A DNA stretch of 53,766 nucleotides, taken from positions 1 to 53,766 of IMG/VR virus record IMGVR_UViG_3300018080_000225; one strand, 5' to 3'. The stretch's first letter is position 1. Each line of letters begins with the position of its first letter. The stretch is from a virus. Taxonomy: Duplodnaviria > Caudoviricetes. Made by a program: the position numbers and the translations under genes. The notes under the pieces were generated by a model, which saw nothing but the letters and a program-made list of their open reading frames with translations, made no database searches and was not told where the DNA came from. Below are positions 1-53,766 of the stretch, in pieces.

Positions 1-3000
1 ACCTAAATCAGTTTTTGTTTCATACTTCTTATTCCACCAAAACCGTTTTAATGGAGTAATCCATTTTGAGGGCTTTAGAATTTCATCATAATACATTAAC
101 CATGGACTGACCGCTTCTGGTGCTGAAATATTTTGAAATAAAGGTGTAGGCTCATAATTCATTTCTTCTTCAAACTTCTTGAGCTTTTCTACCAACTCAG
201 GTGGCCGTGGATCAATTACATCTTCTGGCTGATTCACAGGGCGTAAATTGCCTGTCAACCAAGATAATTCACTAATACTCTGTTCAAGATCAGCGATTAC
301 CGCACGAGGATGTGCAGCCTGCCCTTGATAAGTAAAATGCTCACTCATATACTTATGGAAATTTTCGCGAGATGCCTTAACTTCTCCTTGCATCAAGGCT
401 ACGTTATATTGTTTTTGTAAAGTAGCATATTGATTTTGTGCATTTTGTAACTGTGTCTGTTGTTGCGATATTTGTGCTTGTACATCTTCCGGTGTACGAA
501 GGTTATATGCTAATTGTAACTGACCCCCCCGTGCTTTCCAATAAGCCTGTTGCATCTCAGGGGTATTGTTCAACGTGTGGAGTACTTGCCCTAATTGAGT
601 AACATTCAATGGGCCATAAGGGCCATATAACACATTACTAGCCACTTCATCATAATGATCTTGTCGTTGTGATCGGAATTGGCTTATAGGCGCAGATGTA
701 CGACTCAAAGAAAATTGAGCCTTTTTCCACTTATCACGTAAGGTCATTTCACGTTCGGCCATACGTTGATAGTTATCCTGAAGAATATCATATGCGACTA
801 CAGGATCACCACCGAAATGTCTTAACCACTCTTCCCATTCTGCCCATCGTGATGCATTATCTCGACTAACTACATATTCACCTTCTTGAAGTATGGCTGG
901 TACTTCTCCACCTGTTTGCATGTGTTTAACCCAACCACCATCATGAAACACTTTAGCGGGCGTACCTGCTGCTCGTTGTTGTTCCATTAATAATTTGTTC
1001 TGACGTGCATTTTCCTTAGCTAAAGCTAATTCCGGGCGTCCTGACTCAATATATTCTTTCTGTTCTCGCATCACAGTAAGAATATCAGTTAACAAACGTA
1101 AAGATTCTTGTGCTGCTTTATCATCGGCTACTTGACTGCTTGAGAGAGATCGCTCAAGATTTTGACCTAATGCTAATGTTTCTTCTACCACCCGTGGGAA
1201 CTCAGATTCCAATAGAGCAAGTCGCTCAGCTGAATCTTCACCTGTAGCCAAATAAGTTGCTGCTAACTTATCAATTTGCTTTTCAAGCCCAAAAACTTCT
1301 TGAAAAATCGGAGATGTAGTATCACGATCCGATATCAAGGTTGCTAACGTACGCATCTGACCAAGCATCTGAGGTAATTGCGTTTTATCTACAAAAGTTG
1401 TAAATAAAGCTTGATATGCAGCTGTTGTACCTTGAGTTACTTCTTGTCGTGTATTAATCTGTTCTTTCTCTATACGATCAAGTTCAGCAGCTAATCCCAT
1501 AGCTTCCCTGAGCTTATCACCTTGTTGACCTAATAGAGTTAACTCAACTGCGCGTTGTCCATTCTTTGCCCGTAATAATGATACTAAGCGTTCTTCACTC
1601 TTAATATTATCATCAAGTTGCTTTCCAACAAATTTACTTAATTCACCATAAGTCTTTACTTCCTGATTAAGAGCATTAAGCTGACTACGCAATGCAGGAA
1701 GTTCTGTTTCTTGTATCTCTTGTTGACGTGCGCGGTACGCCTGTGCAAATTGGCGTAGACGTGCCTGGCGTTCAAGATCAATGCGTACAGGTTGGAAGTC
1801 TCCAAGCTCTGTTACAGCAGTTCGACGTGCATCAGTTATTTGCTTCATGTATTCATCAAATAACTTAGTGGCTTGTTTCAAATCATCTGCTGTTGTGGCA
1901 GTTGTTACCTGCTGAATGGATTGAGAGAATAATTGAGCTGCACTACGCATTTCAATGTCAAAGCGATCAAAAGGTGTAGCTAATGGGCTTGACTTTGCCT
2001 CTTCAATACGCTGCACTTGGTACTTACGCTCTAAATCCGCTAGATATTTTTCCGTGTCTCTGCCTGCTTTTTCAAGATCAGCAATACGCTTCTTCAAAGC
2101 ATCACGTTGATCCTCAAGCGTCTGCTTATTGATTTCCATAAGCTCTTTTGCTTCAGCACGCTTTTCGTCTAACTGACTTTGAATAAGAATCTTTTCGCGT
2201 TCTTGGAATTCAGACAATTCGGAAATACGCTCGCGATGGTACTTCTGCACGTCTTGAATTAAGGTACCATTAATGATATTGAGATCTTTTACAACCTCTT
2301 CGGAATCCTTCTTTGCTCCTTCCATAACTTTATCAAGCGAACCAATTCCACGAATTACGGCATTCAAACCTAAGCTAATCGAACCTATTGCTGTAACTAA
2401 TCCACCGAAACGCCATACAAATTTCGGAATTGCAGATTCAACAGCAAATGCTTGCGCAACCAGGCGCGTAAATGTTACCCCCAATAAGCCATATGTTGCT
2501 GGTGCTAAGGCCGCACCACTGACATCACCTACAGATACCCCACCTATCATTTCTAAGCCTTTACTGATGGTAGCTAATACATCTTCAGCCATCATCATAT
2601 GACTCTGAAATACATTACGAACTTTGTTTGCTTCCTCAGTAATCATGAAGCCTGTTGTTTGTGTAACCAGACCAATAGACTTAAAATAACTTTCCGTTGC
2701 TTCTGCTGTTTTTGAAATATTAACTTCAACAGTATCAATATTCGAGATTAATCCAGCAAACCCTGTAGTACCTCGAATATCATGGATGTACTCAGACAAC
2801 TCGCCAAGATCACCGCTTGTCGCTTGTAATAATCGACGAATAACTCCTGATAGGCCGTACATTTGAATAGCCATTTGTCCAGACGTTACACCCCAATCCT
2901 CAAATAATGTCTTGAGTTGGGCAGATGGCTTCATTAACTTATTAATAACGTTGATAATGAAAGTGCTTGCACGATCAAAACGTAGACCACTGATCGTGAA

Positions 3001-5076
3001 CTGCTGAATCATTGTTAAGTATTCTTCAAATGATACACCAGCCTGATTAGCTAAAACTGCGGAACGTCCCATTGTATCTGCCATATCTTCTGCACGTACA
3101 CGACCCAATTCAATAGTTTTGAATAGTTGTGCCGCTATAAGACTGGCTTCGGACGCTGGTTTTTGGAACGCATTCAATGCTGACGATAACAGATTGATTG
3201 AATCAGTGATTGAAGAAGCTGTAGCATGAGAAAATTCTCCTGCTGTTTTCATGAAATCAACTGCACGTTGCCCTTGTGCAATCTGATTTGATGTAATTTG
3301 ATATAAGCCTTCTACAACATCTGTTTGTAATACATTATATTCATCCGATACTTCTTTGATTGCATCTCGCCAATCATTGTAAGTCATCGGCATTTCTTGA
3401 GAAATCGTTTGGACTTCACCAATTGCTCGGGATAAGTCTAATGTCGTGCTAACATTTGATCTTACTGCATTTGTAAAATTATAAAAGGCAGCAGTCAATG
3501 CACGAGCAAACACTAATTGACCAAAACGCTGCCACTTACGAGTAGTATTATCCACAGCCATACTTGCACGTTCACTAGCTGCTTCCATTTGATTAAAGAC
3601 ATTTACCATGTCTTTATTTGACTCAGTTACTTGAAGAGTACCTGCGCGGTACTTTTGCCATTCCCCTTCAAGATTATCGACATTAATCCCTGCTTTATGC
3701 ACACTACGTGCAAGATTCTCAAAAGAATCACGTAAAATTTGTTGTTGTCGTGGTTGTAGCTTAGACAAAGCTCTACCGCTCCGAAGAATACGTACAAATG
3801 CCGCTTCAAGTCTATCGGCTGTTTGACGTAATTCAGGTGCTAAAGCTGCTCTACCTGTGGCCTTTTCCATAGCTTCATCGAACTTCAACATTGTGCTCGT
3901 TAATTTATCCATCGGATTTAACGGGCCTTCTGCTTCCTTCCGAATAACTGCTAATGTACCTGACAACCCTTCTAAGCTATGGTCGCTCTTTGCTGTAGCC
4001 TCGGATAATTGATCGATCTGCTCATAAAGCACACGTTGCTGCTGAATAGGTAATGCACTAATTAATTCTTGATAAGACCCACGTAAAGCATTTGTTACTT
4101 GTGTTTGTCTTGTTTGAATACGGGAGGCTTCATTAGTTACATCATTTTCTTTTTGTTGCTTACTTAATACTGTATCAATACCCTTAATACGGGTTTGCAT
4201 TTCCTTTTGTTCGGCTGCATTTAGCTCTGCACTTGTTTCTACTCCCATCTGTTTTGCAATAAATAAAGTCTGTAAGGCTGCTCTGAATCTCTGTGCTGCT
4301 TCAATTTGTGCTTCATTGAAAGGCGCGTCAACTGTTGCCGCTGGCTCTGTTGGTAATGGTACTTGAGCCGCACGTTCAGCTTGAATAGCTGCTGCTACAG
4401 CTTCAGCATTCTTTAAGCGCTGTTCATAAGCTTTTTGTTCTACTACATTTTGCTCTTTTCTAACTTCTGTTGATTGATCAATTGCTAAAATTAAGCCGAG
4501 TAATTCTTTTTTATGTTCACCTACTGCTTTTGCTTCTTCTGTTGTAAAAGGTATTGCCGCCTCAATTGGTTTCTTAGGATCACGAGTTGTCACTGATGTC
4601 TGTGCGATTTCTTGATGCGCTTTTTTAACATCTTCTACAAAATTCCGTCGGAATGTGTCAACTTTCTTATTTACAGCATCAAGTATCTTACCTGTTTTCT
4701 GTGCCAAACGATCATCTAGCTTATCAAGCTCTTTTGGAATAATTGGAATTTTCTGAACTTGTTTGCCCGCAGTTTCAAGTTTCTTAATTTCCCCCTGCAT
4801 ATTACCAAGAACACGTTGCGCGTTCTGAAAACGCTTATTTAGTGCATCTGATGGTCCTTCAACTGCAATCGCAGTTGCTTTGGCTGATTGCACCATAATC
4901 TTGGCATAAGCAGAACATACATTCCCCAACCCCGTCATTACTTTAGCCAATTGACGCTGTTGTGCTGTAGCAACAGTAGATGCCGCATTGAAGGCATTCA
5001 TTTCTTGCGTCAATTGACGTAACGGTTGTTCATAACCGCTGGTATCTAGGGATACACTTATACTTTCATCTGCCAT
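1..5076 (-). CDS. Tail tape measure protein, 3' end beyond window (at least 1692 aa)
   Basis: Not in the ORF track because no stop falls in the window. ATG at 5076 (MADESISVSLDTSG) overlaps the upstream TAA (TAATG) and the frame is open at position 1 (...KKYETKTDLG); spot-checked, not every codon. TP901-like core near 2700-3450 (ALNAFQKPASEASLIAAQLFKTIELGRVRAEDMADTMG). C-terminal HDGG...QTGGEVPAILQEGEYVV motif near 880-950. Confidence 0.9.
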   Translation of the reverse strand, partial: MADESISVSLDTSGYEQPLRQLTQEMNAFNAASTVATAQQRQLAKVMTGLGNVCSAYAKIMVQSAKATAIAVEGPSDALNKRFQNAQRVLGNMQGEIKKLETAGKQVQKIPIIPKELDKLDDRLAQKTGKILDAVNKKVDTFRRNFVEDVKKAHQEIAQTSVTTRDPKKPIEAAIPFTTEEAKAVGEHKKELLGLILAIDQSTEVRKEQNVVEQKAYEQRLKNAEAVAAAIQAERAAQVPLPTEPAATVDAPFNEAQIEAAQRFRAALQTLFIAKQMGVETSAELNAAEQKEMQTRIKGIDTVLSKQQKENDVTNEASRIQTRQTQVTNALRGSYQELISALPIQQQRVLYEQIDQLSEATAKSDHSLEGLSGTLAVIRKEAEGPLNPMDKLTSTMLKFDEAMEKATGRAALAPELRQTADRLEAAFVRILRSGRALSKLQPRQQQILRDSFENLARSVHKAGINVDNLEGEWQKYRAGTLQVTESNKDMVNVFNQMEAASERASMAVDNTTRKWQRFGQLVFARALTAAFYNFTNAVRSNVSTTLDLSRAIGEVQTISQEMPMTYNDWRDAIKEVSDEYNVLQTDVVEGLYQITSNQIAQGQRAVDFMKTAGEFSHATASSITDSINLLSSALNAFQKPASEASLIAAQLFKTIELGRVRAEDMADTMGRSAVLANQAGVSFEEYLTMIQQFTISGLRFDRASTFIINVINKLMKPSAQLKTLFEDWGVTSGQMAIQMYGLSGVIRRLLQATSGDLGELSEYIHDIRGTTGFAGLISNIDTVEVNISKTAEATESYFKSIGLVTQTTGFMITEEANKVRNVFQSHMMMAEDVLATISKGLEMIGGVSVGDVSGAALAPATYGLLGVTFTRLVAQAFAVESAIPKFVWRFGGLVTAIGSISLGLNAVIRGIGSLDKVMEGAKKDSEEVVKDLNIINGTLIQDVQKYHRERISELSEFQEREKILIQSQLDEKRAEAKELMEINKQTLEDQRDALKKRIADLEKAGRDTEKYLADLERKYQVQRIEEAKSSPLATPFDRFDIEMRSAAQLFSQSIQQVTTATTADDLKQATKLFDEYMKQITDARRTAVTELGDFQPVRIDLERQARLRQFAQAYRARQQEIQETELPALRSQLNALNQEVKTYGELSKFVGKQLDDNIKSEERLVSLLRAKNGQRAVELTLLGQQGDKLREAMGLAAELDRIEKEQINTRQEVTQGTTAAYQALFTTFVDKTQLPQMLGQMRTLATLISDRDTTSPIFQEVFGLEKQIDKLAATYLATGEDSAERLALLESEFPRVVEETLALGQNLERSLSSSQVADDKAAQESLRLLTDILTVMREQKEYIESGRPELALAKENARQNKLLMEQQRAAGTPAKVFHDGGWVKHMQTGGEVPAILQEGEYVVSRDNASRWAEWEEWLRHFGGDPVVAYDILQDNYQRMAEREMTLRDKWKKAQFSLSRTSAPISQFRSQRQDHYDEVASNVLYGPYGPLNVTQLGQVLHTLNNTPEMQQAYWKARGGQLQLAYNLRTPEDVQAQISQQQTQLQNAQNQYATLQKQYNVALMQGEVKASRENFHKYMSEHFTYQGQAAHPRAVIADLEQSISELSWLTGNLRPVNQPEDVIDPRPPELVEKLKKFEEEMNYEPTPLFQNISAPEAVSPWLMYYDEILKPSKWITPLKRFWWNKKYETKTDLG

Positions 5077-5840
5077 TAGAAGGGAACCTCCTCATCAAAA
5101 TCAATTGCCTCAACTACTGGAGCTTCAATGGTTCCTCCTATGTCAACTAAGGATGCATATTCTGCTGGTGTTCCTACTGGGACGCCGGGTAATACTGCTC
5201 GTAATCCAAGAACACCTGATTCTTTAATGACACGTTCAAACTCTTTATTAAATGCTTTCTGTCCATCTATGTGTAGTGCCCATGGGCCTACATCATAAGG
5301 CTGTTCATCCCAACCCCACGGGCTTGAATCAATTGTACCTGCACTATAATGTTCGAGATAAAAATCTTTGATCGCGAAAAGGAAAGTATATTTACCAGAA
5401 TACTGATTGCCTGGTTTTGTATCAATGATCATTGGTACATATTGATCGGACTTCCAACTATCTTCATTCTGCCCATCCAAATGTAAGTTTTGTTTCCATA
5501 GTTCTCTACTACCACTCCAACCTGATTGAGGGTATTGATGTGGTGCTGCCTTGGCTAATGTTTTAGATATTTGCACATTATCTTCAAATTGAGGGATTTG
5601 AAATTTCATAGCCAAATTATAGTCAATTGACTTTGCGCGATCAATTACTTCTTTAAGTCTCCAGATTAAGGCCGCTCGGGACGCTCCTGTTAAAACAGGC
5701 ACTTGATTAACAATCTCAGCGATATACGCTGCGCAGGCCGCTAAATAAGCCAATTTCATTCGGACACGAAAACTCTTTCTCATTGTCTCGCCCTTTACGC
5801 GATTAATGAGTTTCAAGTTAAATGTGCCTTTGAATTCCAT
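5076..5840 (-). CDS. Putative tail/neck component, HK97 gp10-like
   Basis: Likely start MEFKGTF at 5840 (TAATG overlap with the frameshift product stop). VPVLTGASRAAL resembles the gp10 PVxTGxLRxS motif. Confidence 0.5.
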   Translation of the reverse strand: MEFKGTFNLKLINRVKGETMRKSFRVRMKLAYLAACAAYIAEIVNQVPVLTGASRAALIWRLKEVIDRAKSIDYNLAMKFQIPQFEDNVQISKTLAKAAPHQYPQSGWSGSRELWKQNLHLDGQNEDSWKSDQYVPMIIDTKPGNQYSGKYTFLFAIKDFYLEHYSAGTIDSSPWGWDEQPYDVGPWALHIDGQKAFNKEFERVIKESGVLGLRAVLPGVPVGTPAEYASLVDIGGTIEAPVVEAIDFDEEVPF

Positions 5841-6073
5841 TAGACCTTTGGTACTCCTGCCGACGTCGCTAATGCATTTGCTTCTTCTTCGCACCGAATG
5901 CTATCGTATGCTAAAAGCTCTGCATGTAGTGGCGTTTCCATATCGTCCCAATTATCCTTTATTCTTGGTGGCTTCAGGCCGAACCTTTCACAGATTCGCC
6001 AGACGCTGTACTTTCCTGATCGTCCGTCTGGCGTGATTCTTGTTCGGGCTGGGCCTGTTGTCCAGCTAAAAAA
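5840..6073 (-). CDS. -1 frameshift extension of tail assembly chaperone (gpGT-like)
   Basis: The -1 frame after T TTT TTA is open (SWTTGPARTRITPDGRSGKYSVWRICERFGLKPPRIKDNWDDMETPLHAELLAYDSIRCEEEANALATSAGVPKV*) and ends in TAA at 5840-5842, coupled to the next ATG. Confidence 0.8.
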   Translation of the reverse strand, partial: FFSWTTGPARTRITPDGRSGKYSVWRICERFGLKPPRIKDNWDDMETPLHAELLAYDSIRCEEEANALATSAGVPKV

Positions 6074-6510
6074 GCTTCACGTGCCTTATCTACAGCTTCT
6101 TCATTCAGGCTATTCGCTTCCATGGTCTGATTGACAATGCGAGTAATCTCAACTGCTGTAAATCCTGCTGCTGCAAGTTCATCAGCATAATTCTTGAAGG
6201 TTTCAGGATCATTCCAATCTACTGTTTCCCATTCAAGTCCTTCTGTTTCAAGTAAGGACTTGGCAACCATATAATGAATCATCTGCTGGTTACGCTGAGA
6301 AAGTATCTGCTTATACTGTGGTGATTCGACAAGACGTTGAATTTCCCCACCAGGTAACTCCCGAACTGGAGGTTCAGGTACTGGACACACTTCCAGAAAC
6401 TCTTCAAATGATTCAAGTGGTCGCGCTTGAAATACAATATTGCCTTGGTCACGTAAGACTATGATAGTCTTGATATTTGGTACACTTACTTGCTGTCCAT
6501 GTAATTTCAT
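5974..6510 (-). CDS. Tail assembly chaperone (gpG-like)
   Basis: Lies between tail tube genes and tape measure; acidic; slippery heptamer T TTT TTA at 6067-6073. Confidence 0.8.
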   Translation of the reverse strand: MKLHGQQVSVPNIKTIIVLRDQGNIVFQARPLESFEEFLEVCPVPEPPVRELPGGEIQRLVESPQYKQILSQRNQQMIHYMVAKSLLETEGLEWETVDWNDPETFKNYADELAAAGFTAVEITRIVNQTMEANSLNEEAVDKAREAFLAGQQAQPEQESRQTDDQESTASGESVKGSA

Positions 6511-6544
6511 TACTGTCTCCTACGACGAGCCGTCGCTTACTACC

Positions 6545-7240
6545 CTACGGAATTACCCGGCGATCTTCTGGCCAATTCCAAGCTCCACCACCCTTCAAGA
6601 AGGGGATCGGGACATCACCTGGATTAACTTGATACAGCCAATTCGCAGGTAATGGATTCAAAGCCATCGGACGCAGAATATTCGCTTTTCCTGTTACGCT
6701 GACTGTGCCAGCACTGACATCGTGATCAACTGCTTCTGCCCGGAAATACCGGAACAACAATGCTTCACCCGGCACCGTTGTAAGATCAGGGCATTCACGC
6801 CGAAGATCATTGTGAAGTTCCAAAGCCGTACAATACGGAGTACAATCCAACCACGGTTCACGTTCAACACCCGCTGCAACCCAGGGGTGAGGCGTTACAC
6901 CGCCATCGAACTTCTTCCCACGCATAGCTTCTTGTATGGTTAACTGATTGCGGTAAGCATTAAGCAAGTCCGAAGCAGTGGGATCGATTCCCGCTGGTAC
7001 GCTTTGAACATACTCATACTTACCCCCAAGTGTAATATCCAGAGGCGCTTCATCACCACGACGAATATCATCCAACTTACCCCGGTCCAACTCATAGTTG
7101 AAATTCCGCGTGACAGTATAGGTAAAGTTGCCTTCACCAAACTTCACGATTAGGTAATCGCCTTGATCTGCTCCAGGCGGAGTATTGGCTTCCGTGGTGC
7201 GCCGAACGAACAGTGTGCAATTCTTAAGATCAATGTTCAT
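6545..7240 (-). CDS. Putative tail tube protein, paralog 2
   Basis: Start MNIDLKN at 7240 with GAGG RBS; highly similar to 7245-7907; sits just before the chaperone. Confidence 0.7.
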   Translation of the reverse strand: MNIDLKNCTLFVRRTTEANTPPGADQGDYLIVKFGEGNFTYTVTRNFNYELDRGKLDDIRRGDEAPLDITLGGKYEYVQSVPAGIDPTASDLLNAYRNQLTIQEAMRGKKFDGGVTPHPWVAAGVEREPWLDCTPYCTALELHNDLRRECPDLTTVPGEALLFRYFRAEAVDHDVSAGTVSVTGKANILRPMALNPLPANWLYQVNPGDVPIPFLKGGGAWNWPEDRRVIP

Positions 7241-7244
7241 GGGC

Positions 7245-7907
7245 TTAACCTCGCGGATCTTCCGGCCATCCGTCCAACGGCGTCGGAAGTTCATCTACAG
7301 TGTAGGGGAAGTCCACGACACGCTGGACCAATGGGTCCGTAGTGTTACATTTTCCTGTTACAGCAATGGTCCCGGCTTTTACATCCATCGCGTGACTCTC
7401 TGCGCGGAAAAACCGGAATAACATCGCCTCCAACGGTAAGGGGTACTTCGGCGGGTCTGGCGGCGGCCCATTAATTGCAGGGCATTCCCGACGAAGATCA
7501 TTATGAAGTTCCAGAGCCACACAATAGGGCGCACAGTCAAGCCACTCTTCGATCTCCACACCTGCTGGAGTCGGAGAAGCTGCCGTAACCCATGGGTTCG
7601 GATCTCCATTCAATAGTGTCCCATCCATCGCTTCAAACAGGGAAAGACGTTCGTTCACATCCGCACCGTACTGCTGAATGTATTCGTACTTCCCTGTAAT
7701 TGAGATGTCAATGGGAATCTCGTCTCCACGTCGAACATCTTCCAAACGTCCTCGATCCAACTCATAGTTGATGGTGTCACGGATGTTCCACGTGAAGGTA
7801 CCTTCACCGAACTTCACTACCATCCCTGTATTAATTGGCATCGGATTCGCTGCAAGATTGCTGCGACGTAAAACAAGAAGATTGACATTTTTGAGGTCTA
7901 TCTTCAT
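7245..7907 (-). CDS. Putative tail tube protein, paralog 1
   Basis: Shares VKFGEG.FT, NYELDRG.L.D.RRGDE, WLDC.PYC.ALELHNDLRRECP and FRAE with its neighbour; tail-module position. Confidence 0.7.
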   Translation of the reverse strand: MKIDLKNVNLLVLRRSNLAANPMPINTGMVVKFGEGTFTWNIRDTINYELDRGRLEDVRRGDEIPIDISITGKYEYIQQYGADVNERLSLFEAMDGTLLNGDPNPWVTAASPTPAGVEIEEWLDCAPYCVALELHNDLRRECPAINGPPPDPPKYPLPLEAMLFRFFRAESHAMDVKAGTIAVTGKCNTTDPLVQRVVDFPYTVDELPTPLDGWPEDPRG

Positions 7908-8365
7908 GCCTCGATCATCCTTTCATGCTCAATTATCCCTGTCAAGTCAACTTCCATATAGCCAACTTTCAAGGGTATCTTTGTTTCTACGTTCCCTCTT
8001 TCAATGGTCCGAATGTTCATGTCATGTAAGCAAAAGTCTGGTGAAGTTATACCTGTTACAAGGATATTTTCTGATGCTGCTGCGGCAAAAAGTCCTAATA
8101 AATCTGTAATCTCATAAATGTTTTCGCTACGTTGAATATTGATCGCACATCCTACACGAATCTGTAATCTTACAGTTGTAGTTTGTCCATCTGCCTCTTC
8201 GGAATAAAACGGTCCATAGACTTTCAATTCTGCCCATTTAGAATGTGAATTTGGTCGTTTCTGATCTTCACCTAAGAACATGTGCATTCCTTCACTTTCT
8301 GCTACAGCAGCAAAGTGCTTTGTGACTGCACGTCGAATTTCTGTTGTCCAATGTGGTCTAATCAT
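7904..8365 (-). CDS. Putative tail terminator/completion protein
   Basis: 153 aa, directly upstream of the tail tube genes, ATGA-coupled; assigned by synteny. Confidence 0.5.
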   Translation of the reverse strand: MIRPHWTTEIRRAVTKHFAAVAESEGMHMFLGEDQKRPNSHSKWAELKVYGPFYSEEADGQTTTVRLQIRVGCAINIQRSENIYEITDLLGLFAAAASENILVTGITSPDFCLHDMNIRTIERGNVETKIPLKVGYMEVDLTGIIEHERMIEA

Positions 8366-8760
8366 TTTGTTGGTAATCCTACAAGGATAAGTTCCCAGGC
8401 TTCATAGAGATCATTAACCTCTTTCACCTCATACCGTTCATTCCGACTTGTTATGATGGTATCTGCTCCTGATGGATGAACACCAAGAGGCAAATCTGAT
8501 TTTTGTATTAGCCCGACATGACTACCTTTATCGTAATTTGAATCATACGGGTAACTGCCTGCTCGAAATGCCTTAACATACGTTCTTGCAATCTCTACAG
8601 GAAACAGAACAATCTGAGCTAAGTCAAACTCATGTGATCCTGATCCTACTTGACCTGTTTCAGGATTAGCCTTAGAAGTAGTTATTGTCACATACTTCAC
8701 AGGCTGACCCCAATCGCGCTTCAGCGTGTATAGCAGGTCAATCAGAGGGACGTTCGTCAT
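8362..8760 (-). CDS. Putative head-closure (stopper) protein
   Basis: 132 aa; NPETG and D.I....RYEV..V pattern typical of stoppers; synteny. Confidence 0.5.
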   Translation of the reverse strand: MTNVPLIDLLYTLKRDWGQPVKYVTITTSKANPETGQVGSGSHEFDLAQIVLFPVEIARTYVKAFRAGSYPYDSNYDKGSHVGLIQKSDLPLGVHPSGADTIITSRNERYEVKEVNDLYEAWELILVGLPTK

Positions 8761-8968
8761 GACATCTCTCCATCATAGATGTTGCGGCCATTATTACTTG
8801 AGTTGTTTGTTCAATGAGCCTCATTAGGGTGTTACGTTGAAAGTCTTGCAACTCCGCAATAACAGCACCTAACGATTGCTCACGTTTGAAATCCCGCCAT
8901 ACAAAGAAGCCAAAAATAGCAACAAACGGACCGGCTTCTTTCAAAACTGCTAAGAAAGCTGCTTCCAT
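8738..8968 (-). CDS. Small single-TM protein, holin-like (BhlA/UviB-type)
   Basis: GPFVAIFGFFVW hydrophobic segment followed by RDFKRE and a coiled coil; AGGAGG RBS. Confidence 0.45.
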   Translation of the reverse strand: MEAAFLAVLKEAGPFVAIFGFFVWRDFKREQSLGAVIAELQDFQRNTLMRLIEQTTQVIMAATSMMERCHDERPSD

Positions 8969-8991
8969 TTGTTACCTCCTTTCTCCTTTAT

Positions 8992-9396
8992 TTACGGTAG
9001 TTGGATGACCGCGATGTTAATCTCGGTTGCCAACAATGCACCACCGAGCGTATAATCAAGACCGACTTCTCCATCGGACTCGAAATTGCCCGTAAATGGT
9101 CCAATCAAATTGGCTTCACCGGGACCAATAACGATCGTTGGATCTTGTACCGGTAGTCCATCCGGCGTCTCCGGGACCACGGTGGTCGCATCCATCGTGA
9201 TCGTAAGATCGTCGGTGTCATCTGTGTTTTGAACCACAATGAGACACTTCCCACGAACATTGGCAAACTTATTGCCATTAACCGCATCGGGGTTTTCCCA
9301 TAACAATGGTCCAGGCGTAAAGACGCCACCTGGTTCGGTATAAATACCCTTGAACGAGGCAAGTTGTACGCCATTTGTAAAATCTGTACGTGCCAT
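8992..9396 (-). CDS. Virion structural protein (decoration-like), paralog A
   Basis: Downstream of the major capsid gene; shares SF.G..T..GG...P, F.N......V.N and GPF..NF with two neighbours. Confidence 0.55.
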   Translation of the reverse strand: MARTDFTNGVQLASFKGIYTEPGGVFTPGPLLWENPDAVNGNKFANVRGKCLIVVQNTDDTDDLTITMDATTVVPETPDGLPVQDPTIVIGPGEANLIGPFTGNFESDGEVGLDYTLGGALLATEINIAVIQLP

Positions 9397-9414
9397 TTTG
9401 GCTCTCCTTTATAG

Positions 9415-9825
9415 TTACTCTGGTAATATTACTGCGGCTACATCAATATCTGTTCGTGCCGCTGTGCCACCAAAAGTTAACGAACACTGATCTTTAAGAT
9501 CAAAATTTTCTGAAAACGGTCCAAAGATTCCCCACATATTTGGTGGTACAACAAAATGTTGTTGTCCATCTGTTGTCACATGCCAATAAGGTGGGTCTAT
9601 AACTTTTGCTTGTGATCCGTAAAAAGTATAACTAAGAGTTCCTGTTAATGAACGATTTCTGACAACTAAAATAAGCCTATTGGGGACATTCACAAATGTA
9701 TCACGATCAGGTATTTCAACTGGGTGTCTTGACAAGTCCAGCGCACCAGGAGTAAAGATACCACCTGGTTCCGTAAAGATACCATCAAAGGAGCAATACT
9801 GATGAGGTATCACAATTAAAGCCAT
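9415..9825 (-). CDS. Virion structural protein (decoration-like), paralog B
   Basis: Paralog of 8992-9396 (SFDGIFTEPGGIFTPG; GPFSENF). Confidence 0.5.
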   Translation of the reverse strand: MALIVIPHQYCSFDGIFTEPGGIFTPGALDLSRHPVEIPDRDTFVNVPNRLILVVRNRSLTGTLSYTFYGSQAKVIDPPYWHVTTDGQQHFVVPPNMWGIFGPFSENFDLKDQCSLTFGGTAARTDIDVAAVILPE

Positions 9826-9829
9826 CTAG

Positions 9830-10252
9830 TTATCCTCCTTCCGCTGGTACACATACTACAGCCAACTTTAATGAGCCTGTAGGAGGTGGAAACCCTGCTG
9901 GTGAAATGATGAATCGTGCTCGGTCATCAAAATTGAAGTAATTTGAAAACGGTCCAACGATATTCCACCAACTATTTGGGGGTACTACAGTGAGAGAATC
10001 TGATACACCCATAGGAAATGGAATATTATAGATCGTTGCGTTAACTTCATTAATTATTGACACTGGCTCACTGGTTTCATTGTTTGCTACAATTACTGTT
10101 CGTCCTGTTTTATTCACAAAGTCAAAATATAAAGGTATGTTAAAGTTTGTTATCTCTGTCCAAACTAAAGAGTTTGGCACTAATACTCCACCCGCCAGAG
10201 TATAGACTCCAGCGAATGAAGCCTTTTGAACTTCTAGTGGAGTATAGGCCAT
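9830..10252 (-). CDS. Virion structural protein (decoration-like), paralog C
   Basis: Paralog (SFAGVYTLAGGVLVP; GPFSNYF). Confidence 0.5.
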   Translation of the reverse strand: MAYTPLEVQKASFAGVYTLAGGVLVPNSLVWTEITNFNIPLYFDFVNKTGRTVIVANNETSEPVSIINEVNATIYNIPFPMGVSDSLTVVPPNSWWNIVGPFSNYFNFDDRARFIISPAGFPPPTGSLKLAVVCVPAEGG

Positions 10253-10258
10253 AACTCA

Positions 10259-11209
10259 TTATCTCCCTGCAACCATCGGCTTGACGACAGTGGTGTCCGT
10301 GCCGGATGAGGTCTTGGTGAACTTGATGCTCTTATCCGCATCAAGCATATCCTTAGGAAATGGCCCCAAGATCCAATCACCGGCTGCTACAGGTATCTGA
10401 TAGTTTGCAAACCAAATCTTCTTTGTAACCCGACTCGATTGATTCCATACAAAACTCAACTTGATCGCATCGCCCGTTACACTTACATACAAAAATGTAT
10501 TGGTCGTTGCATCGGTGATCTCATATGTCGTAGTCTCATATATCGTTGTCGTTCCACTATCCAACGTCATGCCTACTGGTGTGACTTCATCTGCCGCAAT
10601 AGTCGCAGTCATTGAAATGGTAGCTACAATTGGATCTGACAAGAGTACGGCACTTACGTCATCTTCCACATTGACGTAATAAGTGCCTGCATCAGCAGCA
10701 TCCAACGGGTCGATCGTCAATACAGAAGTTGTTGCTCCTGCAATTGCGGTTGCTGTCCCATCTTTCATCCACTGATATGTGTAAGGTGTAATACCATCCG
10801 TTGCTACTACACTAAAGGTAAAAGATGATCCTGCCTGGTAATCGTGTGTTCCACTTGCAGGAGTCGTAGCCAGCGTCATAATCTGAGCCTCAATAGGATC
10901 AGATGTAATTACCGCTGAAACATCATCTGTTACTTCTGCATAATATGTACCAGCATCATCGGTATCAAGAGGATCAATCGTTAAAATGGACGTGGTGGCA
11001 CCGCTTATATAGTTTGCGGTGCCATCCTTCGCCCACTTATAGGTGTACGGGGCCGTTCCACCAGATGCAGTTGCATCAAAGGTGAACGACCCACCATCAG
11101 CATACGCGTAGGTGCCGCTTGTAGGGTTTGTAGCGACCGCAAGAGCCTGAGCAAAAGCTGGTCCTGCGACCATCAAACCTAACATTAATACTACAAACCA
11201 TTTCTTCAC
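10259..11209 (-). CDS. Signal-peptide protein with two tandem Ig-like domains
   Basis: GTG start with GGAGG RBS; MKKWFVVLMLGLMVAGPAFA signal; two repeats of about 88 aa with PYTY.W.KDG and D..DAGTYY; C-terminal part has ILGPF like the downstream paralogs. Confidence 0.75.
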   Translation of the reverse strand: MKKWFVVLMLGLMVAGPAFAQALAVATNPTSGTYAYADGGSFTFDATASGGTAPYTYKWAKDGTANYISGATTSILTIDPLDTDDAGTYYAEVTDDVSAVITSDPIEAQIMTLATTPASGTHDYQAGSSFTFSVVATDGITPYTYQWMKDGTATAIAGATTSVLTIDPLDAADAGTYYVNVEDDVSAVLLSDPIVATISMTATIAADEVTPVGMTLDSGTTTIYETTTYEITDATTNTFLYVSVTGDAIKLSFVWNQSSRVTKKIWFANYQIPVAAGDWILGPFPKDMLDADKSIKFTKTSSGTDTTVVKPMVAGR

Positions 11210-11221
11210 GATGCACCTCCT

Positions 11222-12577
11222 TTACGCGATCAAAACGCCGCCCATGTCTTGATTGAGGGTCTTCACACCACAAAGCGTGTCAAGCGTGATGACGTACTTC
11301 ATAATGCTCATGTTATAGCCGATGGTGACACGCAGCGCAATGTTGCCTGCGGCTGCGAGAGCCGAATTCACGCCAGAACCCTGATCGGCGGGACGCATCG
11401 GACGATTGACCAAGGTAAGCGCATCCTTAATCATTCCCAGATTGTAATTGGCCGGAGGACACGGACCAAGGACCGAACCGGTTACAACGGCGGCATCCAA
11501 CGGGCGGTTCAACGTGATCGCCGTGATGTTTGCGCCATCATCCGTAAGGCCGGTAATCATATACATATTACCTGCGAGGTACACACCTTGGCCAATCTTG
11601 AGGGCTGTCAGGCCCGTCACACCAGCAATTGCGATATCGCCGGAGTAATTGACCGGTAACGTCGAGGCATTACCTGTCAAATAGGACGTGATCGTGGTAA
11701 CAACGGCACCTGCTTCGGTTGCGCTCTGCAACCCCGGCCAAATCTCGATGTCGGTCGTCGGGGCCGCACCGGTAACACCTGTCACCAATTGCGGATGCGC
11801 ATCGCCTGCGATGGTCACAAACGATCCGACGGAGATGTCATCTGTACCACCCGTGGACAAGGCCAAACTGGTCGCGCCCTTGGATTGTGCAGCGGTAACG
11901 GTGAACTCGGTGGCATCCGTCAAGATACCGGGAGCTGCCACTTCCGAAGCCTGATTTGCGACGTACACATCGAAACTACGAGCGCGACCGATCCAACCAT
12001 TCAAGACAGGATCATTGGAGCGCGACGCGGTGTCGTTGAATACATCGATGCCAAGCATGTCATTCTCGGTCGACGGCCCAATGATGAGCTTGCGTTCGTC
12101 GCGAGGAATGAAGTTGCGCGTGAACTTCTCATTCAAATCACGCAGAGCCGCATCACCGACGGGCGTACCAATCGCCCCGGCGGTCGTGCCGAGGAAATTG
12201 TATGCTTCACCCATCAGGATCAAATCGATGCCTTCCGCGATTGCGCGGGCTGCCGGAACCATGAAACGTTCGCGGAGTTCCGGGAATGCCGACTGAATAT
12301 CACGATCATCCAGCTCAAAAGACACGTGTAGGTGCTGATTGAGCTTGACCGTATCGCCTTCGACGATTGCATCCTGAATGACAATCGGGCTACCCTTTTG
12401 TTTCCGCTTGGACTCGAACGTACCGGTCCGATTAATATTGACTACATCCCCGCCACGGGCGAAGAAGCCGTCATAGTCGCGATTCACAAGATTCGCGATC
12501 ACAAGATTTGCATTCAAAATGCGCAGGCTCTCAAAGGCCCACCATTCTGGAATCAATGCATTAATGTCGTTCGCCAT
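11222..12577 (-). CDS. Major capsid protein (P22 coat-like, HK97 fold) with inserted domains
   Basis: LIPEWWA..L..L..NLV...LVNRDY, GDVVNI and C-terminal LDTLCGVKTL patterns; follows the scaffold gene. Confidence 0.85.
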   Translation of the reverse strand: MANDINALIPEWWAFESLRILNANLVIANLVNRDYDGFFARGGDVVNINRTGTFESKRKQKGSPIVIQDAIVEGDTVKLNQHLHVSFELDDRDIQSAFPELRERFMVPAARAIAEGIDLILMGEAYNFLGTTAGAIGTPVGDAALRDLNEKFTRNFIPRDERKLIIGPSTENDMLGIDVFNDTASRSNDPVLNGWIGRARSFDVYVANQASEVAAPGILTDATEFTVTAAQSKGATSLALSTGGTDDISVGSFVTIAGDAHPQLVTGVTGAAPTTDIEIWPGLQSATEAGAVVTTITSYLTGNASTLPVNYSGDIAIAGVTGLTALKIGQGVYLAGNMYMITGLTDDGANITAITLNRPLDAAVVTGSVLGPCPPANYNLGMIKDALTLVNRPMRPADQGSGVNSALAAAGNIALRVTIGYNMSIMKYVITLDTLCGVKTLNQDMGGVLIA

Positions 12578-12583
12578 AACTTA

Positions 12584-13432
12584 CTAACCTCCTATGAGCG
12601 CAGGATTCTTTTCTGCCCACGCACCATATTCTTCTGCTGTCATTTTTGAGAAATCAGGTAGCTCTCCTTTGTCTACCGGACCTTGCCCGTCATTAAAAAG
12701 GCCAGTACCATCGCTTTGAGAGTGACGGAAAAGGTTCTTATGCTTATCCATTTCTGTCATACGCTTCACGGCTTCACCAACCGTAAGATCCAAAGTGACC
12801 GGTTTCTTGGTCTTTGCATCCACGTCCGGGAACGATACACGTACTTCATATTGTCCCGTTGGCTTATCTTCATCAACCATTTCCTTGACTTTGACGCCCC
12901 ACATGCGCATCAATGCTTGGAAATGTTCAGAATCAATACCTTTGTTTTCGCTGACAGCTGATTGAATCTGCACAGTAACCTGTTGATCTTCAAAACGTTG
13001 TTTCCATGTACCAGCTTCATCGGTCAATTTCCCTGTTTCTTCGGCCAATTTCTTCTTTGTCTTATCAAGCTCATGTTCAAGTTTTTGTTGCTGTGTCATG
13101 CCAGCCGTCCGAGTTTCCTCAAGCGATTGGGCTATCTCTTCTTTCTCTTTCTCACTGAGATTCAACCGATTTTGAATGTCTGTGAACTTCTTCATCAAAG
13201 CTTCTTCTTTCTTTTTCGATTCTGCTCGAAGCTCAGACATCTTCTGGTTCATAATCTCTTGTGATACGGTTTTGTCGTCGCCACCACCTCCGGTTCCACC
13301 TCCTTTTTGATCACCTGTACCAGGATCACCGGTTCCGGGATCACCTGAGCCGCCGGAGCCGCCGGTATTCCCATCATCCATAAAAAGCATGTGTCTCATG
13401 TGATTTCGACGTGTCAGAGCATTTATAAACAT
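12584..13432 (-). CDS. Capsid scaffolding protein
   Basis: Gly-rich N-terminus (GDPGTGDPGTGD), long coiled coil, NLF...GTG motif, C-terminal MTAEEY; immediately upstream of the capsid gene. Confidence 0.75.
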   Translation of the reverse strand: MFINALTRRNHMRHMLFMDDGNTGGSGGSGDPGTGDPGTGDQKGGGTGGGGDDKTVSQEIMNQKMSELRAESKKKEEALMKKFTDIQNRLNLSEKEKEEIAQSLEETRTAGMTQQQKLEHELDKTKKKLAEETGKLTDEAGTWKQRFEDQQVTVQIQSAVSENKGIDSEHFQALMRMWGVKVKEMVDEDKPTGQYEVRVSFPDVDAKTKKPVTLDLTVGEAVKRMTEMDKHKNLFRHSQSDGTGLFNDGQGPVDKGELPDFSKMTAEEYGAWAEKNPALIGG

Positions 13433-13452
13433 ATTACCTCCTTCGGGAGTCG

Positions 13453-13914
13453 TTAGTTACCTCGAAACATTACACCTTGCTTAGTATCCGTGAGGTAAGG
13501 GGATAACAGGTTCCATGCAGTTATTGACGGAACTCCATTTGCAAAGTGTGGATCTACTAAATTAGTATCCTTAGATGATTTTAAGGAACCATAATCTTGT
13601 GATGTTTTACTAACATTACGGAACTCGTTTTCAGGGTTAATCCCTGATAAAAGAGCTAATGCAATTTCGCAACAAGCATCACGAATTTCTTGTGGTGTCA
13701 CTGGATCGCTACCCTGTGTCAATACTCTTGGCCAACTTAATACTTGATCTGATATTGCTTTCAATCCTCGAAAACTTAATGTTTCAATGATCTTGGTTGC
13801 ATGTTGCATGGCTGCTTCTTTACGATCAGCTGATGCAGCGTCCCAGGCTTCCGTAAATAACCGTCCCTGGAAATAATAATCACCATCACTCGGAAGACAA
13901 TATGAATTAGCCAT
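13453..13914 (-). CDS. Head-tail adaptor (DnaT-like/gp6-type)
   Basis: Likely start MANSYC at 13914 (GGAGG RBS); NSY...D.YF, AT..I, F.G, Q.L.WPR and P.EI..ACCEIAL motifs. Confidence 0.7.
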   Translation of the reverse strand: MANSYCLPSDGDYYFQGRLFTEAWDAASADRKEAAMQHATKIIETLSFRGLKAISDQVLSWPRVLTQGSDPVTPQEIRDACCEIALALLSGINPENEFRNVSKTSQDYGSLKSSKDTNLVDPHFANGVPSITAWNLLSPYLTDTKQGVMFRGN

Positions 13915-15772
13915 CGTCTGAACCCTCCGGTTGATAATTATCTGGCTTTGCTTTGCCACGTCCTCCCTTATCAAGATAAGGATCTTGGCTTGTATTTTTC
14001 TCGTCTTTTGCGTCTTTTCCTGGTGTACTTCCTTCGTCTGGTACACCACGCGCTGCTGCATTATCAGGTCCTGAGCTTTGTGCTGCTTTGATCCTTGCTA
14101 ATCGATTCGCATGATCTATGGATGCCTTTGCTGCTTCTCCTGGTTCATATCCTCGTGCTTGACTGGCTGTTGAATCACTTACAAAACCTGCTTCATGATC
14201 TTTTTGAAGAATTTCGGGGTCTGCTGTTGGTGCTTTGGCTTGATCAATTTCTTTATCAAACTTATCAAGATCTTTGATTGGGAGTTTTGATCCATAAAGA
14301 ATACGAACAATGTCCTTTTGTACTTTTTTCTGAAATGATCTTGATGTAACGGCTGTCTGCAATTTCCGCATCTCTTCTGCATCTTTGCGCCGTTCATCGT
14401 CAGTTTTCAAACTATACTCTTCAGGATAATCAACTTTCGTTAGATCCTGCTTACCTTCATATTCGTGCCATGCACGTACCACAAATAACTCTGCGGTATA
14501 TAGCTCCAGGCCAATAAAAGCTAATCCTGCTTCTAGCCCTTCATTATCTTTTGCCTTAGATTCTGCCGAAGCCATTTTTGCTTGCATATTTGATATCGCC
14601 AAATGCACCAATTGTCGAATCTCGAACTTGAGCTGTTCTTCTTTCTCAATTGAGGCACGGAGAGGTTCCGAAGACGGGTGAATGAATGCGGGTCTCTCCG
14701 TGCCTTTTGGGTAGCGACGGCCCGTCGAAGGGCCGACAGTAATTTCGGCGGCATCATTCTGCGGTCTACGTGGCTCTTGTGCTTGAAATACGGACTGTAC
14801 TTGCGTTTCTGCAATGACTTCATCCTCTGTTGTGAGAGTTCCTTCAAAGCCTGGAGGTGGCTCAAAATCATTGGCTTGCTCTGGCCGCTTCTTTAAGAAT
14901 TGTTGTTCAAATGGATCGTATTGTTCAACGTATATAATAAAATTAGCTGCCCATGTATACCAAACATCTGAACTTGCAAGATTCAAATGTGCTATCTGGT
15001 AATCTGCTGCATCTTGCAGCAAGCTCTCATCGATATCTGCCATGTAAAACGGGATATGTTTCAAATTCAAACGTTTTGTTGAAACTTTTGTACCGTTTGG
15101 CCCATCAAAGACATTTTTCTCAACACCTGCTTCATCATATATTGTAACTTGAACCCCATCTTCAACCTTCTTATAAAGACGATACCGTGGTTTTACATCT
15201 TTTGGTAATCCATTGGCATCAACTTCCGGGTATGTGTCACGAAGCAACAATGCAGTATAATATTCTGGCCTATTAGGATCAACAGCCCAGTTCAAAATGT
15301 CCTCTGCTTTGTAAATATAACAATAAGGATGTCCTTGTACATCTGCTCTAGTTGGCCCTTTGATCGGTGCATTATCAATAAATACACCTACTCGACCCAT
15401 AAATAACAACTCTTCAAGGATCTTACGACCCATGAAACTTGTCATCGAGCTGCCTTCACCGTCAATCCCACCTTCTTCACCTTTTGCACATGTCAAGTAA
15501 GTCTTGGAACCACCTTCACGCGATACATCATGCATTCTCAAGAATAGGGCATGTACAACTTCAAGAACTGCCTCTTTTGCAAACCCAGGATTATATGTGA
15601 TGCTTTTGCGGGTCGCAAAAACCGTAGGATCTTCTCGTTCATGCTTCTTGAGATAATTCTCGATGAACGTACGACCGCCTTTCTTCACCAATCGAAACTT
15701 CCGATACTCAATATCGTTGTAAGAAGGGTGTCGAGATAAGATCACACTATCTTTGAGTTGCTGATCAGCCAT
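13907..15772 (-). CDS. Portal protein
   Basis: 621 aa after terL; HP.Y, YL.KH.RE, GRVGVFID, I.NW, IPF and SAESK..D motifs. Confidence 0.85.
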   Translation of the reverse strand: MADQQLKDSVILSRHPSYNDIEYRKFRLVKKGGRTFIENYLKKHEREDPTVFATRKSITYNPGFAKEAVLEVVHALFLRMHDVSREGGSKTYLTCAKGEEGGIDGEGSSMTSFMGRKILEELLFMGRVGVFIDNAPIKGPTRADVQGHPYCYIYKAEDILNWAVDPNRPEYYTALLLRDTYPEVDANGLPKDVKPRYRLYKKVEDGVQVTIYDEAGVEKNVFDGPNGTKVSTKRLNLKHIPFYMADIDESLLQDAADYQIAHLNLASSDVWYTWAANFIIYVEQYDPFEQQFLKKRPEQANDFEPPPGFEGTLTTEDEVIAETQVQSVFQAQEPRRPQNDAAEITVGPSTGRRYPKGTERPAFIHPSSEPLRASIEKEEQLKFEIRQLVHLAISNMQAKMASAESKAKDNEGLEAGLAFIGLELYTAELFVVRAWHEYEGKQDLTKVDYPEEYSLKTDDERRKDAEEMRKLQTAVTSRSFQKKVQKDIVRILYGSKLPIKDLDKFDKEIDQAKAPTADPEILQKDHEAGFVSDSTASQARGYEPGEAAKASIDHANRLARIKAAQSSGPDNAAARGVPDEGSTPGKDAKDEKNTSQDPYLDKGGRGKAKPDNYQPEGSDDG

Positions 15773-16065
15773 TATTCGTCCTCGTCATCCTCACCGTCTT
15801 CGGCGGCTGCTCGTTCCGCCAGTTTTTGTTGACGTAACTCTTCGATCCGCTTCTGTCGTGCCACATCGGGGCACATATCGGGGATATCGTTTTGTCCGTC
15901 GGTCTTCTCGGATTCCTTGATATTATTGCCCTCATCCCGATTGATCTCGGCTGACATCGGTGCTGTTACAGGTTTCGGTGCTTTGTTTTGCAGTTCGACT
16001 GCTTGAATTCGTGATGCCGCTTCCTTGAAGGTCTCGGCTGATCCGCCTCTACGTCCCATTTTCAT
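15772..16065 (-). CDS. Hypothetical charged protein
   Basis: AAGGAG RBS; TAATG-coupled to the portal gene. Confidence 0.6.
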   Translation of the reverse strand: MKMGRRGGSAETFKEAASRIQAVELQNKAPKPVTAPMSAEINRDEGNNIKESEKTDGQNDIPDMCPDVARQKRIEELRQQKLAERAAAEDGEDDEDE

Positions 16066-16082
16066 TCTCCTTTTCTTAGTTA

Positions 16083-17771
16083 TTACACCACTTTTTCTGT
16101 CATATTGATGATCGCGGTCCCGCGTTTGAACGCCAACGGGAGCGCAATTTCTGCATAATTTCGAGCGTGGCCAAAATGATCGCGACCAGCAGCCTTGTAA
16201 AAGCTCTGTGTTTCACCCTTTGCATCCTTTGCATACACACGTACCAACGCTTTAACATGATTTTTATACTCCTGTGGAATGTCCTTTGGGATATAAATTG
16301 AACCATTTATGAACCTTCCAAGTGACTGATCTAACCACACAGTACGATTAACCGTAATACGTTCACCATAATCCAAAATTTCTCGGGCATTTGCATTCTG
16401 CCCATAGTGACATAACGAAACTAAGCCCTGCGGGAATTGACGCGCAAATTTGAGTGCCGCGCGGGTATCTGGCATGTCATCAATCACGATTTTGGCTGGT
16501 TTGTAGTGTATAATCAGAGGTATTGCATCTTCAAACTCCTTGATCTTACCTACCTTTAGTACTCTAGCCTTAGCCATGAAATTAATGTCAGTCGATGGTA
16601 CAGCCTTATTAATCATGTACTGTACAATTTCATAGTGGCAATCACCACCGACATCAATACCCATTGTCGTGATATAATCTTGATTCACATAACGTGGATC
16701 ACCCATTACATAGTCACGTAAAGCACCATTAATGTGCTCGTCGGTCACGGCTGCATTAGCTACAATATGGGCCATACCCATTTTCGAGTTCCAAAACTCT
16801 TGCTCATCAGCAGCATCAATCAGACTTTTCAAATAAGCCATGGCTAATTCAACGGGCTGACCTGCTTTTGCCATGGAATACAGCTGATTAATGTAGAATC
16901 CTGCAATCTCACTGTCAGAATTCATCGGCTCCCACCAACCATCACGCAAAAATTCAACTTTTTCTTTATGCTCAAGCATCCCTTTGCATTCCTTGCAAAT
17001 CAAATGCGAGCCTTTGATCTTCGGATCAGTAATAGACTCGGCTGTTACAACCAAGCAATCCGGAAAAATCAGCTCCGTAGAACGACTACAACGCGGGCAT
17101 TTGAACATGAAATGCCGTTGGTCCGAAAGATTATACTCCTTATCTATACCAGCATTAGGCACCATCGGCGTCGAAATCAGCCATAACATAGTCAAAAGTT
17201 GGCCGCTCATACGCTCCGTAACTAAAGGGAGCACGCCTTCCGCAAATTCTTCAAATTCGTCAAGAATAACAACCCCTGCGGGGATTGATTTCATTGCTGA
17301 TCTTGACCTCGATCCGCGAATATATAAGTTATTCATTCCCGCGCGCTTATGTCCCACGTTCTTTACATTACTGAACATACGCGCGATATATTTGGAGGCT
17401 TCGAGAGCCGTATCAAACCGAGCAGCCGAAAAGTCGGTCGCATCTGGCTTGGTATTTGGTAAAACGTACAATACATCTTGGTGCATTTGATCGAGCGCAT
17501 GAAACGTTACGTTAAGCATCGTTTCCGAATAACCCATTTGAGCGGCTTTTTTACCAACATTTTTAGCAGCCTTTGACTTATGCATATCGCGAGTCCAAGG
17601 ATGATGATCGAACGAAAAAGGTCCAGCGAAAGGTGAACCCATTACCCGGTAACGGAGTGCCCATTTATCACCGTCCGACGCCAAAGAAGCGTGCAAACCC
17701 TCAGCTATGGTCGCTATGAAGGCTGCTTGCAGCTTTTGGTTTGAGAACCCTGACCTGGGTACTGTTATCAT
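16083..17771 (-). CDS. Terminase large subunit (lambda gpA-like)
   Basis: KAAQMGYS Walker A, VVILDEFE Walker B, ISTP, CPRC/CKEC Zn ribbon, GIDVG and DHFGHA nuclease motifs. Confidence 0.92.
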   Translation of the reverse strand: MITVPRSGFSNQKLQAAFIATIAEGLHASLASDGDKWALRYRVMGSPFAGPFSFDHHPWTRDMHKSKAAKNVGKKAAQMGYSETMLNVTFHALDQMHQDVLYVLPNTKPDATDFSAARFDTALEASKYIARMFSNVKNVGHKRAGMNNLYIRGSRSRSAMKSIPAGVVILDEFEEFAEGVLPLVTERMSGQLLTMLWLISTPMVPNAGIDKEYNLSDQRHFMFKCPRCSRSTELIFPDCLVVTAESITDPKIKGSHLICKECKGMLEHKEKVEFLRDGWWEPMNSDSEIAGFYINQLYSMAKAGQPVELAMAYLKSLIDAADEQEFWNSKMGMAHIVANAAVTDEHINGALRDYVMGDPRYVNQDYITTMGIDVGGDCHYEIVQYMINKAVPSTDINFMAKARVLKVGKIKEFEDAIPLIIHYKPAKIVIDDMPDTRAALKFARQFPQGLVSLCHYGQNANAREILDYGERITVNRTVWLDQSLGRFINGSIYIPKDIPQEYKNHVKALVRVYAKDAKGETQSFYKAAGRDHFGHARNYAEIALPLAFKRGTAIINMTEKVV

Positions 17772-17864
17772 GAACCTTACCTTCCAGTTCTTTCATCGTT
17801 TCCTTGGCATCTTCGACCTGCTTTTTAATGGCAGGTGAGCCATTCAAATAACTGATAAATGACA

Positions 17865-18293
17865 TTAATAGTTCAAAGCCCTTGTCACCACAACCATCCG
17901 CCAGGTAATTGCACCTGGGTTACTCCACTCGACCTTTAACTTACCTTGAGGATAAATTGTGAGTTCATAATCCAATATAACACCGACGCTACTTGCGTCA
18001 GCTGCATATGTCAATAAAACCCCACCCCAGTCTTCCCCACGCGACGGAATCAGCACAAGATCAACGTCATTAGCTCCATCATCATTCGGGAATGACACCA
18101 ATGCATAATGAAACATCGTAGTTCTTTGAAGGCCGCGAATTGTTTCGCAAGGTATTTCCACGGCAATATCCCCTGTGCCAGTGAAATATCGCTCCTTGAT
18201 TTGGGCTTGATCATCCTGTGCTTCGACCGGTCCATAGCTCAAAAGACACAAACAACCGATGAATCCAATTACAAAAAGTACCAAATTACGCAT
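17865..18293 (-). CDS. Hypothetical protein with N-terminal signal peptide
   Basis: MRNLVLFVIGFIGCLCLLSYGPVEA leader followed by a beta-rich domain. Confidence 0.6.
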   Translation of the reverse strand: MRNLVLFVIGFIGCLCLLSYGPVEAQDDQAQIKERYFTGTGDIAVEIPCETIRGLQRTTMFHYALVSFPNDDGANDVDLVLIPSRGEDWGGVLLTYAADASSVGVILDYELTIYPQGKLKVEWSNPGAITWRMVVVTRALNY

Positions 18294-18297
18294 TAGC

Positions 18298-18849
18298 TTA
18301 ACTCTCCTCTTCCGATGGATTTTGCATGATCGTCTCGAACTGTTGTGCGATTTGCTCTATCGCATCGGGGTCCTTGACGTACTGTATCACCACATTGAAA
18401 AACGCTTGAGCCATGGCAATTACCTGACCAAGCGATAATAGATCATTCATATGCTTTTCGAGCTTCATGTTACTTGTCAAAGTCTTATCGATACTTGAGA
18501 TCAAATTACTGATCGCGGCGCTATTGGTAACTAGCTCGAAATTATCCGTGCACTTATTAATCAATGTTTCCAAAGTCATACGGAGCACACCTAACTCAGT
18601 TGTTAATTTCATCGAATCGGGATGTGATCGGAATGCTTCAAGGCGGTGTAGAACTTCGGTACGCGAAAACTGATAGAGCGTTTCGTCATTGTTCTTACGC
18701 ACCGAATGATTCCCATGGATCGGACAATATTGGGTCGGTGGTACAGCGAGAAATGGGCATTGGCCATTTTCAGTTGAGCCTTGACACCGATTTGGGTCAT
18801 TCTCTTTGCACCTTACAGGCGTATATTTGTGATCTTGTTGCACAGACAA
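18298..18849 (-). CDS. Probable terminase small subunit
   Basis: RCQG...GQC...YCPIHG Cys/His motif and L..ELGVLR helix; first gene of the packaging operon; TTG start after AAGGA. Confidence 0.65.
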   Translation of the reverse strand: MSVQQDHKYTPVRCKENDPNRCQGSTENGQCPFLAVPPTQYCPIHGNHSVRKNNDETLYQFSRTEVLHRLEAFRSHPDSMKLTTELGVLRMTLETLINKCTDNFELVTNSAAISNLISSIDKTLTSNMKLEKHMNDLLSLGQVIAMAQAFFNVVIQYVKDPDAIEQIAQQFETIMQNPSEEES

Positions 18850-18870
18850 TTTCCTTTCTTCCTACATTTT

Positions 18871-18899
18871 ATTATAGCAGTTATTTTGATCATTGTTAA
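18871..18899 (-). promoter_or_regulatory. Sigma70-like promoter of the packaging operon
   Basis: TTAACA-17 nt-TATAAT with extended TGn. Confidence 0.6.
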
Positions 18900-18953
18900 C
18901 GTCGAGATCATATGGTATATTATTTTTACCATGACATTTCTACGTTAACAATG
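18891..18953. repeat. Imperfect inverted repeat, arms about 27 bp
   Basis: CATTGTTAACGT...ACGTTAACAATG with the outer 12 bp perfect. Confidence 0.8.
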
Positions 18954-18961
18954 GTAAATGG

Positions 18962-19071
18962 TCTACTACTTACTACTACAATTCATTTTGAGGTTATTAC
19001 CCCTAAGCCCTATTTCAGATTTTCTATTAGGGGTACAAACCCTAAAATGAATTGTAGTAGTAAGTAGTAGA
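18962..19071. repeat. Long inverted repeat, 45 bp arms (41/45), 20 nt spacer
   Basis: TCTACTACTTACTACTACAATTCATTTT (28 bp perfect) at 18962; reverse-complement arm at 19027-19071. Confidence 0.95.
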
Positions 19072-19462
19072 ACTGTTTCAAAATGAAACACCTGTATTAT
19101 ACGATCATGATTTGATAGTGTGTTTTGCTGTGATTTGATAGTGCTTCTAAGATCAAGGTACTTGACAAGATCATTTTGAGACTTATGGCTTTTGTAGTAC
19201 GATCACGTCGAAATGGCTTATTTTACCGATGGATGCTGTTGAGAAGTACGGTATTTAGGAGCCACGCCAAATTGATTGAAAATGCGAATTTATGTGGCCG
19301 GAGAAACCCTCCCAGGTCTGACACTTACCACTATTATTCAATCCGCGAATCCTAGTGCTCAATTTCGGATTCTAAAATAACCCTCCCTGTAATCAATTCT
19401 TAATAATAGGTGATTCGCATTGTAACATTGCAAGTCACCGGCCTATTATGACTAAGCACGGC

Positions 19463-19498
19463 AAAACCCCGAATGCATCCGGGAGATACATTCGGGGC
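19463..19498 (-). terminator. Intrinsic terminator
   Basis: GCCCCGAATGTAT/ATGCATTCGGGG stem followed by TTTT, downstream of 19522-20721. Confidence 0.7.
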
Positions 19499-19521
19499 TT
19501 GTAATCTTACAAGATCAGGGA

Positions 19522-20721
19522 CTATTTCTCGGATTTGGGAGCGGTCGTGCGGCTTCCTTTGCCTCGGCCTTTCAATTTCTTTCCTGCCTCGGCGGGGGTA
19601 ATTGTCTTCGGGGAATCATTCGCGGCCATAGCTTCAGCTGCACGTGCGGCGATGTCTGCCTCCTGGGCTTCGATATCTTCGGCGCTGGCAAGGCTAGTAA
19701 CATTTGGTCGTCTCAAAGCTGGGATCTGTTCGCGTGCGTTCGTCAAGAAGTCAAACGCGGTCATTTTTTCGCCGTTATGGTGTCGGGCGCATTCGATAAG
19801 GGCGGTTGCAAGGTCGATCTCTGCTTGCGGGTTCAACGTGTGGCCGATGGCATAGTGGATTGCATTAAAAACGGCGTCTTGAGCGGCTTGCAATTCCTCG
19901 CCAACTCGCAAGCGGGCTGCACGATTTTGTGGCGGGGCTGCTGGCGGTGTGTTGTCTTCTTCTTCGTCGGCCTTGGGCGCTTCTTCGGCCTTGGGCGCTT
20001 CTTCTTCGGCTGCGGGCGGGGCGGGAAGTGCGAACCGTTCACGCATAAAATCTGATACTTTCAACTTTGCGTCGTTACCTGTCGAAAATTTCAAGCGCAT
20101 TTCGGCCAAGAGATCCGAAAGTTTTGACTCGCCCTCGGTCAACTTGATAATGCCGACGCCTCCAAGATTCTTGGTTGCGTTGCGATTGTGGGCCTTGATG
20201 CTGCCTATGAGCGCGTCAACCGCGTCCAACCATACGTAGCGTTTGGCGTGCGCATCTTTTGTCCAATACTCGCGATCAACCGTGATGCCGAGCGCGATGG
20301 CGCGGTCCATTGTGCGTGCCGCGTCGTACACTTGTCGAATGCCGGGGATCAGGCTTCCTGATAGGGCGGTTGCGTCGATTTTCTCAACCCCGTACTTGAG
20401 GCAGTTGCGATCCGTATTCAGGGCAGCGATCAGGTGACTCTGAACCGTATCCTTGCTTGCGGTGTCCTGCTGCTGTCTCTTGTCAACGGCTAGCATAAGT
20501 ACATTCCAGGACGTCGCTTCGTTCTGTGCGACGCCTTGCATGTAGTCTTCCGCGTAACGGCGTGCTTGGGCGTCTTTCTCCGCTTGCGTTTTGTCAAGCA
20601 GTGCGACATTGACTGCACCTTCAAAAATCATGGCGGTGTCTGTTTCGGCCATGGTCAAGGCGGTTGTCTCTACAGTTGTTAGTGTGGTTTCGGGCGTGTT
20701 CTTTTTTTCATTCATGTTCAT
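19522..20721 (-). CDS. Hypothetical Ala-rich early protein
   Basis: 399 aa, AAGGA RBS, GC-rich, EEAPKA repeat, basic C-terminal tail. Confidence 0.75.
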   Translation of the reverse strand: MNMNEKKNTPETTLTTVETTALTMAETDTAMIFEGAVNVALLDKTQAEKDAQARRYAEDYMQGVAQNEATSWNVLMLAVDKRQQQDTASKDTVQSHLIAALNTDRNCLKYGVEKIDATALSGSLIPGIRQVYDAARTMDRAIALGITVDREYWTKDAHAKRYVWLDAVDALIGSIKAHNRNATKNLGGVGIIKLTEGESKLSDLLAEMRLKFSTGNDAKLKVSDFMRERFALPAPPAAEEEAPKAEEAPKADEEEDNTPPAAPPQNRAARLRVGEELQAAQDAVFNAIHYAIGHTLNPQAEIDLATALIECARHHNGEKMTAFDFLTNAREQIPALRRPNVTSLASAEDIEAQEADIAARAAEAMAANDSPKTITPAEAGKKLKGRGKGSRTTAPKSEK

Positions 20722-20780
20722 ACTTTTCCTTGCCTTAACAGGCGTTCGGTTCGGGGCTGATTCCCCTCACCTATATAGCT

Positions 20781-21017
20781 TCACTCGGCAACATGCCGAG
20801 GGATAGCGTGTCTTGAGGCCATGCGTCGCAAGATGGCGATTCCTCTGGCCTTGGTGTTGGCCCGAGATAATTCGCGTTCTGCTTCGTGGCGTTCGTCTGG
20901 GTCATTGGTTCGGACCATTCTGGCGTGTGCGTCATTCGCTGCCTTGTGTGCGGACCTATTAGCGGTCTTGTGTACGGCGTCCAATGCTGCGTCTATCTGT
21001 TCTTGTAAGTATTGCAA
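20781..21017 (-). CDS. Hypothetical helical protein
   Basis: GGAG RBS with TTG start; first gene after the promoters at 21066-21128. Confidence 0.55.
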   Translation of the reverse strand: MQYLQEQIDAALDAVHKTANRSAHKAANDAHARMVRTNDPDERHEAERELSRANTKARGIAILRRMASRHAIPRHVAE

Positions 21018-21065
21018 GATTTTTCTCCGGTTCGTTGGGGGCGGTTCAAATGTCGCCTACATAGT

Positions 21066-21082
21066 AGCAAATATCATGCCAA
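21066..21082 (-). promoter_or_regulatory. Sigma54-like -24/-12 element
   Basis: TTGGCATGATATTTGCT (GG-N10-GC), one mismatch to YTGGCACGNNNNTTGCW. Confidence 0.5.
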
Positions 21083-21099
21083 CTTTATCTATTAGCACT

Positions 21100-21128
21100 A
21101 TTATAACATTTCGCACGTATTATGTCAA
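21100..21128 (-). promoter_or_regulatory. Consensus sigma70 promoter
   Basis: TTGACA-17-TATAAT with TGn. Confidence 0.8.
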
Positions 21129-21199
21129 GTATTAACCATGTGCTTTATTGTTTTCTGTCATTATTTACGGAAAATAAATAGTAGACTTGATAGGCCAAG

Positions 21200-21289
21200 T
21201 GGGGAATTTCACGCACCCAAGTCATAAGTGGTTGTTAATAAAGGACTTATGACTGGGGATTTTCACGCAAGAGGTGGGGAATTTCACGC
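21200..21289. repeat. Three 15 bp direct repeats TGGGGAWTTTCACGC with an IHF-like dyad between copies 1 and 2
   Basis: Copies at 21200, 21254 and 21275; AGTCATAAGT...ACTTATGACT inverted repeat between the first two. Confidence 0.85.
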
Positions 21290-22113
21290 GGGTCATTTTG
21301 TTGTAAGGTTACAAGGGATTGTCTCATTTTGAAACATGCGAAAAGCCATAAAAGCAAGGATTCGATATTCGCCCGATCACGCGATACCGAATTGGGCTTC
21401 CGGGAACCGGCCTGGCTGCGGTGCGTAGCGCGGTACGTCCGGCTCGATCAATCTTCAATCTGTGGTTACAATCACAATTGGCCATATCGAAACGCTAGAC
21501 GGTTAACGTAGACACAATTACCTGTACAATCGTACAAATAGCAATATTTAAACCCTCAAATGAGTATTTTCACGTACAATCGTTCTCAGCCACATCGGAC
21601 CGTATTTTATACATATCTGATCGTGAATACTGTTTCATTATACCCATTACAAGAAGCAAAAGTATTTCAAAGGACCGATTGTACCAATGATACCAATGGA
21701 CCAGATGAAACACTTTTCGTCGCACCAATGAACCAAATGAAACAGTTGCACCAACCATACGTGACCCCATAAGCCTCAAATACGGTCATGCCCTGACACG
21801 ACAATACCGTGAATCACCAGAGTCCAGCAAATCGTTCAAGAAGCTAAGCCAATCAACACAAAGAGTAATGCGATCAAGGCCCAATCAATCCAATATGTCC
21901 ATTTCAACTGTTTCATAATTTCTCTCCAAAAAGCGCACCAACCTCTGTTCCGTAGGGTCCGCGTTCTTGATAACCCCTATGCTCGGCTCTTTTTGCTACC
22001 AGTTGCCAGGAAACATGAGAATAAGTATATAAACACCATATATTCATACAACCCTTCTTTAATCAATCCCTGATGACAACTTTCCCCGCGATCACGACAT
22101 AATGTACAAGGTA

Positions 22114-22293
22114 TCATGGTACCATCCTCAAAGCCTGTTCGACACTGGTTCTTGTAATATCACAATTCATCCAAAGGTATCACCGTTCACGCCATTGGCT
22201 AACATGAATTTGTAACCGATACAATCGCTGATACCTCCAAAGCGTACACACACGTTCTTCAACCCAAGAGAACCTATCAACCATAAGTATCAT
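22114..22293 (-). pseudogene. Small gene with in-frame TGA
   Basis: ATGA-coupled at both ends; internal TGA at 22180-22182 (RER*YLW). Confidence 0.4.
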
Positions 22294-22715
22294 GACCAAA
22301 ACATCCTTTCGATATCGTCAAGCGTGAGACTTGCATCCATTTTACGCTGAACCATGGCCCCAATGATCTTGATAAGCATGTTTTCGCTCGCGTGGGTTCC
22401 GTCCTTTTGGAAGCAACGAAAAGTAGCCGCATTGGATGTACAGAATATGATGGCTTCTTCATTGGTTCCAGGACAATTCTCTCGGATCTTGCAACAATTG
22501 CAAGGAATAATGGGGTCGTTGCCGAACAAACTGTGTTTCTCGACTCGCTGAGCCACGCAGAAATGGTCTCCGCGAGCGTCCATTCCGAACTCTTTACACT
22601 CCCATTTTCCCGCGAGATCCATACATTCCACGGCTATTCCAATCGCATCTTGGGGCGTGGCTGCCCGTACTTTGACAGCTACCTTGTAGATTCCGTGTAC
22701 TTTGAAGTCGATCAT
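22290..22715 (-). CDS. Hypothetical Cys-rich protein
   Basis: AGGAGG RBS; ATGA-coupled. Confidence 0.6.
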   Translation of the reverse strand: MIDFKVHGIYKVAVKVRAATPQDAIGIAVECMDLAGKWECKEFGMDARGDHFCVAQRVEKHSLFGNDPIIPCNCCKIRENCPGTNEEAIIFCTSNAATFRCFQKDGTHASENMLIKIIGAMVQRKMDASLTLDDIERMFWS

Positions 22716-23107
22716 TTCGATACCTCCTGACTTGGCAACCCGAGCGCCTTACGGATCGCGTGGGCTTCGGGGATTGCAACGTCTGGCTCCCACAATGGAT
22801 CTTCATCGGTTTGGCTTAGATGGAACAGATAGGCTGTGCCACTGTACTTCCGTACCTTCTCTTCGCTGGTATCTTTATCATCATACGTTGCAGTCTTTAC
22901 AATCGGGACGTGAACGGCTTTCTGACCACCCATCACCGAACGTCCGCAAGCCTTCCACGCAGCGAACGTAAATACATTGAGCCGTGGGATCACACCTTCA
23001 ATCCCTCGTGCCTCGAACGCCGCAACCGCTGCGACATCATTTTGACCGGGTTTTGAGTGAAATGCCCGTCGCAAGGCATCGTTTTGTTTTTTGCGTTGCT
23101 CATCCAT
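22712..23107 (-). CDS. ArdC-like ssDNA-binding (antirestriction) domain protein
   Basis: FTFAAWKACGRSV.GGQKA and YLFHLSQTD match the ArdC N-terminal pattern (TF..W...G..V.KG.K; VF..sQT). Confidence 0.7.
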   Translation of the reverse strand: MDEQRKKQNDALRRAFHSKPGQNDVAAVAAFEARGIEGVIPRLNVFTFAAWKACGRSVMGGQKAVHVPIVKTATYDDKDTSEEKVRKYSGTAYLFHLSQTDEDPLWEPDVAIPEAHAIRKALGLPSQEVSK

Positions 23108-23109
23108 AG

Positions 23110-23505
23110 CTATATCCCCAATTCGTCACGGATGCTGTCGAGCGGGATTGTGGAGCCCTTATAGGTATCGAGATCAGCGTCCGTGACACCCTCGTCTCGG
23201 AAGATGGCTTGCAATTGTTGCAAGGTCCATGGTCCTTTTGGTCCAATTTCTTCGCTGATCTCCCGATAGACACGTGTCGGGTAGACGAACCCATTGATGT
23301 TTTTGTGGCTACCCGTTATGTCATTGATGAACCGTTTGCGCTGCGTCTCACTCGCGAAGGAAAATGCCTCGCATACTTGGTCGTATATCCGTTCGAGTTG
23401 CCGATCAGCGCGCCATGCCAGCTCCTTGGCGATCAGTGCTTCGGCATCTTCGATACGCCCTTCGTGAATCAGATAATGTAGTTTCTGCAACATCTTAATG
23501 TCCAT
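23110..23505 (-). CDS. Hypothetical protein
   Basis: AAGGAG RBS adjoining a palindrome; downstream of a promoter. Confidence 0.7.
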   Translation of the reverse strand: MDIKMLQKLHYLIHEGRIEDAEALIAKELAWRADRQLERIYDQVCEAFSFASETQRKRFINDITGSHKNINGFVYPTRVYREISEEIGPKGPWTLQQLQAIFRDEGVTDADLDTYKGSTIPLDSIRDELGI

Positions 23506-23576
23506 GTCTCAATCTCCTTGTAATCTTACAATCGAACCAAATCAGTAAGGCTCCTTTCCTTACTTTCTATACATAT

Positions 23577-23605
23577 ATTATACCATATTTTGGCCCTTAT
23601 GTCAA
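23577..23605 (-). promoter_or_regulatory. Consensus sigma70 promoter
   Basis: TTGACA-17-TATAAT with TGn. Confidence 0.8.
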
Positions 23606-24182
23606 GTTATCAATAAGGGTGATCCCGTATAGTGGGATATAGTATACACCATTATCACTCACACACATGCCAATGATACGATCATGGACAATAATATCAT
23701 GGTAAGCAGTAGGTGGGTGATGCTGCCAATCAAGTAAAGCAGCGATGCACGTTTGTGCAATTTTCGGCAGACCTTTACCGGGCTTATCGATGATGATTGG
23801 CCCTGTTCTCATGAAGTTCTGATTGATGGTTAATTGTAACATTGCAAGTCCTCCTGGAAGAACACACCGATTAGTTCGATCCACTTTTTCGTAGTAGGAT
23901 CAAAAAACACAGGCATGTCGCTTATGCATGGAGACACCGACCTCAATAATCTCAGTTGGTAGGATATGGGCAAGATACATCAATACGGCAATAAGCCTAG
24001 CATGAACACCCATAATATCCATAGGTTCAATAAAATCAGGATTTAGGCCATCAAATAAAGAGTAGTGTTCGGTGATCTTCAAAAACATAATACAATCCTT
24101 TCTGAATTAAAAGAAATGGCAATGGCCCGCCAGGGAGACATGTATACCTGACGGGCCATAACACGCCGGAGCGTGCAAGGAG

Positions 24183-24492
24183 CTATGCAGCGACTCTTTT
24201 CGGATAGAACTGGAATTCCCAATCAAGCATTTCGTGGGAACCACCACGCGCAAGGGTATTAAGTTCCTCTACCATCGCCATGGCTTCTTTTAATCCCATT
24301 ATACGCGAAGGGAGTCGCACACTTTCGCGTAAATCTTCACTCTGATCCTCGAAATCATACTCGTAAGTCTCGATGTAACCAATGATTTGGTAGCCATTAG
24401 GCCATTCAACGCCAGTACCCTCGCATTCGATACAGGGTAATAATGACTGATCGTATCCATTTCCTTTACATAGAAAGCATTGTTTTTGCCAT
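24183..24492 (-). pseudogene. CxxCxGxG zinc-finger protein, frameshifted in an A5 run after codon 2
   Basis: AAGGAG RBS then ATG GCA AAAA CAA TGC; removing one A gives MAKQCFLCKGNG...CIECEGTG...KRVAA* (102 aa). Confidence 0.65.
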
Positions 24493-24566
24493 GCCTCAAT
24501 CTCCTTGTAATCTTACAATTAGTTAACTGTAGTAAGTGGGGCTCCTTCCTCACCAACGACAGTACT

Positions 24567-24595
24567 ATTATAACATACTTATGCCTTTCTGTCAA
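24567..24595 (-). promoter_or_regulatory. Consensus sigma70 promoter
   Basis: TTGACA-17-TATAAT with TGn. Confidence 0.8.
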
Positions 24596-24784
24596 TCATC
24601 GAAAAAAAACAGAGGAATCAGTGATCTCGAACTTGATATCGCCGAATTGGACAAGCTCTTGGCAACCAACCTCGAAAGCCACTTCTTCAAGAAGTGTTTT
24701 GATCGCCGCTTACAAGTTTTCGTCGTCGATATCTAACTCAACTTGCACGCGAAAGACACCGCTGAACTGCTGGATCATTGGCAT
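24596..24784 (-). pseudogene. Small gene with in-frame TAA
   Basis: GGAGG RBS; MPMIQQFSGVFRVQVELDIDDENL*AAIKTLLEEVAF...; TAA at 24710-24712. Confidence 0.5.
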
Positions 24785-25316
24785 AACCTCCATATATGTC
24801 TATGTTAGAGCAATTGTGACAGCTTGTACAGAAATGAATGTATGAACAATCGAAACTTTGACAAAGAGTAGAACTATTCCAACGCAGACCACACTCGGAA
24901 CAAAACTCTCGTAGATCTACAATCGGTTTCGGTGGAAGTAAGATCACTTCATTAGCATAAGTAGTACCAGGATAATGTATATTATGGTTTCGATAATCCA
25001 CGCCATATGGGGACCAAAGATGGTGATACTTATTACATGGTAAATACTCGACTTTGAAAATAAAACCACTATTACGTAAATTGAAGGCTGACCAATGATG
25101 ACACCAGTCAATCACCGATAAAGGGCCACAATTACGCATAGGTCGTGTAGGCTCACCAACAAGATACTCGGTTTTATGACCAGTCATACAGATTAAATTA
25201 AGCCGTAGACCATAGTGATCAGTTGTATAACCAGCGGCCATGGAGTACCAGTAGAGTGTTCCATCGTCGTCAACTTGTAATCTTACAATTTTATATCCTT
25301 TACTATGGCCTTTCAT
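24738..25316 (-). CDS. Hypothetical protein, CGP-motif family, with C-terminal Cys cluster
   Basis: Paralog of 25303-25743 and 28757-29128; likely start MKGHSKG. Confidence 0.6.
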   Translation of the reverse strand: MKGHSKGYKIVRLQVDDDGTLYWYSMAAGYTTDHYGLRLNLICMTGHKTEYLVGEPTRPMRNCGPLSVIDWCHHWSAFNLRNSGFIFKVEYLPCNKYHHLWSPYGVDYRNHNIHYPGTTYANEVILLPPKPIVDLREFCSECGLRWNSSTLCQSFDCSYIHFCTSCHNCSNIDIYGGYANDPAVQRCLSRAS

Positions 25317-25743
25317 CGGGAGCCACCAAACCGAATTCTGAACGAACGGCATCAGCGAACGTTAGATTTTTATCATTGTTCATACGATCAAAAACAATGT
25401 CTTTATACTCCACACGTTGAAGAAAGCTACGAAAGGATCGAAGCATAATACGTTCTTGAGTGGCAATGATTGTACACCACCAACGATAAATAAGCCCATT
25501 AAGACTGTCAGCTAAAAGAAATGCAGTCCAAGGATTTTGTAACACTGTCAAGGGACCACAATCCTCATGAGGTTCCGTTAGCTTGTTGAAAAAGTATTCG
25601 GTAGGTTGCCCTGTGATACATGCACCATTAAGCCAATTTTGGCTGTGTGGACGGTAGTCTAATCTACTAAACATATATTCTCGCCCCGCAGCAATTGACC
25701 AAAATCTACCGTTATCATGTCCTACTACTTTCCATTCGTCCAT
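25303..25743 (-). CDS. Hypothetical protein, CGP-motif family
   Basis: WKVV...S.AAG...TG..TEY...P...CGPL.V shared with its neighbour. Confidence 0.6.
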   Translation of the reverse strand: MDEWKVVGHDNGRFWSIAAGREYMFSRLDYRPHSQNWLNGACITGQPTEYFFNKLTEPHEDCGPLTVLQNPWTAFLLADSLNGLIYRWWCTIIATQERIMLRSFRSFLQRVEYKDIVFDRMNNDKNLTFADAVRSEFGLVAPDERP

Positions 25744-25744
25744 G

Positions 25745-26416
25745 TTAACGTTCCTCCGGGGTCAGATATGCGATACCAAGTTTTGCGAACACTTTTTCTT
25801 CGGTATCAGGCCAAAATGGTTCACGCGATCCATCGGCATGGAACAATCCGTGTTCATTCATCTTCCAACCGAGATCACGAGCATGTTTTCTCATCATGAT
25901 ATTGGTGTCTTTGGAGCCGGTACGATACAATAGATACCAGATCCAATCGTCTTCATCATCCACACGGCTCACGTCAAATGGTACGCCGTTATATACACCC
26001 CGGACCTGAATCTCGCCTTGCGACTGAATAACAATATTCGAGTGTACTTGTAATCTTACAAGAAATTTGTGGGTCCACCAATCCAATGGGGCTTGGACGA
26101 TAATGTCAATGTCTTTAGAATCGGATTTACCACGACGGAATGACCCTACAATTTCGGCCTTGCGTTCTCCTTGAACCAAGATACCTAATAGCGCTGGACC
26201 AAGCGATGCAATCGTGGAGCGTGGAAAGCGTTTGGGTGGAGTATAATCAAGATCCATCCGAATATGCCGACAATCCTGACGATATTTGTAACCGGGACAA
26301 GAGCAACGGAGGCCACCACCACGTTTCTCGACGATACGATATTGATTTCCCTCAGATGACGTGACATACCACTCATTCAAGTCACCTATACGGGTGATCT
26401 TATATGGGGCACTCAT
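25745..26416 (-). CDS. SWIM zinc finger fused to a minimal family X DNA polymerase
   Basis: CSCPG......CRH (SWIM); GSFRRGK..SKDIDI, FDV, YRTGS..N..MR..A...G.KMNEHGL and EE.VF..LG..YL.PEER (PolX palm/thumb). Confidence 0.85.
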   Translation of the reverse strand: MSAPYKITRIGDLNEWYVTSSEGNQYRIVEKRGGGLRCSCPGYKYRQDCRHIRMDLDYTPPKRFPRSTIASLGPALLGILVQGERKAEIVGSFRRGKSDSKDIDIIVQAPLDWWTHKFLVRLQVHSNIVIQSQGEIQVRGVYNGVPFDVSRVDDEDDWIWYLLYRTGSKDTNIMMRKHARDLGWKMNEHGLFHADGSREPFWPDTEEKVFAKLGIAYLTPEER

Positions 26417-27503
26417 CTTTTTCCTCTCCTTATTAAGTCAACTACTTGTCCAGCAGTAATTAACTCTGGTGCTTGTGATGCTTGTCCAATACGGCTAAAT
26501 TTCTTGAGACGACCACGATATTCCGTATCAGCCCAAGAGTGCTCATAAGATAGGCCATTTGTCACATACGAAATTTCAACTTCATGATCATAATCGTTAA
26601 GCCAAAAGAATGTAGGCCATCCAGCATCTTTTGATTGTTGACTGAAATATCCGTGCCACATTACCCTACATTCCTTTCAAGTATGTGCCCTTGACGCCGT
26701 GCAAAACGTTCCGCCATTTCCGGCTTGTAAGACCTACAAGGCCACCGCTTCAATATCGAACCAGCAGATCGTTTGGCATTACTCCACTTTTGATCGCGGG
26801 ACCGACGCCCATAGCATACCGCCCAATTATCATCTTGTTCGATTCGTACAAACATGTCTCGTTCTCCTTATTAACCAAAACACCATTTTTCGCGGGCTAC
26901 TTGCCCACGTAACTTTTCTTCGGCACACTCGAAAGCCATCGAAAACACACCTTCATCGAATAGGCCCATGTGGTAAGCCACGTCTATTGAGTATCCGTTG
27001 TAGTGTGTTGAGCGGAAGTTCCTGAAATGACCAAATATGAGTTCGCTAAGCTCGAAACAACTCAACCCGGATTTTGGGCAATCCATATCTGGATACTTAA
27101 CCCAATCCTTGTATGGCGGTATGTGCATCTTTCTCATGTCTCTGTCTCCTAAGTTGTAATTTTACAAGGTTGCCGATGGCCATGGTCATAACGGACACCG
27201 GCAACCTCAAACAGGCCAGCAAGGAGCGCCTTCGATGGGCCAGTAATAACCACATCTATCAACACTAAGTACTTGCTTGACGGGCATTCCGATCACGCGC
27301 TCGAAAGGTGAGTCTGTAGCCGACCTGTCCTAGCCAGAGCCACAATCGCGGGAACGATCATGTAGATATGTGACTTTTGTCCCGTAACCATACAATCATG
27401 GTCTAAAACTCCAGCTCAGAAAAATTGTAATATTACAAGGTCAGCAGGGGTCGAAAAGACCATCTTTTCGGAGCAGAACCCTGCCGACCTTAAATAGAAT
27501 ACT

Positions 27504-27532
27504 ATTATAACACATTCTTACTCTTGTGTCAA
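27504..27532 (-). promoter_or_regulatory. Consensus sigma70 promoter
   Basis: TTGACA-17-TATAAT with TGn. Confidence 0.8.
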
Positions 27533-28412
27533 GTCACGTACTTTCTCGATAAAGGGAGCCATTTCAAGAACCTCACCATCGAAAAGTATTGTACCTTTTA
27601 CAATGGCAGCCTCAAGCATGTCTTTAAGCTCTGTACAGTCGGCACTAAGCGCAATCACTTTGTCCATAAAAAGGTATGGCTTGAGGAAAGTATCGGATTT
27701 CGCCATTGTATCATTGAAGGTCTTACCATAAGAATCATATGCAACGAAACCCCATGTAACCACACCTTGATGATCCGTGAAGCACATTTTCTTGATCTGC
27801 ATTATAATAGCTCCTGTAGAAAAGCAGCTAGATTCACAATCCGTATAGGCTTATTGCTTTTAACCACAACATTAACCTTATGATACATAAAATCAAGGCG
27901 ATAAGGTATGCGATCAGATTTAATCCCATCAAACTCTTTCAAATGTGGGCTAATATGCTTTAGTGCAGCATTTGTAATTTCTGCAATGAAAGCCAAATTG
28001 GATTGACCCCGAGTAGTCATTTCCACTTGAATCGTATTTTCACCAGAGCCTTTGACATTGGTATTTGAGAGTACTTGTTCAATCCACATAATCAAATATC
28101 CAAATCTTTGAAAAAATTTTTCAATTGTTGGGCGTCAAGAGATTTGACGCTTACAATCGTGATAAACACACCGTCCCATCGCATAAACAATCGACGATGC
28201 TCAAGAGGTTCATCTTGACTCATTTCACGGGCACGAGGGGTATCACCACAACAGATATCGTATGTACCGAAATATCGTTGGAGCGGCGCAACTAGGTTTG
28301 TGAGTGTTTCATGTTTATCCAAACCTTCTTCTGTCCAAAGACAAATTTCAACCGATTGTGATGATCGCAAAGCCGCTTTATTGCATAAATACTCACGAAT
28401 TAACATACTCAA
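27518..28412 (-). CDS. Three coupled hypothetical genes (27518-27802, 27802-28095, 28092-28412)
   Basis: TAATG/ATGA overlaps; AAGGAG RBS before the first. Confidence 0.6.
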
Positions 28413-28592
28413 GCTCCTTTCTTTTGTAAGTCTACAAGCCGGTGGGAGAGAACCAAAACCACCGGCTTGTAGGAATTACAAATTTCAGTTATTGGGCCGC
28501 CGGATGATGGGACCCGGCGACCCTTTATAAAATTAAGAAACCACGGGTGATCCTACTTCACCCTGGAACAGTAATCACCCCGTGGCGTGAAG

Positions 28593-28748
28593 CTACGGAG
28601 GATGTCCGTACAAGGGCTTTGGCATGTGCCCCACACGCGTTAACAATTGGGCCAACGGCCCGCGAAACCATGGTTCGAGAACCATGGAGGGTGGCACCGA
28701 GATCACTCCGTAGACACAAGCGATAGTCCATGCCCACGCAATAAGCAT
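28593..28748 (-). CDS. 51-aa protein with hydrophobic N-terminus (not in ORF track)
   Basis: AGGAGA RBS; MLIAWAWTIACVYGVISVPP...LYGHPP*. Confidence 0.45.
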   Translation of the reverse strand: MLIAWAWTIACVYGVISVPPSMVLEPWFRGPLAQLLTRVGHMPKPLYGHPP

Positions 28749-28756
28749 AATATCTC

Positions 28757-29128
28757 CTAAGCTCGTTTAATCAATCGAATAGCTGATGCAAAGTCTGTTA
28801 CATCACGAAGTCTTTTGAATTCATCAAAGGGACGCTCAACTGTGGGTCTTTCAAGACGATAATCTCTACCTTGTGGTGTGAATAACATATGATGCTCTGA
28901 GCGTCCATATTCACAAGCATATACTGTAGTATCAAAACCATAACCCCACATACTCACTTCAAAGCCTCTTGCATCTTCAAGTTTTTTTTGACAAACTGCA
29001 AAAGGCCCACAACCAGGAGCAGGAATGATCCATTCATCAACTGGGTATATGGTTTCTTTTAGTAAGATTAACCCGAACTGCCTTGTAACCTTGCAAGATC
29101 TCCTTAGACATATCGCCTCCTTAGTCAA
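28757..29128 (-). CDS. Hypothetical protein, CGP-motif family
   Basis: Y.VDEW..PAPGCGPFAV motif. Confidence 0.55.
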   Translation of the reverse strand: MTKEAICLRRSCKVTRQFGLILLKETIYPVDEWIIPAPGCGPFAVCQKKLEDARGFEVSMWGYGFDTTVYACEYGRSEHHMLFTPQGRDYRLERPTVERPFDEFKRLRDVTDFASAIRLIKRA

Positions 29129-29621
29129 CTAAAATATGTGTACCTTTTACGAGGAAATACTCTTCTTTGTCTTGACGAAATAATCCAATTTGTTCAGGAT
29201 CATCATCAGGTGAATGTAGTACAAAGAAACGGCCTATAGGTAACAAGCCATCCGAAGTTGATTGCTTATAAATCTCATACCACAAGATTGCGACAAGATG
29301 TGGTACCCACATGATAATACGCCAATTATCTGTGCAACCAAAGTTGAATTCCTCACCTTGGAACACTCGACGACGTGTAAAGACTGTACACTCACACATT
29401 AGAAGCTGGCCACCACAACAAGGGCATTTTTCTGCATCACAACCATAATGATGGTAGTGTTTGCCATCATTTAATCTACCACAATCATGGCAACGTCCTG
29501 TTTCTGAATCATCAAAAATGGACTCGACACAACGACGTACATCGGAACCATTTATGATAAGTGTTTCCTGAGTACAACCATCGGCAGTAATCATCTCTTG
29601 ATTACAATCAGGACAGATCAT
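29121..29621 (-). CDS. Cys/His-rich zinc-binding protein
   Basis: Likely start MICPDC after GGAGG; RCHDCG...HHYGCD.EKCPCCGGQL..CEC. Confidence 0.6.
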   Translation of the reverse strand: MICPDCNQEMITADGCTQETLIINGSDVRRCVESIFDDSETGRCHDCGRLNDGKHYHHYGCDAEKCPCCGGQLLMCECTVFTRRRVFQGEEFNFGCTDNWRIIMWVPHLVAILWYEIYKQSTSDGLLPIGRFFVLHSPDDDPEQIGLFRQDKEEYFLVKGTHILVD

Positions 29622-30648
29622 ATTTCCTCCAAAACTTAGCCTCACGCGGCTTACCATCTTTGGTAGTTGTACGATAGCAAAATGTAACAGATGAACCACG
29701 AGGGAACGTCTTATTCATAATCCAAGCTGGTGCAATTTCACCTGGATGTTCACGAGCATACTCAGTCATGTGCATAGCATCGAATTCACGTTCTTCATCT
29801 GTGAATCCACTGAGATCAAATACGTGAGTTGTACGCTTCTTAGGGTGAATCCACTCAACAGTCATGGCTCCCATTTTACCTAAGAGTTTGCTACCACGAT
29901 CAGTTTCTCGACCGAATGTGTACCCAAGCACCGTGGCTTCACTGTCAAATATCTTCTTGAGTTTGAGTAAATCCCAAGAGCGTTCCGGGGACCAACAAGA
30001 ACCTCCAGCCCGAAGCATAATACCTTCACCACCTTGTTTTGTAAGTTCTACAAGTTCATCGTCAACTAGGTAGCCCCAATCACCATCCCAATGGTCTTGT
30101 GGGTGATATAAATCAGGATATTCATCACGTAACCGTTTACGAGTCCAAACAAACTGATGGCTGCTGCTCCAAGGAACACCGGCTGCATGTGCCCATTCAA
30201 ACATTTGATCGTGTAGTTCCTCAGAAATTGGTAATGTTACAATCGGATTATTGATCAATCCTGGTGCCCATACATCCTCTAATCCGGGGATGTCGAAGCA
30301 TTTGTATCCTACGGTTGCCCATTTAGCAGGATCAGGGTTGTGTTTCTTCACAATTGAAACAAGTTCTTGAAATCTGTTGCGACCAAGCCATAATTCACCA
30401 TCCAAAGGTACAGGCGGAAGGCTATTCAGCCATGAAGCAGGTGCATAAATGATCTTACCATAGCGTGACCACAAACCAGTGGCAACTAAGCCTTTGGTAA
30501 AACGAGGCATCTTCCCTCGCGTGACACCGCCATCCCAAAAGGCCCGCATACCATCGAGTTTTTCGGACTTGAACCATGTCTCGCTTTTGAATGTTCGTGC
30601 CTGTTTGTCACAATCATGGGCAAGCATTAGGAATTCACGTTTCGCCAT
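29608..30648 (-). CDS. ATP-dependent DNA ligase
   Basis: SEKLDGMR (motif I), LDGELW, FDIP, GEGIMLR and LLKLK motifs; C-terminal OB-fold region. Confidence 0.92.
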   Translation of the reverse strand: MAKREFLMLAHDCDKQARTFKSETWFKSEKLDGMRAFWDGGVTRGKMPRFTKGLVATGLWSRYGKIIYAPASWLNSLPPVPLDGELWLGRNRFQELVSIVKKHNPDPAKWATVGYKCFDIPGLEDVWAPGLINNPIVTLPISEELHDQMFEWAHAAGVPWSSSHQFVWTRKRLRDEYPDLYHPQDHWDGDWGYLVDDELVELTKQGGEGIMLRAGGSCWSPERSWDLLKLKKIFDSEATVLGYTFGRETDRGSKLLGKMGAMTVEWIHPKKRTTHVFDLSGFTDEEREFDAMHMTEYAREHPGEIAPAWIMNKTFPRGSSVTFCYRTTTKDGKPREAKFWRKYDLS

Positions 30649-30906
30649 TATTTTGGTTCCTCCACGTACTCAACCTTACAAGTTGGGTATGCTGTTTGAA
30701 GTAAGGCGTAAATCGCATATTCCTTACCTTCTTTGAATTGACAAGCATTGACAGGTGACATAGACTACGTCATAAATCTTACAATGTCAGATAATAGAAG
30801 ATCACACATATCGCCGTCAAGATGATCAGGCCAACCAGCAAAGTAACGTGGGCCTTCTTGTACACCATCTGCTCTTCTCGGTGTTGTAGCTTTAATAATA
30901 CGCATA

Positions 30907-31482
30907 TTAGAGACTCCTTATCCCGATTACTTCACCTGTATCATCGGAATATAAGTCGCCCCAATTCTGTTTGTCAAAGATCTTGTGAGCATGGCGTTTC
31001 ATGCGAGCCATAGCTGCACGAATCATAGGCATATTGCCAAGGAAGCTATCGGCTCGGAACTCATCGCTTGGTACCAATATTTCTTTTTCGTGGACTGCGT
31101 TGCACTTGTTACAATTTTCAAGACACAAGATCAAAAGCACCTTGAATCTATACTCGATATTACGAGTATGTTTGGTAGGTTTGACCTGATTAGTGGTAAA
31201 TATATATCGGGGCACAATTTCCAAATGCCCTTTTACATTGTGAAACATTTGTTCTTGATATGCATCTTGTTCACGGACAAGCCAGAAATCAAGGTCTGCG
31301 TTGGTAAGATACATATGATCTTTCCACCCAATCTTCAATCCTACTCGGATACGATCAGGTGTGCGTTTCCACCGCTTGATCGAGCAAACGCGTCCTCGAA
31401 CTGGTGTACCATCGGCATTCTTAGCGCGAAGATGGTATACCGTTTGCCCATATGCTACTTGTTTTGCTTCTTTGAGTGTCAT
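30907..31482 (-). CDS. Hypothetical protein
   Basis: 191 aa, ATGA-coupled; NADGTP.R.RV..K.WK..PDRI.V motif. Confidence 0.6.
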   Translation of the reverse strand: MTLKEAKQVAYGQTVYHLRAKNADGTPVRGRVCSIKRWKRTPDRIRVGLKIGWKDHMYLTNADLDFWLVREQDAYQEQMFHNVKGHLEIVPRYIFTTNQVKPTKHTRNIEYRFKVLLILCLENCNKCNAVHEKEILVPSDEFRADSFLGNMPMIRAAMARMKRHAHKIFDKQNWGDLYSDDTGEVIGIRSL

Positions 31483-32284
31483 GTCTTTATTCTCCCATAA
31501 TCATCAAGATCACGCTCGACGATTCTTGTTTCAATTTCCAATGCATCCTGTACAAGATCCCAGGCTTGGCGAAGAGGCTCTACGGGCACACCAACTTCGT
31601 ACTCACAAGCACAAGCCAAGCCCATGAGAAATGCAGTTCTCTCTTGTCGGGTGAGGAATTGTTTTGCCAATGGAATTCCTCGCCCTATTGCTTGTACTAT
31701 AACTTGCGTTTTCATAGTTCAACCTCCATGTCATTGGGGTCATACAATGGGCAATTAAGTTTTTGTGCAGCTACAGTAGCCATATGACGTGCTTCTTCTC
31801 GTTTGAAGATAACCGAGAGCTTCCCAAAAGATGGTCTTTGTGGCTGTTCAATAAAGAACCAATAACGACCGATTCCTTGAGGGTGATGAAACTCGTAATT
31901 GATCGTAAGAGGGGTAATGTCTATATGAACTTCTAAGTACCCACCATTTCGTAGTTGGAAATGGCTGAGTACATGTTCAATTACAGCAATAACCTCGGAT
32001 TGAAAGTTAATCGCCATCAGCCTCACCATCTTGAGATACGATCTGGAGACCCATATATGTCTCACCTTTCCGCCGACCGAATTCGACGACTTTAGGGATT
32101 TCATTGAAGCGCAGTTCAGGGAATGCCTTACTCATGTAGTTGTTGAGCGCCTTGTTATTCCGACAGCGGACACGGCCATGGCGCACAAGTTTCACGAGAA
32201 CCCATGCCAACCCAACCATACTCTTTTCGGTAATTGCCTGACCCAGTTCTTGTCTCATTTCTTTTGGTTCGTAGATTGTAGCCA

Positions 32285-32866
32285 TTATAAGATCCTTTCC
32301 AATCCAAGTTTGCACTTACCCAAGAATTCGGACCTCCATCCATGGAGTTTGTTTTTCAAGAGTAGGCATACTGCGTCACCAGTCCCCTCATATACCTCAT
32401 CAATGGCGTTCTCTAACAAGATAAAGGCTTCCTGCACTTTGATGCTTGTCTCTAGTGCGAGTTTGCATTGTGCTCGTTGAATACCTTTTTCTTCAAGTAG
32501 GCATTCCAAAGTATAGGTCGAGAGGAATTTTGTAACTGTTGCAAGATCCAAAGCAGCCAAAGCAGCTTGGGCTTGTTCTGGTGGGGTAAGGTTGCGACCC
32601 TCGAAGGGGAAGGCACGTTCCCATACGATATCGGGAATTTGTGTGGGGCGAACGAAGGCGACTTTCTTACCATCAGGGATCTTGTGAATACGGAATCCCC
32701 GGCAATCGTCTGTAGGCGAATCACCAAACTTGTCAATAATACAAACAAGTCCACGTTTCGCGGTATCAGGCAATTGAATAAATAGTGCCTCGTTGAGTTG
32801 TTCCGCACGAAATGAATCTGCTAAAGGAATCTCGGCGGGACGAATGATTAAATCTCCTTGCTCCAT
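32285..32866 (-). CDS. Hypothetical protein
   Basis: AAGGAG RBS; first gene after the promoter at 32965. Confidence 0.65.
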   Translation of the reverse strand: MEQGDLIIRPAEIPLADSFRAEQLNEALFIQLPDTAKRGLVCIIDKFGDSPTDDCRGFRIHKIPDGKKVAFVRPTQIPDIVWERAFPFEGRNLTPPEQAQAALAALDLATVTKFLSTYTLECLLEEKGIQRAQCKLALETSIKVQEAFILLENAIDEVYEGTGDAVCLLLKNKLHGWRSEFLGKCKLGLERIL

Positions 32867-32964
32867 GATCTTGCTCCTTTTCTCTGTGGTCTACCGACCG
32901 TCAATTGTAACATTACAAGAGCTATCAGGTTATTTAACCCTAAATGCTCTCTTATTGTAGTACC

Positions 32965-32993
32965 ATTATATCAAATTTAGAGGCTTATGTCAA
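32965..32993 (-). promoter_or_regulatory. Consensus sigma70 promoter
   Basis: TTGACA-17-TATAAT with TGn. Confidence 0.8.
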
Positions 32994-34269
32994 GTATTAC
33001 TTTGTCACCAAAATCTGGGCCATATGATTTATACTTCACTGGTATATTCAAGCCTTGTTCAAGAGCAAAGCACATATCATTTTCATCAAAGATATCATGA
33101 ATATAGATCGGTTCGACATTATTCATAAGATCTTTTGTTAATTGTGCTTGAGTTTCAAGGTCTGGTTCTTCACCAGGAAGTAAAATACCGTATTGCTCAC
33201 CGGTATCTTTTTGCTTATAACCTCCACAAATTTGGAGAGCTTGATGCTGGAAAATATCAAGGTGTGTAACCGCAAGATAGTGAAATGGTGCTTCATAATT
33301 GGCGGCCATAACAGCATATTTCCATAAGACAAGATCAGGCCATCCGAACCGGAAGTGCTGTTGCCATTTATTACTACAATTCACTTCATGTGGGTGAAAG
33401 ATATTTTCTGGTTTTGTTTCAGTAACCAAGGGTCCAGCCCCATGTCTTGTCATATATGATCTTACTACCCCCATAATCTCTACATTACCATAGAGGCTAG
33501 GTATACTTTCATTGATCACATCGGCTACATTTGTAGGGATAATTGTAGACCAAGTTGTATATGGATGGAAGCCATACCATTCATCTAAAAGCACTCCTTG
33601 AGCACCCTCAAAAATAACGGAGCCATCGATTGTAGGTTTTGCAATTTGTAGAGCCGATGCAATTTTAGAATAATTTTTCGCAAGATTTGCTGGCTCTTTT
33701 GAGTCAGAGAATCTTTGATAAGGTGTAACGTCAACACCCATGGAGCGACATTCTTGGAGCCTATGTTCTTGGATTCGGTGTAATTTGTCTTCACAATAGT
33801 TAAGTTCCCAAGCACGAATTACGCTTCCTGAACTATTTACAAGATCAGAACCAAGCTCACCAATGCCTTTACCACAAGATCCATGGCGATTTTTGCCACG
33901 ATGCATCTCTTTAGCTCGATTAGCCCATACATGAAAAGGTGTGATAATAGGAGTATCAGGATCAATCCAAATTTTATCTAAAGGTTTGCTTACACCTTTT
34001 TCTTGGAGTATGGTTGCCTCTTCTATGAGACTGATTGGGTTGAATAATACATGCCTGGAAAGATATGTTTTAACATTTGGCCGTTGTGATCCTGAACCAA
34101 ATTGTGAAAAGCAATGTTTGAATTCCCCATTTTTAACATTATGCCCGCATTGTGCCCCACCATTATAACGGATGACCCAATTTGTTTCACGTTCATGCAC
34201 CAAAAAATCGGTCATGGTGCCTTTACCAGAATCACCAAAACCAAGGTCAATTACTACGATCCCATCCAT
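32977..34269 (-). CDS. Adenylosuccinate synthetase-like protein (divergent PurA family)
   Basis: Start MDGIVVID at 34269 (AAGGAG). GFGDSGKG, RYNGGAQCGHNV, HGSCGKGIG, FEGAQGVLLD, HPYTT, YMTRHGAGP, RFGWPD and THLD motifs. Confidence 0.88.
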   Translation of the reverse strand: MDGIVVIDLGFGDSGKGTMTDFLVHERETNWVIRYNGGAQCGHNVKNGEFKHCFSQFGSGSQRPNVKTYLSRHVLFNPISLIEEATILQEKGVSKPLDKIWIDPDTPIITPFHVWANRAKEMHRGKNRHGSCGKGIGELGSDLVNSSGSVIRAWELNYCEDKLHRIQEHRLQECRSMGVDVTPYQRFSDSKEPANLAKNYSKIASALQIAKPTIDGSVIFEGAQGVLLDEWYGFHPYTTWSTIIPTNVADVINESIPSLYGNVEIMGVVRSYMTRHGAGPLVTETKPENIFHPHEVNCSNKWQQHFRFGWPDLVLWKYAVMAANYEAPFHYLAVTHLDIFQHQALQICGGYKQKDTGEQYGILLPGEEPDLETQAQLTKDLMNNVEPIYIHDIFDENDMCFALEQGLNIPVKYKSYGPDFGDKVILDISL

Positions 34270-34364
34270 TACATGTCTCCTTTTAGAGTGTGGGTGGGCC
34301 AGAGGAAGGGAAGAACCCTGACCCACCCTAGGCGCTCGATGAGGGTCGAGCAAACCTTGTAAAA

Positions 34365-35387
34365 TTACAACCGTTCACGCCCTTCTGAGCTTCCGGTTTC
34401 AATGTCGGTACTCACTGATCCTGCTTCTACTGGAACCAATGAACCTGTTGCACTTGCTGCGTTTTCTATGCCCGCAGCACCTTTGGCCCGTAACAATTCA
34501 ACCATTTCGGATTCATCGACACCAATCAAACGACTCACAGCCATAACCATTGTCGTAATGATCGCGTCGGTTTCGGGAACCTCGAAAACGTGTTCAGGGT
34601 TGCCACCAGCTTGCATCAAGAGATCTTGCCATTGCTTCGTGATATCATGATTTGAGCCATGGTTTGTGTGTAATGGACGGATGATAAACACATGATAACG
34701 CTCAAGTGTTTGCTTCACGGCGTCCAACATAGGAACTTCGGCTTGTAACACATCTCCGAAAACGCTCTCGGCAATGTCGGGCGACGTGCCATATTTCGTG
34801 TAATCTCGACGATCAAAGTAGGGTTCTTCATCACAGATCAAGAACGCAAAACCTTTTTCATCATTGGTGTCGAAACATTCGAGTTTCGTGTGATTTGCCA
34901 AGGCGTAGAAGAACAGGTGATAAGACTCCCCCATATTCCCTCCACCACGATAGGGAATGATCATTTCATTCAAGGCTTCAACGAGTTTCTCTGCCTCAAT
35001 CTCAAATTGGCTCATTTGAAATGCTGCGTTTTTCATTACTGTTTCATCGTCAAATGCAATGAACATCACGTTTGGATGATCGGAAACTTCTTTTTCTACG
35101 ATCAAATCGATGAGTTTTGGAAGTTCCGTTTGAATATGACCAGGAACCTGATGCATTGATCCTGTAGCATCGATCCCTATTACAATAGGCGTCGCATCAT
35201 CGAATCCATCGACATAACACGATTCACGCATCCCATCTTTCAACTTCTTGGGATCAAGAATCTCAGCAATGTCATCGAATCTTCCGGTTGATCTTGCCGT
35301 TGAAGCACGGCTAAATAGCTTGTCATCTGCTGCCAAGCTATCAACAGTACTACAATACTTGGTACTTGAATATGAACCTCCGCCCAT
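34365..35387 (-). CDS. vWA domain protein (MGGG-start family)
   Basis: MIDAS motif DATGSM; QMSQFE, GGGN.GESY and ICDE motifs. Confidence 0.85.
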   Translation of the reverse strand: MGGGSYSSTKYCSTVDSLAADDKLFSRASTARSTGRFDDIAEILDPKKLKDGMRESCYVDGFDDATPIVIGIDATGSMHQVPGHIQTELPKLIDLIVEKEVSDHPNVMFIAFDDETVMKNAAFQMSQFEIEAEKLVEALNEMIIPYRGGGNMGESYHLFFYALANHTKLECFDTNDEKGFAFLICDEEPYFDRRDYTKYGTSPDIAESVFGDVLQAEVPMLDAVKQTLERYHVFIIRPLHTNHGSNHDITKQWQDLLMQAGGNPEHVFEVPETDAIITTMVMAVSRLIGVDESEMVELLRAKGAAGIENAASATGSLVPVEAGSVSTDIETGSSEGRERL

Positions 35388-35503
35388 TAGTCACCCTCTT
35401 CCGTTCGACAATGGGCACAAGTACACGGCTTATCATTGTCTGGTTTTTCAACCTGCTCAGCTGCCTTAGCTGCATCGGTTGTATTTCCTGCTGGTGCTCC
35501 CAT
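35387..35503 (-). CDS. 38-aa peptide with CxCxxC, coupled to the vWA gene (not in ORF track)
   Basis: AAGGAG RBS; MGAPAGNTTDAAKAAEQVEKPDNDKPCTCAHCRTEEGD*; TAATG overlap. Confidence 0.55.
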   Translation of the reverse strand: MGAPAGNTTDAAKAAEQVEKPDNDKPCTCAHCRTEEGD

Positions 35504-35559
35504 ATTGATCTCCTTATGTTATGGATACTTACTTTATGTAAGTTTCCTGATTACCTTAA

Positions 35560-36296
35560 CTAATTTGGACAGAAGGAATGCTGGTAAACAGACAAACCAA
35601 AATACACCACAAATAACCAAGAGACAGGCAACCCAAACAGGCTCAACAGACCATCAATTGCTCCATCAATGGCAAAAGTAACCATTGTAATACCAGCTCC
35701 GATCAAATACCAAGTAAACATAATATTTTCCCTATATTCCAACCGATTGTAACACTTACAATCAAAAGAATCATAACAGTATAAAGGTGTTTCGGCCCTG
35801 TTGCTTTGTAATAGTAAATGCAGATCAATGCACCAGTGATGTATAATAGACACCACCATGCAACAAGCCAAGGAATTACGAATAGCAAAGTCATACTATC
35901 TCCTTTTGTAACTACAGATCAAAAGACCTATAGCACAAGGCAAACCAACAGGCCAAAGAACGGCAGCTACCCATGCAATTATTCCATAAAGAAATACCCC
36001 ATCACCACTATCTATTGGGCCTTCAAGCAAACGAACAACTAACATGCTAAATAAGAATGTAAAAACGGCTCCTGTTACATAGAAGTAAAAGTCCATTACG
36101 TATTTCCTTTGAAAATAAGATGACCAATAGCCAAGAAAACAAAACCAATAGGGCCAAGAAATGCAGCAACCCCTATTGCCATTGTTAACATAACTAAATC
36201 ATCTTTACCAGGATTATCCGAATACTCGTTAACTAGGTATACACCATAAGCTATTGTTCCAATTATACATATAATGTATGTTAATACAGTCATCAT
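35560..36296 (-). CDS. Four small membrane proteins (35560-35721, 35703-35894, 35896-36096, 36096-36296)
   Basis: Each 53-66 aa with about two hydrophobic segments; tightly packed or overlapping. Confidence 0.65.
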
Positions 36297-37369
36297 GTTG
36301 ACATCTCCAATGGTTCAAATTGCGGCTTACCGAATACTTGTTTTTGGACCTCACGAAATGTAATCGAAGCACCCATTGCAGTGAATGGGCGGAATCTACG
36401 TTTTGGTTGAATACAATGATGTAAGAACTCAACAATTGGCTCTTCAAGCTCAAGACAAAAGTAATCGCCTCGTGCAAGAGACAAAAGACATTTTGCCGCT
36501 GCATAAATATCACAAGAAGGTAAGCAAATATGATTTTTCGTTGCTTCTGGTGCAAGAAAATCTTTATTACCTATATAGAGCATTGGCTTATCTGCATTTG
36601 TCCAATCGATTACTTGACCAAGATGCTTTTCGGCATGGATAATCACATGATGTGGGGTTACACAATTATGTGATATTTTTTGACTGTGAGCGATGGACAA
36701 TGACTCGAATATACGATTACCAATGAAACAGATTTGACGGGAATTAAGGCCATTGGGATGTGCTTTTGTAATTTGTTCAAGGTTGTACCAACCTGACTCA
36801 TAACCAGGTGGTTGAACAAATACGATCATTTTCTTCCCATTCTTATGTCGAATTGTTTCCAAGATTTTTGGTAATAACAATTGCATGTTAGCACCTTCCA
36901 TCTGAGGGAATGGCTTGAGAGCTTCGGTAAAGATTTTCAAGGTTTGAATTTCACGTTCGAGAAGATCATTGTCCGCTTTGGAATGAGGAATCTTAACTAT
37001 GCCAGAAACGTAGCAGTCACGTTTCTTTTCATAGATCTTAGTTGAGAATACACCACAAGTTTGACCTGTATGGATTTGCTCAAGATCATGATACTCATAG
37101 CGACGTGTCTCGAAAGATTGTATTTTGACAGGTTCATCTGTTTGCCAAGTACCCTTAGCAAATTTCCTTTTGGCAATATCCCAAAGATCATTCAATTTTG
37201 CTGAAGCTTGATGAGCAAGTTCGGGATTATCTGGATTGCGATCAGGATGTATCTGTTTTTGAATACGATGATACCAAGGACGTGCTTCATCTTCTGTATT
37301 TCCAAGGAATACGCTTTCTGGCTTATTACATTCCAGAAGAAGTTTGGCAGTAAGCTCAAGCTCAGTCAT
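36293..37369 (-). CDS. J-domain fused to an atypical protein kinase-like domain
   Basis: HPD motif (QIHPDRNPD); IVKIP...LLERE; catalytic loop SHNCVTPHHV without Asp; IDW in place of DFG; LAPE; DIYAAA. Confidence 0.8.
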   Translation of the reverse strand: MTELELTAKLLLECNKPESVFLGNTEDEARPWYHRIQKQIHPDRNPDNPELAHQASAKLNDLWDIAKRKFAKGTWQTDEPVKIQSFETRRYEYHDLEQIHTGQTCGVFSTKIYEKKRDCYVSGIVKIPHSKADNDLLEREIQTLKIFTEALKPFPQMEGANMQLLLPKILETIRHKNGKKMIVFVQPPGYESGWYNLEQITKAHPNGLNSRQICFIGNRIFESLSIAHSQKISHNCVTPHHVIIHAEKHLGQVIDWTNADKPMLYIGNKDFLAPEATKNHICLPSCDIYAAAKCLLSLARGDYFCLELEEPIVEFLHHCIQPKRRFRPFTAMGASITFREVQKQVFGKPQFEPLEMST

Positions 37370-37676
37370 GTTTGGTCCCTTTTAACTGTTCAAGTAGCAG
37401 TTTGATCATATCTTTGTCAAGCTGACCGAGCTTTTGTCCCAATTGTGCAGCATTGTCAAGCTCATAAAATTCTGCATATGTTGTGATATTGCTCCAACAA
37501 AATGCATGTACTCGAAGTCTTTTATGCTTGATACGAATATTGACAAAATCCGATATATCTTCAAGCGTAGAAAAAGCTGCCATAATATGTGACAGAAAAA
37601 CGATATGAGCTTGATTCATATCAACGTCAGTTACTTTATTTGAGCAAAAAGTCATATCTTAATCCATAGTCCCCAT
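37362..37676 (-). pseudogene. Hypothetical gene with early in-frame TAA; may restart at ATG 37655
   Basis: Coupled ATG at 37676 reads MGTMD*DMTFCS; TAA at 37659-37661. Confidence 0.4.
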
Positions 37677-37781
37677 TAGTCAATCCTTATTAGGCCGTGA
37701 GGATAATATTCGAGTTCGACATGATCAAGATCAATATAAGTTGTAAAGAACTCATGACCAAATAGCTTAAAGGCTTTTTCT

Positions 37782-37872
37782 TTGCCTATGGTTTGCTAAG
37801 CAAACCACAACGGGAATCGAACCCGTGACCTCGTCATTATCAGTGAAGTAACCCGATCAACCGCATAGGCAA
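37782..37872 (-). ncRNA. Truncated copy of the YrlA-like RNA, lacking the D-arm
   Basis: 37787-37873 is identical to 38222-38308 over 87 bp. Confidence 0.65.
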
Positions 37873-37875
37873 TGA

Positions 37876-37985
37876 TCTTGTGTTTTATACTGCGGTAACT
37901 AGAATGGCTAGGTCCATTTCATAATCCTAGCGTTCGGTCGCGACATCATGGATCAATCATTGTTACCGCAGTATAAAACACAAGA
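37876..37985. repeat. Perfect 24 bp inverted repeat enclosing 62 nt
   Basis: TCTTGTGTTTTATACTGCGGTAAC / GTTACCGCAGTATAAAACACAAGA; internal GCTAGG/CCTAGC hairpin. Confidence 0.95.
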
Positions 37986-37986
37986 G

Positions 37987-38068
37987 TAGGCGAGGAGGGA
38001 CTTGAACCCTCAAGCCGCAAGAGCAGCGGATTTTAAGTCCGCCGTGTATTCCATTCCACCACTCGCCC
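37987..38068 (-). tRNA. tRNA-Leu(TAA)
   Basis: Acceptor GGGCGAG/CTCGCCT, anticodon arm GCGGA-CTTAAAA-TCCGC, long variable arm, GAGGG-TTCAAGT-CCCTC T-arm; CCA not encoded. Confidence 0.95.
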
Positions 38069-38080
38069 TTACTCAGTTAA

Positions 38081-38164
38081 TCCCTATGATCATAAAGGTC
38101 AGGAAGTGTGGCACAAGGCCACGTTATCAACCAAAATGAAGTATCCCAACCACCCGCATAGGGA
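38081..38164 (-). ncRNA. Short Y RNA-like gene without a tRNA-like domain
   Basis: TCCCTATG-CGG...GGGATACTTC...CCTGACC...AT-CATAGGGA; same terminal stem and TACTTC motif as the adjacent full copy. Confidence 0.6.
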
Positions 38165-38171
38165 AGACTTA

Positions 38172-38306
38172 TGCCTATGATTAAATAACCAGGAAATTTT
38201 CGCGCTCTACCCACTGAGCTATATGGTTTGCTAAGCAAACCACAACGGGAATCGAACCCGTGACCTCGTCATTATCAGTGAAGTAACCCGATCAACCGCA
38301 TAGGCA
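38172..38306 (-). ncRNA. YrlA-like Y RNA (circularly permuted tRNA mimic)
   Basis: 5' TGCCTATG pairs with 3' CATAGGCA; GGGTTACTTC; then TCA-CTGATAA-TGA loop, GAGGTC, T-arm ACGGG-TTCGATT-CCCGT, closed acceptor-like hairpin TGTGGTTTGC-TTA-GCAAACCATA, and D-arm TAGCTC-AGTGGGTA-GAGC. Confidence 0.8.
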
Positions 38307-38322
38307 ATTCTTTATTCAACTG

Positions 38323-38667
38323 TCAAATAGCTTCGCAAAATTGGGTCTCAGCTATTGCCAAAACCGCCCTATGTAGGGCATGGTCAACAGGGTTTTCAAG
38401 TGCTTGATCTCGACTTACGATCACGCGCTCTTTTGCCTTGATTAACCAAATCTGACAATTGACAAGCTCATCAACCAAATATGCATCCCATTGGCCTATA
38501 TGACCAATGAATCTATATGGCTCCACTTCCGGTGGATCAAATCGAGGACCAAATACACGGCCACTCAATGTAATTTCACGACGACGGAGCCATTGAATGC
38601 GCTTATGGAGCTTTGTCACACTCTCCTTCATTTTCATCTCCCATTGCCTGTCGAATGCTTCATCCAT
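38323..38667 (-). CDS. Hypothetical protein
   Basis: AAGGAG RBS; 114 aa. Confidence 0.6.
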   Translation of the reverse strand: MDEAFDRQWEMKMKESVTKLHKRIQWLRRREITLSGRVFGPRFDPPEVEPYRFIGHIGQWDAYLVDELVNCQIWLIKAKERVIVSRDQALENPVDHALHRAVLAIAETQFCEAI

Positions 38668-38729
38668 AACTAGATCTCCTTGTTAACCTAGTGGCCTTGT
38701 AACTTTACAAGGCCACCAAGTAACTGGCT

Positions 38730-39872
38730 TTATTCAACGACCGGTGCTTCCGAGGCGTGTTCGGCATTGATCGCATGGACCACTTCCCAGAACTTGTCGG
38801 GATCGTGGGCCTTGGCTTGCTCGATCATGAGCAATTCGTCTTCGAGATCCGGCAACGCGGCTTGTGCCGCCTGATCGCCCAGGGCCGCATCCAATTGTTT
38901 GCCGAGGTAGAAAGACTTGTTCGTCGTCTTGGCGGATTCCAAGATCGGTTTGGTCCAGTGCTTCGACGTTTCTTTTGAACTCGTATTGCCGCGCAATTTG
39001 GCCGCTAAATACTGCTTAGCATCTTCTTCACGCATACCATGCAGTTCTTCGGCCATCTTGAACGTGATATCAACGCCACCTTCGAGGCCACGGACTTTGC
39101 GACGGAATGCCTCTTCTACGCAAGGTGCAGACTCGAAAATGCGTTGGTACTTCTGGAATCGGCCGCGGAACATCGCCATGGCTACGTCTTCCCACGAACG
39201 GCACGTCTGCTTACCCTTGAGCGTGTAGCCCTTTTCGCGCAGTTCCTTGAGAGAAAGATCATATGTCGCACGATCCTTGGCACCAGCCAAACGGTAGTAC
39301 AACCGGGCCAGCATCGAGATCATCGCCTTTTGCGAATACAGACCCTTCTGTCGCATGAGGCGTTTCTGTGAGAGGTAGACCTCGTACTCGTCCAATTCCT
39401 CTTCGGAGCCATGATCCAGCAGGATCGCGAGGCGGTCACGTTCCGTGATCCCGTCATGGCTGACGAACGGCACCTTGTCCTTGAAATGCTCGTTGTAGAA
39501 ATCGGGAGTACGCATTGCGATCTGACGCAACGCCGCTGATCGTAGGAACCCGCATACGCCGATGCGCTTCTCTTCTTCCTTCATGCTCACGAGCCGTGCG
39601 ACAACGAGCGGTGTCCGAATCGCCTTGTCTCGTGTGAGTTCTAGAATCTTGCGTTCCACAGCCGCTTCATAGTTGCCCGTATCGCGAACGTTAAACGCGG
39701 GGTCAAAGTTGAAGTTGTGGATATCATCCAGAAATACGTTGTTCGTATCGATGCCTTCCAAGTGAGCATCATCTTCCGGCGTCCACGGCGCAGGTTCCTT
39801 GAACTCTTCTTTCTTTTTCTTCTTCTGCTCGGTTTCACTTGTACTTGTTACAACTTCTTGCTGGTCACTCAT
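38730..39872 (-). CDS. ParB/Srx-like N-terminal domain protein
   Basis: DPAFNVR, IRTPLVV and GFLRSAA (GxxRxxA) motifs; AAGGAG RBS. Confidence 0.6.
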   Translation of the reverse strand: MSDQQEVVTSTSETEQKKKKKEEFKEPAPWTPEDDAHLEGIDTNNVFLDDIHNFNFDPAFNVRDTGNYEAAVERKILELTRDKAIRTPLVVARLVSMKEEEKRIGVCGFLRSAALRQIAMRTPDFYNEHFKDKVPFVSHDGITERDRLAILLDHGSEEELDEYEVYLSQKRLMRQKGLYSQKAMISMLARLYYRLAGAKDRATYDLSLKELREKGYTLKGKQTCRSWEDVAMAMFRGRFQKYQRIFESAPCVEEAFRRKVRGLEGGVDITFKMAEELHGMREEDAKQYLAAKLRGNTSSKETSKHWTKPILESAKTTNKSFYLGKQLDAALGDQAAQAALPDLEDELLMIEQAKAHDPDKFWEVVHAINAEHASEAPVVE

Positions 39873-39986
39873 GGTCTTGCTCCTTTTGTTCTTTTGGCTT
39901 TGACAGCTACCTAAGTCCGGCTCGGAAATTGTAATCTTACAACCTCCATGCTGCTTATCAGCATTGCCTTGTTCAATTATCTTACT

Positions 39987-40015
39987 ATTATAGCAGATCT
40001 TTTCCCTTATGTCAA
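39987..40015 (-). promoter_or_regulatory. Consensus sigma70 promoter
   Basis: TTGACA-17-TATAAT with TGn. Confidence 0.8.
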
Positions 40016-40336
40016 GTCTCTCGACAATCAGGACAAAGCTCTGTTATTTCGACTGTGTTGAAGGGCTTATCACATTTCTTACAATAGACTGTGATCTCTT
40101 TGAACATAGGCCAAAGAGTCTGTAACACAAACTCTGCACCTTTTACACATTCGGACCTATCTTCATCTGTCCATGTCTTTATTTGATCCCATACACAATT
40201 CAAAAGCATTTGACGGCGTATAGGAACAAGTGCCTTGGGCTTTGGTGCCATTTCAATTGTAACTGTTGCAACATGTTCACCACAAACTTTACAAAATACG
40301 ATGTCTTCTGATTTAACCATGTCTTATTGTCCTTCC

Positions 40337-40365
40337 ATTATAACATATTTCTGAGCTTATGTCAA
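40337..40365 (-). promoter_or_regulatory. Consensus sigma70 promoter
   Basis: TTGACA-17-TATAAT with TGn. Confidence 0.8.
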
Positions 40366-40631
40366 GTCTTCTTTGATTCTTGTAACTGTATCAATTTCAT
40401 TGAGACTTTATATTCTTCGCACTGTTTGATCAACTCCCAAAGGTTCGTGTCAAGTGCTCTAGCAATTCGATAGTATAGTTCAATATTATTGAAAGATACA
40501 CCTCTTTCAATTTGCTCCAAGCGATTGACTGTCATTTTTGCTTTATGAGCTAGAGTACAAGTCCCTATGTTTCTTGCTGATCGTTTGTACCAAATCAGTG
40601 CTCCTAGTCTCCTTGTAAGAGTACAATTCAT
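40362..40631 (-). CDS. XRE-family HTH protein
   Basis: LG..I...R..R.....LA.KA.M....L.QIERG.....RIARALD pattern. Confidence 0.75.
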   Translation of the reverse strand: MNCTLTRRLGALIWYKRSARNIGTCTLAHKAKMTVNRLEQIERGVSFNNIELYYRIARALDTNLWELIKQCEEYKVSMKLIQLQESKKT

Positions 40632-40760
40632 GCAACTTCTCCATCATCACTATACAATGGGGCGGTACACATTGGGCACATCTCTTCTACAGTATTATGT
40701 TCCCAATCAAAACCTGAGATATCTTTTTTGAAAACATGTTCACAATAATAGCATGTGAAC

Positions 40761-40970
40761 TCAATCAGAATATCCATATAACAACTCCGGTGGAATCTTC
40801 CATGACCTAGATTCAATTGCCAAACCTTGTTTTGGTTCTGATCCTATTGTATGTTAATAAGGGGTATTATGTATAGTCATATCATTTTCAAAGAATTCAT
40901 GTAAAAAAGATTCTTCTCGTTGATTTTTAGGAATCAATCGTAATATGTGCTGATGTCTTTCAATCCTCAT
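40761..40970 (-). pseudogene. Small gene with in-frame TAA
   Basis: ATGA-coupled; MRIERHQ...NTPY*HTIGSEP...GYSD*; TAA at 40854-40856. Confidence 0.4.
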
Positions 40971-41944
40971 ACATTTCTCCCAAGCATCCAAGCCACATCT
41001 TTACCTCCTGCCATGATCGTCTCAGTACGATGTTGTGATTCGTCTTCTGACAAATTGATAAAATAGTGTCCACGTTGAACGGCACTCCACATTCGAGTTA
41101 ATCGTTCCCATATGGTTCTTGCGGCTGCTGTATCCCGGCCTAGTCGAAAAGCAGCTACACGCATACGTTTTTCTGGCTTTTTATGCTTGAGATTGCAAGC
41201 CAATTGATCGATGCCTAAGATCCATTCATCGGGATCGAAACTGACATCACCGTCCCCAAGCATCCAAGAATAAATAATCAACTGATCATTCCATAATTGT
41301 TTCAATGGAACACCAATGCCGATATCCATACCTTTGTGTCGAATGGATGTGATTCCTTTATGTGGACCGCTATTAAAGCCAGTGAGATCACGACAACGGA
41401 CATAACCTGCTACTGGACTTGCCTTAGAGCAGTAGCCATTGACCTTCCAGTCAATTATTACTTTTGCCCCTTCATTATTCACGAAATAGCAGTCTGGTTT
41501 TCCCGTCAAGGGGATAGCTATTGTGGCAGACTCTGTGTGAATGGCTTTTTCCATGATAGTACGATTGACAGAGAATTCAAATCGAGGCTCTTCTTGGAAT
41601 CCGGTCAATTCAATTACAAGATCAGCCAAAGCACCTGCTTGCTTGTACCAGTCGAACACTTCCTTACTACGATCAAACACCCACTCACGATTGTGACTTT
41701 CAACGGAGTCCTCGAACAATTGTGTGAATAATTCCTGTTCATTACCTCCGCATAATTCCGCTGTCAGGTAAGCCTTGACCCGAGCATCAAACGCTGAACC
41801 AATACTCATTACTTTCAACTGAGCAGGTCGTGGCGCTCGCATAACATAATTTAAGACGAAAGCCGTGGGATCAGTTTCAAAGGTGTATAGGGACGTTGGG
41901 CTGATCGCCTTCATGCGGCACGGGTACTTCACACTCTTGTTCAT
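40967..41944 (-). CDS. PD-(D/E)XK exonuclease-like protein (RecB/Cas4-like fold)
   Basis: ISPTSL, GSAFD, GKPD, IIDWK and QL.IY motifs. Confidence 0.75.
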   Translation of the reverse strand: MNKSVKYPCRMKAISPTSLYTFETDPTAFVLNYVMRAPRPAQLKVMSIGSAFDARVKAYLTAELCGGNEQELFTQLFEDSVESHNREWVFDRSKEVFDWYKQAGALADLVIELTGFQEEPRFEFSVNRTIMEKAIHTESATIAIPLTGKPDCYFVNNEGAKVIIDWKVNGYCSKASPVAGYVRCRDLTGFNSGPHKGITSIRHKGMDIGIGVPLKQLWNDQLIIYSWMLGDGDVSFDPDEWILGIDQLACNLKHKKPEKRMRVAAFRLGRDTAAARTIWERLTRMWSAVQRGHYFINLSEDESQHRTETIMAGGKDVAWMLGRNV

Positions 41945-42392
41945 TTATAACCTCCAATAACCATTGTAATTCTTCAATTCGTGCATTATAATCGATGACA
42001 CTATGACAATCGTCTGGCAATGCACATTCATCTAAATGACGATCTCGTGATCGTTCAAGTAATTGTATACGCTGTTCAAGTACTTCTTCAATTGACTCGT
42101 CATCGAAATAATTGTTCAATAAAAATTGTAAGATTACAATTTGACCTTGGATTGCTAAGGCTTTGATATGAGCATTGGCTCTGTCATGAGTGGTACGTTT
42201 TATTTTGGTTTGTTCGACCAGTCCAACGATTTTGTTTCTACAAGTTCGTGAAAACACCGCTTAATATCCTCCTGTAATGTACGTGTTATACGCTTACGAT
42301 CATCGTCTATTGCTTTGATAGAACGTGTTTCCCAACCTAGAAGAAAACCTAAGCCAAGCATTCCAAAGGTCTGGATACAATCGACAATGAAT

Positions 42393-42809
42393 TCAATCAT
42401 GATTATCATCCTTTAGGAAATTCATTTCAAATAGACCTTGCCAAAGATCTTCACCACAAGATAAAGGCACACCCATTTCTTGTCCATTGATTGTGATTAT
42501 TTCAGACGTGTGCATTAGACAAAAGATAATGAATTTAGGTGATGCTATGGTGCGAGCAACTAATGCTTTATGCTTAGTTGCATATTCATTTGATAACGTC
42601 CAAACATCAGAAAAATTTCTCAATTTAGTTTGAGCATTTTTATGCCATTGTTCAAGCTCAGTCTATTCTTCGGGCGTAGGAAAGTTGGTATCCTCACAAT
42701 TTCGTGGCTCTATCCAATTAAAACGAATATGAATAGATGTCGGAGTCAATCGTCCTTCGCCTTCAATAACCCAAAATATATGATCTTGGCAAGAAAACTC
42801 AAACCTCAT
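42393..42809 (-). pseudogene. Gene split by an in-frame TAG
   Basis: ATG 42809 (AAGGA RBS) reads MRFEFSC...PTPEE*TELEQW... in frame with ORF 42393-42623; TAG at 42663-42665. Confidence 0.55.
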
Positions 42810-43710
42810 TATGTGCTTTTTCCTTCCGCCACTTAGTCAAAAATAATTCAAGATCTTCAATTGTGTAATTGAGCACTTTAAGTAATTCTTCTCGGGTGAA
42901 AGCCACATATCGCTTTACTTGCCCATTGTCGTCGAAATTATTACCAATTATACCACCAATCGGTGAGTCTTCTTCGTCAACTTCTGCAACCATAATGTTG
43001 CCCATGACAATAAAACCATCCTTGGGGTTACGGATTTCTGTGCCATCTTCGGAGACAATTATCGCATCACGTTGTATTTTCATGGCTATATTGGTCCTAT
43101 CCAACTTGTGTTAACATAGACTACTTTATATTCACCACATTTGATTGCTGCTTCAATATCACACCAATGATTTGTCGTCCATCCACTGCAATATGCTGTA
43201 ACAGGTACTTCACAATCAAAGAGAACACTTAATTCGCCGGTTTTCTGATCTTGATACATACGGGCATTCATAGCCTTAATCCAAGCATAACCCAATGGTC
43301 CTTCTGCTCCTGTGGCTATTAAGTGTAAGATCATTTGGCTTTATGCCTTTCGAGTTCACATTCAAGATTACGTATCTTGCGTTCGGCTGCGGTTAACTGA
43401 TCACGCCAATTCATGATTATGGCTGCTGTGGGAAAATCATCAATTGCATTTGCTAATTCGGTTTCAAGCATATCTTCATCCATTTCATGATGAATGAAAT
43501 CCGAAATACAACGACATAGGTATGCGATTTGATACTTCTGATCTCGCATAATTTTCTCACATAGGGCTCGCATTTTCCGTGCACCATACAATCGACTGGC
43601 CGCTGTTCTTGCTTGCAAACTCTTCTCACCGTATTTCTTGATTGTATAGCGGTGTTCCATTGTAAAACTTGCAAGAAGTTCACGTATTTTTGGGTCAGTA
43701 ATTCTTTTTG

Positions 43711-44106
43711 TCATTCCTCAATGCTCCATCTATTATAACAAATTTTACCACTTATGTCAAGTTGAAAAGGTAACGAAAAAATTGTAACATCTACAAGACC
43801 ATCACCATTTATTGCTTCCATTGCCGCTGTTGACAAGTCAATTACCCGTCCACGAACGAAAGGACCACGATCATTAAGCCTTACAATAATTGCACCTGTC
43901 TCAGCCACAACCAAGTAATAACGATTGAAAGCACCTTCTTTCATGGCACAAGTTAATTTGGTATCATCAAACAATTCACCTGATGCAGTTGGTTTGCCAC
44001 CAAATTCTTGGTTTCGATAATACGATGCCTCACCTTCTGCTACAGGAAAAGGGGCTAATGCTAATAATAAAAGCAAACACATCTTATGTATCCTCACGAG
44101 GTACAC
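43711..44106 (-). CDS. RlpA-like (DPBB) lytic transglycosylase with signal peptide
   Basis: GEASYY, TASGELFD, VRLNDRGPFVRGRVIDLS motifs. Confidence 0.88.
   Translation of the reverse strand: MYLVRIHKMCLLLLLALAPFPVAEGEASYYRNQEFGGKPTASGELFDDTKLTCAMKEGAFNRYYLVVAETGAIIVRLNDRGPFVRGRVIDLSTAAMEAINGDGLVDVTIFSLPFQLDISGKICYNRWSIEE
43732..43760 (-). promoter_or_regulatory. Consensus sigma70 promoter
   Basis: TTGACA-17-TATAAT with TGn. Confidence 0.8.
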
Positions 44107-44295
44107 TCTTAAATAAAGGAGCTACGTGGGCATGTTGTGGGCATAAGGTCCAACAGTCAAATTCATTTTTAGGTACATCTGGATATACGAAAACCCATCC
44201 TTGTTTTTCAACTTTAGACTCTTCTCCAGGAAAATAATCGATTCCATGATTACAGCCAATAAGATCACAAGAAGCGTAATACCCAGTTACCGTTT

Positions 44296-44682
44296 TCATT
44301 TTTCTTCTTTCCTTTGAACTGCATACTCTTCATCAAGCGAGGTTTCTGGTTCTTTGTCTTCGGGCAAAGAGCGTTCTTGAGGTGTAAAAGGTGCATGAAG
44401 TACTCTCGGATTTTCGACAAGTACTTGCACAATACCATGTGCTAAAGCATTGATAAGGTCTTCATCATGTTCAGTGTACCCTGCATTCCGAAGAATCCCA
44501 TGTAAAGTTTCATGCCACAAATTCACAAACTCAATAGGTGGTGCTAGGCCAATATAAAGATCAATTTGTGGTGTGAAGAAATCAATAGTTGCTGGAACAA
44601 AACGACCTTCAAATCGTGGTCGATGTTTCCAACATATTGCATATTCAACTGCACCAATTTTGACTTTGACAGTACTATTCAT
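44296..44682 (-). CDS. HExxH metallopeptidase-like protein
   Basis: LWHETLHGI followed by HDEDLI. Confidence 0.65.
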   Translation of the reverse strand: MNSTVKVKIGAVEYAICWKHRPRFEGRFVPATIDFFTPQIDLYIGLAPPIEFVNLWHETLHGILRNAGYTEHDEDLINALAHGIVQVLVENPRVLHAPFTPQERSLPEDKEPETSLDEEYAVQRKEEK

Positions 44683-45055
44683 TATCTAGTGCTCCTATGT
44701 CTAATGTAGAAAAATCTATTGGGTCTACATAAATAATTGGTCGTTTTAATGCTTTGAACATTTTCTTTTCTTCTGTCACACCTACAGATTCTCGCCAACC
44801 AATCATTGTTAGGATGTGTAATTCACGACAAAATGGGATATACACACTATCGAATTTCTTCCAAAAACCCCATTGTGTCCCTATATCTGGCGCAAATTTT
44901 ATTAGTGCGTGTGTTGTTGTTATTGGGCTGTATATAACTTTGCCTTGTTTGATTAGATGTGTTGCATATTCAGTTACTCGTTTGTAACGCTGATCCCTAA
45001 CATTCGGATTGTCATGAGTATAAGGTACAGCTAGATATGCATCAAGTAATTCCAT
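44675..45055 (-). CDS. DUF1937 / nucleoside deoxyribosyltransferase-like protein
   Basis: YLAVPYTH, YSPI...H, W...D and GW.ES.GV..E motifs; likely start MELLDAY. Confidence 0.75.
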   Translation of the reverse strand: MELLDAYLAVPYTHDNPNVRDQRYKRVTEYATHLIKQGKVIYSPITTTHALIKFAPDIGTQWGFWKKFDSVYIPFCRELHILTMIGWRESVGVTEEKKMFKALKRPIIYVDPIDFSTLDIGALDNE

Positions 45056-45111
45056 TAAGCAACCTTTCTTAATTATGATCGGAGTGACCGAAGCCACTCC
45101 GATCACGAAAA

Positions 45112-45384
45112 CTAGCCTTGGGGCGGTGGTGCATCCCCTTGCGGAGGTGTTGGCGCAGGAAATGGAACCGTGCTTCCAGGGCTAGGGGAACCAGCACTGC
45201 TAGGCCCGGCAGAGCCTTGACCTAATTGCTGCTTCAATTGTTCATTTTCTTTGCGTAACGCATCGTTTTCTTCGAGTGCTTTCTGATAACCGGCAAGTCC
45301 GAGACTTAGCATTTGTGCTTGGTTACCAAGACGCATAACTTCTTGTTGGAAAAGCCCAAAGGCTTCACGAGTGTCAAGTGGCAT
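45112..45384 (-). CDS. Hypothetical coiled-coil protein with Pro-rich tail
   Basis: AGGAGG RBS. Confidence 0.65.
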   Translation of the reverse strand: MPLDTREAFGLFQQEVMRLGNQAQMLSLGLAGYQKALEENDALRKENEQLKQQLGQGSAGPSSAGSPSPGSTVPFPAPTPPQGDAPPPQG

Positions 45385-45393
45385 ATTTACCTC

Positions 45394-46821
45394 CTATGGT
45401 TGTTGTGTTCGGACGCCTTCGACAAAGAACAGTTCTTTCTTTGCTCGGGTAATTGCAACATACTTGAGATTTTGTTCTTGTTTCAATTGCCAATCGCTTG
45501 AGCATCTTGGATGTGGAAGTAATTCTGGACAAATAATGAAAATACGATCACGTTCAAGTCCTTTTGCTTTATGTACTGTTGAGTAAGTGATTCCTAATTC
45601 TTCATCTGTAAAAAGTTCACGTATAGCAGTTTCAATTCCGTCTGGTCCATAGGCTCGAAGTAAGGCTCTGAGAGTGTCAACTTGATCGTGTAGTCGAATG
45701 AGTAAGGCTTCTTTGTCTTTGAGTCGTTCAGCTTGTTGGTATTCGTATGTATCAATGTCTTCTGTTTCTAAAGGCCCATGTTTTGCGAGTTTCTTGTACA
45801 ATTCTAAGATGTCTTTTCCAATATCACGACCTAATACACATGCTTTTCGACCGTTGGCTATCATGGCTAAGGCTTCTTGTACTAATGGGGCTGTTGTTCG
45901 ACAGAGTACGAAATCTTCTTCTTCGATGATCTTACGATAGTCAGGTACATTAACTGTATTAACTGTGCCTTCTTCTTGGAAATCTGCATATTCAATATAT
46001 GGAACTACCTCTTGTGCTTTCCGAACAATGCTTTTTGCGCAACGGAAACAAATAGATAGTGGTAAAGTTTGAGCATTGAAAGCATCGATTACATGTTGCA
46101 TAGCCTCGGGATCAGCGCCTCGAAAACCATAAATGGCTTGTTTGGAATCACCAACTGCGATCACACGCCCTTTGATTCTTTTGACTATTTCAATCTGAAT
46201 TGGGTTCAAGTCCTGGGTTTCGTCAATAAAAACAATGTCGTAGTGCGGGATCGGCAAGCCTCGCACAATAGGCAAGTACAGTTGGTCATCGAAATCAACA
46301 ACCCCTGTCTTCCCGTGACCAATTTGATGTGCTTGAATGGCATACCCAATTCCTTCCATGTCTGTATCAATTTCGTAATGATCGACAAGAAATTCAATAT
46401 CCGGTGTGCTCGGATTATCCATTCCATAGGCTTTGAATAGACTTACTAGCTTAGTTACTGCACCACAATGTTTTCCAAACCGGACACGATCACGTTTGTT
46501 GAGTATCTCAAACCAAAAGATATTCTTGGTTTTATCTACATTGATCTTAACCCGACCCATGTCTTTACGGAGTACCTGCCATCCGAAACTGTTGAGTGTT
46601 GAGACATTAACATGCATTGGTACTTTGTCTTGTAAAGCCGTGACAATGTGTTTATTGAAAGCAAGGAATAACACACTTACATTACGAGGAACACGGTCAA
46701 GCGCCTCTACAATTGTGGATGTTTTGCCTGATCCTGCCACAGCTTCAATTACAATGTGAAAGTCTTCATTTTCTACGGCTGAGAATATATTTTTCTGATG
46801 TTCTGTTGGTTCATGTTTCAT
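45394..46821 (-). CDS. UvrD/Rep-like SF1 helicase
   Basis: AVAGSGKT, LAFN, IDETQD, VGDSKQAIYGFRGA, STVHKAKGLE and YVAITRAK motifs; likely start MKHEPT. Confidence 0.93.
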   Translation of the reverse strand: MKHEPTEHQKNIFSAVENEDFHIVIEAVAGSGKTSTIVEALDRVPRNVSVLFLAFNKHIVTALQDKVPMHVNVSTLNSFGWQVLRKDMGRVKINVDKTKNIFWFEILNKRDRVRFGKHCGAVTKLVSLFKAYGMDNPSTPDIEFLVDHYEIDTDMEGIGYAIQAHQIGHGKTGVVDFDDQLYLPIVRGLPIPHYDIVFIDETQDLNPIQIEIVKRIKGRVIAVGDSKQAIYGFRGADPEAMQHVIDAFNAQTLPLSICFRCAKSIVRKAQEVVPYIEYADFQEEGTVNTVNVPDYRKIIEEEDFVLCRTTAPLVQEALAMIANGRKACVLGRDIGKDILELYKKLAKHGPLETEDIDTYEYQQAERLKDKEALLIRLHDQVDTLRALLRAYGPDGIETAIRELFTDEELGITYSTVHKAKGLERDRIFIICPELLPHPRCSSDWQLKQEQNLKYVAITRAKKELFFVEGVRTQQP

Positions 46822-47638
46822 TGTCTTGTGCCTCCACTGTTTTGGCATCAATATTTCCTACAATACACGGGTTACGATACCCTATCTTAAATGATCCATC
46901 TGGATTACGTTTGTAACGTTCATCTGAGTATACTACCCAGGTTCCTTGTCGAATATGTGCTTTTGGTGCTTTACGAATCTTTGGATGCATAGCTAATACT
47001 GCGACACGATCTATCTTGGCATGTCTGAAGCAACGTGGTTTCATACTCTTGGGTATACCTGGTTTTACGAGATCAGGAAATGCTTGAAGGTAATTCAGAA
47101 TGCCAAATGTATTTTCTGCAAGATAATAACCTAATGGTGTGATCTCTTCTTTAATAGTAATTAGTGGTTTTTCTTTCGGGATAAAGGCTATTAATGTACC
47201 AGCATCAATGTTTCTCCACTGAAGTACTATTGCATCGTTTGCAGGGAATACAAGAACTGGTGGAAGTTGTTTTCCTTGGAAACGATCATGAGGATGCCAT
47301 GCAATCGAAAATATTGGCACATTACCAAATACATTTGCACAATGTTCGACTTTTGTACCTCGAACGAAGTCTACAATCCCTTGTTCGATGAAAAATGTTG
47401 GTCGATCATTCATCATCCAACCATATTCACTTGCTATAAGAATTCGCATACTTACTTGTATATCTTCAATTGAAGGTTTGTCATTTTCTGGATATGCACT
47501 AAATGCTTGTTGAGCAAAACTTTTTGCTACATCCATAATACCTTTTTGTAAATGTTCAGGAGGCAAATTACGCCAAAAAGATTCAGGTGTCTGTTTTGAT
47601 TCGATTGTAGGATCATAAATATGCCACCATAGTTTCAT
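46811..47638 (-). CDS. Hypothetical protein
   Basis: 275 aa; C-terminal RKAPKAHIRQGTW motif. Confidence 0.65.
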   Translation of the reverse strand: MKLWWHIYDPTIESKQTPESFWRNLPPEHLQKGIMDVAKSFAQQAFSAYPENDKPSIEDIQVSMRILIASEYGWMMNDRPTFFIEQGIVDFVRGTKVEHCANVFGNVPIFSIAWHPHDRFQGKQLPPVLVFPANDAIVLQWRNIDAGTLIAFIPKEKPLITIKEEITPLGYYLAENTFGILNYLQAFPDLVKPGIPKSMKPRCFRHAKIDRVAVLAMHPKIRKAPKAHIRQGTWVVYSDERYKRNPDGSFKIGYRNPCIVGNIDAKTVEAQDNET

Positions 47639-48096
47639 AACAACTTTTCTCCTGTATATACATCCCTATAGTCATCATCCCCTATTAAAATAGCCTCACA
47701 ACTATGGCATACACAGCCGATACCATTTAAGCAACGAGAATATTCATTTGGCTTGATTTCTTTCTTGCAACGGCTACAAGTCATAGGTTTTCCTCTACTT
47801 TTTCTCCATGATCCCATACTGATACTCGTGGACTTTTACATGGTGTTTCACGACAAAATTGTAATGCTTCTTCGAGTGTAGGAAACGGCAAAATTTGAAA
47901 CATACTTACAGTCATTAACACTTTTTGTCTATCTATTTGTTTCAATAGAGTCGGATTATATCTACCATAACACAGACGTAATGCTTCGTACTCTTCTTTT
48001 GTGTCCCATAGGCTACCAATAACACAAGCAAAGGGTAGTTGTAACTGATCGAGTACTTTTTCAGCCTCTATTGTTACATGATCCCAATTACTCATC

Positions 48097-48840
48097 TTAT
48101 TCTCCTATTAGTTGTTTGAGGCGAGGGATAATACCTTCGTTCAAACGTTTGTGTATAGCTACCTTACTAAGGCCAAGTTCCTTGGCTATCTCTGCCATTG
48201 TTTTTCCTTCAATCCGTCGTGTTATAATGATCTTTTCCTTTGACGTAAAGTAAAATGACTCAAGAATATCTTGTAACATTAACAATTCAATTGAACTTTG
48301 CGTTGCCAAACCATGAGTTGCAGTCATTTGTTTTTGACGTACAGTAGCATCCTCGAAGTCTTTTGCACCGCGTTTTTCTACTTCATCATATTGTTTGCAA
48401 TGGAAAAGTTGTTCAAATATACCTGAATCTTTTTTCAGTTCTGCTTTTAACCAATCACTTTCAATAGGCGGTCGAACCGTATAATCCGTTGAAACAAAAC
48501 GTATAATATCATGATATACAGTAGCATGTATACAACGATCCAGATTGTCATGTTTTGTCATTCCTTCATTTCGAGCGATACGGTCTAGGCATCTGACTAG
48601 GGAATACAAGCCTTCTGAAACCAGATCATCAGAACGGCCCTTTTGTCCTATTTTACCATTGACTCTTGCAGCAATTGCAAAAACTAATCTCATATAATGT
48701 AAAATAAGCTGATCCCGGATTACTTGATCGCCTTTTCTTAGTTGTTCAAGTTTTTGTGCTATCAAATCTTTCGGTATTAGCTCAGGTAAGGGTATATGAG
48801 AGAAGTATGACTCAAAACGCTGTCTATACGCTTTTTGCAT
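48097..48840 (-). CDS. Sigma70-family RNA polymerase sigma factor
   Basis: GD...RDQLI..YMRLV..IA, DDLVSEG..L (region 2); T.KEK.II..R..GKTMAEIAKELGLSK.AI (region 4). Confidence 0.85.
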   Translation of the reverse strand: MQKAYRQRFESYFSHIPLPELIPKDLIAQKLEQLRKGDQVIRDQLILHYMRLVFAIAARVNGKIGQKGRSDDLVSEGLYSLVRCLDRIARNEGMTKHDNLDRCIHATVYHDIIRFVSTDYTVRPPIESDWLKAELKKDSGIFEQLFHCKQYDEVEKRGAKDFEDATVRQKQMTATHGLATQSSIELLMLQDILESFYFTSKEKIIITRRIEGKTMAEIAKELGLSKVAIHKRLNEGIIPRLKQLIGE

Positions 48841-48853
48841 CTAATCTCCAATC

Positions 48854-48883
48854 TTGTAACTTTACAATCTTGTAACATTACAA
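48854..48883. promoter_or_regulatory. Tandem TTGTAAnnTTACAA palindromes upstream of the sigma factor
   Basis: Copies at 48854-48867 and 48870-48883, between the promoter and RBS. Confidence 0.8.
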
Positions 48884-48905
48884 TTTCCACATCAACTGTA
48901 CTACT

Positions 48906-48934
48906 ATTATAGCAGAACTGGACCCTTATGTCAA
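48906..48934 (-). promoter_or_regulatory. Consensus sigma70 promoter
   Basis: TTGACA-17-TATAAT with TGn. Confidence 0.8.
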
Positions 48935-49288
48935 GTTGACTGACCTTGGAATAATACCGGACATATAGGCAAAACAATTAGCCGGTCTAAATAACTTAGC
49001 ATATTCATCTTCGGTCGCTGCTATCAATACCCAAATACCAACACCTGCTAGTGACATAACTGGAAAATACTGTTTTTGTGCTTCGGTAAATGAAAACTTC
49101 TTAGGGTTCTTGACTTCAATCCAACGTGATCCATGTTCTTCATGCAAAGCATAGAGATCAGGGAATCCACGTTGATACATATTGCCATGCGTAGGCATGA
49201 CAGTCCAACCTCGGAGAGTCAGAAACGTTATCAAATCATTCTGAATCTTTTCTTCTGGTGAGCGTCTCAATGGGGGTGGCCTCTGCAA
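48926..49288 (-). CDS. VRR-NUC-like nuclease (Holliday junction resolvase candidate)
   Basis: E..IQ, GFPDL, WIEVK and T.AQ motifs. Confidence 0.8.
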   Translation of the reverse strand: MQRPPPLRRSPEEKIQNDLITFLTLRGWTVMPTHGNMYQRGFPDLYALHEEHGSRWIEVKNPKKFSFTEAQKQYFPVMSLAGVGIWVLIAATEDEYAKLFRPANCFAYMSGIIPRSVNLT

Positions 49289-49971
49289 AGATCCCTACCT
49301 TATGTTGTTGATACCAATGTAACTGTAACCCTTCTATGGTCATTTTACCTACGGTATGCCAAATATGATCGAGATCAATTTTTGTTGGTTTCTTATTGTC
49401 AGGGACTATTAAAATTTCACAATTTTGATGTTTCTTGCACCATTTACGTGCTTGTTTTTCCGATGGGAAATACGTTAATTTGATCTTAGGAGCAGTTTCA
49501 ACACCGATTAACACGAATATTTATTCCTTGTCATAAGTAAAATGAGCAACTTACAAGCGAGTTCAAGATCACCTACTTCAAGTGCTTCGGCTGCACGGTA
49601 CTGAAAATAATCATCATTATCACGATCTGCAATAACTTGGATTGTCTTATCCTTTGTCATGGATCGTAATTCTGATATGGTTTTGTTAATTAGTGCTTTT
49701 GGCAACTTTTTGGGATTGTGCATGAGTTGTTCTCCATAACTCTTTGAGAGCTTTCTTTCGTTCATTAAGTTCTACAAGATCATCCATATCACCCATCAAT
49801 TCAAGGTTATCCCAATAAGTAAGTGGCATTTCTTCATAATAACTTTTGAGTGCTTGAAATACAGGATGTTGTTCAATTTGTTCTAATGCTTTACTGATCT
49901 CTCGTTTTTTGAGTTTGCGGCATTTTGCTAAGTCTAAGATTGGCCGCATCCGATCATAGACCTCTTGATAT

Positions 49972-50325
49972 TCATTCGACATTCGGTTTTCTCCTTGTAA
50001 TTTCTACAAGCAATTGTGACTTTGACATTTTGCCATAGTAACGAATACCTAATTTTCCTGCCATTTTTCTTAACTCTTCAACTGACTTGTGAGCCAATGG
50101 CCCATGCTTCACAGTCTTTACCCATTCCCTTAATTGCCCAAGATTACCGAGGTCAATAAGCTCTTGCACCTGTTTTGTCCCATGTTGAGCAAATAGGTCT
50201 TTGAAATCCTGTGATCTTATAAGCTCTAAGATCGACCGCCATCTACTTAATTGGTATTCGACGGTTGCTGGATTACACGTTTTTTCTTTTTCTTGTCCGC
50301 CCATGAATCTAGTCCTGAATGCCAT
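49972..50325 (-). CDS. Protein with C-terminal Rho-N-like nucleic-acid-binding domain
   Basis: KSVEELRKMA.KLGI.YY.KMSKSQLL..I motif; start uncertain. Confidence 0.55.
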   Translation of the reverse strand: MAFRTRFMGGQEKEKTCNPATVEYQLSRWRSILELIRSQDFKDLFAQHGTKQVQELIDLGNLGQLREWVKTVKHGPLAHKSVEELRKMAGKLGIRYYGKMSKSQLLVEITRRKPNVE

Positions 50326-52652
50326 TCCATTTCAAGTAAAGGAACCACTTCTGTTAACTCTTCAATCGTGTCTTCAACAACTTGCTCGACACGATGCACA
50401 TATTTAGGATTAGTTGCACTCATTATCTCATCATGAATGTTAATTGGACGCACGATCCATTTACTATAACCTGATGGTTGAATTTCCCATATGTTACGTT
50501 GTACTTTCTTAGTTGCTTGAGCACCTGTTCCCTGGATAGGTGTATTAATGGCCGCACGAGCAATTTGTCCCTGTAATGAGTAACATGCTCCATAAAGTGC
50601 GGATGTTAAGGCTCCTACTGCTGTCTGTACACGATCTCCACGTACTACATTTACGTGTATGCGTCTCCATTCATCTGGGATGTTAATAGCAAGCGCAAAA
50701 AGTGTCTTGAGCACATCAAATTCAAGTGTAAAATAACGATCAAAACCCAATAACGTAGATACAGTTTGTTTAGGATCTCGCCAAACGTGTGAGGTTCCTT
50801 GTCCATCGGGTTGATGGATCGGTGAGTAATTTTCCATCGTTTTTGAACGAGCTTCACTGACTTTACGGAATCTTCTGCTGAATGCATTGAGTCCTGCTTT
50901 TGCTTGTTCTCGTGGTATTCCGAGTCTCTTTTGAAATGAATACTCGGTTCCTGCAAATAACCATGTAAATAACCCCGATTTACTGATCGTATAATAGTCT
51001 GGAGTCTGCCCATCTGATGCGATAATATCTTCATAGCTGAGACCTGGGTAGATAAATGTTCCAAAGAGAGCATGGATTTTAGTTCTAACTGTTCCCAATC
51101 CATCACATTCATAACAATCGACTTCTTGTCCTTTCGTTTTACTTTTCTTACGATCATCTATACAGCGTAATGATCCATGACATCGATGGCACTCTCGATC
51201 TTCTCTTAGTGCTGCTCGAAGTTCAGGATCATCATAAACAGCATCGGCAATCGTGACTTCAAATCCTGAGAAGTCACCACCGCATAAGTCTTCATCATCT
51301 TCTGCCCAAGCTAATGGGAATTTTGATCTTACGATCTTGGTTTTCTTGATACCTTGTGGATTGAGCTTATCAGCTCCTGCCATTCTGGAACTCAATGTCC
51401 CTAACACTTTGAATGATGCATGGAATCTATCTGCAATTAAGAGTTTGTTATACAGTTCAACCTCTTTTTGCGCCCTTCTTGCATCATAGACTTCTTTTGC
51501 ACGAGTCGATGCCTCGGTTTCCCAAGACATGATCTCTAAAAGTGACTCCTTGTCTGTTGAGTCTGTCATAACTAATGCTTCAACAGGATCAAGCACTTCT
51601 TTAATATAACGTAAAGCGGCTGCTGGTGCTGTCGGAACATCTTGTCCTGCATATTTGCCTTCTTTGATCTTCTTTGACGCTAAGGCAATCTCTTTTAATT
51701 CTCTTATTCCATCAAGATCAACCTTGAAACCCTTCCAACGAACTGCTCCAACCATGGCAGCTAGTGTAGAATCATCGTCTCCTGGTTCCATATTGAAATG
51801 ATTGTATAACATACGGGTGAATTTGACATCATCCCCTGCATACTTTTGAGCAGTTGGTCTAAAACCCCAATGTCTTATATGATATTCAATCCATTGAGGC
51901 CACGCCCCTTTCCACTTCCCTCGGAATTTCTTCTTCCCCTTGCCTTTCCACTCGGGTAACTTACCTACGGCTTTTGCATAAGGGGCATAACCAAGTTCTA
52001 AAGGCGAAAATTGTGCAGGTACACCTACTACATCATAATCAACTGTTTTTTCTCCAAAGATGTTCTCGATCAATGGCTTCAATGCAGTAGATGGAGCAAA
52101 AGATACATAGACATTTACAAACTTTTCATCTTTTGTTTCTTGTATACGCCATGCTGGTCCGGGGACTTTACGTCTTGCAAAGAACAAAGGCTCGAAAGGT
52201 AAGGCTTCATTTAGCCAATCACATACACGTCCCGCAAGTACAGCCGGAATTCTACGAATGTATATGTTCTTACGATCCATTGTTGACTGGTACGGGCCTT
52301 TACGCACATTCAACATTACATCACAACATTTTGCTGGTTTGAGGCAACCAAGATCACGAGCATCCTCTTCAAGTTCAGCATATCTTTCAGCATCAAGAAA
52401 CTCGTCGTATGGATGACGTTGCTGATACAGCCGAAGACAGGTATAGAGTTGACAGATATGAAACCAATCAAATGCCAGATGAAAAGCTATTACACAATTA
52501 TCTGCTATCTCCTCGATCAATAGTACGGTATCAGAAATAGGCACACGCCAAACTTCATGCAAGACTATAGGGCCATCATTTTTGGCATATTGGATCAATA
52601 CAACCGGACCATGAAAGCCACAACATTCGGTATCTATAAAATAGTTATCCAC
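50247..52652 (-). CDS. Family A DNA polymerase with 3'-5' exonuclease
   Basis: IDTE, HLAFD and YA.DD exonuclease motifs; GTLSSRM..NPQ; motif A DFSGFE; NTPIQGTGA; motif C IHDEI. Confidence 0.9.
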   Translation of the reverse strand: MDNYFIDTECCGFHGPVVLIQYAKNDGPIVLHEVWRVPISDTVLLIEEIADNCVIAFHLAFDWFHICQLYTCLRLYQQRHPYDEFLDAERYAELEEDARDLGCLKPAKCCDVMLNVRKGPYQSTMDRKNIYIRRIPAVLAGRVCDWLNEALPFEPLFFARRKVPGPAWRIQETKDEKFVNVYVSFAPSTALKPLIENIFGEKTVDYDVVGVPAQFSPLELGYAPYAKAVGKLPEWKGKGKKKFRGKWKGAWPQWIEYHIRHWGFRPTAQKYAGDDVKFTRMLYNHFNMEPGDDDSTLAAMVGAVRWKGFKVDLDGIRELKEIALASKKIKEGKYAGQDVPTAPAAALRYIKEVLDPVEALVMTDSTDKESLLEIMSWETEASTRAKEVYDARRAQKEVELYNKLLIADRFHASFKVLGTLSSRMAGADKLNPQGIKKTKIVRSKFPLAWAEDDEDLCGGDFSGFEVTIADAVYDDPELRAALREDRECHRCHGSLRCIDDRKKSKTKGQEVDCYECDGLGTVRTKIHALFGTFIYPGLSYEDIIASDGQTPDYYTISKSGLFTWLFAGTEYSFQKRLGIPREQAKAGLNAFSRRFRKVSEARSKTMENYSPIHQPDGQGTSHVWRDPKQTVSTLLGFDRYFTLEFDVLKTLFALAINIPDEWRRIHVNVVRGDRVQTAVGALTSALYGACYSLQGQIARAAINTPIQGTGAQATKKVQRNIWEIQPSGYSKWIVRPINIHDEIMSATNPKYVHRVEQVVEDTIEELTEVVPLLEMEWHSGLDSWADKKKKKRVIQQPSNTN

Positions 52653-53142
52653 CTACTTGTTTTACCTCAGTGTTCTTATATACTATGCCTGGACCATTTT
52701 GCGTAACTTCACCTGTCACTTTATTTGCTGTATTACATGACATACAGCAATAATATGTACACCCCTCTTTCTTTGGCATAGGCATTCCGCACTTTGCACA
52801 TCGAGGGTCAAATTCAATTACTTCAGGTATTGATAACTCAGCCATTATACAGCTCCTAAAACTTGGCTTAACATAATCTTACGACCTCTTTCAAGATCAC
52901 CGTCGCAATCGAAATCAAAGATCAACGCCCATTCAGGGTCATCTTTGTGGGTAAAATATTCCCATGATTGGCTGAGACTATGTTGCACAAAATTCTCGCC
53001 TCCATCTAATAATGCATCCATTTGATTACAATCAATTTTAATCTCGACTGCATTGACATTAAATGGTGCATCTAAATTAAGGCTAAAATAATATTTCAAA
53101 ATGTCACGAACGTCTTGGTCAATTTGATCTTGTCTTAATGAC

Positions 53143-53444
53143 TTAGCTTCCATCTTCTTCCTCTTGGATTTTAACTTGTTGTTCTGTCAACCATTGAAGA
53201 ACTTTTTTTCATACAATCGGGGCAAATATCAATGAATTGCCATTTTACTTGCCAATCTGTATCAAAGTATTCATATTCCGCAAATTCGATTGTTGTCTCA
53301 ATATATTTACTTGTACATGATCCTTCAGAATCTCTTATCGACCATCACATTGACAATGGTGTGGTAAAATTTCTTTTTTTGAAAGCCACAAACATCACAA
53401 ATAATCTCGACTAATACTTTCTGGTTAACTTGTTTTGTTTCATG
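53143..53444 (-). pseudogene. CxxC...CxxC small gene with two +1 A insertions and an in-frame TGA
   Basis: Removing one A from each A7 run (53374-53380, 53203-53209) gives MKQK...ICDVCG...LSM*WSIRD...DICPDCMKKVLQWLTEQQVKIQEEEDGS*. Confidence 0.6.
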
Positions 53445-53766
53445 GATTTTCATTAGAACATCCCAAAAGCTGTGCAGATCTCTTTATGATCTCGCATACA
53501 ATTCCAGCAGATTGCTCCAAGCCCACAATGATCGCATTGGTATAATAACTTGACTTCTTTGAAGCATAACGAACATGTTCCGCCTGGCAATTTATACATT
53601 AGGAACAAGGTTCTCCACAATCTGGTCCTTGAAGAAGGTTCAGATCGCAATGTGTTATATTGAAAGGAACAGCATGTTCGTATACTGATTGACGAGCTTG
53701 TTCGTTCAATTCATACTTGATACGATCAACATTTTTCCTGTCAATATGCCCATCATCAACATCCAT

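Follow-up and report, generated by a model that had tools for sequence, protein, structure and literature searches.

Coupling of a vWA protein to a kinase in a small mobile operon is familiar from the TerY-P triad, in which the vWA protein TerY is reportedly paired with a Ser/Thr kinase and joined by a PP2C phosphatase. MoxR-vWA pairs such as CbbQO and NorQD offer an analogy only; there, a vWA/MIDAS adaptor and an ATP-driven chaperone device stand beside the enzyme that is served. The combination of a J-domain with a kinase fold is known from GAK/auxilin and the DNAJB1-PRKACA chimera 4wb7, which are eukaryotic and carry active kinases. Among relatives of adenylosuccinate synthetase (PurA), PurZ and PurZ0 (phiVC8, S-2L) are phage-borne and altered in their substrate contacts; PurZ belongs to a short, archaeal-like lineage whose partners are DatZ and MazZ, and it has Ser in place of Asp13, a replacement that PMC12884076 records in all 147 phage PurZ/PurZ0 sequences.

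In this study, we analyzed a module that encodes a vWA-fold protein, a PurA paralog and, usually, a J-domain/kinase-fold protein, starting from a viral contig of 53,766 nt (IMGVR_UViG_3300018080_000225, about 62% complete), the whole of which is called the window. The cassette lies on the minus strand (37369-32977) and comprises the J-domain/kinase-fold gene, four two-TM ORFs, a 38-aa CxCxxC ORF, the vWA gene and the PurA-fold gene; the elements listed in the initial annotation were all recovered, co-oriented and at these positions. That annotation had also pointed to a kinase-vWA-PurA-like trio in some bacteria, and the trio proved to be a real and strongly conserved unit of both phage and bacterial loci. 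The vWA gene was immediately upstream of the PurA-like gene in all eight phage/IMG-VR loci, six of which also had the J-kinase gene, and all three genes were present in the four metagenome loci. Among 80 bacterial loci, picked from 456 confirmed stretches by vWA similarity only, the PurA-like gene followed directly downstream of the vWA gene in 79, and the J-kinase was found as well in 55 (tblastn). Over the phage/IMG-VR, metagenome and bacterial sets together, and among loci of sufficient length to show both, the vWA and PurA-like homologs thus do co-occur as neighbors, in 91 of 92 loci, and the kinase-family HMM detected the J-kinase in 66 of 93 loci.

Conservation does not extend to the whole cassette: the universal pair is vWA followed by the PurA paralog, and the predicted J-domain pseudokinase upstream is the usual partner. 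Searches of phage records by tblastn matched the PurA-like protein in 236, the vWA protein in 218 and the kinase in 202, with near-identical host distributions, and about 200 of the records matched by module proteins were Mycobacterium phages; gp270-273 of phage I3 have the same gene order as the window module. In bacterial loci the module forms a compact island of three to four genes with varying flanks. It is conserved and mobile, and is found in phages, in chromosomes of Actinomycetota and in MAGs of candidate phyla (CPR). A gene set of the same order recurs in hundreds of phages and in actinomycete genomes; no published description of it was found in the literature searched.

The PurA paralog (32977..34269, minus strand; 430 aa) likely starts at the ATG at 34269, with the SD AAAGGAGA, rather than at the TTG at 34353. 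It matched PF00709 with an E-value of 3.4e-60 (204.4 bits against a gathering cut-off of 27) and thus has the PurA fold, with about 28% identity to E. coli PurA; it fell below the NCBIfam PurA equivalog cut-offs (159 bits versus 402 for NF002223 and 139 versus 395.6 for TIGR00184). For a residue table, 86 family members were aligned to E. coli PurA and read in E. coli numbering. D13, K16, H41 and Q224 were each kept in 84 members, T239 in all 86 and D333, presumably the guanine-specifying residue, in 83. The P-loop GDxGKG, Asp13, Lys16, His41, Gln224 and Thr239 are common to PurA and the PurA-like family, and all four catalytic residues (Asp13, Lys16, His41 and Gln224) are found in the window protein. 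N38 was changed to Q in 83 members, T129 to C in 76, S240 to W in 83 and V273 to H in 84, and R143 was not conserved across the 86. At N38, T129 and partner-subunit R143, which we take to be the IMP 5'-phosphate contacts of E. coli PurA, the window protein has Q, C and S. The loop to which T300, T301 and R305 belong, by our assumption the aspartate-binding residues, was altered throughout the family: T300 was Y/W/F in 83 members, T301 was Q in 84, R303 was deleted in all 86 and R305 was F/W in 80, so that TTGRRR of PurA corresponds to [YW]-Q-G-x-[FW]-R; the window protein has W, Q, the deletion and F. To judge from this alignment, the phosphotransfer residues are retained, and another conserved set of residues systematically takes the place of the aspartate loop and the nucleotide-phosphate contacts. 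The roles of R303 (aspartate loop of PurA) and Asp13 are taken from PMC8342488 and PMC12884076, the former for R303; those of the other residues are largely general background on E. coli PurA.

Such a gene might be read as an ordinary auxiliary metabolic gene that raises AMP production in the infected cell, with the kinase and vWA genes as unrelated neighbors. Nucleotide-metabolism genes are often carried by phages, and the PF00709 match and the catalytic residues agree with this reading. We consider it very unlikely nonetheless, given the lost aspartate loop (R303 and T301 in particular), the score under the PurA equivalog cut-off and the adjacency to the vWA gene in 91 of 92 loci, and because in five of five actinomycete genomes tested the PurA-like gene was a second PF00709 copy (185-231 bits) beside a canonical purA (596-613 bits). 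In a quick tree, the module PurA-like proteins formed a separate clade (SH-aLRT 99). The bit scores, the altered loop and the canonical purA alongside bear out the earlier proposal that this protein does not perform housekeeping AMP synthesis.

Database labels suggest yet another identity. The protein matched phrog_1211, labelled '2-aminooxy adenylosuccinate synthetase', at 1.2e-73, and the I3 homologue bears that name in RefSeq, as if it were PurZ, the 2-aminoadenylosuccinate synthetase of Z-genome phages, which is placed in this PHROG as well. This identity was contradicted on several counts and is hardly credible: the family keeps Asp13 (GDSGKG in the window protein), the protein reached only 45 bits on the NCBIfam PurZ model against a cut-off of 300, phiVC8 PurZ fell outside the module clade in the quick tree, and phiVC8 PurZ structures matched at E ~2e-4 compared with 1e-33 for bacterial PurA. 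DatZ was not found adjoining the PurA-like gene, unlike in phiVC8. The PurA-like proteins also differ from PurZ in having the length of bacterial PurA and in their vWA and J-kinase partners.

The J-domain/kinase-fold protein (36293..37369, minus strand; 358 aa) was recognized by Pfam, PHROG and AF2/Foldseek analyses. Both Pfam matches were under the gathering score (Pkinase, E 1.8e-5; DnaJ, E 0.0029, the single-sequence score for PF00226 being 18.1 against a cut-off of 27.8), and phrog_3043 'kinase' was matched at 1.9e-13. Protein kinases were among the matches of the AF2 model (pLDDT 84.5), as was 4wb7, the DnaJ-PKA chimera, with which the model aligned over 424 columns. The J-domain spans approximately residues 1-75 with HPD at 41-43, and is supported by both the motif and profile similarity: at E<=1 the N-terminal profile of the family found 78 PDB sequences (best E 2.4e-7), of which the 60 listed were almost all J-domain proteins, and in 152 kinase relatives the motif residues were kept in 145 (H), 119 (P) and 148 (D). 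In the kinase-fold domain, the beta3 Lys (K126), alphaC Glu (E140) and DFG Asp (D255) are retained, as they are in 141, 152 and 116 of the relatives, respectively. HRD is replaced by H234-N-C236, leaving Cys at the place of the catalytic Asp expected of an active eukaryotic-type kinase; none of the 152 relatives has Asp there, and 137 have Ala. The domain is thus predicted to be a pseudokinase or an atypical kinase, in contrast to GAK/auxilin and 4wb7, with which the two-fold arrangement is shared. The module differs from TerY-P in the same respect, and further in the J-domain and in having a PurA paralog as the third gene; no PP2C phosphatase was present among the conserved neighbors.

No Pfam match was obtained for the vWA-fold protein (34365..35387, minus strand; 340 aa), which matched phrog_2971 at 2.8e-27. 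Its AF2 model (pLDDT 87.3) matched vWA/integrin I domains in 280 PDB chains at E<=0.001 (Foldseek), with a Foldseek probability of 1.0 to the vWF A1, integrin I and SpaC vWA domains, and the fold can thus be assigned. A MIDAS-type set is present (D73-A-T75-G-S77, T167 and D186), in which the first Ser is Thr, and D73, S77, T167 and D186 were invariant across 38 vWA sequences. The family also has an N-terminal motif, MGxGxW[DS]xxxY, with G2 in 93, W6 in 85 and Y11 in 90 of 93 sources.

The bacterial copies stand next to a putative regulator. In bacterial locus L043 it matched PF00293 (NUDIX, 4.7e-21) and PF21906 (NrtR_WHD, 1.2e-11), and is called NrtR-type here although its score on the NCBIfam NtrR equivalog was below the cut-off (138.6 versus 400); NUDIX/NrtR-like matches were found in 75 of the 80 bacterial loci by tblastn. 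The NrtR-type regulators are, we assume, an ADP-ribose-responsive family. Among 14 viral/metagenomic sources, NADAR was found in three and NUDIX in three, and a Rhizobium phage has NMNAT/NUDIX and PRTase-like genes near the vWA/PurA-like pair. No NUDIX, NADAR or Ro genes were detected by tblastn in the window, which belongs to an incomplete contig, as given above.

This context also bears on a PurZ-like explanation, DNA hypermodification at the nucleotide level, in which a (deoxy)purine monophosphate would be joined to a small amine (glycine or some other amino acid, for instance), and the resulting N6-substituted dAMP analogue would enter phage DNA and evade restriction. PurZ itself is the precedent, a phage PurA relative with changed nucleotide and product according to PMC8342488 and PMC12884076; the remodelled ribose and phosphate contacts and Asp loop would fit, and so would the position of the PurA-like gene amid replication genes (ligase, polymerase and helicase) in the window. 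Against this, the module occurs in at least 456 bacterial genome stretches, and because the bacterial copies have an NrtR-type regulator and a normal purA alongside, a modification of virion DNA is hard to reconcile with them. Partners like DatZ, MazZ/DUF550 and DpoZ were not seen among the 27 window proteins scanned with PHROGs on this partly complete contig, and the tight linkage to the vWA protein and the J-pseudokinase would be left unexplained. We regard both the hypermodification and the substrates proposed for it as improbable.

The explanation that we favor, with somewhat better than even confidence, is a chaperone-linked enzyme whose product would be a purine adduct other than adenylosuccinate. 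Its likely use is in phage-host conflict, and it is probably regulated by ADP-ribose. We infer the chemistry from the active-site residue changes and the gene context, as is the case for the earlier proposal of a non-standard nucleotide or a modified protein as the output of the module. The PurA-like enzyme would use GTP to phosphorylate a 6-oxopurine-type carbonyl, possibly with a substrate nucleotide that differs from plain IMP, and would couple an amine other than free L-aspartate, giving an N6-substituted purine compound distinct from adenylosuccinate. The J-domain may recruit host DnaK, with the vWA protein acting as an adaptor of J-domain/DnaK towards the enzyme. This arrangement would be analogous to the MoxR-vWA pairs that activate enzymes, except that Hsp70 would do the work of the AAA+ ATPase. 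No AAA+ MoxR gene was noticed in the inspected loci, and their neighbor ORF clusters showed no conspicuous recurrent AAA+ cluster. The kinase is missing from 27 of 93 loci, and the core must therefore be able to do without a DnaK-linked step. The NrtR-type regulator, together with the few phage NADAR and NAD-salvage neighbors, suggests that the module may be deployed in phage-host conflict, at times of disturbed NAD+/ADP-ribose metabolism.

An alternative is a defence system in bacteria, or superinfection exclusion or counter-defence in phages, with a TerY-P-like logic: the vWA and kinase-like proteins would detect a sign of infection, with the PurA paralog as the effector that depletes or converts a purine nucleotide pool or makes a signal. 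The vWA-kinase pairing, the compact island with varying flanks, the ADP-ribose-type regulator with NADAR neighbors, and weak PADLOC matches of the kinase (to PD-T4-6 and MkoA, among other defence kinases) point in this direction. The vWA and PurA-like proteins, however, corresponded to none of the PADLOC models, so that defence gains no direct support there, and with the phosphatase unseen and the kinase lacking its catalytic Asp, we think this account rather unlikely. It overlaps with the favored chaperone-linked enzyme, the main difference being the biological role assigned.

The remaining elements of the cassette lie between the kinase and vWA genes on the minus strand. Four ORFs, each with two hydrophobic segments by hydropathy, were found: tm1 (36096..36296, 66 aa), tm2 (35896..36096, 66 aa) and tm3 (35703..35894, 63 aa), which have SD-like motifs, and tm4 (35560..35721, 53 aa), which starts at an internal ATG of a 103-aa TTG frame. 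Likeness among them is weak, the best pair (tm1/tm2) having a z of 2.1 with 9 of 300 shuffles reaching its score. They are followed by the acidic 38-aa ORF with CTCAHC (35387..35503), which has a strong SD and whose stop codon shares a single base with the start of the vWA gene. The proposal that the whole cassette is one module does not extend to these five ORFs, as no tblastn match to them was found in 12 other phage/metagenome loci, and they look like a lineage-specific insertion. At two of the loci (L091 and L093), small acidic ORFs occupy the same place as the 38-aa ORF, with undetectable similarity.

The cassette had further been placed directly downstream of a Y RNA/tRNA array. A tRNA-Leu (37986-38068) does lie upstream, but the 'Y RNA' matches YrlA only below threshold (38174-38290; 35.9 bits versus a gathering score of 69), and a 97-aa ORF (37655-37362) intervenes between the array and the cassette. 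The YrlA-like match has an exact 87-nt duplicate, and the two copies flank the tRNA-Leu.

The window, 53,766 bases long, is a linear virus record from IMG/VR whose completeness is estimated at ~62%. Its genes, nearly all of them on the minus strand, include those for a terminase, portal, major head protein, DNA polymerase, helicase, sigma factor and ATP-dependent ligase. The cassette that the initial annotation had described at 32977-37369 was recovered on that strand with each of its listed ORFs. First in transcription order is a 358-aa J-domain/kinase-fold protein (37369-36293), followed by four small ORFs of 66, 66, 63 and 53 aa with two hydrophobic segments apiece, the first three of which were checked for an upstream Shine-Dalgarno-like motif and found to possess one. 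A 38-aa acidic ORF with a CxCxxC motif (35387-35503) comes next, its stop overlapping the start of the gene for a 340-aa vWA protein (35387-34365), and then a PF00709 (PurA-like) protein of 430 aa with a likely start ATG at 34269. A blastn search of the cassette against phage records gave no DNA-level match, and protein-level searches alone were informative.

A total of 50,697 phage records were searched by tblastn. The PurA-like protein was found in 236 records (201 Mycobacterium, 10 Rhizobium, 6 Vibrio and 19 others), the vWA protein in 218 (200 Mycobacterium, 10 Rhizobium, 6 Vibrio and 2 others) and the kinase in 202 (201 Mycobacterium and 1 Mycolicibacterium). The module is present in essentially all cluster C (Bixzunavirus) mycobacteriophages, with ~200 sequenced genomes matched, and in Mycobacterium phage I3 the gene order is gp270 (kinase), gp271 (vWA-like), gp272 (112 aa) and gp273 (PurA-like). 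The vWA gene also adjoins the PurA-like gene in Vibrio phage Va1 and Rhizobium phage RHph_TM2_3B, where the kinase is not detectable. Among the IMG/VR loci found via the PurA-like protein, the vWA gene lies directly upstream in 6/6 and the J-domain kinase is present in 5/6, and all three genes were recovered in 4/4 metagenome relatives found via the vWA protein, where the contig allows. The small ORFs behave otherwise: when the other 12 loci from phages and metagenomes were searched with the four two-TM ORFs and the 38-aa ORF, nothing similar turned up, so that the earlier description of the whole cassette as one module does not extend to them. Small acidic ORFs without detectable similarity occupy the position of the 38-aa ORF in two close relatives (L091 and L093, with ORFs of 36-48 aa ahead of the vWA gene). 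Paralogy among the four two-TM ORFs was considered and not established. A 38-aa ORF starting MGAPA stands beside the module both in the window (35387-35503) and in a further compared locus, L004 (8350-8466), ahead of the vWA gene in the former and after the PurA-like gene in the latter.

For bacteria, the vWA alignment was used to scan one genome per prokaryote species, which yielded more than 600 pattern matches. Of these, 456 were confirmed, a minimum for the occurrence of the module in these representative genomes, and they come mainly from Actinomycetota. The best 80 of the 456 confirmed stretches were taken for locus analysis. They are mostly from Actinomycetota (Nocardia, Amycolatopsis, Micromonospora, Saccharothrix, Actinomadura, Frankia and others) and also include seven CPR MAGs and one Planctomycetota MAG. 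The PurA paralog lies directly downstream of the vWA gene in 79 of these 80 loci, the remaining locus stopping at a contig edge, and the kinase was detected by tblastn in 55. The occurrence of the trio in bacteria, which the initial annotation had mentioned, is borne out by these counts, and the gene-neighbourhood check that it had proposed shows co-occurrence in phage, metagenome and bacterial loci alike. When a family HMM was applied to all loci, the kinase was found in 66/93, and the 27 without it are mainly from Nocardia; the kinase is dispensable in a quarter of loci. The universal core is the vWA gene plus the PurA paralog, usually accompanied by a J-domain pseudokinase, and together they form a compact mobile module. 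This module is widespread and conserved far beyond chance, being abundant across cluster C mycobacteriophages, Rhizobium and Vibrio phages, many uncultured phages and at least 456 bacterial stretches. The seven CPR sources (L011-L017) are Saccharibacteria/Kaiserbacteria MAG contigs with the full module and an NrtR-like gene, and their vWA proteins are 51-60% identical to those of IMG/VR phage loci; the contigs may derive from phages and have been drawn into the MAGs by binning, or the genes may truly belong to CPR.

The PurA paralog shares ~28% identity with E. coli PurA, and bacterial PurA structures are its best matches in the PDB (E ~1e-33). In a comparison of 86 family members with E. coli PurA as the reference, Asp13, Lys16, His41 and Gln224 are each kept in 84, Thr239 in 86 and Asp333, which we take to be guanine-specifying, in 83. 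The replaced residues are N38 by Gln (83), T129 by Cys (76), S240 by Trp (83), V273 by His (84), T300 by Tyr, Trp or Phe (83), T301 by Gln (84), R305 by Phe or Trp (80) and K331 by His (76), while R303 is deleted in 86/86 and R143 is not conserved. The roles of the residues other than R303 and Asp13 are assumed here from the E. coli PurA literature. Judged by these residues, the paralog keeps the machinery for GTP-dependent phosphoryl transfer to a purine 6-oxo group, but the pocket that takes the third substrate and the ribose-phosphate part of the nucleotide is rebuilt. The replaced positions are themselves conserved, which argues for a change of substrate and not for decay. According to PMC8342488, R303 of PurA touches the IMP 2'-OH and aspartate, and PMC12884076 describes Asp13 as an essential catalytic residue that is Ser in 147/147 phage PurZ/PurZ0 sequences.

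Scores against the NCBIfam models are far under the cut-offs for both PurA (159 vs 402) and PurZ (45 vs 300). In 5/5 actinomycete genomes exactly two PF00709 genes were found, a canonical purA (596-613 bits) and the paralog (185-231 bits). In a quick ML tree, for which the root is arbitrary, 30 module proteins fall into a single clade (SH-aLRT 99) that excludes phiVC8 PurZ and six housekeeping PurA proteins; the window protein clusters with three metagenome sequences (SH-aLRT 95), and the copies from actinomycetes make up a clade of their own (SH-aLRT 99) within the viral and CPR sequences. The earlier suggestion that this is not a housekeeping PurA agrees with the remodelled residues, the sub-threshold NCBIfam scores and the second copy beside a canonical purA. 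PurA and PurZ are the closest known enzymes, and the paralog lacks several of their defining features, on which grounds membership in PurZ and in plain PurA was rejected. On the sequence evidence, the enzyme is neither PurA proper nor PurZ.

The vWA protein has no match in Pfam. Its AF2 model (pLDDT 87.3, pTM 0.87) resembles vWA/integrin I domains (280 PDB chains matched at E<=0.001), and D73, S77, T167 and D186, which are invariant in 38 sequences, fit a MIDAS site. The most conserved motif of the family is the extreme N-terminus, MGxGxW: across 93 sources Gly2 is present in 93, Gly4 in 87, Trp6 in 85 and Tyr11 in 90, and the Met position of the motif is a start codon in 93/93. Complex prediction for the PurA-like and vWA proteins gave no answer (score 0.00, mark 0.32).

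A profile made from 21 homologues for the 78 N-terminal positions of the kinase-fold protein hit 78 PDB sequences at E<=1 (best E 2.4e-7), and almost all of the 60 matches listed are J-domain proteins; HPD is found at residues 41-43 of the window protein. The AF2 model (pLDDT 84.5) resembles protein kinases, and the DnaJ-PKA chimera 4wb7 matches it from end to end. When 1.84 billion representatives were searched with a profile, 1,476 proteins gave full-length matches at E<=1e-30. In an alignment of 152 sequences (the window protein, 2 relatives and 149 representatives), 141 retain the beta3 Lys, 152 the alphaC Glu and 116 the DFG Asp, and the position of the HRD aspartate is held by Ala (137), Ser (6), Gly (6), Cys (2) or Asn (1) and never by Asp. 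Three histidines, H234, H241 and H249, are nearly invariant. The J-domain profile, the kinase-fold model and the missing HRD Asp together identify a predicted J-domain fused to a pseudokinase or non-canonical kinase.

In architecture this protein is closest to GAK/auxilin-type proteins, and the logic of the module is closest to that of TerY-P and MoxR-vWA systems. Membership in TerY-P was rejected on tests of its defining features, and no PADLOC model matches the vWA or the PurA-like protein. To our knowledge, no described bacterial or phage system pairs a pocket-rebuilt PurA-type GTP-dependent ligase with a J-domain pseudokinase. Public labels for the module genes are 'PurA-like adenylosuccinate synthetase' or '2-aminooxy adenylosuccinate synthetase', 'serine/threonine kinase' and 'hypothetical protein', and the names 'PurZ' and 'serine/threonine kinase', which are widespread, would be corrected by the present assignment. 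Full-text searches of openly available papers returned no description of the trio. A 2026 NAR survey of viral PF00709 proteins used non-PurZ homologues to root its PurZ tree (PMC12884076).

A fourth gene accompanies the module in bacteria. It encodes a NUDIX plus NrtR winged-helix regulator (PF00293 4.7e-21 and PF21906 1.2e-11 in the bacterial locus L043), occurs in 75/80 bacterial loci and either immediately precedes the kinase gene, with an overlap in Micromonospora, or immediately follows the gene of the enzyme. Among the viral or metagenomic sources, NADAR lies within 6 kb in 3/14, and in the Rhizobium phage an NMNAT/NUDIX gene and a PRTase-like gene are nearby. Table 1 of Rodionov 2008 (PMC2330246) lists an NrtR-regulated operon of uncharacterised function, nrtX-nrtY, for Streptomyces, Frankia, Kineococcus, Proteus and Hahella, and this operon could possibly overlap with the module. 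In the phage-like metagenome contig L094, an NrtR-type regulator stands ahead of the module and a full CTP synthase (8705-10354, CTP_synth_N 8.6e-102) directly after it. In Vibrio phage Va1 (L001), a NADAR gene (9.9e-49) lies 1.1 kb upstream of the vWA/PurA-like pair and a Ro/TROVE protein (10354-11862; PF05731 2.2e-17, weak vWA_Ro60) is encoded 2.3 kb downstream.

We propose that the product of the PurA paralog would be an N6-substituted purine compound other than adenylosuccinate, that the J-domain would recruit host DnaK, and that the vWA protein would act as an adaptor, presumably in the manner of MoxR-vWA enzyme activators. Expression in bacteria would respond to ADP-ribose or a related ligand, and such a response would tie the module to NAD+/ADP-ribose stress and hence to phage-host conflict. 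A bolder reading, 'purinylation', supposes no free nucleotide product and a base-linked protein modification of the partner vWA: C6 of the GTP-activated purine nucleotide would be joined to the alpha-amine that Met removal exposes on the invariant glycine at the vWA N-terminus, DnaK recruited by the J-domain pseudokinase would serve to present the modified protein or to release it, and ADP-ribose would switch the whole system in bacteria via the NrtR-like regulator. It would explain why aromatic residues replace the arginines that bind the Asp carboxylate, why MGxGxW is the most conserved motif of the vWA family (G2 in 93/93) and why the vWA and PurA-like genes are never apart; taken as a whole, we regard it as very improbable. 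Study of the module could reveal a new purine-derived metabolite or protein modification and a new phage or bacterial use of Hsp70, and could link ADP-ribose/NAD+ stress with purine chemistry. Its function is experimentally tractable because the phages grow on M. smegmatis mc2155.

Upstream of the cassette lie a 97-aa ORF and a tRNA-Leu(TAA) at 37986-38068. Of the 'Y RNA/tRNA array' noted earlier at this place, the tRNA stands and the Y RNA is reduced to a full-length, sub-threshold Rfam match to the Y RNA-like YrlA (38174-38290, minus strand; 35.9 bits vs 69; E 8.9e-6 in a 1.5 kb search). The tRNA is flanked by the two copies of an exact 87-nt direct repeat (37787-37873 and 38222-38308, 435 nt apart). 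One copy falls inside the YrlA match, which the repeat duplicates; the phage thus probably encodes two Y-RNA-like/tRNA-like RNAs. No NUDIX, NADAR or TROVE/Ro gene was found within the window. The idea that the vWA protein is the vWA domain of a split Ro was dropped because neither Pfam nor a BLASTP comparison with the Ro of Vibrio phage Va1 gave a match for the 380-aa protein encoded upstream of the Y-like RNAs. In phages, Ro/Y-RNA elements may nevertheless tend to accompany the module, as in Va1. At the other end of the cassette, a 12/12 match to the sigma-70 consensus (32965-32993, minus strand; TTGACA, 17 nt spacer, TATAAT, upstream TG) overlaps the stop of the PurA-like gene and suggests a separate transcription unit for the downstream genes. 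A single 1692-aa ORF in the standard code (1-5076, minus strand) runs off the start of the window, and its product is probably a very large structural protein.

Follow-up and report, generated by a model that had tools for sequence, protein, structure and literature searches.

A PurA-like gene of a separate clade, probably encoding a ligase of changed substrate specificity, in a phage cassette with vWA-fold and J-domain pseudokinase genes

The locus and the family of the PurA-like protein

The DNA analysed is a 53,766-nucleotide stretch of a virus (Duplodnaviria; Caudoviricetes; IMG/VR record IMGVR_UViG_3300018080_000225), called the window below, and covers about 62% of the genome. It carries a PurA-like gene, the genes of a vWA-fold protein and of a J-domain kinase-like protein, and the smaller features collected in Table 1. 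The sequence-only reading had placed a PurA-like enzyme at this position, and this was borne out. The gene is intact and of the adenylosuccinate synthetase (AdSS) fold: the frame is open and residues 5-373 of the product are matched by PF00709 (E = 2.7e-60, 204.7 bits). The alternative longer TTG start at 34353 is unlikely, since AAGGAG precedes the ATG at 34269 and the homologues of the protein begin at the same site as this ATG.

Table 1. Features of the cassette region (window positions).
Feature	Position	Strand	Remarks
PurA-like gene (putative ligase), cassette-type clade	32977..34269	minus	430 aa, intact open frame
Shine-Dalgarno AAGGAG	34277..34282	minus	7 nt before ATG at 34269; read from sequence
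vWA-fold partner, 340 aa	34365..35387	minus	phrog_2971; 95 bases upstream of PurA-like gene
Three small hydrophobic ORFs, 63/66/66 aa	35703..35894, 35896..36096, 36096..36296	minus	Between pseudokinase and vWA genes
Two NrtR-operator-like palindromes	35744-35764, 35836-35856		Upstream of vWA gene; weak evidence of an NrtR link
J-domain + kinase-like protein	36293..37369	minus	phrog_3043; weak Pkinase and DnaJ matches; HPD motif

The AF2 model of the PurA-like protein (pLDDT 95.1) was matched best by Escherichia coli PurA (1CG3/1ADE; TM 0.80, 24% identity) and more weakly by PurZ/PurZ0 (TM 0.56-0.59). The translation contains GFGDSGKGT (residues 10-18), CGHNV (41-45), HGSCGKGIGE (129-138) and EVNCSNKWQQHFRFGW (295-310). 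The catalytic Asp and His described in the sequence-only reading are thus present as Asp13 and His43, and the GSCGKGIG string lies within the third of these segments. The contrasting PurZ motif, GSTGKG, was recovered as QFGSTGKG in phiVC8 and PMBT28, with Ser at position 13 in 4/4 PurZ/PurZ0 rows. Replacement of the aspartate-binding loop was seen in the phmmer alignment with E. coli PurA (1ADE), which pairs SNKWQQHFR with GATTGRRRR.

In PHROGs the protein matches phrog_1211, a family named for PurZ (E = 1.1e-73), and its relatives carry the database annotation 'adenylosuccinate synthase'. The NCBIfam scores were 159 bits for NF002223 (PurA; cut-off 402), 139.2 bits for TIGR00184 (PurA; cut-off 395.55) and 45 bits for NF038379 (PurZ; cut-off 300). 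In the tree, all 32 cassette-type rows formed one branch (support 100/100), separate from the PurZ/PurZ0 branch (4 rows, 100/98) and from canonical PurA (99/99), the latter represented by just 8 rows, none of them archaeal. All 200 bootstrap trees (100%) recovered each of the three groups as monophyletic, and a 72-row quick tree gave the same separation. The earlier assignment of the protein to neither canonical PurA nor PurZ therefore holds, given scores far below the NCBIfam cut-offs, the separate clade and the absence of the PurZ-defining Ser.

Relatives were located in 169 phage contigs and, among species-representative genomes of bacteria, in at least 566 stretches; the partner family comprised 1102 cluster representatives at E <= 1e-30. 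A megablast search of 20 kb of the window against the phage collection gave no match; the metagenome scan yielded 67 loci, every one at no more than 41% identity. Three proteins (P0002-P0004) are 55% identical to the window protein. The unusual loop, which had been taken as a peculiarity of a single gene, instead characterises a whole family with thousands of members. A normal PurA is encoded in addition to the clade member in seven of ten bacterial genomes. Three small genomes, two of Saccharibacteria and a 1.1-Mb MAG, have the paralogue without a normal PurA; one of them carries a PurB gene near the cut-off (323.6 versus 326.2 bits), and no PurB was seen in the other two, which are possibly incomplete MAGs. 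Literature searches turned up no work on this clade or on the cassette.

The cassette and its NAD-related neighbourhood

The vWA partner has a MIDAS-type D73-x-T75-G-S77 motif, and its disordered tail terminates with Arg-Leu. It had no match in Pfam; its AF2 model (pLDDT 88.5) was assigned by Foldseek to vWA/integrin I domains with probability 1.0. An N-terminal Met-Gly was found in 147 of the 150 alignments reaching the N-terminus, M1 and G2 being invariant in 35/35 alignment rows, and within the N-terminal region the model is least confident at residues 1-7. The kinase-like domain of the third protein has no catalytic Asp (its catalytic loop is H-N-C in the window and H-G-A in the family), and on its sequence the protein is a pseudokinase, of a chaperone-recruiting type.

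The vWA gene adjoins the PurA-like gene in 77/81 loci of phages and 77/80 of bacteria, and the J-domain pseudokinase gene is present in 49/81 and 68/80, respectively. Order and strand are the same across loci: J-domain pseudokinase, vWA and, last, PurA-like. The three small ORFs lack homologues across the 81 related loci, are confined to this phage and lie outside the conserved cassette. Three natural vWA-PurA-like fusions were found (P0121, P0122 and P0123), in which the vWA N-terminus is left free; each is a single record and could be a frameshift error, as 4-base overlaps between the two genes are common. A predicted complex of the PurA-like and vWA proteins scored 0.00 in two runs in which the controls were not folded, a result of no weight for or against contact. 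No PADLOC model matched the PurA-like or the vWA protein, and the pseudokinase obtained weak generic kinase matches only.

A gene like that of the ADP-ribose sensor NrtR (NUDIX + NrtR_WHD) flanks 53/80 bacterial loci, 41 of which belong to the Micromonospora group (39 Micromonospora loci, one Verrucosispora and one Plantactinospora), and 9/80 phage loci. Among the NrtR targets listed by Rodionov (2008; PMC2330246) are nrtX-nrtY, named in the available part of that article without a statement of what they are. A NAPRTase/Nampt-family gene was found in 18/80 phage records; in 13 of these 18, with genomes of up to 512 kb, no more than 5 kb separate it from the PurA-like gene. Several of these 13 cases are near-duplicates (L030/L031, L069/L070 and L039/L051/L052). 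NMNAT-like and Prs-like genes also adjoin the cassette in some phages. Since the anti-defence genes of phages are grouped in islands, adjacency of the cassette to NAD genes need not mean a single pathway. PHROGs, Pfam and NrtR scans of the window (about 62% of the genome) detected no gene for NrtR, Nampt, NMNAT or a Nudix protein. A scan for GT-N7-AC palindromes in 58 phage loci (763 kb) gave 20 sites, which were not enriched upstream of the cassette, and we therefore claim no NrtR control for phages.

Substrate sites and proposed function

Residue sites were compared in a 72-row MAFFT alignment containing 60 clade rows, using E. coli PurA numbering. The clade keeps D13, H41 and Q224 (60/60 each), T239 (59/60) and D333 (57/60), and G12, D13, K16, G17 and H41 are all kept in 60/60 rows. 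The window protein correspondingly retains G12, D13, K16, G17, H43, Q224, T239, D338 and S415 in its own numbering, Asp338 and Ser415 being the guanine-reading residues (Asp333/Ser414 in E. coli PurA). The aspartate-loop ligands are changed: T300 to W/Y/F (57/60), T301 to Q (60/60) and R305 to F (49/60), with R303 deleted (60/60); the window protein has W302, Q303 and F306 at the three substituted positions and likewise has no counterpart of R303. In true AdSS, R303 has a role in aspartate binding (PMC8342488), and a sulfate has been observed at the equivalent Arg294/Arg296 of the aspartate loop (PMC11571797).

The IMP 5'-phosphate is contacted in AdSS by N38, T129 and T239 and, from the second subunit, by R143 (PMC11571797, Table 3). 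T239 is the sole one of these four ligands retained in the clade: N38 is replaced by Q (59/60) and T129 by C (56/60), giving Q40 and C132 in the window protein, and position 143 has no Arg. Further changes are I126 to H (58/60) and V273 to H (60/60). The clade signatures, all present in the window protein, are Q40, H129-G-S-C132, E138, T-R-H276-G and N297...W302-Q303..F306-R307.G309-W. In the aligned sequences the newly acquired His129, Cys132, His276, Trp302 and Gln303 are invariant in the clade. His129, Cys132 and His276 have been raised as a candidate metal site.

We consider the product to be probably a GTP-dependent PurA-fold ligase of a separate clade, with a changed substrate, a nucleophile other than free aspartate and a link to NAD/ADP-ribose biology. 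The enzyme would use GTP to phosphorylate a purine-like (lactam) substrate on a carbonyl oxygen, and the activated carbon would then be attacked by an amine other than free L-aspartate. The substrate would differ from a plain nucleoside 5'-monophosphate held in the PurA manner. A different amine donor or acceptor, as suggested in the sequence-only reading, would be in line with the disappearance of the aspartate ligands throughout the clade and with the normal PurA that seven of the ten bacterial genomes carry as well. From the gene neighbourhoods, the enzyme may act together with the vWA protein in a role tied to NAD/ADP-ribose status. In bacteria the cassette would be switched on via NrtR upon accumulation of ADP-ribose; in phages it would be deployed with NAD-rebuilding genes, most likely keeping infection going under host defences that destroy NAD. 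The retained Asp13, His43, Gln224 and Thr239, together with the guanine-reading residues, would also suit an enzyme acting on IMP.

Four other readings were weighed. The enzyme might act on its neighbour, the amine of vWA Gly2 (exposed by removal of Met) replacing aspartate so that the protein would receive a GTP-activated purine nucleotide in covalent linkage. The near-universal Met-Gly start, the low model confidence of residues 1-7 and the gene adjacency at almost every locus are in keeping with this, as are the three fusions with their free vWA N-termini; the change of the carboxylate-binding Arg/Thr to Trp, Gln and Phe is that expected for a peptide over a dicarboxylate. The case is argued purely from conservation, however, and an invariant Gly2 can reflect structure or stability; the altered IMP-phosphate site and the NAD link would be left unexplained. 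We know of no PurA-family enzyme that acts on a protein, which counts further against this reading, and we regard it as unlikely. Its extension to the whole cassette, in which a GTP-activated purine nucleotide would be joined to the vWA N-terminal glycine and the product would serve as an adaptor, handled by J-pseudokinase/Hsp70, that answers NAD breakdown during phage infection, is a distinctly speculative proposal.

It is also quite improbable that the gene is a divergent auxiliary metabolic gene for a true AdSS, converting IMP, Asp and GTP to adenylosuccinate and boosting AMP/ATP during infection. Such a role would agree with the full-length PurA fold, the retained catalytic and guanine-reading residues and the annotation of the relatives, and a housekeeping AMP-forming role is possible in the three small-genome bacteria that have only this paralogue, one of them with the PurB-like gene near the cut-off. 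Against it stand the clade-wide loss of the four aspartate-loop ligands, including the deletion of R303, the alteration of three of the four IMP-phosphate ligands and scores 2.5-3 times below the equivalog cut-offs. A normal PurA is, moreover, already present in most of the bacterial genomes inspected, PurB was not seen in two of the three paralogue-only genomes (MAGs, possibly incomplete), and nothing in purine biosynthesis parallels the obligate link to vWA and pseudokinase genes.

That the protein binds GTP without catalysis and serves a vWA/pseudokinase/Hsp70 complex as a regulatory or scaffold subunit is very unlikely. The partners are indeed a pseudokinase and an adaptor-type vWA domain, and both substrate subsites depart from the PurA pattern; yet Asp13, Lys16, His43 and Gln224 are invariant in 60/60 rows across phages and many bacterial phyla. 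The former substrate site looks re-tooled and not decayed, because new invariant polar residues (Q40, H129, C132, H276 and Q303) line the pocket. Finally, a PurZ/PurZ0-type enzyme making a 2-aminoadenine precursor from dGMP and Asp in a phage with Z-containing DNA, as the name of phrog_1211, the phage origin and a family A DNA polymerase in the window might suggest, was rejected as exceedingly improbable on the PurZ score, Asp13 in place of Ser, the changed phosphate and aspartate residues that PurZ keeps, the separate clade, the structure match (TM to PurZ just 0.57-0.59) and the absence of an HD (DatZ) or MazG (MazZ) gene from the window (about 62% of the genome).

To our knowledge, PurA chemistry, in which GTP-driven activation of a purine carbonyl is followed by attack of an amine, is known in two jobs only, the synthesis of AMP and that of the 2-aminoadenine of Z-genomes. 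Judged by its residues, the cassette clade would form a third PurA branch in which both substrate sites have been re-tooled. If the ligase proposed here is correct, its product, once identified, would be a new nucleotide metabolite or a new protein mark in an NAD-centred conflict between phages and bacteria, and the cassette might account for the NrtR targets nrtX-nrtY of 2008.

Comparison with known systems

With PurA (EC 6.3.4.4; E. coli 1ADE/1CG0-1CG4) the window protein shares fold and length, the P-loop GDxGKG, Asp13/His41, Gln224, Thr239 and Asp333/Ser414. It differs in having none of the aspartate-loop ligands, in three of the four IMP 5'-phosphate ligands and in His for V273; it scores below the curated cut-offs, falls in a separate branch and is encoded with vWA and pseudokinase partners.

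PurZ/PurZ0 (phiVC8, S-2L, PMBT28 and Arthrobacter phage Wayne; NF038379; 6FM1, 7ODX and 7VF6) are also phage-borne PurA paralogues of altered specificity and are grouped with the window protein in the same PHROG. PurZ has Ser for the catalytic Asp, a replacement given for 100% of 147 phage PurZ sequences in the available part of PMC12884076, whereas the window protein has Asp. PurZ keeps N38, T129, R143, V273, T300 and R305, which the cassette clade does not, and is of a short type (about 340-380 aa, against 430 aa). PurZ is accompanied by DatZ/MazZ; by PHROGs and Pfam, no DatZ-type HD, MazZ-type MazG/DUF550 or DutZ/DmtZ protein was found among the ORFs of the window (about 62% of the genome), and the idea of base modification in the virion DNA gained no support.

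Cluster C mycobacteriophages (Bxz1 group) encode a 'PurA-like adenylosuccinate synthetase', gene 273 in I3, which belongs to the same clade and shows 37% identity over the full length. Literature searches for this gene returned genome announcements only and no functional study. The I3 neighbourhood resembles that of the window, with a kinase (270), a 340-aa protein (271) and the PurA-like gene (273). One small gene lies between the vWA-sized and PurA-like genes of I3, whereas the three small ORFs of the window lie between the pseudokinase and vWA genes. The I3 group consists of myoviruses of about 155 kb on Mycobacterium; the window comes from a siphovirus-like record of a different lineage.

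The NAD+ reconstitution pathways are described, in the portions of the sources available, as NARP1 (Adps + Namat), NARP2 (Nampt + Nmnat) and NARP3 (PnuC + NadR). These portions name no PurA-like, vWA or J-pseudokinase protein, and 'adenylosuccinate' has 0 occurrences in them. NARP-type NAD genes are absent from the window; some phages have genes of the Nampt type, or NMNAT-like and Prs-like genes, next to the cassette, which suggests that the cassette and the NARP pathways serve on the same battlefield.

Gene model and cassette

The PurA-like gene lies in an IMG/VR virus record of 53,766 bases, which is taken whole as the window and is an estimated ~62% complete, with a siphovirus-like layout and nearly all genes on the minus strand. 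An AAGGAG is located 7 nt 5′ of its ATG and its homologues share the same start residue; the coordinates 32977–34269 proposed by the sequence-only reading are therefore correct and a longer TTG frame is needless. All motifs cited in that reading were found in the translation.

Features of the phage record
Feature	Coordinates	Strand	Remarks
Tape measure protein	1–5076
Major head protein	11222–12577
Portal protein	13907–15772
Large terminase	16083–17771
DNA polymerase beta-type protein	25745–26416	−	223 aa; thumb (E 4.2e-17) and palm domains
DNA ligase	29608–30648
PurA-like gene	32977–34269	−	open frame, 430 aa
vWA protein	34365–35387		340 aa, directly upstream of PurA-like gene
Three small hydrophobic ORFs	35703–36296	−	63, 66 and 66 aa, between pseudokinase and vWA genes
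Palindrome	35744–35764		21 bases
Palindrome	35836–35856		21 bases
Promoter-like site	35871..35843
J-domain pseudokinase	36293–37369
Hairpin	37810–37826		T-arm sequence GGTTCGATTCC
tRNA-Leu(taa)	37986–38068		sole tRNA called
DUF1937 protein	44675–45106	−	143 aa; DUF1937 E 5.4e-15, weak DUF4406 match
UvrD-type helicase	45394–46851
Family A DNA polymerase	50247–52652

The DNA polymerase beta-type domains are unusual alongside a family A polymerase. The DUF1937 protein may be a further nucleotide-handling enzyme of the phage; DUF1937 and DUF4406 are both members of the nucleoside 2-deoxyribosyltransferase-like group. The hairpin, from a terminator scan, lies ~160 bases downstream of tRNA-Leu(taa), and may be a tRNA remnant; neither ARAGORN nor Rfam called a second tRNA there.

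All minus-strand ORFs of the window were compared with the ORFs of 81 phage loci (mycobacteriophage I3 and 80 of 169 IMG/VR loci). Only three proteins recurred: the PurA-like protein (81/81), the vWA protein (77/81) and the kinase-like protein (49/81 at E ≤ 1e-5). I3 has the same neighbourhood in its public annotation, where a kinase gene is followed by one of 1023 bases, then by a small gene and the PurA-like gene. In the best 80 of at least 566 bacterial loci, the vWA protein was present in 77 and the kinase-like protein in 68; the order kinase, vWA protein, PurA-like enzyme on one strand is constant there, and stop and start codons frequently overlap. The three small ORFs, which split the cassette in this phage alone, seem to be coupled in translation to the pseudokinase gene; no homologue occurs in the 81 related phage loci. 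The window vWA protein and pseudokinase are closest to copies from L084 and L085 (loci of Saccharibacteria and unclassified MAGs) and the phage locus L006 (51–54 and 33–38% identity, against ~25–33% for other copies); this much greater nearness hints that the host may be one of the ultra-small (CPR) bacteria or neighbour such an organism.

The kinase-like protein includes a J-domain whose HPD motif is nearly invariant. The catalytic loop, H-G-A in the family and H-N-C in the window, has no catalytic Asp, which makes the protein a pseudokinase. The 340-residue protein has no Pfam match; its confident model (pLDDT 88.5) shows a vWA/integrin I-type domain (probability 1.0 in Foldseek; TM ≤0.61 to the target), with a MIDAS-like D73-x-T75-G-S77. 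In a search of 1.84 billion cluster representatives, its family profile matched 2550 at E ≤ 0.001, of which 1102 reached E ≤ 1e-30; among the 150 matches listed, nearly all align from their own residue 1. Three of the six PurA-like relatives longer than 753 aa (P0121, 776 aa; P0122, 754 aa; P0123, 936 aa) have an N-terminal vWA part fused to a C-terminal PurA-like part (hhalign probability 100); each comes from one record only and may reflect a frameshift error, and two of the others are intein-bearing PurA. A vWA match was obtained in 197 of 227 loci. The protein starts with Met-Gly in 147 of the 150 alignments covering residues 1–3 and ends in Arg-Leu in 92 of the 197. A protein-tagging variant of the reaction proposed below is unlikely.

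Active site and proposed reaction

Positions of E. coli PurA were mapped on a 72-row alignment and residues were counted over the 60 rows of the PurA-like clade.

Residues at E. coli PurA positions in the clade
Position	State	Rows
G12, D13, K16, G17	kept	60/60
H41	kept	60/60
Q224	kept	60/60
T239	kept	59/60
R306	kept	59/60
D333	kept	57/60
S414	kept	53/60
N38	changed to Q	59/60
I126	changed to H	58/60
T129	changed to C	56/60
P135	changed to E	47/60
R143	changed, no Arg
V273	changed to H	60/60
T300	changed to W/Y/F	57/60
T301	changed to Q	60/60
R303	deleted	60/60
R305	changed to F	49/60
K331	changed to H/C	57/60

GTP-binding and catalytic residues are conserved. In Helicobacter pylori AdSS, Table 3 of PMC11571797 gives hydrogen bonds to IMP from the equivalents of D13, N38, G127, T129, T239, V273, R303 and, in the other subunit, R143, and the same source places a sulfate at both aspartate-site arginines. 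R303 of the E. coli enzyme touches the IMP ribose O2′ and aspartate, and in PurZ the tip of a Thr-rich loop touches aspartate (both from PMC8342488). The rebuilt aspartate-binding loop described by the sequence-only reading is therefore real; the reading was understated, the IMP 5′-phosphate site being rebuilt as well. Because the new residues match the catalytic ones in conservation, the counts argue for a pocket that was re-tooled rather than decayed. His129, Cys132 and His276 of the window protein (E. coli 126, 129 and 273) might form a metal site.

The enzyme would move the γ-phosphate of GTP to the carbonyl oxygen of a purine-like substrate, probably not bound as a simple 5′-monophosphate, and an amine other than free aspartate would then displace the phosphate. 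Its genomic context suggests coupling to the vWA protein, as regulator, scaffold or substrate, and service to NAD/ADP-ribose-linked needs. We consider this general reading, a vWA-coupled, NAD/ADP-ribose-linked GTP-dependent ligation with altered amine and substrate, to be moderately probable.

That the protein is a true AdSS, as its kept residues would allow, is quite improbable. A canonical PurA (528–612 bits, or split in two at contig ends) accompanies the paralogue (194–231 bits) in seven of ten bacterial genomes carrying the latter, and the cassette enzyme is not the housekeeping PurA. The paralogue is alone in three small genomes, two of Saccharibacteria and one 1.1-Mb MAG; two of these lack PurB and the third has a near-cut-off PurB, absences that count weakly since the genomes are MAGs. 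In two Micromonosporaceae chromosomes (G001, locus L101; G002, locus L107) the cassette lies 10–17 kb from canonical purA, and in G001 purB lies ~7 kb past the paralogue; this could reflect a purine/NAD neighbourhood or chance alone. That the protein is a non-catalytic scaffold is very unlikely.

Family assignment and phylogeny

The window protein matches Pfam Adenylsucc_synt (E 2.7e-60) and fails all three curated NCBIfam models: NF002223 (159 bits, cut-off 402), TIGR00184 (139.2 bits, cut-off 395.55) and the PurZ model NF038379 (45 bits, cut-off 300). A full-length match to phrog_1211 (E 1.1e-73) places it in a family whose name derives from PurZ, though the members are of several kinds. In sequence searches of solved structures, the top matches were enterobacterial PurA (~E 1e-32), and PurZ entries aligned to residues 5–87 only (~E 8e-4). 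The AlphaFold2 model, built with 65 relatives (pLDDT 95.1, pTM 0.93), has the PurA fold and dips in confidence only at residues 291–300, the rebuilt loop (pLDDT ~70). Foldseek ranked E. coli PurA first (TM 0.80, 24% identity), with PurZ/PurZ0 well below (TM 0.56–0.59).

Of 8000 candidates scored from a large protein database, 7392 were relatives at E ≤ 1e-10, a lower bound for the family; the 120 best share 37–55% identity with the window protein, against ~28% for canonical PurA. Trees were calculated from clade members (database proteins, phage loci and bacterial paralogues), eight canonical PurA (from the same bacterial genomes as the paralogues, plus one E. coli-like fragment), three PurZ (S-2L, phiVC8, PMBT28) and one PurZ0 (Arthrobacter phage Wayne, a long branch); the set contains neither archaeal short PurA nor eukaryotic PurA. 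In a 44-row tree (IQ-TREE, LG+G4, 1000 ultrafast bootstraps) all 32 clade rows lie on one side of a single branch (support 100/100), canonical PurA group together (99/99) and so do PurZ/PurZ0 (100/98); all three groupings occur in 100% of 200 bootstrap trees. A quick 72-row tree agrees (60-row clade, SH-aLRT 100, stem length 1.05). The window protein clusters with the database relatives P0002 and P0003 (55% identity), nested in a subclade that also contains the proteins of Saccharibacteria and further ultra-small bacteria. By its sequence, the gene is a member of a separate clade, not a one-off, and the description 'neither canonical PurA nor PurZ' is borne out by scores below the cut-offs and by the separate branch. 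That it is a PurZ can practically be dismissed: the four PurZ/PurZ0 rows retain N38, T129, R143, V273, T300 and R305 with Ser at 13, unlike the clade.

Proposed NAD/ADP-ribose link and known systems

A NUDIX + NrtR_WHD regulator gene (Pfam) flanks 53 of the best 80 of at least 566 bacterial loci, in most cases immediately 5′ of the pseudokinase; of the 53, 41 are from Micromonospora (39 loci, one Verrucosispora and one Plantactinospora), so these loci are not independent. Such a gene is near nine of 80 phage loci (80 of 169). NrtR is described as a repressor of NAD genes released by ADP-ribose (PMC2330246). Genes of Nampt type (NAPRTase + NAMPT_N), Nudix genes, and NMNAT-like and Prs-like genes recur as further neighbours in the phage loci. 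A NAPRTase-family gene occurs in 18 of 80 whole phage records (12/50 and 6/30); 13 lie 0.2–4.9 kb from the PurA-like gene (record sizes up to 512 kb) and the other five 26–127 kb away. Near-duplicates (L030/L031, L069/L070 and L039/L051/L052) leave about nine of the 13 independent. The ORF scan of the ~62% complete window gave no NrtR, Nampt, NMNAT, Prs or Nudix gene.

The two palindromes lie upstream of the vWA gene at a spacing of 92 bases and have the NrtR-type core GT-N7-AC with 8/10 arm pairs each; the promoter-like site has a −10 hexamer that the second palindrome overlaps. The whole window holds four such palindromes (shuffled mean 0.86, maximum 3 in 100). Related phage loci lack enrichment upstream of the cassette, and the palindromes are therefore weak candidates for operators. 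Table 1 of Rodionov 2008 (PMC2330246) names the unassigned NrtR targets nrtX-nrtY without description there; these might be genes of the PurA-like cassette. Under the general reading of a GTP-dependent ligation, the reaction would count in phage when host defences cleave NAD.

None of the literature searched deals with the clade or cassette; the label 'PurA-like' occurs there in genome announcements only, and PADLOC-DB has no model for the cassette. The phage NAD+ reconstitution pathways NARP1 (Adps + Namat), NARP2 (Nampt + Nmnat) and NARP3 (PnuC + NadR), as summarised in abstracts, comprise no PurA-like, vWA or J-pseudokinase protein. In the phage loci L069/L070, a weak NAPRTase-family gene and a Prs-like gene lie directly upstream of the PurA-like gene, with the vWA gene displaced by ~3 kb; this pair has the makeup of the NARP1 pair.

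Follow-up and report, generated by a model that had tools for sequence, protein, structure and literature searches.

An orphan Y RNA/tRNA array in a tailed phage genome, probably related by descent to Ro60-linked phage arrays

Introduction

Bacterial Y RNAs occur, according to Chen et al. 2014, in sets of at least two, one of which is tRNA-like, and in Mycobacterium smegmatis the pair comes from one precursor (PMC4201824). The same text describes YrlA and YrlB of Salmonella Typhimurium and M. smegmatis (Rfam RF02553) as RNAs whose ends form a long stem, one of them bearing a permuted tRNA-like domain and the second, shorter one having a small pyrimidine-rich loop and no tRNA domain, with the two genes adjacent. 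GNCGAAN0-1G, a motif near the 5' end, was proposed there as the contact with Ro60 (PMC4201824). In Thermus phage phiLo, two phage Y RNAs whose genes lie upstream of the Ro60 gene are bound by the phage Ro60, which also associates with host PNPase, and single substitutions in the CGAA-type motif raised the Kd 3-4 fold (PMC12135203). A stem handle that carries differing distal modules is the Y RNA model set out in these two papers (PMC4201824, PMC12135203). The supplemental tables of Chen et al., which hold 22 phage hits, may already list some members of the phage branch described below (PMC4201824).

Here we describe a short array of RNA elements in a phage genome that resembles YrlA/YrlB, as characterized in that text, in the long stem formed by the unit ends, the permuted tRNA-like domain of one unit, the small pyrimidine-rich loop predicted in a second, shorter unit that has no such domain, and the adjacency of the two. 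It departs from YrlA/YrlB in four respects: the tRNA-like unit falls under the Rfam gathering score (35.9 versus 69 bits), the GNCGAAN0-1G motif is absent, no Ro60 gene is found within 4 kb (same-strand criterion) or in the whole 53.8-kb record, and the array also has a tRNA, a 24-bp hairpin and a truncated copy set in among its units. With Yrl1 and Yrl2 of phiLo, whose stem-bulge-stem is proposed to let the phage use host PNPase, it shares the tandem arrangement of phage-encoded Y RNA-like genes; unlike the phiLo RNAs, which lie upstream of a phage Ro60 and were found via CGAA, the present array is without both, and the two are likened by description only (PMC12135203).

Results

The window, by which we mean the whole stretch of DNA analysed, is a linear IMG/VR virus record of 53,766 bases with an estimated completeness of about 62% (CheckV). 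It represents a tailed phage genome whose genes lie almost all on the minus strand and include a terminase, portal, major head protein, family A DNA polymerase and UvrD-type helicase, as well as a sigma factor, an ATP-dependent DNA ligase and a PurZ/PurA-like adenylosuccinate synthetase (32977-34353). The array is flanked by a 114-codon ORF (38323-38667) and a 97-codon ORF (37362-37655), both on the minus strand. Within about 530 bases it holds five minus-strand elements in the order unit A, unit B, tRNA-Leu, a long hairpin and unit E, separated by spacers of 0-12 nt (7 nt from A to B, 12 nt from B to tRNA-Leu and none from tRNA-Leu to the hairpin). An initial sequence-only reading had listed these five elements, and every one of them was recovered on this strand with its coordinates correct. 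A consensus scan predicted no promoter inside the array, returned the two T arms as its only terminator-like calls there, and placed two weak promoter-like sites downstream of unit E.

The array and its surroundings have few close counterparts in public data. When the array was compared with INPHARED by blastn, 80 records matched, all of them on the tRNA-Leu part only, and a megablast search with 20 kb of the window found nothing. Neither a 380-aa ORF nor a kinase-like ORF of the window had a confirmed relative in IMG/VR viral contigs, and in six loci that share a PurZ-like gene with the window at 34-38% identity, no YrlA reached the gathering score. No RNA run containing the array stretch was found among the public runs searched, the sole holder being a DNA run.

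Unit A (38172..38306, minus strand) is a YrlA-type Y RNA candidate that is built on a terminal stem, UGCCUAUG/CAUAGGCA, and a second stem, UGAUCGGG/CCUGGUUA, followed by a UACUUC motif; the pairs of both stems were checked. Enclosed by this two-stem handle is a permuted tRNA-like domain that consists of a variable-loop-like GAGGUC, a T arm, an acceptor-like hairpin of 10 bp with a UUA loop, and a D arm. Alignments to Rfam YrlA and to a phage-derived model (R1, below) both return the YrlA plan, in which T arm, acceptor-like stem and D arm are closed by a stem of the 5' and 3' ends.

Unit B (38081..38164, minus strand) is an 84-nt short, YrlB-like unit recognized from a repeat family (D2; 79% identity to A over 34 nt), from its fold and from a handle model (R2, below). 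Common to A and B are CCUAUGCGG...GGG(U/A)UACUUCA on the 5' side and UUCCUG...AUCAUAGG on the 3' side, and the distal module of B folds as a 5-bp hairpin whose small loop, CUUGU, is rich in pyrimidines. Between the two units, two base pairs have changed on both sides and three on one side, with pairing kept in all five: the terminal stem contains one G-C to C-G swap, stem 2 contains one A-U to G-C swap together with the three one-sided changes, and the outermost pair of stem 2 is the sole pair lost. Such pairing-preserving changes indicate that A and B are under structural constraint. The 84-nt variant with the stem of A, a TACTTC motif and a simple hairpin, as first read from the DNA, thereby gains a shared handle, the UACUUC and the 5-bp hairpin as its evidence, and unit B is probably a YrlB-type paralogue of A in which a small hairpin takes the place of the tRNA domain. 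Single-sequence folds of the units are modest (z of -3.43 for A, -2.01 for B and -2.31 for E); the case for Y RNA units draws its strength from their homologues.

A loose motif pattern built from the parts common to A and B was a first route to such homologues and returned at least 120 stretches, mostly chance. When blastn was used to compare the array with the fetched pieces, one locus (L094) stood out; it belongs to phage record G001 (65.7 kb, 100% complete). In this locus, a number of RNAs bearing GGGUUACUUCA...AUGACGAG and GCGAAAAUUUCC lie immediately upstream of a Ro60 ORF. The ORF starts about 30 nt past the last RNA and is marked as a predicted phage Ro60 by two domains, TROVE (67.1 bits against a cut-off of 23) and vWA_Ro60 (34.4 bits against 27.7). 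ARAGORN called no tRNA in the first 20 kb of this record.

A second set of 23 IMG/VR viral loci was fetched with the G001 Ro60 protein. In 22 of these, GNTACTTC occurs 1-6 times on the Ro60 strand at most 1 kb upstream of the gene, the exception (L151) being a 49-residue partial match; 63 such occurrences lie upstream of Ro60, versus 14 in the rest of these loci with both strands counted. An independent route used no protein and searched with a 24-nt RNA word of the tRNA-mimic units, which occurred in three viral loci (one on a contig already in the set), in 15 metagenome loci and in none of 185,579 species genomes. A Ro60 homologue was present by tblastn in the fetched piece of 15 of the 17 new loci found by this RNA pattern (2 viral, 15 metagenomic). 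Of the two misses, L158 lies on a contig that ends 280 nt past the match and has a near-twin (L162) that does carry the gene, and L160 has just 312 nt on one side. Several contigs form near-identical pairs (L135/L136, L153/L167, L156/L166, L157/L169, L163/L168 and L158/L162), and the independent lineages are therefore fewer than the loci.

Provisional unit borders were scripted for these 63 upstream sites, of which those with clean borders, 16 tRNA-mimic (A1) and 23 simple (A2) units, were kept; at the 24 sites left out, the stem search ran into a neighbouring unit or the architecture was another one. Both sets were aligned by plain MAFFT with the window units excluded. RNAalifold resolved 33 pairs in five helices for A1, namely the terminal stem with two GG/CC pairs, stem 2, the T arm, the acceptor-like hairpin and the D arm, and 27 of these 33 pairs have changed on both sides. 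The A1 cells are paired in 94.9% of cases versus 38.6-50.0% with slid partners, and the covariation score of 0.774 compares with at most 0.14, none of 500 shuffles being as high. For A2, 17 of 18 pairs have changed on both sides, 90.3% of cells are paired versus 38.1-52.6% when slid, and the covariation score is 0.730 versus at most 0.168. The structures were derived from these same alignments, which makes the slid control somewhat favourable, and the margin is large all the same. Compensatory change across related phages, proposed at the outset as a check, is thus abundant in both kinds of unit.

The aligned relatives share one plan. On the 5' side, a terminal stem is followed by (U)GGYGNNG, by stem 2 ending in CGG, by N-UACUUC and by a variable distal module; on the 3' side, CCG and the 3' strand of stem 2 lead into CGYUUGUUCC and the terminal stem. 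Covariation links the GG of the 5' motif to its pairing partner, the CC of the 3' motif (AG/CU and GC/GC variants). GNUACUUC is invariant in 16/16 and 23/23 of the aligned relatives. Within one array the distal module may be a permuted tRNA domain, just a T arm, a GNRA-capped hairpin or a plain loop, and some units of G001 and L134 are oppositely permuted, with the acceptor stem open and the handle loop-closed. The idea that a shared stem carries swapped distal modules is therefore well founded for the Ro60 loci, where one handle bears varied modules and covaries heavily, and it coincides with the published Y RNA model rather than being new; it fares less well for the window units, given a record without Ro60, a proximal handle that is their most diverged part, and a unit E that is a likely deletion product.

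Covariance models were made from A1 (R1) and, for the handle, from A2 (R2). On R1, the Ro60-linked units score 25-130 bits (103 matches), and unit A falls inside this range: the window-free model matches it over its full length (model positions 1-136, window positions 38308..38170) with 79.6 bits and an E value of 8.3e-19, 29 of the 33 model pairs being standard and four marked non-standard. Rfam YrlA (RF02553) scores unit A at 35.9 bits with an E value of 6.6e-6 in a 1.1-kb search, and the tRNA-mimic units of seven relatives at 32.3-54.8 bits, all below 69. The full-length R1 match and an Rfam score within the sub-threshold range of the relatives together indicate that unit A is, as judged by homology, a member of a phage branch of the YrlA class, and the full tRNA-mimic Y RNA of the sequence-only reading is in this sense borne out. 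Unit A aligns over its full length to the tRNA-mimic units of the Ro60-linked GNUACUUC arrays (G001/L128, L129-L169) and shares with them the words of the variable loop and T arm; in both, stem 2 is followed by GNUACUUC and the D arm by GCGAAAAUUUCC. The GNUACUUC immediately 3' to stem 2 reads GUUACUUC in A and E and GAUACUUC in B. Several of the Ro60-linked arrays also have tRNAs interspersed (e.g. L141).

The handle gives a different picture. On R2 the relatives' units, among them tRNA-mimic ones that contain a long insert, reach 26-72 bits at E<=0.001 (96 matches, several from near-identical contig pairs), and with default filters R2 matched nothing in the window, unit B included. With filters off over 901 nt, unit B was the top match, at full length and in the expected place (13.2 bits, E 0.0055), and A and E reached 11.1 bits. 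The Ro60-linked arrays adjoin Ro60 and retain GGYGNNG ... RUUCC, and the corresponding sequence in the window is UGCGG(U/G)U ... RAUCA: the family GGYGNNG is replaced by UGCGGUU in A and E and by UGCGGGU in B, and the family (G/A)UUCC by (A/G)AUCA. The two GG/CC handle pairs have become UG/CA with pairing kept. The GNCGAAN0-1G/CGAA motif is absent from the window units, which have CGGU in A and CGGG in B. By these comparisons, A and B have kept the handle's distal half, which comprises UACUUC and the top of stem 2, and have its proximal half rewritten alike; the proximal, presumably Ro60-binding part is the most diverged part of the window units. The window's own handle, used as a pattern, gave no match in viral contigs; its nine matches in genome contigs were confirmed by neither R1 nor R2 and were taken as chance.

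The GNTACTTC sites number 13 in the window versus 4.7 expected. Four of them, at 899-3354 on the plus strand, were not taken to be RNA units because R1 and R2 found nothing there; the sequence suggests that a long minus-strand gene, cut off by the start of the window, may lie opposite them.

Where is the Ro60 partner of the window array? No TROVE domain was found in the 53.8-kb record, and tblastn with the G001 Ro60 gave no match in this roughly 62% complete genome. The 380-aa ORF was considered as a Ro60 candidate and rejected, having no meaningful alignment with the G001 protein (E 0.17). The PD-(D/E)XK nucleases of the window phage and of G001 are not alike. Five records with a 41-45% identical terminase, one of 82.8 kb at 80% completeness and the other four small fragments, contained neither TROVE/Ro60 nor an R1 match, which hints that the cassette was gained by transfer without Ro60. 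The lack of an adjoining Ro60 gene and the replacement of the CGAA-type motif point to a partner that would be a Ro60 in the missing part of the genome, the host Rsr or something else.

The tRNA-Leu with anticodon UAA (37986..38068, minus strand), called by ARAGORN and by Rfam (RF00005, 57 bits versus a gathering score of 29), is intact, has a long variable arm and does not encode CCA. Among the matches listed, many isolated phages have a tRNA-Leu gene that is 78-84% identical to it. The hairpin of 110 nt (37876..37985, minus strand) starts on the base right after the tRNA and ends one base short of the extended stem of unit E. Its arms of 24 bp are 100% complementary around an interior of 62 nt, and its fold of -48.5 kcal/mol (z -9.3) was equalled by none of 200 shuffles. 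The tRNA-Leu(TAA) and the 24-bp stem element thus both stand as originally read.

The hairpin resembles none of the other sequences with which it was compared. A second copy of its arm with up to three mismatches was absent from the window, Rfam returned no family beyond chance miRNA matches, and no look-alike occurs in any fetched locus; the arrays of 22 relatives have no long perfect stem of its size, the longest being a 16-bp stem in L150. R2 ruled it out as a Y unit. A perfect 24-bp duplex is an RNase III substrate, and our best guess, held with low confidence, is that the hairpin is a processing or spacer element. A role at the DNA level is possible, since the phage has a second long inverted repeat, a perfect one of 28 bp at 18962-19071, that is unrelated to the hairpin in sequence.

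Unit E (37782..37872, minus strand) is a truncated copy of unit A. An 87-nt direct repeat comprising the 5' part of A (copy 1, 38222..38308) recurs with 100% identity at 37787..37873 (copy 2). Unit E keeps the 5' handle strand, UACUUC, the T arm and the acceptor-like hairpin and lacks the D arm along with the 3' motif and the 3' strand of stem 2; R1 matches it locally (31.4 bits, model positions 22-113), and it can self-close via UUGCCUAU/AUAGGCAA. Removal of the 47 nt that lie between two CAUA words and contain these missing parts converts A into E, with a GGCA after the junction that is again common to both. Unit E therefore seems to have arisen from A, or from a second copy of A, by deletion or recombination and not as a designed module swap; of what had been proposed for it, the truncated duplicate survives as an exact 87-nt copy and the third Y RNA "variant" as a module swap does not.

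The sole public run that contains the stretch is a sediment-metagenome DNA run (Logan contigs) in which 0.69 of the sampled words were present, and it may be the window's own source. One of its contigs (2755 nt, depth 7.5) joins position 37786 to position 38222, such that it holds a single repeat copy and skips 435 nt. The interior of the array is uncovered in the Logan contigs of this run save for tRNA pieces of 39-43 nt with 90-95% likeness from other organisms. We infer from assembler behaviour that the contig is a real short form carrying only unit E, since a k=31 assembler is expected to break at such a repeat and not to bridge it. Either the cassette is missing in at least some genomes or it was collapsed by the Logan assembler. 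Whatever the origin of the run, the cassette is not fixed, and we infer that the 87-nt repeats render it unstable.

Discussion

The window array is a Y RNA/tRNA array of a known class and leaves the accepted picture of Y RNAs unchanged. What is unusual about it is its orphan state, its rewritten proximal handle and its deletion polymorphism. The class itself is newly tied here, by homology searches, to what appears to be a large Ro60-side phage branch that Rfam YrlA under-detects. We consider it probable, and well short of assured, that the array is by descent a phage Ro60-side Y RNA array whose RNAs are presumed to be scaffolds for a Ro60-type protein and a second factor. Counted against this reading are the lack of Ro60 in the record, the weak R2 scores, the absence of CGAA, the 435-nt skip and the terminase relatives.

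How would such an array work? The absence of a predicted promoter or terminator inside the cluster suggests that it would be read through from upstream genes as one precursor, which host tRNA-processing nucleases could cut into separate RNAs. The 24-bp hairpin abutting the 3' end of the tRNA might serve as an element for double-strand (RNase III-type) cleavage or as a spacer, and unit E may be a deletion derivative of a second A copy. By analogy with the family, the stem of the mature Y RNA would bind a Ro60-type ring protein and the distal module, whether tRNA mimic or loop, would recruit another factor, for example the host exonuclease PNPase. The outcome would be a redirection of RNA decay in the infected cell. 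The Ro60-type partner could be encoded in the missing genome part, could be the host's own Rsr, or could be something else.

An alternative hypothesis is that the cassette is a decaying relic that was acquired from a Ro60-bearing phage without the Ro60 gene, has lost its partner and is now eroding. The missing Ro60 fits this account, as do the drifted binding motif and a proximal handle far under the family scores (11-13 versus 26-72 bits), the truncation of unit E, the terminase relatives without Ro60 and Y RNAs, and the contig that skips 435 nt, since recombination between the 87-nt repeats would delete most of the cassette. However, unit A keeps a textbook T loop, a D arm and a 10-bp acceptor-like stem with 29 of 33 model pairs standard, and the tRNA-Leu is intact at 57 bits. 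Moreover, the derived handle is common to A and B, and the changes that set them apart are compensatory and keep both stems, which argues for selection after the handle had changed, and the 100% identity of the 87-nt repeat speaks for a recent duplication and not for old decay. We regard the relic hypothesis as unlikely, though it fares better than the other rivals.

Slightly less likely again is that the units act as tRNA mimics independently of Ro60, that is, as decoys or sponges for host tRNA-handling proteins such as modification enzymes, RNase P, the CCA-adding enzyme or tRNA-cleaving defence nucleases, with the stem providing stability or serving another partner. Orphan status together with the loss of CGAA would be expected of such RNAs, a true tRNA lies within the array, and YrlA RNAs are substrates of tRNA enzymes according to Chen et al. 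(PMC4201824). Unit B argues against this hypothesis, for it has no tRNA-like part and nevertheless keeps the handle and UACUUC, so that conservation lies in the handle rather than in the mimic; the family, furthermore, is tied to Ro60 in 15/17 of the RNA-pattern loci and 22/23 of the Ro60-seeded loci. To a re-targeted Y RNA scaffold, in which the tRNA-mimic and UACUUC modules were retained and the handle now serves a host Rsr of other specificity or a non-Ro60 protein, we give the same low credence as to tRNA mimicry; behind it stand the proximal handle common to both full units, UGCGG.. / ..AUCA in place of GGCGAAG / ..UUCC, the later compensatory upkeep of both stems and the lack of a Ro60 gene in 53.8 kb. 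Finally, an assembly artefact, in which sequence of another strain, the 87-nt duplicate plus the 348 nt separating the copies, was wrongly joined in and no single molecule would carry the array, is suggested by an exact repeat in a metagenome assembly and by the collapsed form seen in the one public run containing the stretch, but is very improbable given that the interior opens with the exact 3' continuation that completes A to a full-length family member and ends in sequence running into the second repeat, that such a loop requires real reads linking hairpin and repeat, and that contigs drop rare variants, such that absence from the Logan contigs is not evidence of absence.

Descent from the Ro60-side arrays is thus the reading that we favour, and it places the window within a sizeable phage branch that Rfam YrlA misses (32-55 bits versus 69), with 1-6 GNUACUUC units per locus beside Ro60. 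As modular adaptors, Y RNAs determine the targets of the Ro60 ring protein, and from the phiLo work, phages that carry them are thought to take over host RNA decay (PMC12135203). If the re-targeting that we consider unlikely were true, the window would be an example from nature in which a Y RNA handle has gained a new protein specificity. Standing apart from Ro60, with CGAA lost and the fold kept, the window array offers a convenient natural setting in which to test what part of the handle determines the partner.

Y RNA arrays adjoining Ro60 in phages

Y RNA arrays that directly adjoin the Ro60 gene constitute a sizeable phage branch of approximately 40 phage or metagenome loci (L129–L169), in which each locus carries from one to six GNUACUUC units. 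Within these Ro60-linked units, GNUACUUC is invariant 3' of stem 2. When the tRNA-mimic units of seven Ro60-linked loci were tested against the Rfam YrlA model, scores of only 32–55 bits were obtained versus a threshold of 69 bits, and for this reason annotation pipelines would overlook the tRNA-mimic units of the phage branch.

Some of the Ro60-linked units exhibit a circular permutation opposite to that of YrlA. Such units are located at positions 7766–8380 of L128, the 65.7-kb IMG/VR phage G001, and at positions 3686–3812 of L134, a locus of the Ro60-adjacent branch. Their tRNA topology is normal such that a D arm and a T arm are both present, the acceptor stem is open, and the Y RNA handle (the terminal stem and stem 2 common to Y RNA units) occupies the place of the anticodon arm, with a closing loop of the CCGAAAGG type. 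ARAGORN reported no tRNA at the oppositely permuted units. A single array thus combines both permutations as well as simple hairpin units.

Array locus and additional features of the window

A 2755-nt contig from a public DNA run joins window position 37786 to 38222, and the 435 nt between 87-nt direct repeats are absent from it. This contig probably represents a shortened version of the locus in which the truncated unit (E) alone remains. The window contains another long inverted repeat with perfectly matching arms (28 bp each, 54 nt between them) at 18962–19071, within a 670-nt gene-free gap flanked by ORFs 18298–18849 and 19522–20721; it shows no sequence relationship to the array hairpin.

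Two genes upstream of the array lies a 380-aa ORF (38730–39872, minus strand) with neither a Pfam nor a PHROG match, whose N-terminal part, inspected by eye, resembles ParB-like domains. Its assignment as Ro60 was rejected since comparison with the G001 Ro60 revealed no meaningful similarity.

In the 223-aa ORF at 25745–26416 (minus strand), the palm (PF14792) and thumb (PF14791) domains of DNA polymerase beta are present, and its product may be either an enzyme of the PolX type or a nucleotidyltransferase. A candidate role in adding CCA to the CCA-less tRNA and tRNA mimic is conceivable. The gene at 32977–34353 (minus strand) encodes an adenylosuccinate synthetase homologue, with the PurZ family as top PHROG (phrog_1211, E = 1.2e-73) and a Pfam Adenylsucc_synt match (3.4e-60), and shares 36–37% identity with genes of I3-group Mycobacterium phages. 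The phage may produce 2-aminoadenine DNA.
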